A model generated the notes under the pieces. That model was given only the letters and a program-made list of their open reading frames with translations, did not search any database and was not told where the DNA came from. A stretch of DNA of 63,609 nt, the filler included, from Kipferlia bialata (taxonomy: Eukaryota), in assembly GCA_003568945.1 (NCBI GenBank). It is 3 parts of 3 records of this genome, joined end to end, with 100 filler letters (N's around TTAATTAATTAA, not from the genome) between each part and the next. Parts side by side here need not be neighbours in the genome. Positions count along the whole stretch, not along the records: positions 1 to 26,799 come from BDIP01000177.1; 2 more parts are not named here. One strand, written 5' to 3'. Below, one piece after another: positions 1 through 63,609 of this stretch. Within the stretch, counting starts at the first letter, position 1; each line of letters begins with the position of its first letter. A program made the position numbers and the translations under genes.

Positions 1-50
<50 letters not shown>
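1..50. repeat. (AG)n microsatellite at window start
   Basis: Perfect AG dinucleotide run. Confidence 0.95.
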
Positions 51-54
<4 letters not shown>

Positions 55-381
55 AACACATACCTGGACCACTGCCCTTCTTACATATTAACGCATGTGT
101 ACTATTACAATTATTAACCCATAAATAACAAGCCAGTGACTGTGATGAAACACCAATCTATTCTTAACAACCGCTATCAAATACCCCGACCCACCGAGAG
201 AACACCGCAACAGCCTATATATACTACAGCCTATATGAGTGCCCTAGTGAGACCGAGGATAACCTAACCTAACACTTCAACTTATGGAAACAATACCCTC
301 CTTAAACTAATTCTCATTCTCCGTTACATAGACCATCCACTCACTCCTTGGCCCTTCTTGGCCCTACCCTGTCACACCCTG

Positions 382-3300
382 TCACAGCTGTGACCAGGCA
401 GTGTCCATATCATACCCAGCCTGCCCAAAACCTCCCACGGCTAGGTTCTCGGACTCTCTCTCGTGCTGCTCGGCACGGGTCTTACGCGATTGGGACAGAG
501 ATGATCGAGTAGAAGTGTCACCTCTAGAACTGTGTCTTGTGGATACGAGACCTGGGTCAGGTTAACTGAAGTATTCACAATGACTATTCAGTCCTACTCA
601 TATATATATATATATATGCATACCTCCCATTGTCCTCTGGTGCTTGCCTGTGACTACAGTCGTGGCAGATGGGTCGAGGGGAGGGGGGAACTCCCTGGGG
701 GTGGGGGACATCAATGTATATACATATAGTACTGGTATCAGATACATACATACATGCACCCACCTGAGCCTCCCCATGACGCATGCCGCCATGCTCAGCA
801 CCTTGGACACGGGTTGGTATGCCGCAACTAGGTCCACAGAGGATGACCCGGACCCAGACGGGTCACTCCTGCTTAGACCACAGTTGCTGGGGTGAGAGGG
901 GGGGAGGGAGGGAGTATCACTATAAATGATAGTCGGTGTGGGTAGTACCTGTAGGCCGAGAGGGTCTCGAAGAACAGGTCGTATGGCGTGAGCAGGGAGG
1001 TGGACACATACCACGACTCGATGGCTGACACCCCGAACCACAGCAGATACAGGATGAGGGCCTGGGCATAAGGGAGGAATCATCACAAAGAAGTGTATAT
1101 AGGTATCTAGGTACCTGTCTCTCGAGGCTCTGTGTGGACACTCCAGCCCAGACCTTGAGGAGCACAACCTAGGTGAGACGGAGGGTGCGGGGGAGAGAGA
1201 GATGGCTTACTTAGTGCACCTTCCAGCCCTTCTTACTATCGCTATCACTATCACGGTCAGCATCCCTATGCGTACCTTCCAGCCCTTCTCCTTGGCGGGC
1301 ACAGCCTCAGGGGGTGGTCCCCCATCTGCATCGGCCATGCTCTGGACTAGCTCAAGCACACCCTGGTTGTGAGACTGTATATAGACTGATATGTATATAT
1401 ATATATATATACATATATACATAAGGTGTATATAGATGCCATGCTCTGCACTAGCTCAAGCACACCCTACTGTTTAGGGTGTATATAGACAGATATGTAT
1501 ATATATATATATATATACATAAGGTGTATATAGATGCCATGCTCTGGACTAGCTCAAGCACACCCTACTGTTTAGAGGGTATATAGACTGATATGTATAT
1601 ATATATATACATAATGTGAAGATAGATACCATGCTCTGCACTAGCTCCGGCACACCCTGGTTGTGAGAGATGTCTACTATAGGGGAAGAGAATACGTATA
1701 TCAGTAATGTGCGCGTACCCTCTCGAGGTGCACCCCCCTCAGGTTGGCCGTGGACGTGCCCATCGTGGCCAGACTGCCCACATAGGACCCAGTGCCTAGG
1801 GAGGGCTGTCTAGAGTGGCCCAGGGAGACTGTGCCAGAGTGGGCAGTGGAACCAGGTATGGAGTGGCCCATAGACCCCTGCCTAGAGTGACCCAGGGACC
1901 TGGCAACGGAATAGGCAGTGCTGGGAGTGAGGTTGGGAGTGGAGAGATAGACAACCAAGCTACAAGGAACAATTACTTTTATAGATGCATATATATCATA
2001 CTAACAATACTAATACCACTTACCCCTGTGATAGAGACGACATGGACAGGCTGAGGTCTGACACTTCGCTTGACTCCTCCTCACTGCTAGACACCTCCAG
2101 TGGTAGGGGGGCGGTCTCCTCCTCTCTGAGGTCTATGTCTGTCAGGCCATCAGATGACTCCATGTCAACATCGGACACAGACAAGGGGCCATCAAAGACA
2201 AGACCCCCTTCCCCGCCATCTGGGGTGTCGCCGAAGGATGGCTCTAGAGACCCCCTGTAGTGCGGGGACGTGACCCGTGACACCGCCCTAGAGAAGGAGG
2301 GGGAGACGACGCGGCTCACTGACCGAGAGAGCTCCCTCTCTCTGTCACGGTGTTCGTTATGCTGGTGGCCTGGATGGTCTCTGAGGTAAGTGGGTTGCAG
2401 AGTGTGTGTGACAAGACTTATGTGTGACAAGGTGTGTGTGACATGTTAGGCACATACCTGTCCTCTCTCATTCTGACCCTCTCTGCCTCCATCTTTGCAG
2501 ACTCTCGCCTCAGGTGACCCAGGATGTAGGGGACAGCGAACATGACCAGGACAATGAAGACAGACACGCCGTCCTGAGGGATCAGAGAGAGAGAGAGAGA
2601 GAGAGAGTGGAGAGAGAGAGATCTAGTACGCACCGACAGCTCTCTCAGGGGCAGGCTAGAGAGACCACCCCCCAGTGATGCAGCTACCAGGGACAGGTTA
2701 CCACAGAGAGCAGACACCCAGGAGTACTTGCGGGAGTGGAGGTAGGACCAGTCGGAAGAAGAGGTCAGGATGGCCTGACAGGTGAGAACGGCACACCCAC
2801 TCATAGGAGAGAGTGAATGTGTTGAGTATACCCTACACACACATGTATGTACATTCTCTATACATATCCCACCTGCACTGTGCCCATGATACCCACGTAT
2901 GACGTCAGTGCCCAGGTACCCTTGGAGCCAAAGACCATCAATGACAGGGCTCTGGGGTGCCTAAGAAGGGAGGAGTAGGCAGGCTTCAGCGTGATGCTCG
3001 ACTTGTGCCTTGACCTGGGGGTCAATAGGGGGGTTAGAGAGAGAGAGTGGGGCAGATATAGTGTTGCAGAAGCAATGGGAGGAGACACCGTCTATATATA
3101 CCTGAAGATAGCCCTCATAGGAGGTATATATGTGTATGCATGTACATACACATATGTATCTATACCTGAGTATGGCTCTCATGATGGTTGGGAACAGGGT
3201 GTGCCCTGCCATGGATAGGACAGTGACTGGTATGACAACACCAGGGTGCCCTGATACATCCTCTATGCCACCCCGGGGGGTCAGGGAGAGACCTAGTGTC

Positions 3301-4867
3301 AGAGAGAGGGACACGTAGAGAGTGAGTGTCAAGGGATAAGATAGTTATTGGGTTTAGGGATAGAGAGAGACACAACTGATACCTGAGTTTGTGAATGCGG
3401 CAGTGGCTGTGAACAGGGAATAGAGGCCAAGGTTCTGGATCCCACAGAGAGTGAGGACCTTGGACAGGTTGGTGCTATATCTCGCGGATAGGTAGATACA
3501 CATGGCACCTGAAGGTGAGTGAGCTATATATATATATATATATTGATGTATATATATATAGAGAGAGAGAGAGTCATTGATGAAGGTGCATGGTATTGCC
3601 AAATGGTTACCCACCTCCCCCTATACACAGTCCGGCATACAGCTGTGTCCACTTGAGTAACTTGGAACAGGCCTAGGGGTGAGTGGTGGGGAGGGCTGTC
3701 AATACGAGCGGAACAGTAAATCATCGTCATTGATCTCACATCTAAATACACTTTTACTATTTTGGTATGAATGAATGTATAATACAATACATACCTGGTG
3801 CGTGACTGTGACAGCCCTTGCCACACTGTGCGGCAGCAGGGCCTCACTGACACTGGCAAGGGACACGGAGAGAGACCTGGGGGTGGCAGTGGAAGAGAGA
3901 GGTAAGGATAGGGATACACGCACCTTGGGAGTCCCCCCCCCCCCACCCATAGGTAGTAGTGGAAGGGAGAGATATATAGAGAAATGAGGGCATACATACC
4001 TTGGGAGTGCCCCCCCCATGATGCTCTCTGGCGACATGGCCCCAGTCCTCTGGCTCCTGCCTCTCTCCCTGTCTCTCTCCCTCTCCCTCTCTCTCTTCTG
4101 CCTCGCCCTCTCCACATCCACGGCATGGGCCATCGCACGCGTCCTGGGGTGAGAGATGGGATCAACCTCGTCGAAGACCGAGAGAGAGAGATACAGTCCA
4201 GCAGGACACACAGGTGAAGAGTTAATCAGAAGAGAGAGAGTGTGTGGTCACCTGAGGTACAGCGGCACAGTGAACACAAAGGTCCGAGACCCGAGCACTG
4301 CCAGCAACAGGCACAGTGCCTTGGAGAGGTGGTGGAGGGTAGGGAAGGAGAAGGGCATCAGGCATGGGGTGAGAGGGAGGGAGAGAGAGAGAGAAAGAGA
4401 GCATACAAGGTAGAGAAGACACACAACAGAGATGGGTTGGAGAAGACAAGGGAGGGCGAGAGTAGTGACAAGTGGATATAGAGGCCAAAGTAAGTAGCAA
4501 TAGGACTGAACATAATATGAGAAGAGAGAGAGAGAGGGGGATGGGGTACCTGTACAGGTTGCTGCAGAGTATCCCGCATACAGAGCATCCAGGATGGTCA
4601 GGTGTGTCTTGCGCTCTATAATCTAGGTGTGAGTCCTGAATGACAAGAGTACATGCACTGCTTGGATGTCTGAAGATAGGGATCCCCCTACCTTGATGCA
4701 TATACCACCCACGATGGCTAGGACATTCACATAGCACACGTACACAAGGGTGGCCCTGGGGTGGGTATGAACGAATATATGGGAGAGAGAGGGACAAACT
4801 AGGATAGAGTACAATGCACGTACGATACGACCCCATTTCCGGCTGGCTTCTCTCCATAGGCATGCAT
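382..4867 (-). CDS. Trk/HKT-family K+ transporter (fungal Trk-like), multi-exon
   Basis: Spliced exons give four pore motifs: DALYAGYSAATCTG-LMPF, LFTATAAFTNSG, VAASLGGGLS and LFFETLSAYSNCGLS. Also AGHTLFPTIMR, LLRHPRALSLMVFGSKGTW and SKVLSMAACVMGRLR-EFPPPLD, recognisable from Trk1/Trk2. ATG 4867 has an in-frame stop upstream; TGA at 384-382. Confidence 0.85.
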
Positions 4868-5234
4868 CCCTCCTCCCCTACTCTCTCTCTCCCCTAAGCC
4901 CCCCTTTGGCTACTGGTGGCCAAGACTCCAAGGGACTGGGAAGACAGACGAGGAGAGAGGGGAAGTGGAACAGACACACTGGCAACTACTGTCTCTGCCG
5001 CAGACACTCTCTTTCTCTCTCTTGACAGTTGTGCTTTGAAGCAGACAGACGGGGTTAGAGGCAACTATGGATAGGCGACACCTAGAGACGTTATGCTTCG
5101 GTGGGGATGTGATTGAGAGACGATTGATGTGTCAACAAGACGAAAATGCGGCCGGTTAGGGGTCGGTGTGAGGAAAAACATTGACAGCCCAACAGTCTCT
5201 GCCTCTTTACCTATTGAGCTTAACCATACTTACC

Positions 5235-6413
5235 ATGACTGCTGAGCTGGAGAATGAGGCCAGGGAGTGGATCCAGGCTGTGCTGGGGGTGACCCTGGGG
5301 GATGACCTGAGGTGGGGTGATGTGTATAGTGTATATATATATGTAGTGTATATATTGAACATAGTCATGCCTGCCTAATGTACTCATACACATCTGGGAT
5401 GCATAGACTGTGTTTGTAGTCAATGGAGTTGTTGCTAAGATCCTTCTTGGAGTGGTTAGATCCTGATGATGAGTACTTGTTAACAGTGTTGTCACTCCGA
5501 TTAATCATTGACGTCCCACCCCAACCCACCCCACCACCCCACCATCTCTCTCTCTAACCTCCAGGGAGGAGCTCAAGACCGGAGACATTCTCTGCCAGGT
5601 GGTCAACAAGATCAAGGTGTGTGGGCCTCTCTCTCTACTATATACTGTCATCAGCAGCTCTTGTGACATATTGTTCTCTCTTCTCTCCCTACCACTCACC
5701 CCTCCAGCCCAACACCATTGCCTCCTGGCCCAAGTCCAAGTTCAAGTTTGTATGCCTCGAGTGTGTGGGCATGTACATCGATGGGTGCAGGTCGGTCCAT
5801 TTAGTATAGAAGTGTATATTAGTACTCACTACACATTGTATTGTGATGAATGAGTATGATACTGACACCGTTTAAGGAGGCTCTAATCCCAGAAAGATTG
5901 GTCTGCCCGAGCACGAGCTCTTCTCCCCGGATGACATCTGGAGTGACAACGCCCTGTACTGGAAGGTGTGAGTGTATACTTATGAAGTATTGACCCCGGC
6001 ACTCTGTCTCTCTATCTCACACCCTAGGCTGTCCTCATCAACATCCATGCCCTGGGCAGGGCAGCCCAGAAGGTACCCGGCTTTGAGGGTCCACACCTGG
6101 GGGCCAAGCTGGCCACGTCCAACGCAAGGTGGGTAGTAAGTACATATATAGCAGTGTGTCACTCACCTTGTACTACTGTCTCTGGTGCTCACCCCAGGAC
6201 CTTCACCCCCGAGGTGCTCAGGGGAGGGGCTGTTGATGCAGTGTCCACAGAGGCCAAGAGGGCGGGGTACAGGTGGGGAATGCAAGTATATACACTATAG
6301 TTATGCTTCGTCATGCTGTACCCATAGAATGAAGTATGCACTCAGGTATCTCCTCTCACCCCAGCATGTCCCCCCAGAAGAGTGTCAAGTACCAGATCAA
6401 CAAGAACACATAG
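5235..6413 (+). CDS. Calponin-homology (transgelin/myophilin-like) actin-binding protein, 7 exons
   Basis: MTAELENEAREWIQAVLG...EELKTGDILCQVVNKIKPNTI...IGLPEHELFSPDDIW...VLINIHALGRAAQ...GPHLGAKLATSN; all GT-AG junctions in phase; TAG 6411-6413. Confidence 0.9.
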
Positions 6414-6598
6414 AGGGAGTATGGCAATAAGGGGTGTGGGTTCCCAAACCGACTGTACAATAGAGTTTTGAACTTCGGTTGTCCGTCTTTTTGAATCAGA
6501 GATAAGGGTGTAGTGTAAAGAAATCAATTTCTCTGTGCTTTTGGAGCCACTGAGAGTTGCCCGTCTCTTCACCACCCCTGTTGAAACCAAATTCTAAA

Positions 6599-7017
6599 AT
6601 GGGTGAGTGGTGCATATATGACTTGATACTGTCTCATAACATCTATTCCTTAGGCCGGGTGTATTATCAATTACGTGAGCTTGAGTGTATTGGGTCTAGT
6701 ACATATGATTTGTATCTGACCTCAGCTTGAGCCTCCTGTTACTCGCCGTTCATTGCAATGATCGTCCTGCTGATCGTAAAGATCCTCGAGAAGGTATACA
6801 CATTTTATAAGCAGAGTTTGATTGTCATATGTAAATCTATGCCTGCACACTATCTCACCCACAGCTTGGTCTTATCGAGAAGCCCGCCGACCCTGCCGCC
6901 CCCCAGGCCCCTGCCCCCAAGGCTGTGGCCCCCAAGGCTACTGTGTCTAAGGCCCCTGCCCCTAAGGCCTCTGTCACCCAGACAGCAGCCAAGGCAGACA
7001 AGCCCAAGGCTGAGTAG
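6599..7017 (+). CDS. Small (74 aa) membrane protein with in-frame TGA in a U-x-x-C motif; candidate selenoprotein
   Basis: Exons 6599-6602, 6726-6793 and 6865-7017 give MA(TGA)ASCYSPFIAMIVLLIVKILEKLGLIEKPADPAAPQAPAPKAVAPKATVSKAPAPKASVTQTAAKADKPKAE*. Canonical GTGAGT...CTGACCTCAG and GTATAC...CTCACCCACAG introns. Confidence 0.7.
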
Positions 7018-7040
7018 ACCCTCTATGCATATGAACCCCC

Positions 7041-7102
7041 CCGTGTGGCACTGACCGGCATTGTCAAGCATGTATAGTGCCCCAATGCCGCGAGCCACTT
7101 GG
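7041..7102 (+). promoter_or_regulatory. SECIS-like hairpin (type II) in 3'UTR
   Basis: GTGG(7045-48)/CCAC(7095-98) helix I; core TGAC(7052-55)/CGAG(7091-94) with tandem G.A; perfect helix II CGGCATTG(7056-63)/CAATGCCG(7083-90); unpaired AA 7066-67; apical mini-stem GCAT/GTGC. Confidence 0.65.
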
Positions 7103-7282
7103 TAGAGAGATGTATATCTGTCAAATAGATCCCATGAATTCACTATATGGATAGTGTTGCCTCAGAGCCATCATAACCAAGGATAATCAGTCTCGATTCT
7201 TCCTCTCTTAACGGAATTTATACACAAAACACATGGCAACACATGAACCGGTAGCTAAGAATGAGGGGACCTATTCTGTCAC

Positions 7283-8710
7283 TCAGTCCTTGCGGTCCTT
7301 CTTGTCCTCTCTCCTAACCTCTCTCTTGTCTCTGGAGTCTCTCTCTCTCCGGGAGTCTCTGTCCCTATCCCTCCTGTCTCTCTCATCGCGCCTCTCCCTG
7401 TCATCACGTCTGTAGTCCCTATCATCGCGCCTGTAGTCCCTACCCCTGCGGTAGTCTCTGTCTCTGTCTCTGCGGTAGTGGTCCCTCCTGTCTCTCTCGT
7501 ATGCCTCTCTCTCCACCTCTCTCATGTGTCTGTCCCTCACCACGGCACCCCTGCCCCTCACTGTCCTGCCCCTGCCTCTGGGCTTGGCCTCCTCTCTCTC
7601 TCTCTCCCTCTTGGCCTCGGGCTCCTTCTTCACCTCTCCCTCTCCCTCTCCCTCTCCCTTCTCCTTGGCTTCGGCCCTCTCCTTCTCTCTCCTCTCCTCT
7701 CTCTCCTTCTCCTTCCTCGCCCGCCTCTCTCTCTCCCTCTCCTCCCTCTCCTTGTACCTGTTCACCATGGGACGACTGGCCTTGGAGGCATGTTGGGAGG
7801 TGATGGTCTGGGGGTGAGACAGAGGGGGGGGGGGGTACACTCACATGTATGTATATACACACTTCTGTACTACACATACCTGCACCAGATCGTCATACTC
7901 TGTCTGGAGCTCCTTCCTCACACCGGCAAAGGTCTGGGGGTGAGGGGATGTAAATATAGTCACTGCGGCGTATACACATACACATATACACATACACTCA
8001 CCCTAGTGACAGCTGCTATCTCGTCCATCTCCACCATCCTCTGCTGTCTGTCTGTGGTGTCTGTCACAGCTATGTGGGTGGGGGGGACAGCCTGCTCCTG
8101 CTCATCGGCTGACCTCTTCACCTGCCTCTCCCCCTCGGGCTCTCCCTTAGCCTCTGCCTCCTCTGCCTCCTTGGCGGCCTTGGCCTCCTCCTATATATAA
8201 GTGATATCCATACAGCATACACCTATATATACACACATATATATATGCCTCCTCCTATAGGTGAGTGAGCGATACACCATACACACGCACACACATATAT
8301 TCACATATACTCTATATACAAATACTCCTTGGCGGCCTTGGCCTCCTCCTATATATAAGTGATACATACGCTATATGAATATTGGAATCCTCCAATATAT
8401 GAGTGGTACATACACTATACTGAATATCCGTACATATAGTGCATCACACACACATACCTGCATCCTGCGCCTCTCCTGCCTGGACATGACCACCCCACAG
8501 TCAGAGATGGTGAGGGGGACTGGGTGTAAGAAGCAGTAGTAGAGAGACACTATGGAGTAATGGGGAGAGTGGTACAGATAATCAAGATATGAGAAATATG
8601 GAAGAATGCTACAGTACCTACGGGCTTGTCCCTCTCCCCAGTGGGTGTCTTCTCGATCTTCCTGACAATGTTCATGCCACCAGCCACCCTCCCAAACACA
8701 CAGTGCTTGC
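7283..8710 (-). CDS. 3' part of a cyclophilin with RD/RE-rich C-terminal tail (splicing-associated type); 5' part missing
   Basis: GKHCVFGRVAGGMNIVRKIEKTPTGERDKPVVPLTISDCG is the C-terminal end of a cyclophilin domain, followed by charged exons and an RDRDYRR-rich last exon ending at 7283. Confidence 0.85.
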
Positions 8711-8955
8711 CTACAGTCAGTATATGAGAGGGAGCAAGGTGAGAGGTGCGTCACAGTGCAACCAGTCAGGATACTGGGGTATATATATGGGGGGGGGGGG
8801 GGGGGGGCTTTCCCTCCCCGCGGGGGGGGGGGGGGGAGGGGGGGATGGGGGGGGGGGGGGGGGTAGAAGATCGCGGGAAACGATAGAGTAGGTGCAATGT
8901 TATCATGTGAACTGTACATTCACGACACACCACAAATGGGTACTTGATGTCTCAC

Positions 8956-9656
8956 CTGTAGGCCCTCACGCTCTCCTGGTCTGCGTCCATGTCTATAGAC
9001 ACATTCACAGCCACATAGGCCAGAGGTCCATAGCGGTCCTGGAGTCAGAGAGAGTGGAATATTCCCGGTGTCTCGTGAGTAATTCCATCAAAGGTAAAGA
9101 GAGTGGAAAGCCTACACAAACAAATAGCAGAAGATAGACACTGGGAGCAACAGCAATCAAATGCGATATAGACAGTAATTGCTACCTTTTGTCACTGGAA
9201 ACACAAATAAACAGATATACATCATATACAAAAGAACTATGTATGAACTACAGTGACCCTACCTCGAGGAAGCTGTGGATCTTCGAGTCCTGGGGCAGAG
9301 ACCGGTCTGCAGTGCTGTACCAGCCAACCATGAGGGTCTTAGCGTGGATCTTGCGGTGCATGTCGGCCATGGTGTCACTGTACAGAGAGTCGAAGAACCA
9401 CACGTTAGCATCAGACTGGTTCTCATCGAATGGCACGGCGAAGCAGTCATTCACAATGATGGAGTCGCCCCGGCGCTCTCCCAGCAGCATTCCCACCACT
9501 CTCTTGTGCTTGGCCCCCCTGGCCTGTCTGTCATAGTGGTCAGCCACCTGGAGTCAGAGCAGTATATATATGGGGGAAACAGCAATATGAGTACGACACC
9601 TGCAACAGCACAGTCGGCCGCACTGTCACGTGTACATCAGCACCCACAGCACTCAT
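8956..9656 (-). CDS. RPN8: 26S proteasome lid subunit Rpn8/PSMD7, N-terminal MPN domain only (3 exons)
   Basis: MSAVGADVHVTVRPTVLLQ|VADHYDR...KRVVGMLLGE...NDCFAVPFDENQSDANVWFFD...VGWYST...SKIHSFLE|DRYGPLAYVAVNV...VRAY; exons 9656-9600, 9547-9263, 9038-8956. Confidence 0.85.
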
Positions 9657-9837
9657 TGACTACTACTTCGGGAATGGGTGTGTGCTGTCCGATTCTCAGC
9701 CCAACTGAGAGACTGTAGAGAGTGTCTGGGCCGACTCACTCATTGAAATGTGAGACAAAAACACCAAAAGGGTCTAGGGTAGATCTCTACTGACTGTCAC
9801 TATCAAGACCACTCTATTTTGATCAGTACCAATACCA

Positions 9838-10560
9838 ATGTCAGACACCCCTGGGAGTGATGTGAGTGATCCCAAGCCTCGGATGACGCTTGATGTAGTG
9901 ACACGTGTACCAGATCAGGCTGTGACAATTCTGTCTCAGAACTTTGATGATGAAGGTGTATCTCTCTAGGTTTAGATATATCTCTATAAGTGTTGCATTT
10001 GAAGCTCTCTCACACTAGAGTCCTCTGACTGGGACCCGCCTGCCATGTCTACGACAGCCCCCAAGCCCCCCAACCCGGCCTCTCTCCCCCAGTCCAAGCT
10101 GGTGCTCAACCTCATCAGCCCGGGGCAGGACACCGCAGCGGAGTCCATCAAGTCCAAGTCCACCGCGGATGTCTGTGTCGGCACCGTGTTTACGCAGAGA
10201 CTGCCTGGCACAGCCCCTGGTCAGGTGTGCAGCGTGGTGCTGGCAGGCGAGGGGGCCGAGCACGTGGGTGTAGGCACTGTGGTTGGGGTGAGACCCCAGG
10301 GGTCAGGGGAGTATGTACTTGGGACTGTATGTGATGTATTTGGGCCCCTACTACGGCCTTACTATGTGGTGCAGTGGGGTGGCCCAGGGGAGGAGAGTGT
10401 GCCTCCATCTAGTGGTGGTGGAGAGACTGGTGAGGCAGGGTCAAGTGTCTCATGTGATGTTCAGGAGGGTGATACAGTGTGGATTAGGGAGGGTTATTCC
10501 CTGGCCCCCCTGCAGAGTGCAGAGCCCAAGGAAGAGGAAGAGGAGGAGGAGGTGGTGTGA
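9838..10560 (+). CDS. Gar1/Naf1-domain H/ACA RNP protein (Naf1-like, no GAR repeats)
   Basis: VLGTVCDVFGPLLRPYYVVQW motif; exons 9838-9955 and 10019-10560; acidic tail. Confidence 0.7.
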
Positions 10561-10917
10561 ATCATACAATGATTGCCTACTTTCTCTAGTCTCTTGGACT
10601 ATTGTTTCCTGACTTAGAGACTTGAGTGGCTCAACCCTTGATTACGTGTCAGATACGTCACAGGCTCCCCCATGCTCTGTGACTGAGGGAATCAGAGTGG
10701 GGTATAGCGAGCTAGTTTGTAGAGACCAATGTGTAGCTTGTGTGTACATATTCCTCTACAGGACTCTGCAACGATAGGTCATTCAAAGGTGTTTAGAATG
10801 GTGTAGCTCAAAAATAGAGTTTTACACTTTCGGTGAACCGCTGTGTGTTGACCTCTCTATCCACTCCGATAGTAAGAACATCGTCTTCCCTCGCAGCTTG
10901 TCTGGCTTGTGATACCA

Positions 10918-11339
10918 ATGGACAGTTTCTACGGGGGCGGCCTCCTGTTTAAGGGTGCCCCTATAACACTTGGGTTGAGCATAGCCACCCTCGCCCTCTC
11001 GGTGTTCCCAGGGGTGTTCAGGTATATATTATACTATCACATGGCACGCTGTGTCTGGGGTTCATGCCATTTACATACTATAACTAGAGCTGCCTCCCAC
11101 CCAGGTGTGTGTCCCTCCTCATGTTCCTCCCAGACAGTATGGCATCTCAGCCCTGGAGGTGGGCCACGGCCCCGTTCGTGTCACCGCACCCGGCCACTCT
11201 GGTATGGGCAGATACTAGTGGCCACACTGTTCCTGTGCCACACTCATGTTTCTCTCTCTCTGTCCCCCTCCCCACCCTAGCTTCTGATTGGTGTTCTCTG
11301 GCTCAGAGGGGCAGCCCTGGAGAGGCTCTGTGGTAGCAG
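10918..11339 (+). CDS. 5' part of UBAC2/Dsc2-like rhomboid pseudoprotease
   Basis: MDSFYGGGLLFKGAPITLGLSIAT...QPWRWATAPFV...LLIGVLWLRGAALERLCGSR contains the APVT-, WR- and ER..GS-type motifs. The gene is interrupted at poly-C 11423-11468. Confidence 0.6.
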
Positions 11340-11421
11340 GTATCGTGTCCCCCACCATAATGACACATTCATTACAATCATTACAACTGCCATCACCCAC
11401 CCAGAAGTGCCTTGTATATAT

Positions 11422-11463
<42 letters not shown>

Positions 11464-11734
11464 CCCCCACACTTCACACTATACATCAATCTTTCTACTA
11501 CCCCCTCTATCTCTCCCTCTCTCTTATGCTGGGCCGATATTGGTGTCATCGCAACAGAGTACTCTCTCTCTCCCTCTCATTCATATATATGTATCTCTTA
11601 CCTCAGGCTGATATTGATGTCATTGCAGCAAAGTGCAGTTCCTCTCTCTCTCTCTCTCCCTCTCTCTCTCTATCTCACTCTCTCTCTCTTATACCTCAGG
11701 CTGACATTGATGCCATTGCTGCAGAGTGCACTTC

Positions 11735-11780
<46 letters not shown>

Positions 11781-11788
11781 TATACCAG

Positions 11789-13057
11789 GCGGATATTGAT
11801 GTCATTGCTGCAGAGTGCAGTGACGAGATTGAGCTGGAGGAGAGGCTGCTCAAGCTAAAGGTAATGCCGGATACATATAGATAGAAATATAGTATATATG
11901 TGTTGTATATGTTTATATGTATTGTATCTAGTTGTGTGATTGAGCTGGAGGAGAGGCTGCTCAAGCTAAAGGTATATCTGGTTTGAATATACACTATATA
12001 TGTGTAGTACATGTGTATATATGTATATGTAGTGATGAGATTGAGCTGGAGAGGCTGCTGAAGCTGAAGGGGTAACAATGGAAGAGCATGACCATGAGAC
12101 TGAGGAGTATATATATATACATATCAGCACTTCGTATTTACGTGAGTGTAGTGAAAATATCGATACTCTATATGTGTAGGTATTTTTTTATTTATTTCAT
12201 TCTTAGGAGTCCATGGACCAGCAGGACAGTGAGACTGGGGAGTATATACATATATCACCATATATATATATGTGTATGTGAGTATACAGTATAGGAGTGT
12301 ATACTATACTAACCCACTAGGAGAGTATGGACCAGCAGGACAGTGAGACTGGGGAGTATGGGGACGAGGGGCTGAATGCATTTGGAGAGGTGGCACCAGA
12401 GGATGAGGACAGGTACCTAGAAACATATTGATGGGTGTATTTTTATATATTGAGAGAGAGAGAGATAGAGAGAGGGGGGAGAGAGAGAGTATGCATTTGG
12501 AGAGATGACACCTGGGGAGGAAGATAGGTGTGACATTTCTATATATATAGAGTGAGGTTAGTATATGGCGTATCTACAATAACGATTTTGTGTATATTGT
12601 TCCTCTCACCCCAGGGAAGTGAGTCTGCCTCCTTATATATACATGTATATACATGTATAAACATAGACTTGTATATACATGTATAAACATGATATATACT
12701 TCACCATTTTCTATTTCATATGTACTATAACTCCTACATATATAGTATGTCTCACCCCAGGGAAGTGAGTGAGTCTGCCTCCTTCAACTTCGATGGCTTT
12801 GAGGCAGTGGCTAAGGTATTGTTGTATATATATATAGTAATAGTATAGTTATAATATAGTGTATATATATATATAATATGGTATATGCCTCCTTCAACTT
12901 CGATGGCTTCGAGGCAGTGGCTAAGGTATTGTTATATTATATATGTGTGATAGTACAGGTGTATTTTAAATTGTGATTCTTATTCTCTCTCTGCATACTT
13001 CTCACTCCAGCAACCGGCCACCCCTACGCAGAACCGGGCCGCATCTCCGGTACGTCA

Positions 13058-13097
<40 letters not shown>

Positions 13098-15285
13098 AGC
13101 CCCTTATTTCAGGCTGGAGACATGATGTCTTCAGGCAACCTCAACTCCACCCACCCACCTAGAATCAAGATAGAGACTCCCGCATTCCCAGAGACAGGTA
13201 TCTCTCTCTCTCTATCTCTCTCTCCTCCTACACCCTTCATACAAGACTGTAATATCAGTATTCCCAGACTATTGTCCCTCTCTCTCTCTCTCTCTGCCTA
13301 CCCCCCTTTTTACCCCAGACGATGAGGGAGAAAGGAAGGGGAAGAGCAGCCAGTGGTCCCAGGTATGGAGAGCGATGTATATACTCCTGTATATGACATT
13401 AATATGTATATGTGTGTCTCTATCTTATCTCGCAGGAGGCCGTGACCCCCAAGACCCTCTTCTGTGACAGGGATGACACATCCACACAGGCACTGCAGGT
13501 AAGACTACGTGAACCCATTCCCTCTCTCTCTCTCCCCCGCCCCCTCTCTATATATATTATTGTATGTTTGACGGGTGTATAGATAGATAGATAGATGATA
13601 CATATACCCCCCCCCCCCTCACCCCAGAGTGCCAGAGCAGGACAGAGAAGGCGAGAGAGGGCATTCCCTGAGGTGTCTCTGAGGTATGTATAGTGTATGT
13701 ATATGTATGTATTAGTGATTATGTGTTCATTGAAGGCTGGGATTGACAGAGAAACAGTGGAAATGAGAATGAAATGTATGAATATGTGAATTCACTATTT
13801 ATATGCTAATCCCAGAGAGACCTCTCGTGGAGGTAGCCTGCGTACCACAAGGCGTCGCAAGACCATAACCAGGTATATATACTTGGATGTATATCTTCCT
13901 CACCCATATTTCTCTTGATCTAGCCCCTTAATTCTCTTCAGCTAGACCCTTATTACCAGGCCTGCCATGTGGGATGCCGATGGTGATCAGCAGAGCTCCA
14001 AGCAGACTAGGGAGAGGGAGAGAGTCCACCTGGAGAAGTGGTCTAGACAGGTATGGACTCTCGTTTCAAATACTAACACTTGTTTCTTTGTTTTCCTTTG
14101 TTTTCTCTCTCTTGCTGACACAACAGGTGCCCCTTGGCGTGAGTGAGAGGGAGAGAGAGAGGCAGGAGAGAGAGAGAGCCGAGGTGGAGAAGGCCCTGGA
14201 GATGGAGAGGTGTGTAATACACTATGGTTTATATATTACATCATGATGCTGTTTTCTTTCTGTCATTGATACCTAGGTTCAGAGGTGGATCCGTGCCCCT
14301 TCTACTGACTGTGCACAAGATGGACTCATCTCCATCAAAGGTATACTATTAATATATAATTTATGTGTGTAGTATAGTATATATATATGTATATAGAGAG
14401 AGAGTATATGTATAGTATATGCTGTGCACAAGATGGACTCATCGCCATCAAAGGTATTACTCAATGATATGTATATATATGTGTGTTTATCTTATATACA
14501 TATGTGTGTAATGTGGATGTGAGATGTAGCATTAACCCTCAGGGCAAGGGTCTGGACACCTCTCCTCCATGATATAGGATACATAGATTATATAGTATTC
14601 ATCAGTGTATACAGTACACTATTCCTAAGTATGTATATAGTATACTTACCACTAGGGCAAGGGTCTGGACGCCAGAGGCTCTGTCGGTGAGAGGGAGAGG
14701 GAGAGAGACAGGGAGAGGGAGAGGACTGTGAGTCGGGAGGACAGAGACACTCAGAGTCTGAGGGGCAGCAGAAGGAGTGCTAGACACAGAAAGGGAATGA
14801 GCAGCAGGTAATATTTAGTTGTGTCTATATGGATGATATATATTTATATTGATATATTCAGGCCTGTCCTTAAGAAGTACATATTAATATATCATGTATA
14901 TATATTGTTGTATATATATATTAATAGTTATACTGACCCCAGGCCAGCCCTTGAGAAGTCCTCTGACTCCTCGAGTGATGAATCAGTATATTATACATCT
15001 ATATATATATACATATGAATATATATTTACAAATGTACATGTAAATTAATACCTGTGCTTACCCCAGGCCTGCCCTTGAGAAGTCCTCTGACTCCTCGAG
15101 TGATGTATCAGTAGATTGTGTATCTATCCATATATATACCATATACCATACTATATTTCATGGTAACGCCAGGCCTGCTCTTGAGAAGTCCTCTGACTCC
15201 TCGAGTGATGAGAGGGACAGGGAGTACAGCAGGGTGTCACACAGGTCATCTAGGAGGAGATCTAGGTAGTTACACACACACACAC

Positions 15286-15316
<31 letters not shown>

Positions 15317-15506
15317 GAGGGGGGGGTGATAGGGAGTACAGCAGGGTGTCACACAGGTCATCTAGAAGAAGGTCAAGGTATATACATACATATGTGTATA
15401 TATATTGACAGAGAGAGAGGGGGAGAGAGAGGGACAGGGAGTACAGTAGGGTGTCACACAGATCGTCTAGGAGGAGATCTAGGTATATACATAGTATATG
15501 TATATG

Positions 15507-15539
<33 letters not shown>

Positions 15540-16229
15540 GAACAGGGAGTATAGCAGAGTGTCACACAGATCATCCAGAAGGAGGTCAAGGTATATACAT
15601 AGATTGTCTACCTATAGATATTATATATCTCTACAAAGGTGGCTCACCCTTACTATAGTACCATTCAACAGTCATCATCTCACCCCCCAGCCGTGGCAGT
15701 AGCCACAGGAGCTACAGGAGTCGCAAGCACAGGTATCACACTCTGTATAGCACTCTCCAGTTACTCTCTCTCTCTCTCTCTCTCTCTCTCCCCCTCTCTC
15801 TCTCTCTCTCTCTCTCTCTATAGTATATCTGTCTCACTTTAGGCGCCACCGTCACCGCCACCACCACCACAGTGACTCAAGCTCAGAGGACTCAGGGTAC
15901 GTAGTGTGTTTTGTTATATGACTCATTTCGCTGTATATTTCTTTGATACTATGAAATAATGTATTGAGTGTCCTCACCCCCAGCCCTGCCCCCCTCCCTG
16001 CCAACTGTGTGACCATGGACCAGTTCAACGTGAGTGGTGTGTATATATGTATGTATGAATATACGTATGAATATATATACTATTGTTGTATATATGCAGG
16101 ATATCTCTTGTCAGCTGGATGTGTGTCCATGGACCAGTTCAACGTGAGTGGTCTCATCCCTCTCTCTCGCTCTCCTTTTCGTCTCTCACATGTCTATCTG
16201 CTGTCAGTCCCAGACCCTGACCATCTCTG

Positions 16230-16261
<32 letters not shown>

Positions 16262-16363
16262 CCTCTCTCTCTCTCCTGTGCATGTATACATACATATATA
16301 TATCCTCACTCCCAGACCCTTGTCCAGAGCATCCAGACCCTGACCACCTTTCTCTCTCTCTCC

Positions 16364-16395
<32 letters not shown>

Positions 16396-19069
16396 GTGTA
16401 TGTATATATATATATACTCACCCCCAGACCCTTGTCCAGAGCATCCAGACCCTGACCACCGAGTTCACATCATACAGGTATAGGGTTGTTCTCTATTACT
16501 ATATATAAATATTCTCAGTTTTGAATTGTTAGAGAGACACTCCCACTCTCAATGTATTTACTACATATGCCCTTTTTACCCCTCATGTCCACCATGGAGG
16601 ACAGGGTGTCCAAGATATATTCTCTCTCTCTCAATGTATGTACATATATACAATATATTTATACTAATCTACTATATATACCATTTTAACCCCCAAATCC
16701 ACCATGGAGGACAGGGTTTCCAAGATATGCTCTCTCTCTCTCTCTCTATAAATATATATATATCCCTCTCTCTCTATATATAAGTATATATAAATATATA
16801 TATATCCCTCTCTCTATATATATTTTTATATATGTATATATCCCCTCTCTCTCTCTATATATATATATCTAACCCCCCAGATCCACCATGGAGGACAGGG
16901 TGTCCAAGATGACCAAGGAGGTGGAGAGCAGGTATAGTAATATATATGTGTATACACTATATATGTATATGAATATAAATATATACCTACACATATCCAT
17001 TCTAACCTTCAGAGTCCAGTTCCTTGCCAAGCAGCTGGTTGAGACACTACATATACATATGTGTGTGTCTGTGTATATATACTTACCCAAGTGGCAACCT
17101 ATCTAACCCCCAGAGTGCAGTTCCTGGCCAAGCAGCTTGTGGAGATGAGTTGGATATGGATATTGTATATGTGTATGTATGAGTATATATATATTCACTA
17201 ACCCTTAGGGTGCAGTTCCTGGCCAAGCAGCTTGTGGAGATGCGTGGTGAGTACACCTCCAAGGTGGAGGCAGTGGTGACACAGATAGAGGAGATCAAGG
17301 AGAATGGAAGGTATGAGATATATATATATATATATATGATATATATATATATATATATATATATCTGTGTTTCTGGTTGTGACCCTGTTCTGTATAGTGG
17401 ATATGTCTCTGTATGTCTATATATACATTGTTTCTTTCTCAAACGCCAACCTCAGCGAGAGGGAGAAGGAGAGAAGTAGGGACAGAGAAAGGGAGAGAGA
17501 GAGATCCGTCTCTCCCTCATCAGACAGTGAGAGTGACAGAGAGAGGGAGAGGGAGAGAGAGAGAGAGAGGAAGAGAGAAAGAGAGAGAGAGAAGAAGAGA
17601 GGGAGAGAGAGCACGAGAGGGAGAGGCAGAGAGTCATCTCGCAGAGGGAGAGAGAAGGAGAGAGAGATTACCCTCAAGAGGCCTGAGTATGCGTACAACC
17701 CACAGATGTGCCACCCTGATATCAAGCTGGGCAACGAGAACACTATAGCTCAGAGACAGGTATAATAATATGTGTCTATGAGTGTATACGTTTGCTGTCT
17801 ATACAGATATCTAGCTACATATATACCGTCTCAGTAGTATAGTCCCTACGGCCCTCTGTCCCCTTTTGTTTCCCTGAATACCTGTGATACACATTAACAC
17901 AGTACCTCTCTAACTTCTTAGGACGGTGACTCTGGGTGGCACGGTGTGCACATTGGGGAGGAGTGGAGCAAGGGGATCAACACAATCACGTTCAAGGTAC
18001 TGATGCCTAATGATACATGTATATATATAGATAGGTAGATATATGTTTATATATATGATATATATAGACATATATATGTATCAGTGCATATATATGTGCA
18101 CATAGGGGAGTACGGGAATCAACACAATAACATTCAAGGTGCATACATAACGGATATGTGTATACTATGTGTGTATGTAAATACCCATATGGTCTCATCT
18201 CACTGTCAGATTGAGCGCCTGGCCAGCAACGGAGGCATCATGATTGGCATATGTAAGCCAGACGGCCCGTACGTATTGTGTGTATATATTATATATATCA
18301 CGTATTGAGAGTCACTCTGGTATAGTATACAGACAGTATCCTCATTCTCCCTGCCTCACTCCCTCACTGTCTCTCTCTAGCCCCTTACCCCAGTGTGGAG
18401 GGTATCTTCCACCAGAAGGACACCTGTGCACTGTTCAACGATGGCCACAAGGCAAAGGGAAACAAGGTATATCTATAGAGAGATAGATATATGAAAATGT
18501 ATATATATACTGTACCTTATGTATATACTCTATATATTCCATTATGTTATTTGCATGTGCCCTGTTCAACGATGGCCACAAGGCAAAGGGCAACAAGGTA
18601 GATATGTATCTATATATATAGATATACTTATATATATAGAGAGAGGGTAGCAGGTATATAGATAGATTAGTATGTGTGTACTATATATGTATGCCCTGTT
18701 CAACGATGGCCACAAGGCCAAGGGGAACAAGGTGTATACACACACAATGATAACAAACATAACTGTTGGACACAGTACATCGTAACTACTATTTTGCATT
18801 CGTTCTCTTATCGATAGATGCAGAAGTACGAGACTGGCAAGCCCTTTGATGATAGTATTGCTCCTCTGACTCCAGAAGAACGATACACTCTCTTTCCTTC
18901 ATTCAAGTCTTCGAGTTCCTTTCTTTGAGTTATTTTTCTTCTGTTCTCTCATCCCCAGATGCAGAAGTACGATACTGGCAAGCCCTTCACCCAGGGTGAC
19001 CTAGTGTCTCTCATAGCCAACATGGACAAGAGGTCACTGGGCTTCTTTGTGAATGGTGAGTGTGTACTA

Positions 19070-19104
<35 letters not shown>

Positions 19105-19246
19105 TGTCTCTCTTACCATAGGTGAGTATCTCCACACTGCCTTCGAGCGCATCCCCCGTACCGTTGTCCCCTACATGGAGATATGGGCTCCTGGTGATGC
19201 TGTCTCTGTGGTGCCCACACCTGAGAACCTACTCTCTGGAATGTAG
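11789..19246 (+). CDS. Large low-complexity/coiled-coil protein with C-terminal SPRY/B30.2-like domain; 5' end missing
   Basis: More than 20 in-phase exons ending ...HPDIKLGNENTIAQRQ|DGDSGWHGVHIGEEWSKGINTITFK|IERLASNGGIMIGIC...GKPFTQGDLVSLIANMDKRSLGFFVNGEYLHTAFERIPRTVVPYMEI; TAG 19244-19246. Confidence 0.75.
14935..15592 (+). repeat. Intronic partial-exon tandem 'echo' repeats around exon 15173-15265 (type example)
   Basis: Two or more upstream copies of acceptor+PALEKSSDSSSD and three downstream copies of DREYSRVSHRSSRRRSR+donor, separated by TA/GA-rich spacers. Confidence 0.9.
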
Positions 19247-19734
19247 TAGAGGCCATGTAGTAGAGAGAGAGAGAGAGAGAGAGAGCACGCTGTCTCTGTG
19301 GTACCCACACCCGAGGGTCTGCTCTCTGGAATGTAGGGAGTGAGGGGGAGTTCTCTCCCATGTATAAAGAGAGTATGTGCCCCTACTCTTTGCAGTGAAG
19401 GACAGTGTCTCTTTCACAGAGAGATCGTGATGTGAGATGAGTCTTACACACACGGTGTTTGTTGTATGTTTATGTATGTATGTGTATGTGATTTCCTATC
19501 GGCGTGGCACGGAGTAGTAGACTTAGAATAGATGTTTGGCGTCTGCGATATCTAGCTATCTATTACGCATCAGATGTGTTGTGTGGTGTCCCTGGTGAGG
19601 GTCTATTCTCTCCTATAACGCCTCAGATATATTGTGTATCCTGTCTCTTTGTACCCTTGAGAGAGTGACTTAGTTTGTAGAGGGTGGCCCCAACGTACTG
19701 TAGGCCTAGATCTTTGGCCAATCCTCCTGGTATA

Positions 19735-22700
19735 TTAGTTGAAGTTGTTAGATCTAAGCACCCTTAGTAATCCTGACATTGCCCTAGGTACATTATCATA
19801 TCTGGGCAACTCTGGGGAGTAACCAACATACATACTAAATTGAATTTTTCCTAGCGCTAGTAATAGCATCCATCTAATACTTTGCCTTCAATAGTATAGA
19901 AGCATTGGTACTAACCTAGTTGTTGTATGAGTGGCTCTATCACAGCAGATTGTAAGGTGGTCAGGGAACTGACTGACGGGGGATGCCTAGGGGGCCTGGA
20001 GAGTAAGAAGAAGAGGAAGGATACGAATTTACTAACTGTATATGATATATATGATATTGACCTCATATATATAGGTGCTCTATACCATATATGAATACCT
20101 CCACTCTGGACACCCCAGCTGTTGTGACATATGTGTCAATATGTGTCAACATACATCTATATCTGTCTACGTAGACATATGTGTCTATTATAGTCTATAA
20201 TGCAGAGTGGTATAATTATTATTGACAGTCTATATACCTCCCTCTCTTCCACTCCGGACACCCCAGTTGCTGGGATATGCCATACGTCAGAGTGTCAGTC
20301 TGGTGCCACACACGCACGTCCTTCCATATTCTGGGTGTCAATACAAGTGTAGATATAGAGAGACTTGTGCATCAATGGTCAATTGAACATTGTACCAGTA
20401 TTCATGGTCGTATTGTGTGATGTATCCTATGCTGACCTGTTGCTATACCATGGCCGCCGGATCCCTGCGTAACACGATATCGCTAGGACACCTCTGAGAA
20501 GAAGAGTCTGGAGCGTGCCTGGTATTGGTGTTGGTAAATACATTACTATGTGATGGATCACTATCCCTTTGACCGCTGTTTCACTATCACAGTACATATG
20601 TACATATATTGTATAGTACAGAGTACTGACGTCACAAGGTACCTAGTGGGCTACTGGGAGACGCCAGGCAACGAGGTAGGACGTCTTCCATCTGAGTTTT
20701 AGCGAGTTCATTAGGGCCATCAGTAGTATCTACTAGACACTAATTAGCAATTCCACGTTCACACAACACCGAAATGCAGGTTATACCTCAGGTCTCTGGA
20801 AGAGAAGTATTTGTGCTCTCTCTGCTGGATCCATGCTGCCTATCCACTGCCTGAACAGTACAATCTCCAGGATCAGTGATGGCAGAGAGTCATACTGAAG
20901 GCTTAAGAAGAGCTGGTCATGAGAAAGACACCCCATATAGATCCTATACTATTGAGTTTTAATAAGACACATATAGTCCATATCAAGCAAATGTGTCTTG
21001 CGTCTCATTACAGGTAATTGAACATATTGTATGTTGTGCAGATTCACTACATCACCTTCCGAAGCAGGTCACATGTACCCAATGGAAGCTTTGCTAGTAA
21101 GCCAGTCTGTTGTGCCAGAACAAGTACTACACTGCGGTAAAACTTTGTAGCAAAGTCATAAAGGTTCTCATGAGTATAGATGGAATGTGCATCAGTCAAT
21201 GAGAGTCAATTTTACTGTGGGTGAAAATGTGCAATACATACCCAGCGGTGTGTCTCATTGTGGCCATATCCCTGTGGAGGCAACCCACCGTGTGTACCCG
21301 GCTGTCCTTGGATAAGTATCAAAGATAAGACAAAGAGACAGGCAAGAGAAGAAGAGAGTTAAGACACACACATGTGATCATGGATTGTTGCGCATAACCG
21401 TATACTGTATTGCAGTGGTTAAAGTCGTGTTCTGTCACATAGTTCTGCATCTCGTTATATCGCTCGAACCTGCGCCGTGTTGGAGGCGCACTTGAAGTTG
21501 TCTATCTCGTGACTGGTTGCAGCGAGACACAATAGTAACACGCAATGTACGGGACAGTACAGGGAACCACCGGTGCTAGCCCTGGTTGTTAGCGGAGAGG
21601 ATCTCACATTGCAACACGAATACCACGTATGACAAAGGGGGGCCTGACTCTGGCTTGAAATAGTCACGATTTCTGTATATATAGGGTCACTCGTGAGCCC
21701 TGGGGCCTGAGTCAGGCCCGGCTTGACTCACACATACTCGGATACCTTATAGCATGGACTATATGGTGTATGACTTGTACGGCGTCCAGTGCACGTAACG
21801 CATATTGTTCCTGTGTATCTTCAAGGAATCTGACATTAGGATGGAAGACTATCAGTGTTGCGTAGTAGATCATATATACTCTATATACTATACAATATGT
21901 GTTCATACTACATCATTGTGGCACATACCTTGCTTTCAATGACAACAGAAACCGACTGAAGTCCAACTCTCTAACTCCTGCAGTTCCTAGTCCTGTTATT
22001 AACAACAGAGTATTTGCGTTCAGGTGTGATAGCACAAGACGAGTATTACACTTACAAGCCTCGATCGATTGAATACTATACACGTGGGTGGCGTACCTAT
22101 AGACCGAAAGAGATACATTGTTCCCGCTTCGAATCCTCGGTATCCTGAGATATGATCCAGGTAGCTCACATCGTAGTCAAGTGAAGCTCGGAATTGCTCC
22201 AGTGCTTGCCTGCATGGTTAGACTTACAATTATTCGGTTCTCCCGAATTTCTAACGTGAAGACAGTACCTTGCCCTGTCGTGTCTCAAGAGGGTCTGATA
22301 GGCAAAGCCAAACTCCTTGCAGGATAGGGTAGACGCTATCTGAATGGGGTGGCAGAACAACGTGTGTGGCAGTCTAGGGATGTACCTGTGAGAATTAGTC
22401 CCACAGTAACCCATTTGTCAAGTGTTTGGTATATACAATTGTATGCAATAGTTGTGTAAATGGAAGAGAGATAGATGGATATCTACTATGGCGAACCTCG
22501 TTGTGGTCGCCACAGGTATAAGGTTGGAACCCCTAGAGTGCAAAGATTGCATCGAGAAACCATTCAAGTGGCGACGACAGCCAGGTACAGGTAATCTCAC
22601 GAAGCTTTCTGTAGATGATAGATCCACCGAAGATCTCTTCTTCTGGCGTCGCCTCTCCAACCTCTGATTCATGGCGATAAGCATCTTCAGAGTCTCCCTG

Positions 22701-25700
22701 TGCCAGAAGAGGGTGGTGCAGGCCCAAACACACTCGGGTCTTCCCTAAGAGTTAGGGTCCCTAGTCTTTCATACTCTATTGTACATATTAAGTTGCACAA
22801 GGTTAAGGACAAGTGACTTGTCATAGCTAACGAGGTGTACCTCGGCATCTCTTCTGTCCACCATGAGAGTGAATGTCACTGGGCAAGTCAGCTGACTGTA
22901 AGAGAAAACTAGTTGGTGTAATAGACCTAATTTGGATGTATATACCCTCAGCATGATAGTATCCTAGTGATTAGAGTATGTGACAATACCTGTTCTCCTA
23001 AGGGATTCCTAGCAACATAGCGTCCCGCAAAGCTGTGAGTAGAGATCACTGCCGGATCCTGTGGTGAGTCATAGGGGCTAATGTATGAAAGCCTTACAGT
23101 ACGTCTCGACAATTGTTGTGAACGTGAGCTACAGTGTAGATATTGTAGATTGGTCGTGTAGCTGCTACACTACCTTTATCACTTGGCTAAGGAACATACT
23201 CGCGTACTGCATGGTCGCGGGTAAGAAAGAGCGCGAAGCCCTACGCCAGTCCTTACGAGCGTCAGGAGGGTGGAACAGGAACAAACGATGCCACTGAGCA
23301 GTGACATACGCATAGTCTCTTGTTGCAAATAGGATATTCGGCATCTGATGTAAAGACTAATGTAACTGAATGCGGCACAATTTGTTGGACATCAATTGTT
23401 CATATACTAGTTGCGATGTTGGATCCATTCACCTGAAAGCAACGTGCCACCGCAGAATCAGGCGGAACACTAACAGGAGGGTACAGACATCTGAGTCAGT
23501 GAACACAACGCATGGTGTTTGAGAGAAGTTCCAATATAGTGCTAAGACTATCAAGTGATAATCAATTAGTGCTAATGATTGTGAGACTCAAGAAGAGTGG
23601 CACCTGTTCGTCCTGGGAGGTGGCGGTGGAATGGGTAAAGGTGGAAGCTCCATATCCTCCTCTACTCTAAGGGCAAGAGGCCGCCACCCCATTGCGCTGC
23701 CACTCCTCTTGACACTTGGGTATCCGCGCCAGTGTCCTGTGAGTTAAGGACACACTGAGATTGAGTATTCCATATCAATACTGACTCAGTATTACTGAGA
23801 TAGAATTGTAATTGAGACAGTTGGAAACCCGCGCCAGTGTCCATTTGGTTAAGATAAAGTGAGTAAGAAAGCGGCAATGAATTACTGCTGTCATGGGACA
23901 ATAAAGGAGAAGGTTAGATATGCGACATACCTGTCGGAAGATGAGCTCCGTCATCTACTTCAGAGGGATCGAAGGGTATTCTGTGGCATATATGTGATAT
24001 ACTCTGCCCAGACACCACGTGATATGTAGCTAGCTTAGCGGCTACGACAAGATCACTGGGGATATCATCGACAGTAGCGATATCCTGCAGCAATTGATAT
24101 AGAGGTAGAACCCCATTGTGTACCACATGGGTCTCAGTAGGAGAGTATCCAAGAGTATTGGGGTTCAATACCTCTCGCATGGGCTCGGAGAGAATACATG
24201 TACGCGCCCACTTCCTAGACTCTTGAAAGGAACGGAGTGGGAGAAGATGTTTGCCGAAGCGCCTTTGAAGTGGTTTCGGAAGAGCAACAAAGATGCTGAC
24301 TAGGGCCATGGATCCCAAGGAGAAACTTGGCCCCCCAAATATTCCCGACAGCGTAATTTCCATCTCATGGAAGTTGTGTTTCCGCATTCTCTCACCTAGT
24401 AACTGAAGGAGCTGAGTGAGATTACATTCAGGAATCAGATATCACGTGCTAAATACTTCACGACGCCAAATAGAGAACTATGATACAGTTTCAAACTAAA
24501 ATCGTTTGTGCGATTTGTATCACCTCGGCAACATCCGGACATGCCTTGTCGAGAGGCTCGATCAGTATCCATCGCAATACCCTGAATTGCCAAGAGTAGG
24601 TATCAGAATATGAGGGACATAGCTGAAATTAGCTTGTGATTCCACACGTAGACTCAATACACTGTAAATGCTGCAATAATGGATTATGAATGTACAGCCA
24701 TGTGTCAAAGAGACATTGTGTCGTATCATCTGTGTAGCTACCTCTCGTGACACATTCGTAAACCATTCTGACTCTAGCAACCAAGTCATAGTAATGGCAG
24801 TAATGGGTGCAGCAACAACAGGACATGTCAGTGTAAACAGAGTGAACACCAAGTAGACGAGTCGAAATGGATCATCGCTGTGTCTCCCAGATGATAGTCC
24901 TGGAGATATCAGAGAACACCTGCTACGATACACGTTCTAAAGAAGATTACAGTAGGATACAAGACACAAATCCTCACCAGCAAGTGACAGTCCCGTTCCA
25001 AGTTGTGTGCAGACACGGAGTAGATTCAACAGCTGAGGTGAACATGTTACGCATATCGAGAGAAACTGATACTGGGAACACAGAGACAACTAGGTACAGA
25101 TAGAAATCGCATTGCAATAACAGAGGGCTAGTTTCACTGGTATCATTATCGAGGGCCCCGATTCGGCCCATTCCTAATTTATGCTAATATATAGACGCGA
25201 TTCAGATGCATGTATATACCTGTACCCGAGGTGCAGTCCAGCACTGGTGCAACTGTGTCTCTTGCAACTGCGAGTCTCGCAGCAACACTGGCAAGTGGCA
25301 CGTTGCAAGGCACTCTACTCTCTTGGCAAAAGACGGATACCGTAACCCCGAAAGCAGAAGCAGCACCGTACATATAACTGTGACCATTCGTAGAAGCCAG
25401 ACAATTGCGTGTACAACAGGGTGCATCTCTCGTGAACCTTGCGCTAGGATCTGAACTATTGAGGAGACAATAATAGTCACACCTTGTACTGCAATACCCC
25501 TGCATTCTGTGGTGCATGCATCTGCTAGGTCTTCTGCAGCTTTCCCCGTTACGCACCATTTACAGTGTGTGGACTCACAGTCCACGCCAGAGTGATTCCC
25601 GTTATGCCGGATTGCACCGTTGATATCTTGTACCAACTGCGTAAAGAAGGCCAGGTGGGTAAAGGTCGCAAATACGAAGATGGCCAGTGGCCCTAAAAGG

Positions 25701-25811
25701 CTTGACCGTGTTGGCAAATGACGACTAGATGAACTATCAGTGTCCCTCCACAGCCCGAAGAACACACTTGCAATCACTGGAACCAATAGTAAGAATATGG
25801 TGCCAGTAAAC
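19735..25811 (-). CDS. Putative multi-exon hypothetical gene(s) with membrane-like N-terminal exons; may be more than one gene
   Basis: Minus-strand acceptors (e.g. CTAACACAG at 25812, TGACACCCAG at ~20331) flank open exons (25811-~25221, ~24900-24630, 24387-~23931, ~19990-19916); hydrophobic segments present; no recognisable family. Confidence 0.35.
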
Positions 25812-26354
25812 CTGTGTTAGCTCTCAGGCGTGAAGGTGGTTATAACATATGTATATGTGCATGTCTAGTTTGAATGATCTCTAATCTGGCCCATTATCGA
25901 CTTTCCTGCTACGACAGTCTCTGTTGGTACAGAAGTGGATTCATAGGAATGTGTGTATACTGTAGACAATATGTTTCACTCATCTCACCCTTTGTTGATC
26001 CTCTTCGACCGTTCAGCCTGTGTGACTCGATTGCCTTCACGCCCTCTCATTCCGAAGAATGGGAGATATAGTACAACACCAAGCACCCTAAGATACAAAC
26101 ACCGGAGTAGTTATAGAGAAGGCTCTAATGACAGAGAAATGAGGATATCTATCGTTGATACTTCGCTGTAACAGTGTGGAGGATTTCTTGATGTATGAAT
26201 ATATTAGATACCCGCAAATGAAAACATTTGAAATTCTCAAACACGAGAGGGCCTAAAGAGTCTTTAGTTAGACACCATCACGCTCTCACGCATAGAGAAC
26301 GACTGTGTATCACGGTCCAACAGCCTCCAAGAACCATCCCTCCATAGTCGTGGG

Positions 26355-26799
26355 ATGCCCAGACTGAGTCTCTCCCATGTCAGTCTGCAGCACCTGCCTG
26401 CATACCTACTGGCATCAACACGCATAGCAGACAACCAGGTACAGATATATCACGACAAGAACAATATATACCTAAGTAGCATCTATTAATGCTCTAGCAC
26501 TGTCATGGAACTAGAGTATATATCAGACAACCAGGTACACTCATGAGTCATGAGTCATGACAAAAGACTCTCTTAACATAGCACGGGTCACTCTTATTCA
26601 CTGTAGAGACACTATCACTTTAGCATTGTGTGTCTTGAACATATACACTAGGCATAGTGAGTAAATCTCAATGAACTACTGACTCTAGGTAGTGTTTCTC
26701 GGCTCTCACACTGTAGACTGGGACCCAGTATGTTTGGTAGTCAGTCGTCTTAGTAACGGTACCTTCGAGGAGGAAGTGGTACCCTGTCCCATTCCAGAT
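26355..26799 (+). CDS. Probable 5' fragment of another kelch-type gene, truncated by contig end
   Basis: MPRLSLSHVSLQHLPAYLLASTRIADNQ| ... WDPVCLVVSRLSNGTFEEEVVPCPIPD resembles the N-termini of the other kelch genes here; exon phasing not resolved. Confidence 0.35.
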
Positions 26800-26899
26800 N
26801 NNNNNNNNNNNNNNNNNNNNNNNNNNNNNNNNNNNNNNNNNNNTTAATTAATTAANNNNNNNNNNNNNNNNNNNNNNNNNNNNNNNNNNNNNNNNNNNN
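26800..26899. other. Artificial contig spacer N44-TTAATTAATTAA-N44
   Basis: 100-nt linker with stops in all six frames; identical copy at 53682-53781. Confidence 0.97.
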
Positions 26900-26985
26900 T
26901 CTCTGTATAGTCCAATGTCCCAAACCCCCCCCCCCCCCCCCTCCCCACCCTTCTCACCGCATCCCCCCTTTCTCTCTCCCCCCAG

Positions 26986-29219
26986 AGGAGGCCTACCTGA
27001 GACTGCTCTATGGCAGTATGCTGCCAGACGCACTCAGGAAGGTAGGGTCATTGGGTATAGAATACCCAAGTATCATCATAGTTTCACACTCTCTTTTCTA
27101 TGCACTGGCTTTGTTCCTCTCTCTCTCTCTCTCTACATACAAAATGTGTATATATACCACTGTGACTCTGTTTATTTCCACTTGCACTAGTCGTTTGTAT
27201 GTTACTCATATATGTATTAGCACTAACACATTGACTACCCCCAGGTGTGCTACCACTTCCACTCCCTCGACCTCCCCTACTACATGTACCTGACCGTGAT
27301 GGACACAGGGGTGCTGGACATGGTGCCAGTGGTGCAGGGCATGCTCGGTATGTGCTATTCCTGCATAGTATGTGGTATGAATTCATAGTATATATACATA
27401 TATGCAGAGGTACATGTACAGATTGATGCCGGTGGTGCAGGGCATGCTGGGTATGTAGGACATGTGTATGTATTCATGTGTGTATATATATACTGTATGG
27501 GCAGAGAGAGAGTTTTACCACTACTAGATAGAGTCGGGACATGGACGCTGATGGAGGAGGGAGTGTATTGTGTTGCTTGGGTATATGTATGAAGCATACT
27601 CCCTCTCTCCTCTCACCCCCCTAGGCCACATGGGTGCTGACCTCATTGCCCACTGTCCTGCCAACATATTCTACACGATACACAACATAGGTGCGTAGAT
27701 AAACTCTCATGTACAATTCTGGTTTGTATGCGTACACCTTCCCAACATGCCATAGTGTCTAGATGCCTGTGTCTCTCACCCTCAGTCAATGACCCCGTTG
27801 CATACCACATGACAGAGGTAGGGGGGCACACGCAGTATATATATATCTACATAGATATTTGTATATGTGTATTGGGCAGCCTAAAATCTGAGCAGGCCTC
27901 GTTGTGTTAATATGGAACATCACGTCGCACTGCCAGTCTCCACCCCCAGATAGCTGTTGACTCATACTGTCTGAGAGAGTACCCATACAGTGCACACAGT
28001 GGCATCTTCGAAGGTATGGATATATATATATATATCTCTATACACATTTCTGTATATCATTATCTAACCCCCAGCCTCTCGTGTTAACCCCACTGCAGAC
28101 CTTGTCCTAGAGACACTCGACAGATACCCATTCCTGCTGGAGGAGGTATGGGTGTATATGAGTATGTGGGTGGGTGTGCAGAGATAATCGGACAGACACC
28201 GGTCAGATACTAATTCCTATGGCAGGTGGTGGGATTTCATACCCTCTATATTTCTCACCATACCCCTCTCTCTCTGCATATATAGACAAATGTATACCCG
28301 TCCAATCCCCAGGCGTGCCTGAACTATGGAATCCCTGAGCCAACCAGGCACCAGCTAGTGGAGGTCAGACGTGTATGGATACACATATATATTATGTATT
28401 GATCTGTATGACTCATGTGTCATCGTGTGTACCGTTCTTAGTAATCAGATTTATAGATGCGAATGCCAGGCGATGATGCCCTGTGGACAGACAATACATG
28501 TACTCCATATACAACCTGTCCTAATAGGACAGTGTGCTTCATTCATATATATCCTTTGCTCATATACCCCTGACGCCCAGGCCCTGCTGTCGTATGGTGC
28601 CGAGGTTGACATGGAGACAGTGGCAGCAGATGTGGACTTCATATACAGACAGACACTGATGGACTATGTGAGGTAGGGGGGGTGTCCATGGTACAGGTTG
28701 TACATATTACTTATCTATACATTGTATACCCAAAACCCCCAGGAACGACACCTGCTCTGTCGACACCTGGGATGTGACGGATCAGAGGGTGGGGTACCAG
28801 CTGGACAGCAGGTATGCAGTTGTATTATAGTAGTATGTGTATACACATGTGTTTGAATATGGAAAAGGGTAAGAGTCTATGCACCAGACTGGTACCAGCT
28901 TGGCAGCATAGGTATGTGTCCACTCCCTCTATATTCCTCTCAATGGTTTCCCTCTACCCCTACCAACCCCTCCCCTCAGTATCGACATCATGGACATTGC
29001 TATCCACCAGATGCAGACCCTCCCAACACTCAAGGAGCTGGAGGTACAGTTTATCATATATCCATTCCTCCGTATAATAGTGAAAATGCGTATGCTAATG
29101 ACACTCATAGTGAACTCTTTTCCCGATCCCTCTCTCTACTCTCACCTCAGTCCTCCCTTGATACCTTTGTCGACACCTGGCAGGACAGTGTCGATGGGGA
29201 CATATGCAACTACCCATAG
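26986..29219 (+). CDS. Hypothetical protein, 3' part (about 11 exons)
   Basis: In-phase exons EAYLRLLYGSMLPDALRK|VCYHFHSLDLPYYMYL...|HMGADLIAHC...|SSLDTFVDTWQDSVDGDICNYP*; family not recognised. Confidence 0.65.
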
Positions 29220-29618
29220 GGAATGTTACCACTGTGCATACTACCTCTTCATTCCTTTATATACCTATCCTATTATACCAAGAAACAAAATCGAATTTCT
29301 CTTGAATGATAGCAGTCGATTACTATGAGAATTTAGGGTCGCCTTGTTTGTATGGTACCCTGTGGTGTTTTGCCAATACCCTCTCCTACTGTAATAGATG
29401 CTACCCATTTGAGTTAGTAGAGACTCGGCCACAGAGTGTATGGTTACCCCGGTATGCTGGATTGGAACGTCATGTCTCTATTCTACCGATGCGCTACTGT
29501 ACACGAGGTGTCTAAAACCACCCCAAGAATTATTGGGTAAGAACAAACCATCTTTCTATCGGGATCACAAAGAGCTAGTAGTCTACCGAAAGTCGAACAG
29601 ACTTCTACAGTAGAAGTT

Positions 29619-31157
29619 CTACTCATGCATGCTATCCCCTAGTATATCCTCCAGCCCAGTTAGCACCAGGGATCCATTCCTGCCATGGACAAGGCCGGTG
29701 TCTGGGTGAAAAAGGGTTATAGTATATGACGCTACACTCTATAATCAAACGTAGTTGTATCATTGCTGACATGCACACGTGTAGTTGCTAGATGGTTGGG
29801 TCAGTATCATTGGGCACAGTGAGAGGTAACACAAGAGTCCCGGGCGTCAAGGTCTCCGTCACTATGTTGATGGATGCAGGCATACGAAGTTACCCCCACC
29901 TTCATCTAGCATGCACCCAGATCCCCAAACAAGTGTCTTGGCCGATGTAGTCCTGGTCTCAGACCACTCCCCACTCACGGTGTCATAGGTATTAAGAGTG
30001 ACGGTGTCAGTGTCAACACCTAGTATACCTAGGGGTGAGTGTAGAAAATAGATGCGGAATCTGTATATCAGCGTAGTGTTGTTGGTCTTGACCATCGGAT
30101 TGGAACCTACCTACTCGCCGGCTGCCGTCAAAGTGTAGTGTAGGTGGCCCATATGCTCTGAATGCCGGTGGAGAGAGACACTCCCATGTTCCCTGTGCTG
30201 GTAAGGATGTCCCTCCCACTCTCTCCCCAGGTGTATACACCATGTGTAGGGTGTCGTGCTCCCCTCCCCCTAGAATATGGGCCCTGTTGTGCAGAACAAC
30301 AGCCACACTGGCATTGTTCTGAGGGTGAGGACTAATACACAGGCGCTTCCACTATCTGTGTCTCTCATAGCAAAACTGTTATGGTTCCTACTAGGTACTC
30401 CCTGTGACACATATCTATATATATACGCAGTACCTTCTGTGGAGGGTCAGTCATCCTAGTCCACCGTGCCCTTACACACCCGGAGTCCAGGTCTAGGCTG
30501 GTAGTGTCTAAGGCCCACATGTCAGGGAGGTGGGCGCAGTCTACCCCAACTCCCCCTACTACATACAGCACACTGTCGATTGCGAACACTGCTGCTGAGT
30601 ATCGAGCCGTTGGCCAGGACTCTTGCTTAGTAGATGACTCCTTCTGGATCTCCATCCACTGTTGTGTGTCCAGTCTGTAGACCCAGAGGTTATCGCGAGC
30701 ATGATAGTTCACATGACTACTGCACCCCCCAAACACATAGGCACACCCACCTACCAGCACTGCGGTGGTCTCCTTGAGTTGCCAGGGGAGCGGACTGGAG
30801 GGCACACTCTCATCCATCACTACACAAGCACTAGTAGTACCACCCGACACTGCCCTCTTACATGTATCTGATAGGGATAAAGAGACGCAGGGGTCATCTG
30901 TGTGGCCATATGCACTGTTGATAACGGTGATCAGCGCAGTGCTATCAGTCAGCCTCAGCAGGCAACAGTGTGTGTCGGGCTGGGGTTATTACTTCCCCTC
31001 AAGAATACAGTGCTACTGCAGCATCAGCGTATACACACTACAATTCACTATATGTAATATACTATGTTGCAAGTTGCCACATCCAAGCGTGACACCAAGT
31101 CTTTGCTCCTACCTTGTGTAGCCGTGTATAGTGACAGTCACACGAGAATTCACCCAT
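29619..31157 (-). CDS. Kelch-type beta-propeller protein
   Basis: GGCAYVFGG...LWVYRLDTQQW...WPTARYSAAVFAIDSVLYVVGG...DMWALDT; last exon DTGLVHGRNGSLVLTGLEDILGDSMHE*; start position approximate. Confidence 0.8.
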
Positions 31158-31474
31158 ATTAGGCCGGATTGCTCTGGTAGATACTTTTGCAGTACCGTTA
31201 TAGTGTTTGCCCTCGTCTAAATGTATCTGATATACTGAGTGGTAGGGCACCACTGCAATACTACGGTAATACTTTAGGTGAAGAGGAAGAGTGGTATAGG
31301 ACGAGGATGAGAGTCTCCCAACTGTACACAATGTAGTTTGAGAGCTGCTATGTTAAGTCGCACTAGGAGGCCATCAATCACCTGTAGACTTAGTAGTACT
31401 GGACAGTGGTAGATAGACATAGACACTGAGTGTGGCATCTATTGACAGATTGGAACCATCACTATACCTATCGG

Positions 31475-33252
31475 ATGTCGTGCCCTGAGGTTGTCTGGAC
31501 CACTATTCACAAACCTCACTCCACTGGCCCTACAATCCCACCACACGAGATGAGTGACTTCACAACTATACCCCACAACATGTGGTTGCATCAGGTACCA
31601 CCCGATGACTGTGTTAGTATACACTGCACACAGTTACTATAACAGTGTCCCTCTGCCTCCTCGTGTCTTACTTACTAGCCATGGACTTCAGGCTGTAGGA
31701 TAGCTAAGCTTACAGAGTCGTCAGCCCTTATCGTTGGAGAGAACGACGAGTACGGTCACAAGACTGACCCTTGTGTCTCGGTGACTCTTCCCCACACCTG
31801 GAGGGGGACAGGACCTCACCCACCCTCCCCCACCCCTATACAGGAGGCCATCATTCCTTGTCCACTCAACCCTCGTCTGGCTCGGCCATCCACTGCAGTG
31901 GTCGGAGGGTGTGTGTATGTCTTCGGTGGGTTCTTGGGTTGGGCAGCCGGCACATACTCTGATACTCTCTGGGTGTATAGGATAGACACACAGGAGTGGC
32001 GGCAGGTACTACACGACCCAGCTAGCAACGGCTCCTGGCCTGACCCCCGGTCATCTGCCGTGATGTTCAGTGTAGATGGTATAGTCTACCTGGCAGGAGG
32101 GTATTCTCAGGGTGATCTCACGGCCAGTGGATCAATGTGCCACACCGACATGTGGGCCTTTGACACAACCCGACTCAACGTTGATGCTGAGACACTGACT
32201 GTACAGTGGACCAGACTAGGAGACCTGCCCAAGGAGGTAGTGGGGTCGTGTATGTGTACATCTACACTATCACATGTTTATACAGAAGCTCAGAAGAGAC
32301 CAAGACCGACACTACTGTACTACTCTCACCCACAGATTGTCAACAGTGCTGCGGTGACCATTCACGGGAGAGCCCACGTAATAGGAGGGGGACGTGATTG
32401 TAACTTACACATGGTATACACACCTGGTAAGCGGGGACTGGAGAGAGATTGGGAGAGAGCACCTGCTGTAGCCTTCAGCAGTGCTGTGGGTACGTGGGAG
32501 TGCCTGCCCTCTACGCCAGTACCGGCACCCGTTCCTGTGGCTCTACTCTATGAGGGTAGTAGGAGAGTAGGTAGGATATCCGATCTTAACATGATCTGGT
32601 ACAAACCTGGATATGAGTGACAGCAGTCTCGTGTAAGTATGGCCGTGTTAATGACTCTCAGGGATACTAGGGTACGCCAACAACACTGGCCCTGTCCTAC
32701 ACGTCTATGACAGTGTGGATGGAGGGTGGATAGGATATGACAGTATATCTTGGTCATCTGTCACTGAGGGGGCAGGGTGCATGCTCGATGAAGGTGGGGA
32801 GACTAGGTGGTACTAAACCCTTCCACAATGGTGGTCTTTAGGAATCTCAAGTTGGGATCTCCATGGGTAGTATATAGCTTCCAATTCTCGTATTCTCCTG
32901 GCATTGCCATGGTCACATACCGTATGTGTACATATATAGGTGGACTAGCACATACTCGCCTGGATTATAGTGAATCACATTGTGTGCCTGACCACACCAC
33001 ACTGCCCGAGTGCATGGTACAATTGATACTTACGTATACCTACAGATATAGATATCTGCTGTATCATTCTGACAACCCACCGCAGACACTGCCCTGGTGC
33101 ATAGCAGGACATAGATATAGATATATATGTATATATGCATCATTAGTGTCTATCTATCCCCAGACACTGCCCTTGTGCATGGCAAGACAGGCACCAGGGT
33201 GCTCACAGGGCTGTTCCACATACTGGGGGACTCAGTCAACGTATTAGAGTGA
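31475..33252 (+). CDS. Kelch-type beta-propeller protein, paralog of 29619-31157
   Basis: GGCVYVFGG...LWVYRIDTQEW...WPDPRSSAVMFSVDGIVYLAGG...DMWAFDT; last exon DTALVHGKTGTRVLTGLFHILGDSVNVLE*. Confidence 0.8.
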
Positions 33253-33317
33253 ATAGATTCTGAAACACACTGCAAATACATGTAGACTCTGGAGTCCAGA
33301 GTCTGAACTCGACCACT

Positions 33318-33494
33318 ATGGACATCGTCTCCCTTCTCTCAGCCTGGATACATAGCTATCGATCATCGACTACTCAAAGTCTACACCCTTTCAAGTTTTT
33401 GCTTCTTGAAGACCTCTCCGACCTGTTCTCTTTGAACGCCAAGGCGCTGTGGCCACCAGACCAATCTGACAGCCAGGGATCGAAGATGGAACAG
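33318..33494 (+). CDS. First exon of a gene (MDIVSLLSAWIHS...SKMEQ); linkage to downstream exons uncertain
   Basis: ATG shortly after the kelch stop, ends CAG|GTTTGG in phase 0; the next exon beyond the poly-C needs phase 2. Confidence 0.45.
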
Positions 33495-33678
33495 GTTTGG
33501 ATAATATAGTGCCCATATATCACCCAATACCTCTATCTGCTTGGTATGGTATGGTATTTGATATGTTTTGCCTGGGTCGGTATCACATCCCACTACTGTT
33601 ATATCCCACCAACCTTTCACCCCCACATTCCCACTTCTATGAAGCATATTTTCACAACACCTTGGAAGTGGGAGGTCA

Positions 33679-33718
<40 letters not shown>

Positions 33719-33891
33719 CCCCTCCCCCCCCCCCATTCCCCCCCCCCCCCCCCCCCCTCTATCTCCCTTACCCCAGCCTCACCTCCCTTCTCTTCACCCT
33801 GTATTTCTCTCTCTCCCCACCTCCTCTCCCCCTATCTTCCTCACCCCAGCCTCACCTCCCTTGCCTCCCTCTCCCTGTATGTGTGTCTCAG

Positions 33892-34056
33892 GATGTGCTG
33901 TTCGGACATGGGGGTGGATGTCTGGTACACTCTGCAGGTACAGAGAGTAATTACATTCATATGCTGAAATACAGTGATACACACATAGACATATATCATG
34001 ATAGTGGTCAGACATGGGAAGCATCATCAGCAACCCTCTACCGTCTCTCCGACAAT

Positions 34057-34089
<33 letters not shown>

Positions 34090-37000
34090 GTCTTGAATAT
34101 ACACAGGTTGTTGTATCTCTCACTTACCTTCCTCACCCACAGCGTCTCTCTCTTCACTCAGTGCACAATCTGCGCATATACATTGGGGAGAGAGACCCAC
34201 TGAGTACCAACAAGCCCAGCAGAGCCACACCTGAACATGTAGAGCACCCTCTGCTCTCTCTCTCTCTCCCTATATTGTCAGTCTCATTCTGGAGATGCAT
34301 AGGGTCGCTCATATTCGGTGCATTGCCCTTGAGAATCACAGGTATTTCTCTCTCTCTATATGTCTCTCAATATGGGTACATCCATACCTCTCCTCTGCGT
34401 GTGCCTCCAGAATAGCCCCCCCCCCCCCTTCCCTCTCTATCTCTCTCTAGATCTTGTATCTCTTACCCCCAGGCCCTGCCTCCCCTTCTCTCTCTCTCTC
34501 CGGCATGTGCCTTGAGGTCAATGCCCTGGGCTGGATGCAGCTACTCAGGGATAGAGTGAGAGAGAAGACAGAGGGTGGAGAGACTGATGCAGAGCCTCCA
34601 AAGGCCAAGGGGTATATATCCCGTATGGTCACCAGGTTCTGTGTGGCCAGGGTACCCGCAGCGATAGCCATGCTGTGCCGTCTCTCTGTCCATGTGACTG
34701 ACACCTCTCTCTCTGTCACTCTCCCCCATACTGGAGATGTCTCAGTATATGGCACACCCATCGATGACCCGTGCCCACACTGCATGTCTCTCTCTCTCTC
34801 CATCGACTCTCTCTCCCTCAACGCCTCTGCTGCCACCGACTTGGAGAGGGAGAGAGAGGGGGAGGGAGGGGCTGGGAGATACCTCGCAGACACCTGTGGG
34901 GTGAGGGTGGCAGTACGCAACCTAGCTGTCTCTGCCTCTCTCTACCATGCTGTGGAGAGGTGCCCCCCCCTGTACCCCCCTCGTGACCCCCACCACTCCA
35001 GACACCCAGTCACAGACGACCACTCCCTCTCCATACACCCTCTGGGTACAGCCCTCACCTTCTGCCTCCCCTCTGCGTCTCTGTTTGTGTGCAACATGCC
35101 CTTGTTGGGTATGTCCCACTATGCAGCACAGGCAGTCCCGGTGGTACAGAGCCTGGTACATGGCCTACCCGTCATGTCTCTCTCCCTGCACCAGACGTCT
35201 CTCTCTCTCTCTGGCCCCCATCCCCATGGGTGTGACCCAGTGCCCCTGCTGCTGCCATACGTAGGTGGGGTAGGCTTAGACATAGTGTGCTATGATATAC
35301 ATATATGCATTCATACCTCTTTAGTGTAGGGGGGACTAGATCTTGTGCGCTATGATGCATATATGCATTCATACCTGTAAGTGTAACACATTCCCTCGGG
35401 TAGATAGTGCTCCGACACAATGCCCAGTACACATTGCATAACTACCACACCCACACATTGCCTCTAACCCTCTCAGGTATAGAGAGTGCCCTGGTGAGTG
35501 GGGGTGTCCCTGAGGATCTTGTAGGCCCTGCCTCTCTCTGTAAGCCAGGCGTGTGCCTGGCCCTATCTGTGACAGACACTGACACCCCATGCACACTGGA
35601 TGAGGCAGCATACACCTCCCACTCCACCCCCCACCCTCCACCCTGTGATGCCCCTGTCCTGGTATTGTCCACAGGCCTACTGGGTAGTGTGGCATCTACT
35701 GTTAGGGCCATGTCGATACTGATGGGTGCAGAGGACTCAGCAGAGACGGGGGGGGAGGGGGAGAGTGGTAGTGTTACAGTGGCAGAGGGACCACCAGCGG
35801 AGAGTGTGTCCCTCCCGCCCCTCCCTAGTCTTGTCCCATCCTTTGCCATTGGTCTCTCCCTCTCCCTCTCTGCTATGTCCATGGTACTGGTGTCAGATGA
35901 GTGTGTATACCCCAGGATATGCTGTGTGGAGGGGTATGTACCCAGGAACATGGCTGTGGACAAGCACATGAGCAGTGTGGTGTACAGGTGGGTGGTGGGA
36001 GGTGTTGCATGGTGGAGTAGTGCACAGTGCATATGTAACATCACTATTGGTCTTCACAAATGTCAGTCATATCAGTATGTGCATCAATTTGTCTAGTATG
36101 CCACTGACCCCTAGGCACAAGGGCGCCCCCTGTCTAGACACCTATGGCACGGCATACCTCACACACAGAATACAGACCCTGGAGGTGGGACACAGACATA
36201 TCCACTAGTATATGAATATGTGTGAATGCTGGTGTTGTAGGCTACTATATCACTCACCCCTACCCCTCAGGCCGTGTCCTCTGTGGCTGCTGTCTCTCCC
36301 TTGACCATGGCCACTCCTGTCCCACCCAGTGCATACTCTACGCACCACAAGTATCTAGAGAGTGACAGGTTCTACAGGAAGTACTTCGGACTAGGCAGAC
36401 AGAGGGCGAGGAGGTGGGGGTGTTTGTGTATATGTGGAGGTATACACCGCGATAGGAGATGTACTTCGTTGCATCTCGTACTCCTCACCCCCAGGGTGCA
36501 TGGTGCCAGGGTGGCTGACCTGTTCCTCGAGCTGCCCCAGCCTGTGAGGCCCTACGTGCTACATGAGAATGAGCCATACCCAACCAGAGACCCATACTCA
36601 GGTCTGACTCATGTACTATTTTGTTACATCACTGGACTTCTCAACTGACTATATCTATCCATGTTTTGGCTATGCATGTTCTCACCTTCCAGGTGCCCGT
36701 GTGGCGTGTCTCAAGGACCTCGACAGAGTGAGGATGTGGAGGAGCATGTGCATAGCATACGAGCCACGCACGCAGGTATCCATCCAAGCTTGCATCATGA
36801 TGACTCATGCAGTATAGTAGACTGTTATGACCATCTCTAACCTAGGCCATCGGACCAACTGCCCTATGCATAGGTGCCGCAGGTGTGTGCATGGAAGTGG
36901 TGTACCAGATACCCCAGTCAGGGACAGAGACCACATGCTGCTCCAGACACCAGAGACAGACATATAGGTAGATTGAGTCTCTCTCAATATTACTACTCTC

Positions 37001-40000
37001 CTGGGTAGATGTTGGCGTTACCTTTATGTACACATTCTGACCCCAGGTGTCGTGTGCACTCCCACACCGACTCCTTCGCCCTGTGTGTGGATGAGACACC
37101 TGGCTCAGCATATGCCAGGGTGGCCCTGATGACTACAGTTCCATGCATGGGGGTGACATCTCACCCACCACCGCTAGGTACATAGTGTAGAGTATATATG
37201 CTATCATGTAGTTATGGTTCTTACTATCAGAGGAGACGCAGTGCCAGGTGTCCCTGATGCAGTGTGACATAGACATGAGGCTGATACCCACCGGGGCAGG
37301 GGAGGGCGCAGAGGGAGATGGGGAGAGTGAGTCTATGGATGGTGTAGATGTAGAGGTGGATACTGAGGCAGAGGACACTTCAGTGCCTGAGGACGCTGAG
37401 ATAGAGGCATCAGAGTCTATCGCAGACACCCTAGAAGAGGGTGTATCTAGAGAGAGAGAGGCCGAGAGAGAGAGTGAGGAGGTGAGTGATGACAGCGAGA
37501 GTGATGGACCCGTTGATGATGCACCTCACGAGCCCTTCTCCCCTGAGTCCTCCCCACCTGCGCTGCTGTCAGTGTCTCTTGGTGGGTGTGAGTTGTACGC
37601 AGGTATGTCAGTTCACAGCATTACCCCCTTACGCTGAACTCTAGTACTATGTGTTTCTAAGTCATATCAGGTTGCGTATTCGTAAAGCGTCTTCCTGCTG
37701 AAAGGCTGGGTTACTTCCTCTTCACAGTAATGATCTCTGTATGTTGTATCAATACTACCTCCCCTCACCCCCTAGGCTGGGCCATAGCAGCTGAGCTAGC
37801 TGAGGTTGTGTCCGAGGCAGCCCATGCCCTGTCTCTACCAATGAGGGAGGGACCTCCCTCGGTGGGACTGGACCTACCTGCCAACAGAACAAGGCCGGAG
37901 GTGGGTGTGGGGATGTATGTACCGATACAACAGTTTGCCATTATAGTTCTCGCACTACAAGACAGCTAGATATTGAGATGTACTTAAGCACCTTGTGTGT
38001 CTCTGACCCCCAGCAGCCGTTCCACCTGTACAACCCCATCAGCCTGGTGTCACCATACGTCAGACTGGGGATAGAGGTGAGTGCATTATAAGTGTGTATA
38101 TGGTTAGTATTGCGTTCATGTATATGTATCACTGTCAAGTCTCTCACTCTGTAGGTCAGACACATGAAGATCTGCGCCTCTCTGCATCGAGACTGCTTCC
38201 CATGTCTCTATGGGCCTATGGTGGTGATCAGTTCAGAGGCATGCAGCCAGGTACATTGTGTATATATAGACCCTACGTGTGACTGGCTGACCCCCAGGTC
38301 CTAGGTGCAAGGGACCTCTCCCTGCCCTCCCTCTTCCCCTCTGCTCTCCATGCCAACCCTGCCCTCTGGCCCAGAGTACAGAGGCATAGGGCCATTGTAG
38401 CACCTAGGCAGCAGTCGAGGTGGGGTTGTGTGTGTGTTAACATATATATAATGTATATAGTATGGTATTGTCCGGGTAGACGTATACTACACAGTATGTG
38501 TCTCTCTGGTCGTTCTTACCATGTCTCTGACTCCCCAAGATACATCCATGTCCCCATCCCCGTCAACTGTCCTGTGGATGGAGTCATAGTGGCACCCCTG
38601 GGGTTCATGCTCCTGTGCTGTGGGCCAAGGTACATACAGTGATGATTCTTCAATCTATCGATATATGTTGGCATAATAGTACCTGACCCCCCAGCGTTCT
38701 GTCCCAGGATAGGCTGATGAGTGACAGTGTGAGGGGTAGACACATCCTCACACCCTTCAAGCAGAGCAGCATAGAGACAGGGGTCAGAAGGTGGGTGGTC
38801 TGGAGTATGGCACAGTACCTAGCATATGGATTCATTTTTCACTGTGCTGACTCTCAGGGGAGACCGTATCACTGTACACCACCTGTGTCCGGACTCTATC
38901 CGCGAGTTAAGCACAGTCAGGGGCAGTGGTAAAGCTGACGTTGCCATAGCCTCTTTCAGCTGCCACGTCAGTATTCCTAAGGATGCTAGGTAATTTGTAA
39001 TTTGTACTACCTCCTTCAGCTCCAGAAGTTACGCGATGTTTGCCCACTCACCCTAGAGATGTACCTCTTGAGGAGAGCGCCGCCCCTGGGGGTGTGGAGC
39101 TACCTGACCTGTGCACCAGGGAGATGCGTGCCCCATGGACGAGGGTGGCACCCCAGGCATACCCAGGTGGAGGGGTATATAGATGTATCATAATGTATAG
39201 AGAGTGAATGCGGGTATCCCTGTCTCTATAGTGCTCAGTGTTACCCTACCTCCAGGCGATCCAACTGAGTATGGCCTAGACCCCGAGCTAGACTATGGGG
39301 ACAAGTCCTTCGACCAGCACCCCTCAGTGCACATATACATACCAGTGTATGGGACACAGGTCGGAGGGGCAGAAAGTACACTCATATCTCTCAATCATGT
39401 TCCAATATGTACTGATATAGGTGTATGTGTCTATGTTCACATATACTGACCCTAGGCCAGGGGCAGTGAAGGCCGTATCATCTTCCACCACCCGGTGGGG
39501 TTCCATTTCGGAGACTACCTGGACGCGTGTATACAAGGTAAGAGTGGGACTATATACTGTGCCTCAGAGTTTTGAATGATGGTAATATTGCACTTCTACG
39601 CGGTCTTTTCATCTTAGGTGGCAAGGTTGGCGCCCCACTTGTGAAGCGTGTCCTTCTGAATCCCTACCGGCATGGTGCGCCACCCAACCCGCCCACAGAC
39701 TGGATATCAGGTACTTGTGTATAGCTACAATGGTGGGACACACCGAACTACTATCACTGTTCAAATGATTTTTTTCAGACGGCTATGCCAAGGTATACAC
39801 ATTGACTATATCGGAACATACATGTATACCCCCCCTCCTGACGCCATGCATCCACATCATTGTGGGAGGTGGCCCAGGCATCAGACTGACCGTGACCCAT
39901 GCGGCACATGTCATGGAGTGCATGCTGAGCAGCACAGGGAGGTGGGGAGGCACAGTGAGTATACTACTGTATATACTAGATTCATGTATGGTTGTATGTA

Positions 40001-43000
40001 CAGTGCATGCTCAGCAGCACGGGGAGGTGGGGGGTATCAAACCATAGTAGTTACAGTTCTGTCTCACTCTCTAGGAAGCGGGCTGAGATTGCCCCCGTTC
40101 TGTCCTTTGTATCATGTCTAGCAGTGTACATGCTGCATCAGTTGGAACATGCAGACAAGAAGGAGAGGGAGAGAGAGGAACGGAGGCAGGCAGCGAGGGA
40201 ACGCCAGCAGCAACGTGGAGCAGCCAACCTGGTATCCCTACCTACTGTCTCCCCTGTGCCAAGCACTGCATCCACTGCATCGTCCATATCAGACACATTC
40301 AGACGGGACCCACAGAGCCATGGTACGCGTAAATATCACTTTCCCTATCTACACGATATCCCCTTACCCTTAGCCTGTCGCGACTACGCTGTGGCTGGTG
40401 TAGTACGTACTGTGACTGCCAGTATACTAGGCACCGACCCAGAGATGAAGCCTCTGTCAGACGCAGTGATGCTGGAAGTGATCAAGTTCACACTGGCGTC
40501 ATCTCAGGTACAGGGGGGATTTGTATGGATACTACTACTACGCGGTTCTCTCAAGTGTTGCCCCACTTACTACCACCTCCCTCTCACCCCCCAGGCCCTG
40601 TACTCTTGGGACATCCTAGATAGACACCCCAAGACAGGAGAGGCAGTGGATGAGGCAGTGAGGTGAGGCACACGATAATATTCACAACAACCCCTGTATT
40701 GTTACATGTGGGAGTATATACATCTCACCCCCAGCCGTCTGTGGGTGCACTGTATGAGGGAGAGGGGTAAGCAGGCACCTGTGGGTAGGGTCATCAACCC
40801 AGTCCCCCTGGCACAGACTACAGTCACAGGTACAATAAGAATGTGTGTATGGATATATATGTATACTTTAGACTCCGTCTGGCAGTGTCTCTTAATAGAA
40901 CTGTCGAGCTTAGTAGCATTGTTTCACCGCAGGCGTGTTTCCGCTGTCCTTCTGTCTGTCGATAGACTCGAGACCAGAGCACGTCATATATAGGTATCTG
41001 CTCTGTCCAGTTGTTCTTCTTACGTTATAGACTATGTCACTCATCCAAGGGAGATGTTGAGACGAGACCCCCAGCAGTGCATACACCCCAAGCCGAAGGT
41101 GGCAATGTATCAGGCACAGGTGGGAGGAATGGCATGTTCTACAAGATACCACCCAACGCATGTATTCCAATAGTCATGTTCTGCCCGATGACTACACCCC
41201 CATCTAATCCAACAGGACTGGTGGCACCTCCCCCTCGGTGACACTCCTGCTCTGTATGAGAGTGATGGTAGCCCAGCACTCACACCCTCTGTGGAGGGGG
41301 GGACACCTGCACAGGTGGGGTATATGTGGTGGTCACATGTGTCCATTCACTCTAAGAGTCTCCTACCTACACCAACCCTAGGACCCCGGCCCCTCCCCCT
41401 GCACCATCCCCCCAGAGTACCCAGACCTGTCGGAGCCAGACTATCCGAAGGAGGTGAGTGGTGATGTATACATGGAGCGTCTGGGTATAACAATCACTAT
41501 CACACTCTAGTTTGTTATAGATACTTCTGGTTCTGCCATTCTGATAGGTATTCAGCCCCCTCCCCCCAGGTCACCCTAGACGATGTTATATGTGTCCTGA
41601 TGAGGGTATCAGTCCCAGGCACAGCGGAGATATCATGCGACAGGTACATGCCTCCTGTTCTTGTATTCTTCAAGACTATTCTACGCGATACCCACCCCAG
41701 TATAGCCTCCTCTGCCGGGTGCAGTGTGGGCATATCCATCAAGAACGTGTCCTCCTACATGGACCTCATACTGAGTGAGGGCCTGTGTCCCCCCATGTCT
41801 AGACCCTCAAATGAGACAGACGCAGCATCGAGGGTGGACACGTATAGGTAGAGTACTCTACATACAAAGGCACTAAATGCAGCCATAGGGGTGAGACACA
41901 TTCCAATGTTGCATAGGGTTTCTCCCTAACCCCATGCCCCTAGCCCGTACCTATTGCATGCCCTTCAGCCCATGGCACGTGGCAGTCAGAAGATACTACA
42001 TGGCAGGTGGGCGAGCATTCCATAGTATCTCATTTCGGACGCATGTTTCAAGTTTCATATGTACACAAACTTGCATATATGTATTCACGCCCAGGCATGT
42101 CGCAATAGACCCACTACCCAACGTAGCCTATTCATATACTCCTATGTACATGTATATGAATACATGCGTCAATGTATATGTACCCTATGCCCACCCCCAG
42201 GCATGTCCCAGATGCACTATCTGGCCACATATCAGGTGGAGTCAGCAGCCCTAGACATCAACCCCTCCCCTCCCCTGCTGACATCACTCCTATCCTCCAG
42301 CACACCCTCTCCTATCCTGTCGGCACTGGCCCAGGTGGGGGTATTGTCTACTAATGAATATAGATCCAATTCGCTCTACAGACTCTAGATTTTGCAGTCG
42401 GCACTGAACCATATGAGGTTCCACAGTTAGCACTTCCTTGACAATCCGTTGGTATAGTTGTCGACCCTCTTACCCCAGGCCGGTAGCGACAGTGTGAGTG
42501 AGAGGGCAGGGCACGCACTGGCAGCACTGCTGAGGTTCGATGGCTAAGATGTCATTAAATAGCAATATATTTACACCTTGACCCCACTCCACCCCCAGGT
42601 TCCCCATCCTCATGGCCACCTTTGCCTCTGGGAATGGGGCAGTGCTGTTCCCTAGGTATGAACATATGTTGAATATCACGCAAGTACAGGACTTCTGTCC
42701 TGACAATGGTACCTGCACGAGGAATGTGACTGTGCTGATACTGATAATGACCCCTAGGAAGCCCTTCCTGGGTGACAAACTGGGGTCCATCTTCCATGGG
42801 CACATGCAGGTGGGGAGGATATACATTGTCAGGCACTGTTCAGTGTATTCTCTTACCGTGTAGGTTGACGTTGGTGTGGTCAGAATACAGCTCGGGCTCC
42901 CACCCCCTCGCAACACATACACACCCACCAAGTACATCCAGCTGACATGTGAGCTGGACCGGGCAAGGTAACACATATCATACGCGTGCCCCTGGTGTGA

Positions 43001-46000
43001 GTATGTTATGAATAGTTATGAATAGTTATGCTGGTCCTAGTTAATGCTATATTATACTCTGTTATGTAGTTACATTTGATACTAACCACCCCAGTGTGTC
43101 GTGTGATGAGGGTGGTATCTCCCTGGAGGCAGGCATGGCAGGGCACAGTGTATACACAGACGTGCCAAAGGTATACATGGTCCCTCTCCTATGTATCTGT
43201 ATACTCTTCCCTCCAGCTACATGTCCTCTCCCATTCATATATTTATATACCCCCTCTCTGCCCCCTAGATATGTGCTGCCCCCTGGACCAGACTGTTGCA
43301 CAAGCCCCTACCCCCCCACCCCACTGCCATGCGGAGTCTCAATCATCATGCACACGGGGGGGAGGCAGTGCTCATGGCAATGCAACTGCCGGGTATGGTG
43401 CATATGGAGACATATGTGTGTGTTTACGGACTACATATCGTATGTACCCTATTCTGCCTCGGAGTGGCAATACACCTATATTTATACCAGTTATACTAAC
43501 CGCCAAGGCCGACTTGGTATCGACTTCTCCTGGGTCAGAAAGGCAGCCCCCTCACACTGGACACTCAGCACACACAGGTGCCCTACGCACTGGTATAATC
43601 GTGAAAGCTACGCGATGTGTTTTCATTGTCTGTTCCTCTCACTCCTCAGTCATCTGGTGTCATGTGGGATACCGGTGCCCTTGGTGGGAGAGGGAACAGG
43701 TTAGTATGTAGTATAGGACAAGATGACAGTGTGTTCCTACGCAGAGATGTACCTCGTATCTGTCTGCATACATTTTCGTGTGTGTGTATTTGTACGTGCG
43801 CCCTCACCCTTCAGACAACAAGGCCAGCCTGGGTGGTCCCATCATATCCTTCAAGGACTTTTATGGGCAGCACACCTTCAGAAGTAGCACCCTGTCTCTA
43901 GCCATATCACTCAGACAACCAACGGGTGAGACATGTACATCTATCTCTGTGTGTCTCCCCCCACTTTCAATTACATGCATGGATATTGATATACACACTG
44001 ACACTCAGAATCAGCAGACGCAGTCTCTGTCTCTGAGATATCAGACTCCGATGTACCGTCTATGTCAACTGAGAACCCCAGTGTCGTCCTGTGCCTATGG
44101 CCTAGGGAGGGAGGTGGTACAGGGTGGACACTCCCAGGCCATGCCGCATTCGCAGTGTTCAGGTGAAGTAATGCATACTCTATGAACGGATACAGTCCTT
44201 GCATTGCTATTAGCCAGTCTTGCTGTGTGTGTATACCAATCATCAATACACTGAGTATTATTGCCACATACATACTGACTCCCAGGGGCATGGTTGCACT
44301 CTTCTCCTCTGCCGGTCAGGCCATACCTATGCTAATGAGGACAGTCGACATCAAGCAGCAGCCACGGTATGGACTAGGACACATATCCTCTCATTGTGTC
44401 TGTATTGTATGCATTAAAGAAATAGCAGCCACTCACCACCAGCCCCACAGTCTCCTTCCTTGACCCTTCCTTGCTAGAGCCAGAACTGGCAAGACCCAAC
44501 ACAGCAATAGACCCATACCTAGGTGGGTATTCTACACGATGCACTGCATTGTCATTCCCTGTCGACTGACCCCAGGTTGTGCTGCTGGTATCAGTGCCGC
44601 CTTTGATACCTGTGATGTATCAGTAGCCATAGACACTCCCTTGCTCATATCCGTCTTCCTAGACGAACCCAAGAGGCCCAGGGTGGTGCAAACCACGAAT
44701 GCACTCCAGTTCATATCTCAGGTACATGAGATACACTATCTACATGGATATGTTTGTCCAGGTTTCTTACCAAACCAGGTCGGTAGTATTGTTATGTCCA
44801 CCTAACCTCAGATGGGTTCCATGGGCAGTAGACTCAGCACCACCCGGCCAGAGGTAGCAGAGGAAGAGGGATACACACCGGGGATTGGGGTGTTCACTCT
44901 CTCCAAGGTATCTTATATATCATCATGAGTATTTGTATCCATAGTCACGAATTTTTACTTGGGTTCTATGCTACTGATGCATATATATACGTGATATGTG
45001 ATTACATACATGTATGCTTATGTGTCAATTGCTAACCTCAGCTGCACGTGTCCTTCTCCGCCGACTGGAGGCACCCCACCACCACCACCTTCTCGACGTC
45101 CATCAATACTGGTAGGCTGTATGGGATAGTGTTCAGCCAGAGGTCTGGGGGACAGCTGCCAGACCCTCGGTCACTCACTGACCCATCGGCTATGATAAGT
45201 CTGACAGGTGGGGGGGTGTATAGGGTTTGTATAGAGCATAGGTGTAATATTACTGGGTCGATGACATATGAATACATTCATGTTTGTGGATCCATATGTG
45301 TGTATCCTTCTCACCTCAGGCATTTCCATCAAGACAGGAGTAAAGGCAAGGGTGTACATGAAGGAGAGAGAGAGAGACCTTCATACTGCACCCTCAGAGA
45401 GAGAGAAGGAGGAGAGGTGGTTCTTCCTCAATGACAGGTACTGCTTCTGTTACTACATCGCGTAGATTATGGCTATCATTACTGACTGCTAGGGTGCGTC
45501 TTGAGGATCCCTCCCTGATGGGTAGTGTGGGTACCTTCAAGGCTGTCCTGACACCTGCCAAGATGGTCACCACCATATCATTCCTCACAAGGCTGACAGA
45601 GATGGCAGACCAGCACGCTAAGTGGGTGGTGGTGTGAAGTAATAGTATAGTGTGTCTGATTTGCATTGTACTTGTAACTATGCAGAGATGCCTTCATCAT
45701 ATCTCACTCCAGTCTGTACCGCATCCGGCACTTCCTATGTCCTGGCCACTCCCCATACTCCTCGCCTGCTGCCAAGCTCAACCACGAGATAGCCAGGAGG
45801 AGGGACATGGGGAACCCGGTCACGTCGGTGAGTGCCTAGTATTGAACAGTATGTATCGTCAATGATGTACAAGACTCCATACTAGAACGTGTTTCTCTGC
45901 TCTCACCCCCAGCTGATATCCTTTGGGATCGACGTGCTTGAGAAGATTGACCTGTCAGTCAAGGGTGTCAAGATAGTGTTTGGGGAGCAGACTGCACCGT

Positions 46001-49000
46001 ACTCATTCTCACTCTCTGCCGCAGGGGGTGAGGCACTGGTCATCAGGTACACTGTATGGTTGACACGTTATATGTACTGAGGTCTCTCAGTACTAGGCCT
46101 GTTCATATATACCCTCACCTCCAGACACGGCCGAGTGACCCTGGGCCTCTCTGGCACTGTGTCCAGTCTAGAGCACAGGGCAGTGGTACCCAGCAGACAC
46201 GCACTCAGTGTCTACTTCAGTATAGGTGGGAGCAACGACTCTTACGGTATAGTCCTACGCGATAGTTAGAACACTACGAGTGTTAGTTGTATCTTACATG
46301 ATAGGTCTGGCTATGGTCAGGGCATCTGACACAGACCCAGATGCTGGATCCACATTCGCGCTGTCACTAGGTGCGGAATAATATATGAATACGTCATTAG
46401 TACTCCTCAATATCTAGCAGGTATCTGAATTCTTTGTGATAACGCTAGGCTTCATCCACCCTGTGTACCTGTCCCTGGCCCCAGAGGAACTAGCAGGTAT
46501 GCTCATGTGAATAGATGTAGATGTATACAGAAGTCCTCCTTCATATCCCACTACTTTCACTCGACCGCATATGCGTCAGTCTGTCCACACTATACATTTT
46601 CTCCTATATATATATATATATTGCCATTGACCCCCAGGCCTTGTGGCCCTGGTTGCCCAGATCCTAGGCTCCATGAGACAGGATACCGCCGGTGTCCCTG
46701 CCCCCCCTCCCATCCACCTGCACAGCATGAGGGTGGCTGCTAAGGAGTCGGCAGCATTTGTGGCACTGTACGTGTATTGTGAAACACATCCATCCAGTAT
46801 CGCAAGTCTAATCGCACCTTCATATCTGCCTCTTACCCCAGTGTGCGTAGGACAATCAAGGAAGCCATCACCCTCCGATGCGCATCAATGCCACTGGGGC
46901 CTAGGGGTGAGATCGTGTATTCAATAGTATACATATATGGACTTCATATTTCTTGGGGGTGAGTTGGGTATCTCACCAATATATGGAATACACACATGTC
47001 TAATATACCAATCTGACCCCAGTCCGTAGGCGTGTCCTAGAGATGAGCACCGACTCTCCATCTGTGGCCAAGGCAAAGTCAGTAATCATGGTGAGGGTGT
47101 ATGTATATACACTACATGCATGTATACACATCTTTGCTTGCACTGACCCCCAGCGTGGCTCCCTCCCCTCCCTCGCCTCTGCCCTCGTGACTCATGTCGT
47201 AGAGTCCAGGGTGTCGCCAATGCCCACACCATACACACCCAGGTACAGAGGGTATATGCACTGTATAGTATGCATATGTACACCTAATCCATGTTGTTGC
47301 CCGTATGCGACTGACTATTGTACGCGAGTCACTCACCCCCAGGGCCTTCTCCCCCCTGCCCCCTGCCTACAAGTGTGGCGGGGGTATACCCCGGGGAGGG
47401 GTGGCAGATACACTGGAAGATACAGGTGGGTGGTGTGGTGCATAGTAGCCTGTAGCATGAGAGATACACATCCTGAGTATCGTGTAGAGACTGACCCTAG
47501 GCATGGTTGATCTGTTCCAGTTAGAGTCCACGCTTAGAGTGGCCCTGTATCAGATGCAGGGGCTGAGGAGAGCTGCACCCTTGGTCAGAAGGTAGGGGGT
47601 AGTAGTGTCACATGTTACATGTCACACTCTACTCGACTGACAACAGGCTGAACATGCCCGTCCTGACCGACATCCTCCACCTCCTGCCAGAGACTGGCAA
47701 GGTATGCACATGGATGCATCATTTTACTGACATTTGGAAAGAGATTAGTCCTGTTGCTTCTACCATTGTGGGCACCCGTTATTCATATAGTGTCACTAAT
47801 TCCTAGGTAGTCTTCCACGTGCCCGTTGTCATCCTCTCCCTACCCATGCGTTCCCCAGCCACTGTGTACTCCCAGCACCACATAGTCAGGGCACTCATTG
47901 TGCGCATATTCGAGACCAACGTGGTGCTGACACTGACCAAGACTAGTACCAAGGGGGTCAGGGGGAGGAGGGGGGTTCCGGCAGAAGGTACTATACCGTA
48001 GCCTTACTCCACTCTATTATATACTAATTGTACACAATGTGATGACTCCCTAGATCACTCACCCCTCCAGACCCCCGGGACACCCTGCACCTGAGTGCCG
48101 TGGTATCCACAGGGGCATTCAGTGTGTACAACCTACCCGCTGCTGAGGTATTGTTTGTGCATAATATATATGTGGAGTAATGAGACAGTATGTATATATG
48201 CAAATTCCTCACCCTCAGTCTGTCCTGGCCCGTGGGGTGGGTGTCAGACTGGCGGCCTTTAGTCTGGCACAGAAGATGAGGGAGTGGAGAGGTGGGGTCA
48301 TGTACTGAACACTAGTGTACTGTACATAGAGACAAAGACATTATAAGTGTAGTTGCTAATCTATGTGACTATTCTCTGTGCTACAATAGACAGTACACAT
48401 TGGCTCCACTATCTCTTACCCAGGCACCCACACCGTTGGGTCTCTGGATGTGACAGATGCAGAGGAGAACCTACTGGTGGCAGCATTCCTACAGAGACTG
48501 TCGCCCAAGGTATGCACGTACACATGTTATATGTGTTTCACATACATTGCATCGTGTACTGCGTATATGGTATGGCTTGATGTACTAGATGTCACACTTG
48601 CCCCATGTGTACTACCCTGTGATACAACTGGTACCACTCCTACTCACATGTGTATACTTATACTCACTTCCAGGTCCACTTCCCCCTAGTGCTAGACATT
48701 GCCCCCACCGTGGCCTCTGGGGAGAACAGCTGCATAAGACTATTTATCAATGCTAGTTATGGGGTGCAGACACACCTGGTGTCTGTCAAGCACTTTGAGC
48801 TGGGTGTGAGGCCGATCATAGCCTCCTTGGAGCTAGGGGTCATTGAATGGTGGGTGGATGCAGTACATATGAACACCAGTACTTGAGCATATGAATCCAA
48901 GCCTATGTCACGGGGTATTATCCCTGTTACATATGCACATATCTCTATCAGTGTATATTGACGTTCATACTAACCCCTTGTCTGACCTCAGGGTGTTAGA

Positions 49001-51382
49001 GTCCCTTGCTTGTGTCATGCGTGCATGGGAGGGGCAGAGACCACCAGGTAAGTATAATGATTATTTTTTGCATAATGTATATATTTTGCACATTATGATA
49101 TATACAGTGCATATATATATTGTGCATATATATACTGACAGTGTAACAGTGTGGAGGGGCAGAGACCGCCAGGTATATACACTATATACTGTAATATATA
49201 TGAATACTGATAGTGAAACAGTGTGGCAGTGTGTAACGGTCAGACTGGCTAGCTCCAACCCCAGGCTCCAGTGAGTCCCTTGTAGCTGAGGAGGAGAGGA
49301 TATCTCTGGCGGTACAGGAGCTATTCTCGAGGGGTGACAGAGAGCCTCTGCCCCCTAGGCCGACACAGACTGTAGCAGAAGAGGGGGAGGGAGAGGAAGA
49401 GAGGGGGTTCAGACTGGAAGTCAGATACATCAAGGTGGGAGATGGGGCATTATCAGTGAATACCCACAATATTGTCTGTATATCGCGTAGTATTTGTCTC
49501 ACCTTCCAGATACAGCTGGGCACCTTCCGAGCCTTCTACCATCCCTCTCGGTCCTTCCTCACAGCCTCCCTGGCACCCGAGATGGCCATACTACACAGGT
49601 GGGGTCAAGTATATAGTGTATGAGACTATGGTACTTTAATACTATGATACTGCTTTACTGATGCCCAGGGTGTGTACTGCTGAGGGTGTGACAAGGGAGA
49701 GAACACACTTCCTGGCACACTGGGAGCTGGAGTTGGTCAGGTACGCACTGTGTAACCCTATTCTTATGCATATTAGTGATGTACCAAGTCATATACCAAC
49801 TGTGATTGGTATCTTAATATGTTGTGTTCCCACCCCCAGGAGTGTGGAGGATCTGCTACCGGCTGAGGCTAGGCATGAGCCCACTCTGCATGCCAACAGT
49901 ATGCTGATGGGAGAGTCGTGGGATCAGGTATTAGTATATACTCCTCCCAGAGAATAGTGTACATATGCAACCCACACCAGTAAGACCCTTACTGTAAAAT
50001 ATATGCTACAGTGAGTACGTGTATATATACTACCCCCCAGGACTCCCCCGACTCCCCAGCTGTTGATGATGGAGACATGAGGGATGAGGGTAGCCGCGAG
50101 GGGTCTACCAGCCTGGGACAGAGCCTCGACAGCATCCACTTCCCACAGGATATAAGGTACCATATGCGAATAATATGTACATTCACATACATATACTCAA
50201 CACTATCTACGCGGTTGATGCCAGGGAGCACATCAGACTGAGCAGGAGCAGGGTCATTGAGACGGACAGAGTGACACCTGCCACGGCTGGTCTCAGGTAT
50301 GGTGTGTAGATACTGAGATGTGCAGCTTTCGTGTGAATCATGTATTACCCGTTGTTATGTTACACCTCTCTCTGACCCCAGAGTAGCAGTGGGCGTCATC
50401 AACGGTGTCAAGATCCGTGTTCCCCCCTACATACATGGGTCGGACATGCCCCTGACAATACCAGTGGGTGAGTATACACTGTGTAGCATATGTGAATTTT
50501 GTCTGTAGTATATTTGGAACTCCAACCCAGTTGGTTGGGGAATACTGTGTGTGAGTATAGATAGACTAGATACTCATGATCCAACCGTCTGATACCTCAG
50601 GAGAGATTGCGTCCAGCTACGTTGACTTCCTTGTCAAGGCCATTGTCAACCAGCTACCTAAGACGTGGACCCAGGCCAGGTTCACAGGGGGACACTCACC
50701 AAGGGGGGAGGCCATGAGGTGGGGGTGGTATGTGTGTACCACTCTAGTCGTGTGACAGCTAATAGCCAGGCACCGTGCTGCTCTTGAGAGGAGTCATGGG
50801 GGGGAGGAGAGGGAGGTTGTGACAGTCAATCAACCATCCCTAGTGCACGATGTGTCTGATATGCTGACTAGACCCACCAAGCAGGGCAAGGCAGAGCACA
50901 CACATGAGCCAGTCACACTGTTCCCTCTTCCTGGGTGCGAATATTGGACTATATACTACTGTGTACGCTGATTATTGGACTATATTGCTATTCAAGTATG
51001 TTGCGTGTTGGTTGCTGTCACTGGGTGGAAGGTCGTCTCTGTTCAATATTGCGTGCATGTGTGAATGAATTCGTCTGCTAACTCTCACTGCAGCAAGTAC
51101 ACCGCCTTTGCCTCCAGGTACCATGGGGGTACGGGAGGGGCAGGGTCCAGTACTAGTGGGGTATCCACCAATACCACTAGCAGCACCAGCTCCACGGGTG
51201 GAATGGGTGCAGTGGAGCAGCCCTCCCTGGGCATGTCCCTAGCACCTGGTGAGTGTTCCATGGGGAGCAGAGGTCTGTACAATAGGTCGGGGATGGGGGC
51301 AGCTGGCATACGCTCTCTTACTGACCTCTTCCTGCCCCAGGAACCCATGCCTGACACTGCGAGGCAGGGGGAGGAGGAGTGA
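33892..51382 (+). CDS. Giant multi-exon protein, probable bridge-like lipid transfer protein (RBG superfamily, BLTP2/Hobbit/Fmp27-like)
   Basis: Dozens of GT-AG exons over 17.5 kb with alternating-hydrophobic beta-strand patterns. N-terminal YTLQRLSLHSVHNLRIYI and C-terminal VKHFELGVRPIIASLELGVIEW, VRYIKIQLGTFRAFY and GVKIRVPPY...LVKAIV recall the Fmp27/Apt1 regions; TGA 51380-51382. Not every junction was phased. Confidence 0.55.
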
Positions 51383-51800
51383 GGGGGTGTCTATTGCAGT
51401 GGTGACAGGGAGACTCCCCCAGACAATGTAGGCTGGAGGAAGGACCTACTTGGCTGAATAGATTGATCTTTCGGAAATGGGAGGAGACACGAATAGGGAG
51501 AGGAACGGAGATCCAGTCACATCGTTGAGGGAAGACAGAGACGGAGGCCTTGGGAGCTAATGTCATGCTAGGGTCACTGACACCATAGATGTTACTATCT
51601 TTGTTTCTATTTCACACATCTTTCACAGCAAGTGACGTACCTATTCACAATCGCACACTGCTTAACTGAATATAGTTTACTCTACTGGATGATCAGATAG
51701 TATTGGACTGCCTCTATTGCCAAAGAATGCGATGCCTAACTCATCATGACTCTCAAATTGAGAGTCTTAATGAACCCAAACGCTTGACTTCATGATCCCC

Positions 51801-52830
51801 CTACCCAAGGGTCATTGTGTCCAGTAGGCATGCCCAATCCCCTCCCCCTTCACCCCATCTCTCCTCCTTTAGGTCTCTTACCATCACACGTGGTGGACGT
51901 CCGGGCCCCGGACTCCGGGGCACTGTACTATATACAAGGCTACAGATGGCCCGATCATACAAGAGAACGGTCCACATCTGAATCCACCAGTCATATGGTA
52001 TATAGATTCCTCCCACTTCGAATGATGAACATGTGCCCATTTCCCAGACACTGTATCATATATATGTGGTCAGTCATCACAGGCACTCCATTGACCCGTC
52101 GTCTAGCCGATGTTGTGACTAAGAGCCCTCTACCACTAGCAACAGCTGCATGGGGACACCCCAGTTGTGTACTATCCTCTTGGCCCCAGTGCCAAGGGAG
52201 ACTGAGCATAGACATACCTTCGCGGTTGGAAATGAAATACTCAGTCCCAGCGACGTTAAATGTGTCAAAGTAGTCGTCTTTACATCTGTTTGGAACACGC
52301 AACCCTCTCTTCCATCCCATATCTGGGGTGTATACCCAACTCTCCTGGTCTGCAGGCTGTCCGTATATCGCACAGACATGCATGTACAGCTGGCCCTCCA
52401 GGCTGACCAGCCAGTCACAGTAGAGCCTTGGCGGCCACACCCCAGTCTTAGGCACCACACTCCACTCACCAGTGTCTGTGGTATAGAGATACATGTCGTT
52501 GAGGAGTGTTTGTGTCTCACCGACCACACCGCAATACACATACACCGTGTATTACACGTCATACCCTGCAGCAGCTGTTACGCAGTGCTGAGTGGTGATT
52601 GGGAGAGAGCATGGCACCGGTGTGGCGCACACAATAGAACCGTCAGACAGTAGCCGCATGATAACAGACACAGACCTTTCCCCATACTCAGCTCTAGAGT
52701 CTGGGTTGTGCCCAATGACTAGGGCCTGACAGTGCCTTATGCGTGCTCCAGCCGCCACAGAAGGGGGCAGGTTGTGTATATGGATGTTATCATTGGAGAT
52801 GTACAATAGAGCACACATTGCCTCAGACAC
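51801..52830 (-). pseudogene. Disrupted kelch-type gene
   Basis: LLNDMYLYTTDTGEWSVVPKTGVWPP kelch motif; in-frame TAA at 52554-52552 between two same-frame ORFs; frame change near 52000; no convincing rescuing introns. Confidence 0.5.
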
Positions 52831-53630
52831 ACTATACTTTGAACGTGGATAGATAGACTATCTAAGATAGTACTATTCTCTGGACTTACAAACTAGAATT
52901 TGACTTGTATCTGAATAGTTGTTGCACCCTACACGATTATTTAGGTGTAAATACCGTACTATGATGTGTTACAAACGACCACAAAGTGTATATATGAATG
53001 CGTAGGATGGAAAACTGTATATGCTCCAATAATAGGGTCTCAAGAGCAATGACAGTGACTTGCAGATACATAACCGAGGTGATAGAGTGGCTACAGTTGA
53101 GCATCATGTTTTGAGAGAGCCAGCCTACTCTAGAGGATATGTGGACGTTGCACATAAGACGCCCTTCTTTGACTCACTGCCAGATACTTAATGGTCAGAG
53201 ACAGTTACTCACTGTCCAAATCTAGTCTGTGTAGAGACCCGGGTTCCTTAATCATGGCCAACACACCACAGGACTCAGACTCACTTATGCATATACATAC
53301 TATTCCTTTACAGGGTAGTGTTAGATACTGAGAGGAAAGAGTGGTTGCAGTGGTACCAGCCAATACCCCAACACCCCAATCCATGAACGACTACATTTAT
53401 ACTTGTACTGTACTCACTACGTGACTCCCCAGGGTGCATCGATGAATGTGACTACGACTCACATACAAGACACACCCATGTACACAAGGACATTGTGGCT
53501 AGAAGACTATAACTCTTCCCCCGCCATTCCTCCAGAAGTCAACACTACCTATAACTAAACACTTACGACAAACGCATAACACCAGAGGTTGCTAATGGTA
53601 TCGGCCATCCCTCCCTCCCAATATGGACTG

Positions 53631-53631
<1 letters not shown>

Positions 53632-53681
<50 letters not shown>
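53632..53681. repeat. (CT)n microsatellite at contig end
   Basis: Perfect CT run adjoining the spacer. Confidence 0.9.
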
Positions 53682-53781
53682 NNNNNNNNNNNNNNNNNNN
53701 NNNNNNNNNNNNNNNNNNNNNNNNNTTAATTAATTAANNNNNNNNNNNNNNNNNNNNNNNNNNNNNNNNNNNNNNNNNNNN
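53682..53781. other. Artificial contig spacer N44-TTAATTAATTAA-N44
   Basis: Same linker as 26800-26899. Confidence 0.97.
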
Positions 53782-53803
53782 ATTATTTACCATCGGCCCC
53801 CCC

Positions 53804-53834
<31 letters not shown>

Positions 53835-53868
53835 GCCTGATTCTCTGTCTTCCCCCCCTCACCCCCAG

Positions 53869-54875
53869 GTGACACCCTCGAGTCCTGCAAGACCGCCATC
53901 TCCCTCGGATTCACCTCCGTCATGATCGACGCCTCCCACCACGGGTAAGTGGAGGAGTGTATATACATGTCTATAACCATCCTATCTGGCGTCCCTGTCT
54001 ATTTGTGCATGTCGGTTGCTGTCCCTGTCTCACCCCTAGATACGAGGAGAACGTCGCCATCACCAAGTCTGTCTGCGAGTACGCCCACGAGCGTGGTGTG
54101 TCCGTCGAGGCCGAGCTCGGAACCCTCGGTACGCATATATATTCCCTCTCTCTCTCTATACTCCTTAGCATCAGACATCTCACCCCCCAGGAGGCATTGA
54201 GGAGGACATCTCTGGAGTTGTGCAGCTGACCGACCCCGAGCAGTGCGTCGACTTCTGCACCAGGACTGGTGTCGATGCCCTTGCCGTTGCCATCGGAACC
54301 TCCCACGGTGCCTACAAGTTCACCTCCACCCCCACCCTCGCCATGGACCTCATCAACGAGATCAGGGAGAAGACCGGAGTGCCCCTTGTGATGCACGGAT
54401 CCTCCGAGGTCCCCGCCCACCTTAGGTATGATATGGTGTTTGAGTGTACTGACCCACTTTCTCTCTCTCTCTCTCTCTTGCTTCTCACCCCCCAGGGAGG
54501 AGATCATCAAGTACGGTGGCCACATGCCCAACGCCATGGGCGTCCCCACCCCCATGGTCGTGGAGGCCATCTCCCGCGGCATCTGCAAGATCAACATCGA
54601 CTCTGACTCCCGCATGGCTGTCACTGCATCCATCCGCAAGATGTTCACCGAGAAGCCAGAGGTCTTCGACCCCCGGTACGTGTCATATATAGATTGATAG
54701 TGTATACTATATTACACTCGCCTTACTCTCCCTCACCCCCAGTGCCTACATGGGCCCCGCCCGCCAGGCCCAGCAGGAGCTCCTCGTGGAGAAGATGAAC
54801 GCCTACGGCACCTCCGGCCACGCCCAGGACTACGAGTGCGTGTCCCTCGAGGACGCCAAGAAGTGGTACGCCTAA
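53869..54875 (+). CDS. fba: Fructose-1,6-bisphosphate aldolase class II (Giardia-like), 5' part off contig
   Basis: [80 protein letters not shown]; strong C-ending codon bias; TAA 54873-54875. Confidence 0.95.
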
Positions 54876-55192
54876 GCACCCTGTCTGTGTGACACACAAG
54901 TGAGTGGTGGGCACTAGGGTGGTGTGGTCACGGCTCATGGAATAGATGATAAGTTATTACGTTGTTGAGGCTTTGGGTCTTAGTATATAAAGATATGGTA
55001 TTGGGAGGAGACTGTCTTGGACGTAGTCAATGTCCATACTTATGACATACAATGGAACAACCACTCTTTTCTATTCGTCAACACCAGATGTCCGACATGG
55101 GCAAGACAGCAAAGTCAGCTGGCAGGGCCAGATAACTACACTGGTCATATCCATATACAGACTCTGTATCTCAGTGACAGTATACTACACTA

Positions 55193-55943
55193 CTATGCAG
55201 TCACCTTCCGGAATATGTCCACAACACCCCCCAGCAACCCTCCTATCCCCGATGCACACAGCCAGCCAAGAGTAGATGTGGTAGCACCGATGCTCTGCAA
55301 CGTGGCAAAGATACCCCCTGCCACAGTGACTGGGGTCTGGTGATCAGAGGTATACCCATATAGTAGAAAATACTTGATGCCTTGATACTCCCGTATGACA
55401 TGTCCCATAGCAAATGACCCTACCTGTACACAAGCAGCAATGCTACCCAGAGCTACACCTGCCGATCCAAAGCCCAGTGCAGATATTGAAAAGGGAAACA
55501 GCACTATTCCTAGAGCAGTGAAGATGGGGAAGAATGACTCCCCCTCTGACCCCTTGCGGCTGGATGAGGGGAGAGAAGAAAAGACAGGGAGGAGACATAC
55601 GCTCATGCAACACACATATATAAACACTTAAACATCAAGAGAGTAGTGTACTCACCGACAGAGAGGGACCGCCTTGAGATGCATGGCCTCGAGGGACCTA
55701 TCCTTCCAGGTGGGCTTGGGGCAGGTCACTTCATTCCACAGAGATATCACAACGGCAACCAAGAACACCGACAGCAACGCTAAGGTCAGGTCATGTATCA
55801 ATAACACTCATACACATATATGTCATAACCATACCTCTCCAAAAGACAGGTATCTCCTTTGGCGATTCCTCTGTGGCTCTGGCTTCTGTATCAGGGTCCT
55901 CCTCTACTTTCCCCTTCACTACTGTATCTGCTTCTGCTGACAT
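55193..55943 (-). CDS. ISG12/IFI6-IFI27 (Ifi-6-16)-motif membrane protein, 4 exons
   Basis: Spliced ALGFGSAGVALGSIAACVQ|TPVTVAGGIFATLQSIGA matches the ISG12 pattern GF..AG.A.GS.AA...VAAG..FATLQS.G; ATG 55943. Confidence 0.7.
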
Positions 55944-56078
55944 AGGATGACTGAGTGTTGCCAAAAGAGACTGAGTGAGAGTGCTCTTTCAGAGCCAAAA
56001 ACAGACCATTGACCCAAACCCTCAAGGCACAGCCGGGACAGGCCTTTCAAGTCAGGAACAGCGTGGTTGTTCACTGAT

Positions 56079-56606
56079 ATGCTTCGCCGAAGAGGCCCAT
56101 CGACGCCTAACATGGCGCCCCTAGAGTCCAGGGTGTCTCAGTTGGAGGAGAGTGACGCCCAGGCTGAGACAAAGGTGAGTCTGGATCTTGTTTATCCTCT
56201 TATAGGCTGTAGCAGAGCATGTAGACCCATGGGGAGGTGGATATAGGTGCTATGTGGTTGCTGCTGAGTATTTAGACTCGGTTTGGGTCATTACTTTGCT
56301 GGGTTTTGATATTCTGACATATTGTCACTCCAGTCTCAATGTGTCCAAGCCACCTCAAAATGCTGTGATATAACTAATATATGTATATATAGAACATGTT
56401 GAGGTGTGAATTGGGGTAGCTGGCTGTGGTATGTTGTGTATTGCCATGTGTCACTGAGTCTTGTCTCACATTCTCACTTTCTCTTGGTGAGTCTTGACTG
56501 CTAATAGGGATATTATTGCTATTATTGCATACGCAGCACTTGCGTGTTCTCATACATATATTTGTGTCCTCTGGTATCTGTTGGCTTCACTCTCTCTCTC
56601 TCCCCC

Positions 56607-56641
<35 letters not shown>

Positions 56642-57550
56642 GTACTCACCCCCCAGTTCACCACTCTGATTGAGACCTCCATCGCGGATGCCATGGCATC
56701 TCTCAACAGAGAGATAGAGGCACTCGAGACTGCCCAGGGCAGGCAGTTCAAGGTGAGATGGGTATAGACATATAGTCTATAGCATAGTATGTATAGTACT
56801 GATAGTTATTATTATATAGTATGTGGTAGAGGCACTCGAGACAGTCCAGGGCAGGCAGTTCAAGGTATGATATGGATGGGTATGGATATATGTATGGTAT
56901 ATGTATATAGTTAGTATGTATATATAGTTAGGCAGTTCAAGGTATGGGTAGATGTGTGGATAGAGTATAGCTCAAGTAATTGGTATTATGGGTGTATGGA
57001 GTGTGTCCCCCCTCTCACCCCCAGGACCTGTCCCAGTCCCTTCATATGTGAAGGATATATATCCATGAGTATATACGTGTATATAGTATAGTATGTATTC
57101 ATATCTAGTATACATACCCACCCCCAGGACCTGTCCCAGTCCCTTGGCAAGCACCAGTCCGCACTCAGGTATATATGGGAGTATATACATATTAGTGTGT
57201 ATGTATGCTCAGTATATTCCCACCCCAGGTCCCTGGAGGCTGCTTCCTCTGAGACTCAGTGTATATATAGTACATTTCATATAGTTTATACAATTTAGGA
57301 ATTAATATATACAACCAGTGAACTATATCTTCTAACCCTTAGGTCCCTGGAGGCTGCCTCCTCTGAGACTCAATGTGTATATAGTATCATACTACCGTAT
57401 AGTATATATATATATGTGTGTATACTGAGTGTATATTCCCACCCCAGGTCCCTGGAGGCTGCCTCCTCTGAGACTGACAGACAGCTGACAGGGGTGGAGC
57501 AGACACTCAGTGCTCACAAGGTATATAGTATTGTATATATAGATATATGA

Positions 57551-57602
<52 letters not shown>

Positions 57603-59893
57603 CATCTGACAGGGGTGGAGCAGACACTCAGCGCTCACAAGGTACAGCATAGATTTCCACTACTGTTTCTATATTGTGCTACTCTTCTAATACACACAAG
57701 TATGTCTCCCTCAGGACCAGATGGCGTCTGTATCTGTCTCTAAGTATATATAGGTATATATGTGTATAGTAGAGAGTATCACTAGTAGTATTTTGATACT
57801 CTATATAGATACACATGCCTCTAAACCCCAGGACCAGATGGCGTCTGCCTCTGCCTCTGCCCGTGATGCATTGAACACACAGAGAGACAGGGTGGTCAAG
57901 GAGATAACTAGCATAAGGTATGTTATGTTATATGTATACATGTAGGTATATGTAGGTATGTATGGTCTCACCCCAGGACCCTTGTTGCAGTCACCAGGAG
58001 ACAGCTCGAGACATCGTTCACAGCCCTGGCGGCTAGGTATGGGTTGATGGTTAGAGTGATATATGTATCATGTACAACTTGTCTAACCCCCTCAGTGTTG
58101 AGCAGGAGAGGGACAATGATAGTATATGTTGTATATATATGTATATATATGTGTGTGGTAATTGATTGTATTATTCTGACCCCCTCAGTGTGGAGCAGGA
58201 GAGAGACAGTGACAGGGAGAGAGAGAGAGAGGCAGAGGGGGAGACCAGGCAGAGAGAGGCCGCCCTGACAGAGTCTCTTACTAGTGTCAAGGGGAGGGTG
58301 CTGGCACTGGAGGTATATAGATTAGTGGATATATACAGAAAACACCGAAATACTTACCCCCCAGGACTCCACCCATGCCCTGGTTCATACATATTCATAC
58401 ACATATATATGCATATGTATTTGTATGCTCTGAATACTTACCCCCTCAGGACTCCACCCATGCCCTGTCCCTGTCCCATGACAAGGTGGTGGCATCAGTG
58501 GCAGAGTGCAGGGCACAGTGCCACGAGGATAGTCAGGTATATATAGTATATAGTATATATATAGTATATATATAGTATATAGTATATAGTATATATATAG
58601 TATACATCATACATATATTGTGTATATATATTGAGTTTATAGTGGCAGAGTGTAAGGCACAGTGCCACGAGGATAGTCAGGTAGAGGACATATACATGTA
58701 TATAGAGATACAATGCCTCATATATAGATATGAGTATACGTATTGAGTATATAGTGGCAGAGTGTAAGGCACAGTACCACGAGGATAGTCAGGTAGAGGA
58801 TATATACATGTATATATATATAGATATATATATATATATAGATAGATACTATGCATCATATGTATATATATGTATATATATTGGGTATATAGTGGCAGAG
58901 TGCAGGGTACAGTGCCACGAGGACAGCCAGGTACAGGGTGCACTATGATATACATTTCAAATATACTATAATATATTTGGAGACAGTGCATATATATATG
59001 CTATATGCTTACACTCACCCAGGCCACTGCGCAGCGTGTGTGTGAGGAGTACCAGACTGGGGTTGAGGCCTCTGTCTCTGTCCTGTCCACCCAGTGCACT
59101 GCGGCACATGAGTCAGTCAGTGCCATCAGACAGACACAGACACAGCACAGTGAGGGGGTGGATAGTGCACTCAAGGAGATGAGGTACATGNNNNNNNNNN
59201 NNNNNNNNNNNNNNNNNNNNNNNNNNNNNNNNNNNNNNNNNNNNNNNNNNNNNNNNNNNNNNNNNNNGAGGTGTGTGTGTATATTGTATATGTATACAGA
59301 CACAGCACAGTGAGGGGGTGGACGAGGCATTGAAGGAGATGAGGTGTGTACTGAATAGGATATTGTAGATATATGCGTATATGTATGAATTTGCATCTGC
59401 CTCACCCCAGGACCCTCCTTACGACCTCCATCTCTTCCCATGCTGCCTCGGTTGATGCCCTGACACACACCATGGAGACACATGCCCAGGAGGCACAGCA
59501 GACATACACACCAATCGAGGAGTACAGGGTATGGTGGAGAGATAGTACATTCATATATATGTAGATTAGTTGGTACTCATAAATATATGCACACATCACT
59601 GACCCCCCAGGCCTACAAGGCTGAGAGGGAGGTAGAGAGAGAGAGAGACCTTGCAGAGACCAAGGAGAGAGAGGCTGCCTCTGCCACAGAGACACAGACA
59701 CAGATGGAGGCACTCAGACAGACAGCAGCGGAGGAGGTATGTGAATGGATTATGTGAATGGATATGTACTGTGTACACCACTGCATACCCCTCACCCCCC
59801 AGACTGCCTCTGTGCGTAGTGCCCTGGAGGCTGAGGTAGAGACACTCACACAGACACAGACACAGGACAGGGAAACACAGAGGGAGAGGTGAG

Positions 59894-59928
<35 letters not shown>

Positions 59929-61220
59929 TACATATTGATTTATATATATGTGTGTGTATGTATATATATATACAGACACAGACACAGGACAGAGAGGCAC
60001 AGAGGGAGAGGTGAGACATTGTTGTAGATATGTAAGTGTGTATATACATCTCACCCCAGCGCAGCCTCTGCCTCCACCGCCCTCAACACCCTGTCCACCA
60101 CCCTGTCAGCACAGATTGACACCCTGACCTCTGCCCTTGAGGCTGAGACCCAGACTAGGGCAGAGGGGGAGGGGGAGACTAAGGCATCCATTGAGAGGGT
60201 GGCACAGGGTGTGGAGGCTGAGGGGGCAGAGAGAGAGAGGCAGGGCGAGGAGGCCAGGGTGCACACCCAGTCCCTGATAGAGTCACTGAGACAGGAGATG
60301 ACACGGGAGATGGACAGGAGACAGCAGGAGCAGGTGGGTGTTAATACTGATAGGTATATGGGTTCATATATTCATCCCTTTCACCATGTCTCACACCCTG
60401 ACAGCAGCTGCCTCTGCCTCCCATGCCTAACTGGCCCCATACACTATATCAGTACATAACTATGATACACTACTGCATATTGTATTGTATACTAACCTCA
60501 GACCGATGCTGCCTCAGCCTCCCACACAATATCATCATGCATCTATATATATATATGACTGAGATACATTACTCTATATTGTATACTATTGCATACTAAC
60601 TTCAGACCGCTGCTGCCTCTGCCTCCCATGCTGCCCTCTCCTCCTCCCTGTCCACCCTGAGGAGTGACATGACACACACAGTGGCAGAGGCAGAGGAGAG
60701 GCTGGCACAGAGGATGGAGGGGCTGGATAGGGATAGGAGAGAGGCAGTCGGTACGGGTGGATGTGGATATATACAGTGTATATGTACACGCACATATGTA
60801 TTTACCTTTGTATCCCCTCACCCCCCAGCGTCTCTCTCCTCCCGGCTTACCCTCCTGGAGGATGGCCTGTCAGCCCTGACAGCACAGACAGACAGAGGGG
60901 TTGAGGCAGTCAGCGAGAGGTATGTATCCACTATGAGTACTTGTTTTATATATGTATACATCTATGTATATACCTATTGTCCGCTCACCCAGGCTATCCA
61001 CTGGCCTTGCCTCTCTGACCCAGACCCAGACTGAGGATAGACAGAGGGGAGAGGACAGGTGCAACGCACTCGAGGTATGGGGTATTGCGATATGTTGGTG
61101 TATTGGCTAACCATATACCCCCCCCCCCCCAGTGCGCACTCTCTCTCTCTCTCTCTCCATACATATCCGCCCTCACCCCCAGGCCTCTGTCTCTGCCTCA
61201 GTCTCTGCCCTCGATGACAC

Positions 61221-61251
<31 letters not shown>

Positions 61252-61319
61252 ATGTATTCATATATATACCCTCACTCTAGGCCTCAGTCTCTGCCTCAGT
61301 CTCTGCCCTCGATGACACC

Positions 61320-61370
<51 letters not shown>

Positions 61371-63568
61371 CATATGTATATACCCTCATACTAGGCCACT
61401 GTGACTGCCTCAGTCTCTGCCCTAGATGACACCCTCTGCAAGTACAGGACAGGGGCTGACAGACACGTGAGGGATGTGACGCAGGGTCTGCACACATCCA
61501 TAGTGGCCCTGAGAGATGGGGTGACACACAGACTGCAGGGGGTGGAGAAGAGGGGGCAGGACGTGGAGAGGTATGTGGGTGGATATGTATATATATATAT
61601 ACATACATACACCCCCTGACCCCAGGCGTGTGTGTGATGTCGACAGAGAGGTCTCTGCCTTGAGGACAAGGCTTGACACAAACATGCAGGGAGAGGCACA
61701 CAGGGCTAGCCAGGTATACTAGATCTATACTTTTCAGTGTGTTAACATAGGTCAACTGGATAATACATCTCTATACCCTCTCACCCTCTAGTTGCTGGGC
61801 CAGGTGCATCGCAGCATTAGTATACATATGTGTGCGTATACAAATTGGATACTATGTATTTACCATCATATTCTACTTACCCCCTAGCTCCTGGGCCAGG
61901 TGCAGCGCAGCATAGATAGATCTGTGAGTGCCCAGGCTGAGGTGACAGAGAGAGACATCAGGCAGACGGTGGCAGAGCAGAGGGAGAGGTATATATTTTG
62001 TAGTGTGTAGAGAGTATGTATATATATATATATATTAGAATCAGAGAGAGACATCAGGCAGACGGTGAAGGAGCAGAGGGAGAGGTATGATATATAGTGT
62101 ATATAGAGTGTGTGTGTGTGTATATATGTATATGTTAGTATCAGAGAGAGACATCAGGCAGACAGTGACGGAGCAGAGGGAGAGGTATGATATGTAGTGT
62201 AGTATATAGTATATATATACATGTATATCAGTATCAGAGAGGGACATCAGGCAGACGGTGAAGGAGCAGAGGGAGAGGTATGAAGCACACAGATGTTGGA
62301 TATTCTATGTATATGGTGTATACATACTATGTAGTGTGTGTATACATACTCATACCCAGAGATGCCTCGACCCGTGCCTGTGTGACCACCCTGTCTGATG
62401 ACATCGAGGCCCTGGCAGACAGTGTCCGGAGGCAGGCACAGACGCAGCAGGAGGTATGTAGTATGGGTACATTAATATATATACCGTGTGTATGTATACT
62501 ACACCCCTTACCCTCCGAGGCCCTGTACATTGTGGAGAGTGCATGTGCTAATATATGTATATATATACTAACGTGTACATATATGTATATACAGATATCC
62601 AATCTCTGTCTCACCCCAGGCCCTGTGCATTGTCGAGAACGAGGCTGCATCCCGTAGGGCAGTCCTTGCGAAGAGGGTCACAGCTGGGCTGGAGGAGGTA
62701 GGGGTGGATGTGTGTATCTATCTGTGCATATGTATATGTGTATGTCCCTGTATTCACCTCTGATTCCCTAGGTAAAGGCCACCCACACATGTATTCGTAT
62801 TGTTTTACACATATGTATGCATCTGAGGTCAGTATCAGTATCATACTGTGTGTGTATATACCTATATATATGTCCCTGACCCCAGGTCAAGGCCACTGCC
62901 TCTGTGCAGGCATCGGCCATGGGCATGATGAGGGAGAGGTAGGGAAGTATATGTATATATATATATGTATATATACCATATTAATATGTATATACTATAC
63001 TATAAACCACTATACTCATTGTTCATCGGCCATGGGCATGATGAAGGAGAGGTATGATGTATATGTCAATACAACTTGTATGTAACATATACGTTAGGAT
63101 TTGTCACGTTTATATTATACTTGTCCCTCTTTCTCTTCTTCCCCCCCAGACACACCTCTCTGTCTGAGTCTGTGTCAGATACATGTATATGCAGTGTATA
63201 TTCTATGTTAATAGTATCCTGGATGTTCCTTACCCCCAGACACACCTCTCTGTCTGAGTCAGTCTCTGCCAGGCTGGGTGATGCTGAGTCACTCCTGTCA
63301 GTGCAGACAGAGGCACAGGCACAGCACGAGACAGAGGTAGTATATGTATATATGTATAGTTATATATAGACATTAATATATGTATATGCACACAGAGGCA
63401 CAGGCACAGGCTGAGAGTGAGGTATGTAGAGTATTTTATTATTTATACAGTATTATTAATACTGATATGTATATATATATATATACTATGGGATGGTATA
63501 TATATACATCTATCAGTGCAGACAGAGGCACAGGCACAGCACGAGACAGAGGTGTCTCTCTCTCCCTC

Positions 63569-63609
<41 letters not shown>
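56079..63609 (+). CDS. Long coiled-coil protein, runs off window end
   Basis: More than 20 in-phase exons of A/E/R/S/T/Q-rich heptad-like sequence (MLRRRGPSTPNMAPLESRVSQLEE...). Confidence 0.75.
59191..59267. other. Scaffold gap (77 N) inside an echo-containing intron
   Basis: Run of N. Confidence 0.97.

What the first reader, a model, noticed from the sequence alone, without database searches (positions are those of the whole stretch)
11530..19340. Pervasive 'exon echo' architecture: half-exon copies carrying splice sites, stacked in introns with consistent polarity
Seen: many exons of the SPRY gene are flanked by 1-3 partial copies of about 25-60 nt, spaced ~90-130 nt apart by (TA)n/(CT)n/(GA)n sequence. 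Copies of [branch point+AG+exon start] lie upstream of the complete exon (11530, 11602, 11695; 12207; 12614; 14942, 15067; 16213, 16316; 17013, 17114; 18818). Copies of [exon end+GT] lie downstream (11937, 12032; 12886; 14422; 15328, 15431, 15538; 18100; 18559, 18693). In those I aligned, no copy has both ends. Inference: a microsatellite-associated duplication process acting at exon borders. It leaves intact decoy splice sites that the spliceosome must either ignore (exon definition) or use in a non-standard way. I do not recognise this as a described feature class.
Basis: partly seen in the sequence, partly recalled or inferred. Interest (0 to 1): 0.88.

Follow-up and report, generated by a model that had tools for sequence, protein, structure and literature searches.

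The report
Stacked half-exon copies carrying allele traces
Two intron-rich genes of what is likely a protist carry about fifty half-copies of their own exon ends inside introns, a repeat type known from lancelets as 'mirages'; the copies were spliced out in the four introns checked, and because they differ from the working exons mostly at silent positions, they likely preserve pieces of other, quite different alleles.

Summary
The echoes are real, but the class is known and the polarity is geometry. 21 of 22 listed copies were confirmed; this gene and a second one in the window hold 52, all with the stated polarity. Any head-to-tail duplication across one exon border gives that order. DNA contigs at ordinary depth bridge echo and exon, and four RNA joints use the outermost sites. 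Such repeats are described in amphioxus as 'mirages' (PMC3087553), and this scan noted them earlier in sea urchins, once with a silent-site bias.

The mutation-type-matched N/S ratio is 0.19 (0.11-0.30), against at least 0.55 in single-lineage simulations. GT survives in 23 of 24 donor echoes although the intron flanks have diverged strongly. Echoes therefore look like ends of other functional alleles, likely captured by out-of-register recombination, which would imply recombination among haplotypes at least 15-20% apart at silent sites. No second isolate was available to test this. The spliceosome skips a normal-sized inner intron, which points to exon definition.

The parts
11789..19247 (+). 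Host gene, 26 GT-AG exons (39-304 nt), RS/acidic-rich protein with a SPRY-like C-terminus (label recalled); more 5' exons exist upstream
11533..11730 (+). Three acceptor-side echoes of exon 1 (11533, 11607, 11700), outermost with GG for AG
   Evidence: this stack was not covered by DNA contigs
11938..11971 (+). Donor-side echo of exon 1, 34 of 34 nt identical, different donor flank
   Evidence: partly inside DNA contig 11945-12242
12028..12110 (+). Fused relic: end of exon 1 (four silent changes, 3-nt deletion), 8 nt, then start of exon 2 from nt 7
   Evidence: inside DNA contig 11945-12242
12207..12245 (+). Acceptor echo of exon 2, with a serine codon switch AGT to TCC
12491..12527 (+). Donor echo of exon 2
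12614..12925 (+). Acceptor echo (12614-12634), complete exon 3 (12761-12815) and donor echo (12886-12925)
   Evidence: One DNA contig 12495-13049 at depth 447 with no other letters; RNA skips 348 and 195 nt at the outer sites
14422..14560 (+). Donor echo of exon 12 (14422-14453) and acceptor echo of exon 13 (14543-14560)
   Evidence: DNA record 5 lies on both sides with equal spacing, depth 460
14860..15105 (+). Acceptor echoes of exon 14 (weak 14860, 14943, 15068)
   Evidence: RNA skips 365 nt to the complete exon
15328..15590 (+). Three donor echoes of exon 14; 15 of 16 differences from the exon are silent; four-gamete pattern
   Evidence: only the last echo is partly covered by a DNA contig
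16120..16348 (+). Donor echo of exon 17 (16120-16143), mid-exon piece near 16213, acceptor echo of exon 18 (16316-16348)
16588..16726 (+). Two acceptor echoes of exon 19, both without AG
17014..17150 (+). Two acceptor echoes of exon 20 (outer one: five silent changes, no amino-acid change)
18104..18138 (+). Donor echo of exon 22
18556..18846 (+). Two donor echoes of exon 24 (18556, 18692) and an acceptor echo of exon 25 (18818)
19289..19336 (+). Downstream copy of the last codons and stop, with no splice site involved
56070..63551 (+). Second echo-rich gene (coiled-coil-like, 23 exons chained) with 25 echoes, same polarity and silent bias
1335..1670 (-). Exon start and three acceptor echoes in a minus-strand gene

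Best explanation
The echoes are ~110-nt head-to-tail duplications across single exon borders ('mirages') that are spliced out with the intron in the four introns checked, and they likely carry exon ends of other functional alleles brought in by out-of-register recombination between diverged homologs. Shown: the tandem layout, the use of the outer sites in four introns, and coding-type divergence of the copies. Inferred steps: (1) A break or slip in an exon is repaired by one end copying through the splice site into the intron and rejoining at a TA/CT/GA microsatellite; this gives the first half-copy and fixes the breakpoint. (2) Exons are the only good homology islands between haplotypes whose microsatellite-rich introns differ. 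An exon end on one homolog therefore pairs with an echo on the other, and a crossover or conversion inside the 20-55 nt match adds units and swaps in that allele's exon end, splice site and intron flank. (3) Older units are pushed outward and lost before they decay much. (4) Exon definition would pick the sites flanking the complete exon, so the stacks are nearly neutral.
For: Real DNA: X1 contigs bridge echo and exon at depth 433-477, like echo-free contigs at 357-415, with one other letter in 4.3 kb. Skipped in RNA: X2 joints of 460, 348, 195 and 365 nt, all GT..AG at the outer sites, with no other letters. The inner GT..AG 'core' has a median of 89 nt, like echo-free introns at 87 nt, and echo sites score like real ones (donor 8.9 vs 8.7, acceptor 9.1 vs 9.9). 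Coding-type divergence: 74 of 118 unique changes are silent (nulls 35-36, maximum 56), and 26 of 41 changes private to one echo (null 12-14). Of changes in an inner echo where an outer echo agrees with the exon, 13 of 20 are silent (p=0.001). Transversions occur at 34 of 256 four-fold sites but 7 of 381 two-fold sites. Type-matched N/S is 0.185 (0.11-0.30), below 0.5 in each gene, while 24 single-lineage simulations gave 0.55-0.83. Replacements are mildly conservative (BLOSUM 0.00 vs -0.47, p=0.04). Seven echoes in five other genes show 7 silent and 3 replacement changes. GT is kept in 23 of 24 while the first 10 intron bases differ at 47%; the flanks are still detectably homologous to their own site (percentile 0.69 and 0.75). 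Silent divergence is 0.29 in the half next to the splice site and 0.16 in the half next to the junction, with pN flat. The outer copy is more diverged in 10 stacks, the inner in 1, with 2 ties, and the exon 14 stack shows four gametes.
Against: No second allele or isolate was seen. X1 showed no divergent exon copy at >=85% likeness (contigs drop variants), so the donor alleles are inferred only. The model needs silent divergence between source haplotypes of 0.15-0.35, which from recall is at or above the highest known within species. The two tightest stacks (exon 1 acceptor, exon 14 donor) were not covered by X1 contigs, so their layout and the four-gamete pattern rest on the assembly. X1 may be the assembly's own source, and X1 and X2 are one sample. 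Flank divergence is inflated by slips in (TA)n and does not track exon-part divergence (rho 0.13). The absence of stops (0 in 575 codons) is not significant (expected 1.9, p=0.15). The transition-only N/S of 0.30 is nearer the single-lineage floor. Why the intron part of a unit is rarely under 46 nt (median about 76) is unexplained.
Confidence: 0.6

Rival explanations
1. The echoes are plain copies from the same chromosome that froze older versions of the exon; the exon kept changing at silent sites and the copies decay neutrally, with turnover by unequal sister exchange or conversion.
For: Outer copies are more diverged (10 vs 1); several copies are identical to the exon; units in a stack share a breakpoint. 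An earlier AI note on a sea-urchin mirage read a silent bias this way (e1-7880682).
Against: In one lineage an echo's own branch is at least as long as the exon's, so N/S cannot fall much below 0.5. Simulations gave 0.55-0.83 against 0.185 observed. Changes that must lie on an echo's own branch are also silent-rich (13 of 20). Decay would destroy GT as fast as the flank, yet GT is kept in 23 of 24.
Confidence: 0.12
2. The source copies are homeologs or long-diverged homologs of a hybrid, polyploid or old asexual ancestor. The echoes are scars of error-prone repair between them during loss of heterozygosity, not products of ongoing sex in a diverse population.
For: It fits the large silent and intron divergence without record polymorphism. 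Acceptor flanks alternate between types in some stacks, for example exon 4 of the second gene and the minus-strand stack.
Against: Stacks of three echoes plus the exon show four different haplotypes with private silent changes, more than two parents would give. No paralog at >=85% appeared in DNA or RNA contigs.
Confidence: 0.13
3. Echoes stay under selection because they are used, either translated in minor isoforms or swapped into the exon by a regular DNA or RNA process.
For: Codons and splice consensus are both conserved. Contigs drop rare forms, so minor use is not excluded.
Against: Using an echo site keeps the frame open in 4 of 43 cases and in frame in 14 of 43, which is the chance rate. 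An in-register AG|GT for a half-exon swap exists in 5 of 51. No copy has both ends. RNA contigs carry only exon letters.
Confidence: 0.08
4. The assembler stacked alleles of a heterozygous or mixed sample.
For: The allele-like divergence is what stacking would show, and two stacks lack contig cover.
Against: Separately assembled contigs cross the new intron-to-mid-exon junctions at full depth. One contig of 555 aligned nt holds echo, exon, echo and next exon with no differences. Such junctions exist in no echo-free allele, so graph assembly cannot invent them.
Confidence: 0.04

Closest known systems
Amphioxus 'mirages' (Adh3, globins BflGb6 and BflGb9, TnC, PGBD5): Ebner et al. 2010, PMC3087553 (passages read); PMC3902484 (one passage). 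Canestro 2002 was not held.
   Same: Tandem duplications spanning an intron-exon border, at both 5' and 3' borders, many keeping AG/GT, with regular splicing unaffected and units of similar size (150-160 bp in globins).
   Different: Here they sit at 13 of 26 and 13 of 23 exons of two genes in a likely protist, as 1-3 copies rather than long homogenized arrays. Intron parts are far more diverged than exon parts, and the differences are mostly silent; 'synonymous' has no hit in Ebner's main text. Its supplements and the Adh3 paper were not seen and may touch this.
Intron gain by tandem genomic duplication (Rogers model; review PMC3443670, passages read; Hellsten 2011 PMC3265369, abstract only)
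   Same: A local tandem duplication that touches coding sequence and splice-like signals.
   Different: That model duplicates an exonic AGGT and makes a new intron. Here existing borders are copied and the old outer sites stay in use, so introns grow (median 313 vs 87 nt) and none is gained.
Duplicated-splice-site competition (Reed and Maniatis, as summarized in Carranza et al. 2022, PMC9225289, passages read)
   Same: Two similar donors or acceptors compete for one partner.
   Different: For short introns the site nearer across the intron normally wins. Here the outer site wins even in a 195-nt intron, matching the exon-centric rule that paper ties to introns over about 250 nt.
Sea-urchin exon-border repeats noted earlier by this scan (e1-7787398, e1-7787241, e1-7880682; AI notes, unchecked)
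   Same: Gene-wide junction copies; one note reports mostly silent differences.
   Different: Another lineage; here the bias is tested against single-lineage models and exceeds them.

Membership tests
Amphioxus-type mirage | Head-to-tail duplication spanning an exon-intron border | tested here: met
   52 copies anchored at a border; periods 93 and 108 found by TRF; bridged by DNA contigs at several sites
Amphioxus-type mirage | Both 5' and 3' borders can be duplicated | tested here: met
   27 acceptor-side and 25 donor-side copies
Amphioxus-type mirage | Many but not all units keep AG/GT | tested here: met
   GT 23 of 24, AG 20 of 24 examined
Amphioxus-type mirage | Regular splicing not disturbed | tested here: met
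   Four RNA joints shown, all at the outer sites; the rest of the gene was not tested
Amphioxus-type mirage | Concerted evolution within clusters, 81-100% unit identity | tested here: inconclusive
   Exon parts average 93% identical to the exon and breakpoints are shared, but echo-echo silent divergence is 0.33 and intron parts are far lower
Amphioxus-type mirage | Copy number differs between haplotypes; somatic instability | not testable with these tools
   One sample, contigs only; two metagenome scans empty
Rogers tandem-duplication intron gain | Duplicated exonic AG|GT used as new donor and acceptor | tested here: not met
   In-register AG|GT in 5 of 51; RNA uses the old outer sites
Mutually exclusive tandem exons | Each copy has both an acceptor and a donor | tested here: not met
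   0 of 52 have both ends
Recursive or nested (intra-) splicing | First step regenerates a splice site for the second | tested here: inconclusive
   23 of 24 donor echoes end in AG, but so do 40 of 47 real exons; only 2 of 27 acceptor echoes begin with GT; intermediates cannot be seen in contigs
Assembler haplotype stacking | Junctions absent from reads or at half depth | tested here: not met
   Bridging contigs at depth 433-477 vs 357-415 for echo-free ones; two stacks not covered

The most novel reading that the evidence does not exclude
Exon ends in this lineage are routinely renewed from other haplotypes, and the displaced ends are kept as a protein-compatible, splice-competent reserve. 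Each intron is then a layered archive of alleles that is still swapped back into the gene or used in minor transcripts, so one genome records cryptic sex and very high silent diversity in a free-living protist.
Probability: 0.12. Interest if true: 0.88.

Novelty: new variant of a known kind. Interest (0 to 1): 0.52.

Why it matters
If the allele reading holds, stacked echoes let one read recombination and silent diversity (0.15 or more) from a single genome of a protist with no population data. Such a test of cryptic sex could be run genome-wide without new isolates. Independently, each stack is a natural competition between near-equal splice sites. The outer site wins although an ordinary ~89-nt intron lies inside, which makes exon definition directly testable in a short-intron microbial eukaryote. 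It also shows one way introns lengthen three- to four-fold without intron gain, and it warns gene predictors about decoy exon ends.

Tried and rejected
No whole genome is held, so genome-wide frequency is unknown. The run search listed no holder on record as RNA; X2 is a guess by the tool, and I treat it as RNA because its contigs skip GT..AG introns. Reads were laid only on 11470-15760, so echoes from 15760 to 19340 and the second gene have no read test. RNA bins without cover that no listed contig joins across (11614-11757, 14350-14637, 15358-15645) are not used as evidence. Two degenerate-motif scans of metagenome contigs for other isolates found nothing. The aldolase exon's best PDB hits are 323-residue aldolases 3gb6/3gak/2isv (83 bits vs 65 for the next), which I recall as Giardia; a fornicate-like protist is an inference. 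Passages of a fornicate genome paper had no hit for 'duplicat', 'heterozyg', 'ploid' or 'meio' (PMC5874029). Paper searches found no description of synonymous-biased junction copies; one search gave the mirage papers. Canestro 2002 and Gao and Lynch 2009 were not held. The Paramecium preprint's diversity values are in image tables and could not be read, so the benchmark for high diversity is recalled. Rejected: polarity as evidence of a special mechanism (geometric); extended-exon translation; context-dependent mutation as the cause of the silent bias (trinucleotide-matched null 36); paired halves from one split exon (complementary in about 4 of 8 exons with both sides, by eye); a cDNA origin for 12028-12110 (8 nt instead of 6 between the parts, so a deletion between two echoes is as likely). 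Two of seven outside loci gave no open exon chain and were left out. I found no open chain linking the Gar1/Naf1-like frame at 10027 to exon 1 with the sites I tried.
Full report
Observation. The region is an intron-rich eukaryotic gene. Joining 26 exons at the outermost GT/AG sites from 11789 to 19247 gives one open frame. Aligning each exon with its two flanking introns found 28 partial copies here and 25 in a second gene at 56070-63336. In 1062 non-adjacent exon-intron pairs there were 11 hits, all in low-complexity or internally repeated pieces. Of 52 copies (the 3'-end copy at 19289 left out), 27 are exon starts upstream and 25 are exon ends downstream; none is reversed and none has both ends. 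Units measure 74-215 nt, median 112, and reach 18-56 nt into the exon even in exons of 100-176 nt. Density is patchy. A masked self-scan gave 13-20 hits per 4 kb at 8-20 kb and 56-63.6 kb, 8 at 0-4 kb, and 0-2 elsewhere (hits include echo-echo pairs). The two rich genes are 18-21% dinucleotide repeat against 6% for the large gene at 33.8-51.4 kb.

Polarity. A head-to-tail duplication across an acceptor leaves the truncated copy upstream; one across a donor leaves it downstream. The order is therefore expected and is no sign of a special process. A copy of the stop-codon region at 19289 shows that the process does not need a splice site.

Real or artefact. Two runs from one sample were laid on 11470-15760. 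DNA contigs cross the new junctions at ordinary depth. One spans 12495-13049 (acceptor echo, exon 3, donor echo, exon 4) at depth 447 with no differences. Others cover 11945-12242 (477), 14146-14678 in two pieces with equal spacing (460) and 14732-14976 (433). Echo-free contigs have depth 357-415. These junctions exist in no echo-free allele, so assembler stacking is very unlikely. Limits: the exon 1 acceptor stack and most of the exon 14 donor stack were not covered, X1 may be the assembly's own source, and contigs drop rare forms.

Splicing. The second run's contigs join 11860 to 12321, 12412 to 12761, 12815 to 13011 and 14807 to 15173, all GT..AG at the outer sites and with exon letters only (20 further joint rows were not shown). 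Echo sites score as well as real ones, and the innermost GT..AG pair would give a normal intron (median 89 nt vs 87). In intron 3 the skipped donor shares its first 8 intron bases and 39 of 40 exon bases with the used one. Carranza et al. (PMC9225289, passages) report that short introns favour the inner site and exon-defined ones favour the site closest across the exon. Exon definition is thus the likely reading (inferred). Using an echo site would keep the frame open in 4 of 43 cases.

The unexpected part. Echoes differ from their exon like diverged coding sequence. Over 53 copies, 91 of 141 differences are silent (null 43). Counting shared changes once gives 74 of 118 (nulls 35-36, including a trinucleotide-matched one), and for changes private to one echo 26 of 41. 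Transversions hit 34 of 256 four-fold and 7 of 381 two-fold sites. The type-matched N/S ratio is 0.185 (bootstrap by stack 0.11-0.30; 0.13 and 0.28 in the two genes; transitions alone 0.30, 51 copies, with 19289 and 63387 left out). One copy has an AGT-to-TCC serine switch. Seven copies in five other genes add 7 silent and 3 replacement changes. A copy that merely froze an older exon cannot do this. Its own branch is unselected and at least as long as the exon's, and 24 simulated settings of duplication, unequal exchange, conversion and loss in one lineage gave 0.55-0.83. Changes that must lie on an echo's own branch are still 13 of 20 silent. The intron side agrees. The first ten bases past GT or AG differ at 47% (ungapped, inflated by slips), yet GT survives in 23 of 24 donor echoes, which were found from exon sequence alone, and flanks remain weakly homologous to their own site. 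The copies therefore diverged while they were working exon ends.

Mechanism. The most economical source is other alleles. Junctions are microsatellite-rich, suggesting that a first duplication arises when a repair or replication end copies through a splice site and is rejoined at a TA/CT/GA tract (inferred). Units of a stack share the breakpoint, so stacks likely grow by out-of-register pairing of an exon end with an echo on a homolog. Such exchange would replace the splice-side part more often than the junction side, and silent divergence is indeed 0.29 near the splice site and 0.16 near the junction, with pN flat at 0.03 (local alignment trims far-end mismatches, so this is suggestive). Outer copies are more diverged in 10 of 13 stacks (1 reverse, 2 ties), and the exon 14 stack shows four gametes. 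Solving for the source diversity gives 0.15-0.35 at silent sites and a short life as non-coding copy. If the organism is a fornicate, as the aldolase hits suggest (Giardia label recalled), the repair background would fit. Metamonads lack NHEJ, and fornicates lack Rad51A and have two Dmc1 paralogs (PMC8516963, passages); Dmc1 stabilizes mismatched heteroduplex (PMC6719624, abstract). None of this was tested here. No second allele or isolate was found. A hybrid or old-asexual origin, frozen self-copies, residual use and artefact are the rivals, in that order.

Comparison. The class is described. Amphioxus 'mirages' are minisatellite-like tandem duplications of either exon border that often keep AG/GT and leave splicing intact (PMC3087553; PMC3902484). 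Four defining features are met here, concerted evolution is inconclusive, and length polymorphism could not be tested. It is not Rogers-type intron gain and not a set of alternative exons. Searches found no paper on synonymous-biased junction copies or on such copies in protists. The original Adh3 paper was not held and the globin paper's supplements were not read.

Verdict. A real feature and a new variant of a known kind: dense mirages outside animals whose copies look like allele pieces. The coding-type divergence and the skipped inner intron are worth a genome-wide and population follow-up. Interest 0.52.

Noticed in passing
window 12028-12110: An exon 1 end and an exon 2 start lie almost joined inside intron 1 (8 nt between instead of 6); either a deletion between two echoes or a piece of an intronless source.
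   Followed up: partly
window 33000-51400 (+): A very large gene with many short introns, only a few echoes (33080, 39917, 49028 regions) and low microsatellite content; a natural control for echo hot and cold regions.
   Followed up: partly
window 8173-8420 (-), 23711-23853 (-), 27321-27456 (+), 26424-26539: Further isolated echoes or short direct repeats in other genes on both strands.
   Followed up: partly
window 10027-10560 (+): Open frame with a weak Gar1/Naf1 hit (E 0.002, below cut-off); the RNA contig of the echo gene extends 110 nt upstream of exon 1, but no open chain to this frame was found.
   Followed up: partly
window 9263-9547 (-): JAB/MPN domain exon, likely a proteasome lid subunit.
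   Followed up: no
window 53870-54876 (+): Class II fructose-bisphosphate aldolase with short echo-free introns; best PDB hits are 323-residue aldolases.
   Followed up: partly
window 20060-20290: Two ~25-nt direct copies about 160 nt apart in non-coding-looking DNA, not at an obvious splice site.
   Followed up: no
window 26800-26900, 53683-53782, 59191-59268: Scaffold gaps of N; the first two carry a 12-nt AT spacer in the middle, and one lies inside an echo-bearing intron of the second gene.
   Followed up: no
acceptors across the window: A branch-point-like CTRAC/CTCAC motif sits a few bases before a C-rich CAG/TAG, a fused branch-acceptor layout (likeness to diplomonad introns is recalled).
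   Followed up: no

Follow-up and report, generated by a model that had tools for sequence, protein, structure and literature searches.

How can copies of exon sequence that lie in introns, absent from the main mRNA, differ from their exon mostly at sites that leave the protein unchanged? This question arises at exon 15173-15265 of a gene of Kipferlia bialata, where the flanking introns hold several partial copies of the exon (hereafter echoes). The window, i.e., the whole stretch of DNA that was analysed (63,609 nt), is intron-rich eukaryotic sequence composed of at least three contigs joined via N-linkers. The original prediction, made from these letters, was that echoes differ from their exon almost only at synonymous sites and that they evolved under protein-level constraint, whether as divergent alleles captured by unequal crossover, as cassettes that recombine or convert into the active exon, or as alternative exon halves used in mRNA.

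Half-exon copies and the genes around them

The whole analysis rests on nine genes of the window, chiefly two (A and H, Table 1). The 707-aa frame of gene A is identical to the last 707 of the 804 aa of P0001, a K. bialata hypothetical protein, and gene H was modelled by hand. The seven other genes, the frames of which are less certain, were predicted by a small gene finder for which A and H served as the training set; it recovered 23/26 and 20/23 of the exons of these two, respectively. Each of the 179 modelled exons was aligned to its flanking introns using a codon-blind score and an exon-specific threshold taken from non-adjacent introns. This gave 65 echo hits across the window; removal of 5 doubtful hits and trimming of one to its last block left 60 curated echoes.

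Echoes are anchored at exon edges: the exon start is where 31 of 33 upstream hits begin, and 31 of 32 downstream hits extend up to the end of the exon. Each consists of half an exon plus one splice site, with prefix copies located upstream and suffix copies downstream. They are 14–56 nt long, with a median period of 110 nt and up to four versions per half-exon. No whole-exon copy was present among the 65 hits, and the largest echo comprises at most 73% of its exon. The inner breakpoint is mostly common to the copies of one family, and the junction-side spacer was alike in 15 of 25 echo pairs, versus 7 for the splice-side flank (P = 0.0014, with pairs that are not independent). These shared junctions indicate that the arrays were copied in place. 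The echo of the last exon of gene A stops at the stop codon and has no splice site, hence the cause does not lie in splicing. Decay was also observed (e.g., 1 synonymous and 9 non-synonymous changes in echo 12078, and a 4-nt deletion in echo 12615).

Echo-bearing exons make up 26 of 49 in genes A and H, versus 2 of 79 in gene F, and the introns of A and H without echoes are somewhat AT-richer as well. A very long gene at 33850-51272 (~79 predicted exons) is almost echo-free and has short introns (median 84 nt) with few AT repeats, and a class II aldolase gene (Pfam; 53869-54876, plus strand) is without echoes. The predicted model of a JAB/MPN-domain gene (Pfam; 7319-9656, minus strand) probably fuses two genes. 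Direct duplications of 20–38 nt, spaced ~100–150 bp apart, occur at 20100/20248, 23711/23816 and 26424/26520, where no gene was modelled, and may be echoes of unmodelled exons. N-runs at 26800-26899 and 53683-53782 hold the TTAATTAATTAA linker, showing that separate contigs were joined, and the N-run at 59191-59267 is a gap within gene H.

Two places in gene A deserve separate mention. In P0001, the prefix echo at 11607-11637 is read with a frame shift (LILMSLQQSA) and forms a small exon that connects 5' exons (10918-11339) to 11789; an RNA contig extends 110 nt upstream of 11789. The P0001 exon at 11607 may be an annotation error adjoining a poly-C run (11423-11460), and an exon may be missing at that run. 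At 12028-12110, a suffix echo nearly abuts a prefix echo that belongs to the next exon and has diverged strongly (peptides MEEHDHETEEY versus MDQQDSETGEY), with 8 nt at the join versus 6 in mRNA; this stretch is a near-intronless junction copy, out of frame.

Table 1. Positions of genes, of exon 15173-15265 with its copies, and of other echo arrays in the window
Feature	Position	Strand	Description	Evidence
Gene A	11789..19246	+	26 modelled exons, 707 aa open frame, C-terminal SPRY domain; 28 echo hits	Pfam (domain)
Gene H	56112..63336	+	23 modelled exons, 800 aa open frame, coiled-coil-like; 26 echo hits	
Live exon, gene A	15173..15265	+	93 nt, phase 2, RPALEKSSDSSSDERDREYSRVSHRSSRRRSS	Open model; RNA contig
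Suffix echo 1 of exon 15173-15265	15328..15377	+	Own GT donor; 5/5 differences synonymous	
Suffix echo 2 of exon 15173-15265	15427..15482	+	GT donor; 3/3 differences synonymous	
Suffix echo 3 of exon 15173-15265	15535..15590	+	GT donor; 7 synonymous and 1 non-synonymous difference	
Prefix echo 1 of exon 15173-15265	15068..15105	+	Own branch/AG acceptor; 1 synonymous difference	Skipped by RNA joint
Prefix echo 2 of exon 15173-15265	14943..14981	+	Own acceptor; 2 synonymous differences	Skipped by RNA joint
Prefix echo 3 of exon 15173-15265	14862..14878	+	Short, decayed; below scan threshold, outside counts	Alignment
Echo arrays of exons 11789-11860 and 12321-12412	11533..12245	+	Prefix 11533, 11607, 11700, 12078, 12213; suffix 11938, 12028	
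More gene A echoes	16588..18846	+	16588, 16697, 17014, 17115, 18104, 18556, 18692, 18818	
Suffix echo of gene A last exon	19289..19336	+	End is exactly the stop codon; 4 synonymous, 2 non-synonymous differences	
Echo array, exon 1276-1362 of minus-strand gene	1220..1656	-	Three prefix copies, one short suffix copy	

Codon-position bias and divergence along the copies

Alignment reproduced the synonymous counts predicted for the suffix echoes of exon 15173-15265 (5/5, 3/3 and 7/8), as well as those of echo 17014 (5/5) and, jointly, echoes 18556 and 18692 (5/5; predicted at 18559 and 18693). Echo 12028 (predicted at 12032) has the expected synonymous changes with a 3-nt gap, although the count is four of four rather than three. 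In echo 12213, a serine is encoded by TCC, versus AGT in its exon (at 12324); other echo-specific letters include PEGLL for PENLL at the last exon and an AGA-AGG-TCA end at exon 15173. The description 'almost only synonymous' therefore holds for exon 15173-15265, but the examples given were the cleanest ones. Window-wide, under strict codon-blind trimming, 92 of 149 differences in the 60 curated echoes were synonymous and 57 non-synonymous (77/127 synonymous with shared changes counted once). By gene, synonymous changes made up 55 of 80 in A and 29 of 60 in H. The silent bias is real, beyond chance and frame-dependent, but weaker than first described.

Computed over echo-exon pairs, dN/dS was 0.21 for the 60 curated echoes (95% interval 0.13–0.34, bootstrap over 40 families), 0.17 for gene A (0.05–0.35) and 0.37 for gene H (0.26–0.50). 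Values were 0.18–0.24 in the reading frame versus 1.6–3.4 in the two shifted frames. The null for a dead copy beside a constrained exon is a dN/dS of ~0.5 rather than 1, because the live exon keeps accumulating silent changes. This null was rejected for all echoes (bootstrap P(w≥0.5) = 0/5000) and for gene A (0.0012), while gene H was marginal only; binomial P values were ≤0.0025 for kappa 1–5. A dN/dS below that null thus supports the proposal that the echoes have at some time been constrained at the level of the protein. Changes private to one echo comprised 31 synonymous and 20 non-synonymous (7 and 5 when the most divergent echo per family was left out), and the synonymous excess among echo-private changes over a neutral ~25% had P values of 0.014–0.027. 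None of 42 amino-acid changes was a stop; they lean conservative (BLOSUM mean 0.0 versus -0.50, P = 0.027), and 12 of the 42 fall in multi-hit codons. Silent changes were symmetric in GC direction (30 versus 28), a comparison left unused as a test, and non-synonymous changes lean numerically from GC to AT (25 versus 14).

Splice signals are largely intact in the echoes. GT is retained in 28 of 29 suffix echoes and AG in 25 of 30 prefix echoes, and 26 of 30 echo acceptors score like real acceptors (background 9%), with 12 of 30 being stronger than the acceptor of their own exon. Between an echo acceptor and that of its own exon, 4.9 of 14 nt differ, compared with 7.1 for unrelated acceptors. 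At the opposite ends, no suffix echo has an acceptor (0/30), and a GT lies near the inner end of 16 of 30 prefix echoes, which equals the background rate of 51%. The intron flank of an echo resembles that of its exon in 17 of 60 cases, and was recognisable in 2 of the 11 echoes that are identical to their exon half. No correlation was found between flank and exon-half divergence (rho = -0.02), a comparison in which low-complexity flanks limit power.

Divergence is graded along and among the copies. In the outer 8 nt at the splice end, pS was 0.29 and pN 0.028, with pS falling to ~0.1 inside (59 echoes, 12078 excluded). The ratio of inner to outer divergence was 0.51, versus 1.04 in a trimming simulation in which none of 1,000 replicates was as low. 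With rank from the exon, pS rises (0.16, 0.20 and 0.34) and pN stays flat (0.032–0.047); of 13 families without ties, 11 show the higher divergence in the farther copy (P = 0.022). Taken together, the different but intact splice signals, the unrelated flanks and the gradient indicate that the history of the splice-site end is distinct from that of the rest of the unit, reaches further back and was functional. At the end of exon 15173, the four versions also form a mosaic, as the grouping at site 15245 conflicts with that at sites 15254, 15260 and 15263; incompatible sites occur in one of five three-echo families.

Explanations for the silent bias

Transcription and assembly were checked at 11500-16000 using assembled contigs, which drop rare forms, from two runs of one sample, one of them presumed to be RNA from its GT..AG joints at modelled introns. 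RNA joints 11858>12319, 12409>12758, 12813>13009 and 14804>15170 (all GT..AG) skip the intron echoes, and the last bypasses two good acceptors ahead of exon 15173. The adjoining RNA piece (15170-15259) has zero letters other than those of the window, and at each of the 12 diagnostic places that it covers the base is that of the exon; sites 15260 and 15263 lie outside its coverage, probably due to repeat masking. The RNA joints listed do not include the one from this exon to the next. DNA contigs cross the arrays at 11945-12242 (0 differences), 12495-13049 and 14732-14976, the last of which largely covers the prefix echo at 14943..14981, and another piece (15551-15754) includes the end of the suffix echo at 15535..15590. 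Array-spanning contigs have depths of 433–477, versus 357–460 for echo-free pieces. No second allele or haplotype was found in the DNA contigs, with one different letter across 4.5 kb. The A of the window at 14811 (intron +4) is probably a base error, as the DNA contig has C there at full depth. Several arrays are intact at full depth, and the DNA joints listed include no loop-out or exon-echo joint, such as a second, rearranged genome without the spacers (ciliate-type pointer-guided DNA elimination) would be expected to yield, in contigs from which rare forms are dropped.

A codon-position bias arises only from translation, and since echoes are absent from the main mRNA, their letters were either translated elsewhere or earlier, or fed back into the exon. 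We consider it moderately probable that tandem units of ~110 bp were copied in place and that their splice-site ends were overwritten by patches from the live exons of divergent homologs. Echoes likely carry the sequence of exon versions that once worked in deeply divergent chromosomes of the population. A founding tandem duplication across an exon-intron boundary would start an echo family. It would be tolerated because one whole exon remains and the copy has a single splice site, which would be ignored by an exon-defining spliceosome or made harmless by the decay of mis-spliced RNA. Unequal exchange in place would let the array expand and contract. A divergent homolog would begin to recombine within the exon or echo, as homology is good only there, and the exchange would exit through the splice site into the intron. 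Through the resulting patch, a live exon or an echo would receive its outer end, its splice signal and its flank from the live foreign allele. Such patches would keep loading coding-tested, silently different sequence into the echoes. We infer the donor alleles, as the sequenced strain displays one allele only. Silent-site diversity of ~0.2–0.4 among recombining homologs would be needed, implying cryptic sex or hybridisation, and any recombinational reading, cassettes included, would require a population about as diverse as the observed pS. To our knowledge, the diversity needed is at or above the highest values in eukaryotes. Protein searches for other alleles or paralogs returned P0001 alone, and metagenome scans for relatives found none, a result that is uninformative on diversity. 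Regarding the machinery, metamonads are described as being without Ku/NHEJ, and fornicates as without Rad51A but keeping two Dmc1 (in sections of PMC8516963), and Dmc1 stabilises mismatched joints (in sections of PMC6719624). Figures given for K. bialata are 124,912 introns (body of PMC5874029) and 87 of 174 searched spliceosomal proteins (body of PMC6679479).

A toy model of a population (N = 60), run at hand-picked settings, returned a dN/dS of 0.49–0.94 with exchange between sisters only (7 settings, lethal contraction products included) and 0.14–0.55 with unequal exchange between homologs, mostly with the inner parts more divergent. Sister turnover combined with homolog patches gave 0.15–0.44, versus 0.49 without patches. 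At theta 0.4, the patches yielded a pS of 0.215, a pN of 0.033, rank values of 0.19/0.25/0.27 and GT at 0.98. Modelled inner/outer ratios were 0.83–2.04 with patches and 0.86–2.55 without; the observed 0.51 was never reached, and with 0.83 at best the model is incomplete. Homolog patches also leave the excess of echoes in A and H (26/49) over gene F (2/79) unexplained.

Of the three mechanisms offered by the original prediction, captured divergent alleles nonetheless fit best, although plain unequal crossover with homologs was rejected given its wrong simulated gradient (inner parts more divergent) and patches at the splice end have to be added. Three further candidates were set aside. Independent one-sided invasion for each echo conflicts with breakpoints and junction spacers that are common to copies. 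Remains of an allele with an extra intron conflict with inner ends that have no splice sites and with halves that overlap or leave gaps. An old echo under one-way conversion from the exon conflicts with the outer 8 nt being both the most divergent and the most silent.

Alternatively, the echoes could be back-up cassettes in place, old copies that often recombine with, or convert, the live exon next to them on their own chromosome or its sister, so that harmful echo mutations are purged. This would account for the low dN/dS, the intact splice signals and the strongest constraint lying beside the splice site. It requires no second allele, and none was seen; moreover, a cell without NHEJ or Rad51A depends on homologous repair. 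We regard it as unlikely, given the dN/dS of 0.49–0.94 in sister-only simulations. Exchange fast enough for selection would also delete or homogenise the echo, so that a pS of 0.2–0.3 would again need very high population diversity. Unrelated flanks next to identical exon halves are not predicted either, and no loop-out joint occurs among the DNA joints listed, in contigs that drop rare forms. It also seems rather unlikely that untranslated half-exon cassettes serve as working DNA repair templates, with exon ends being swapped among echoes, live exons and divergent homologs such that selection reaches untranslated sequence.

Ordinary dead tandem copies, with selection acting on the live exon only, would give a dN/dS of ~0.5, the remainder being small-number noise. 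The polarity and one-site geometry are those of plain tandem duplication (31/33 and 31/32 anchored), decay is real (echoes 12078 and 12615, the latter with its 4-nt deletion, and AG lost in 5/30), the gene H interval touches 0.50, and non-synonymous changes show the GC-to-AT lean noted above (25 versus 14). However, the value of 0.5 is rejected for all echoes (0/5000) and for gene A (0.0012), and such copies leave unexplained the silent echo-private changes, the flat pN with rank, the gradient at the splice end and the different intact splice signals. This makes ordinary dead copies improbable.

Translation itself is the simplest source of codon-position bias, and echo halves could be translated in minor or stage-specific transcripts via unusual joining (recursive splicing, trans-splicing or template switching). 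Their splice signals are as strong as real ones (exceeding the own exon's in 12/30 acceptors), P0001 includes echo 11607, read in another frame, among its exons, and 15260 and 15263 fall outside RNA coverage. Yet the four RNA joints skip the echoes, and the RNA pieces listed carry exon letters only (12/12). The missing suffix acceptors (0/30), the background-level GT at prefix inner ends (16/30, 51%) and an echo that sits behind the stop codon of the last exon also argue against it. The proposed use of echo halves in mRNA thus found no backing, with no echo variant joined to the exon in the RNA contigs listed (11500-16000), and we judge it very unlikely. Least probable is an assembler that concatenated alleles or strains. 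The assembly does contain gaps, poly-C runs and microsatellites, and the 15328-15590 interior is spanned by no DNA contig listed, but separately assembled contigs span echo-spacer-echo and echo-exon-echo stretches at normal depth, without a second allele and differing from the window by one letter at most, and up to four versions exist per half-exon (the DNA run is perhaps from the window's own sample, so that contig agreement tests assembly, not sampling).

Relation to known systems and implications

Silent-cassette gene conversion is known from Borrelia vls, Neisseria pilS, trypanosome VSG and chicken immunoglobulin pseudogenes, in which cassettes differ mainly in amino acids. Echoes are similar in being unexpressed, in-frame partial copies near an expressed locus. 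In contrast, most of their differences are silent, and they lie beside ordinary internal exons in several genes; with 77 of 127 distinct changes silent, the amino-acid diversification expected of cassettes is not what they display. Tandem exon duplication that leads to alternative or mutually exclusive exons involves whole exons that have both splice sites and are present in mRNA. Echoes share with these the exon-derived intron copies and the silent bias, but each covers at most 73% of its exon, is skipped by RNA and does not combine acceptor and donor (suffix acceptors 0/30, prefix GT at background).

Dead tandem copies of exon-intron junctions and intron gain by tandem duplication, as portrayed in parts of PMC4974935 and PMC3443670, likewise involve a short unit with part of an exon, one splice site and the same polarity. 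Unlike the introns gained as outlined there (PMC4974935, PMC3443670), echoes make no new intron and the duplicated site goes unused; the mRNA halves do not derive from two copies, as exon letters occur at 12 of 12 covered places. Echoes have the polarity of dead junction copies and are absent from mRNA (four RNA joints in 11500-16000, with contigs that miss rare isoforms). However, a dN/dS of ~0.2 is not neutral decay, the flanks do not decay in step with the exon half, and two genes carry roughly one echo for every exon. Hybrid glycophorins GYP(B-A-B), e.g., GP.Mur, arise from conversion between a live exon and a pseudoexon, and echoes would work alike; in those hybrids (PMC10807541), a paralog acts as the donor and a whole pseudoexon is the dead element. 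Echoes differ in that no paralog was found, the elements are tandem half exons and the outcome is mostly silent. They do show what inter-allelic conversion or unequal exchange predicts, namely mosaic copies (one of five three-echo families) and divergence that rises toward the intron (0.51 versus 1.04).

No description of such half-exon echo arrays was found in the literature searched, and in the article text of PMC5874029 the strings duplicat, allele, heterozyg and ploid have 0 occurrences. The echoes are a real feature and a variant of known processes. The parts are known (tandem duplication, unequal exchange and conversion), and it is the dense, exon-edge-anchored and silently biased product that was not found in the literature searched.

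For K. bialata, a first consequence is that gene models in the genome can take echoes for exons. Strong decoy-like splice sites are ignored in a spliceosome-reduced fornicate, in which exon definition is thereby testable. If the echoes were indeed built from tandem copies patched by divergent homologs, one apparently homozygous genome would hold a fossil sample of population alleles. The echoes would then directly document that very divergent homologs recombine, through cryptic sex or hybridisation, and would provide a diversity estimate for a free-living metamonad, a member of a group with unusual DNA repair.
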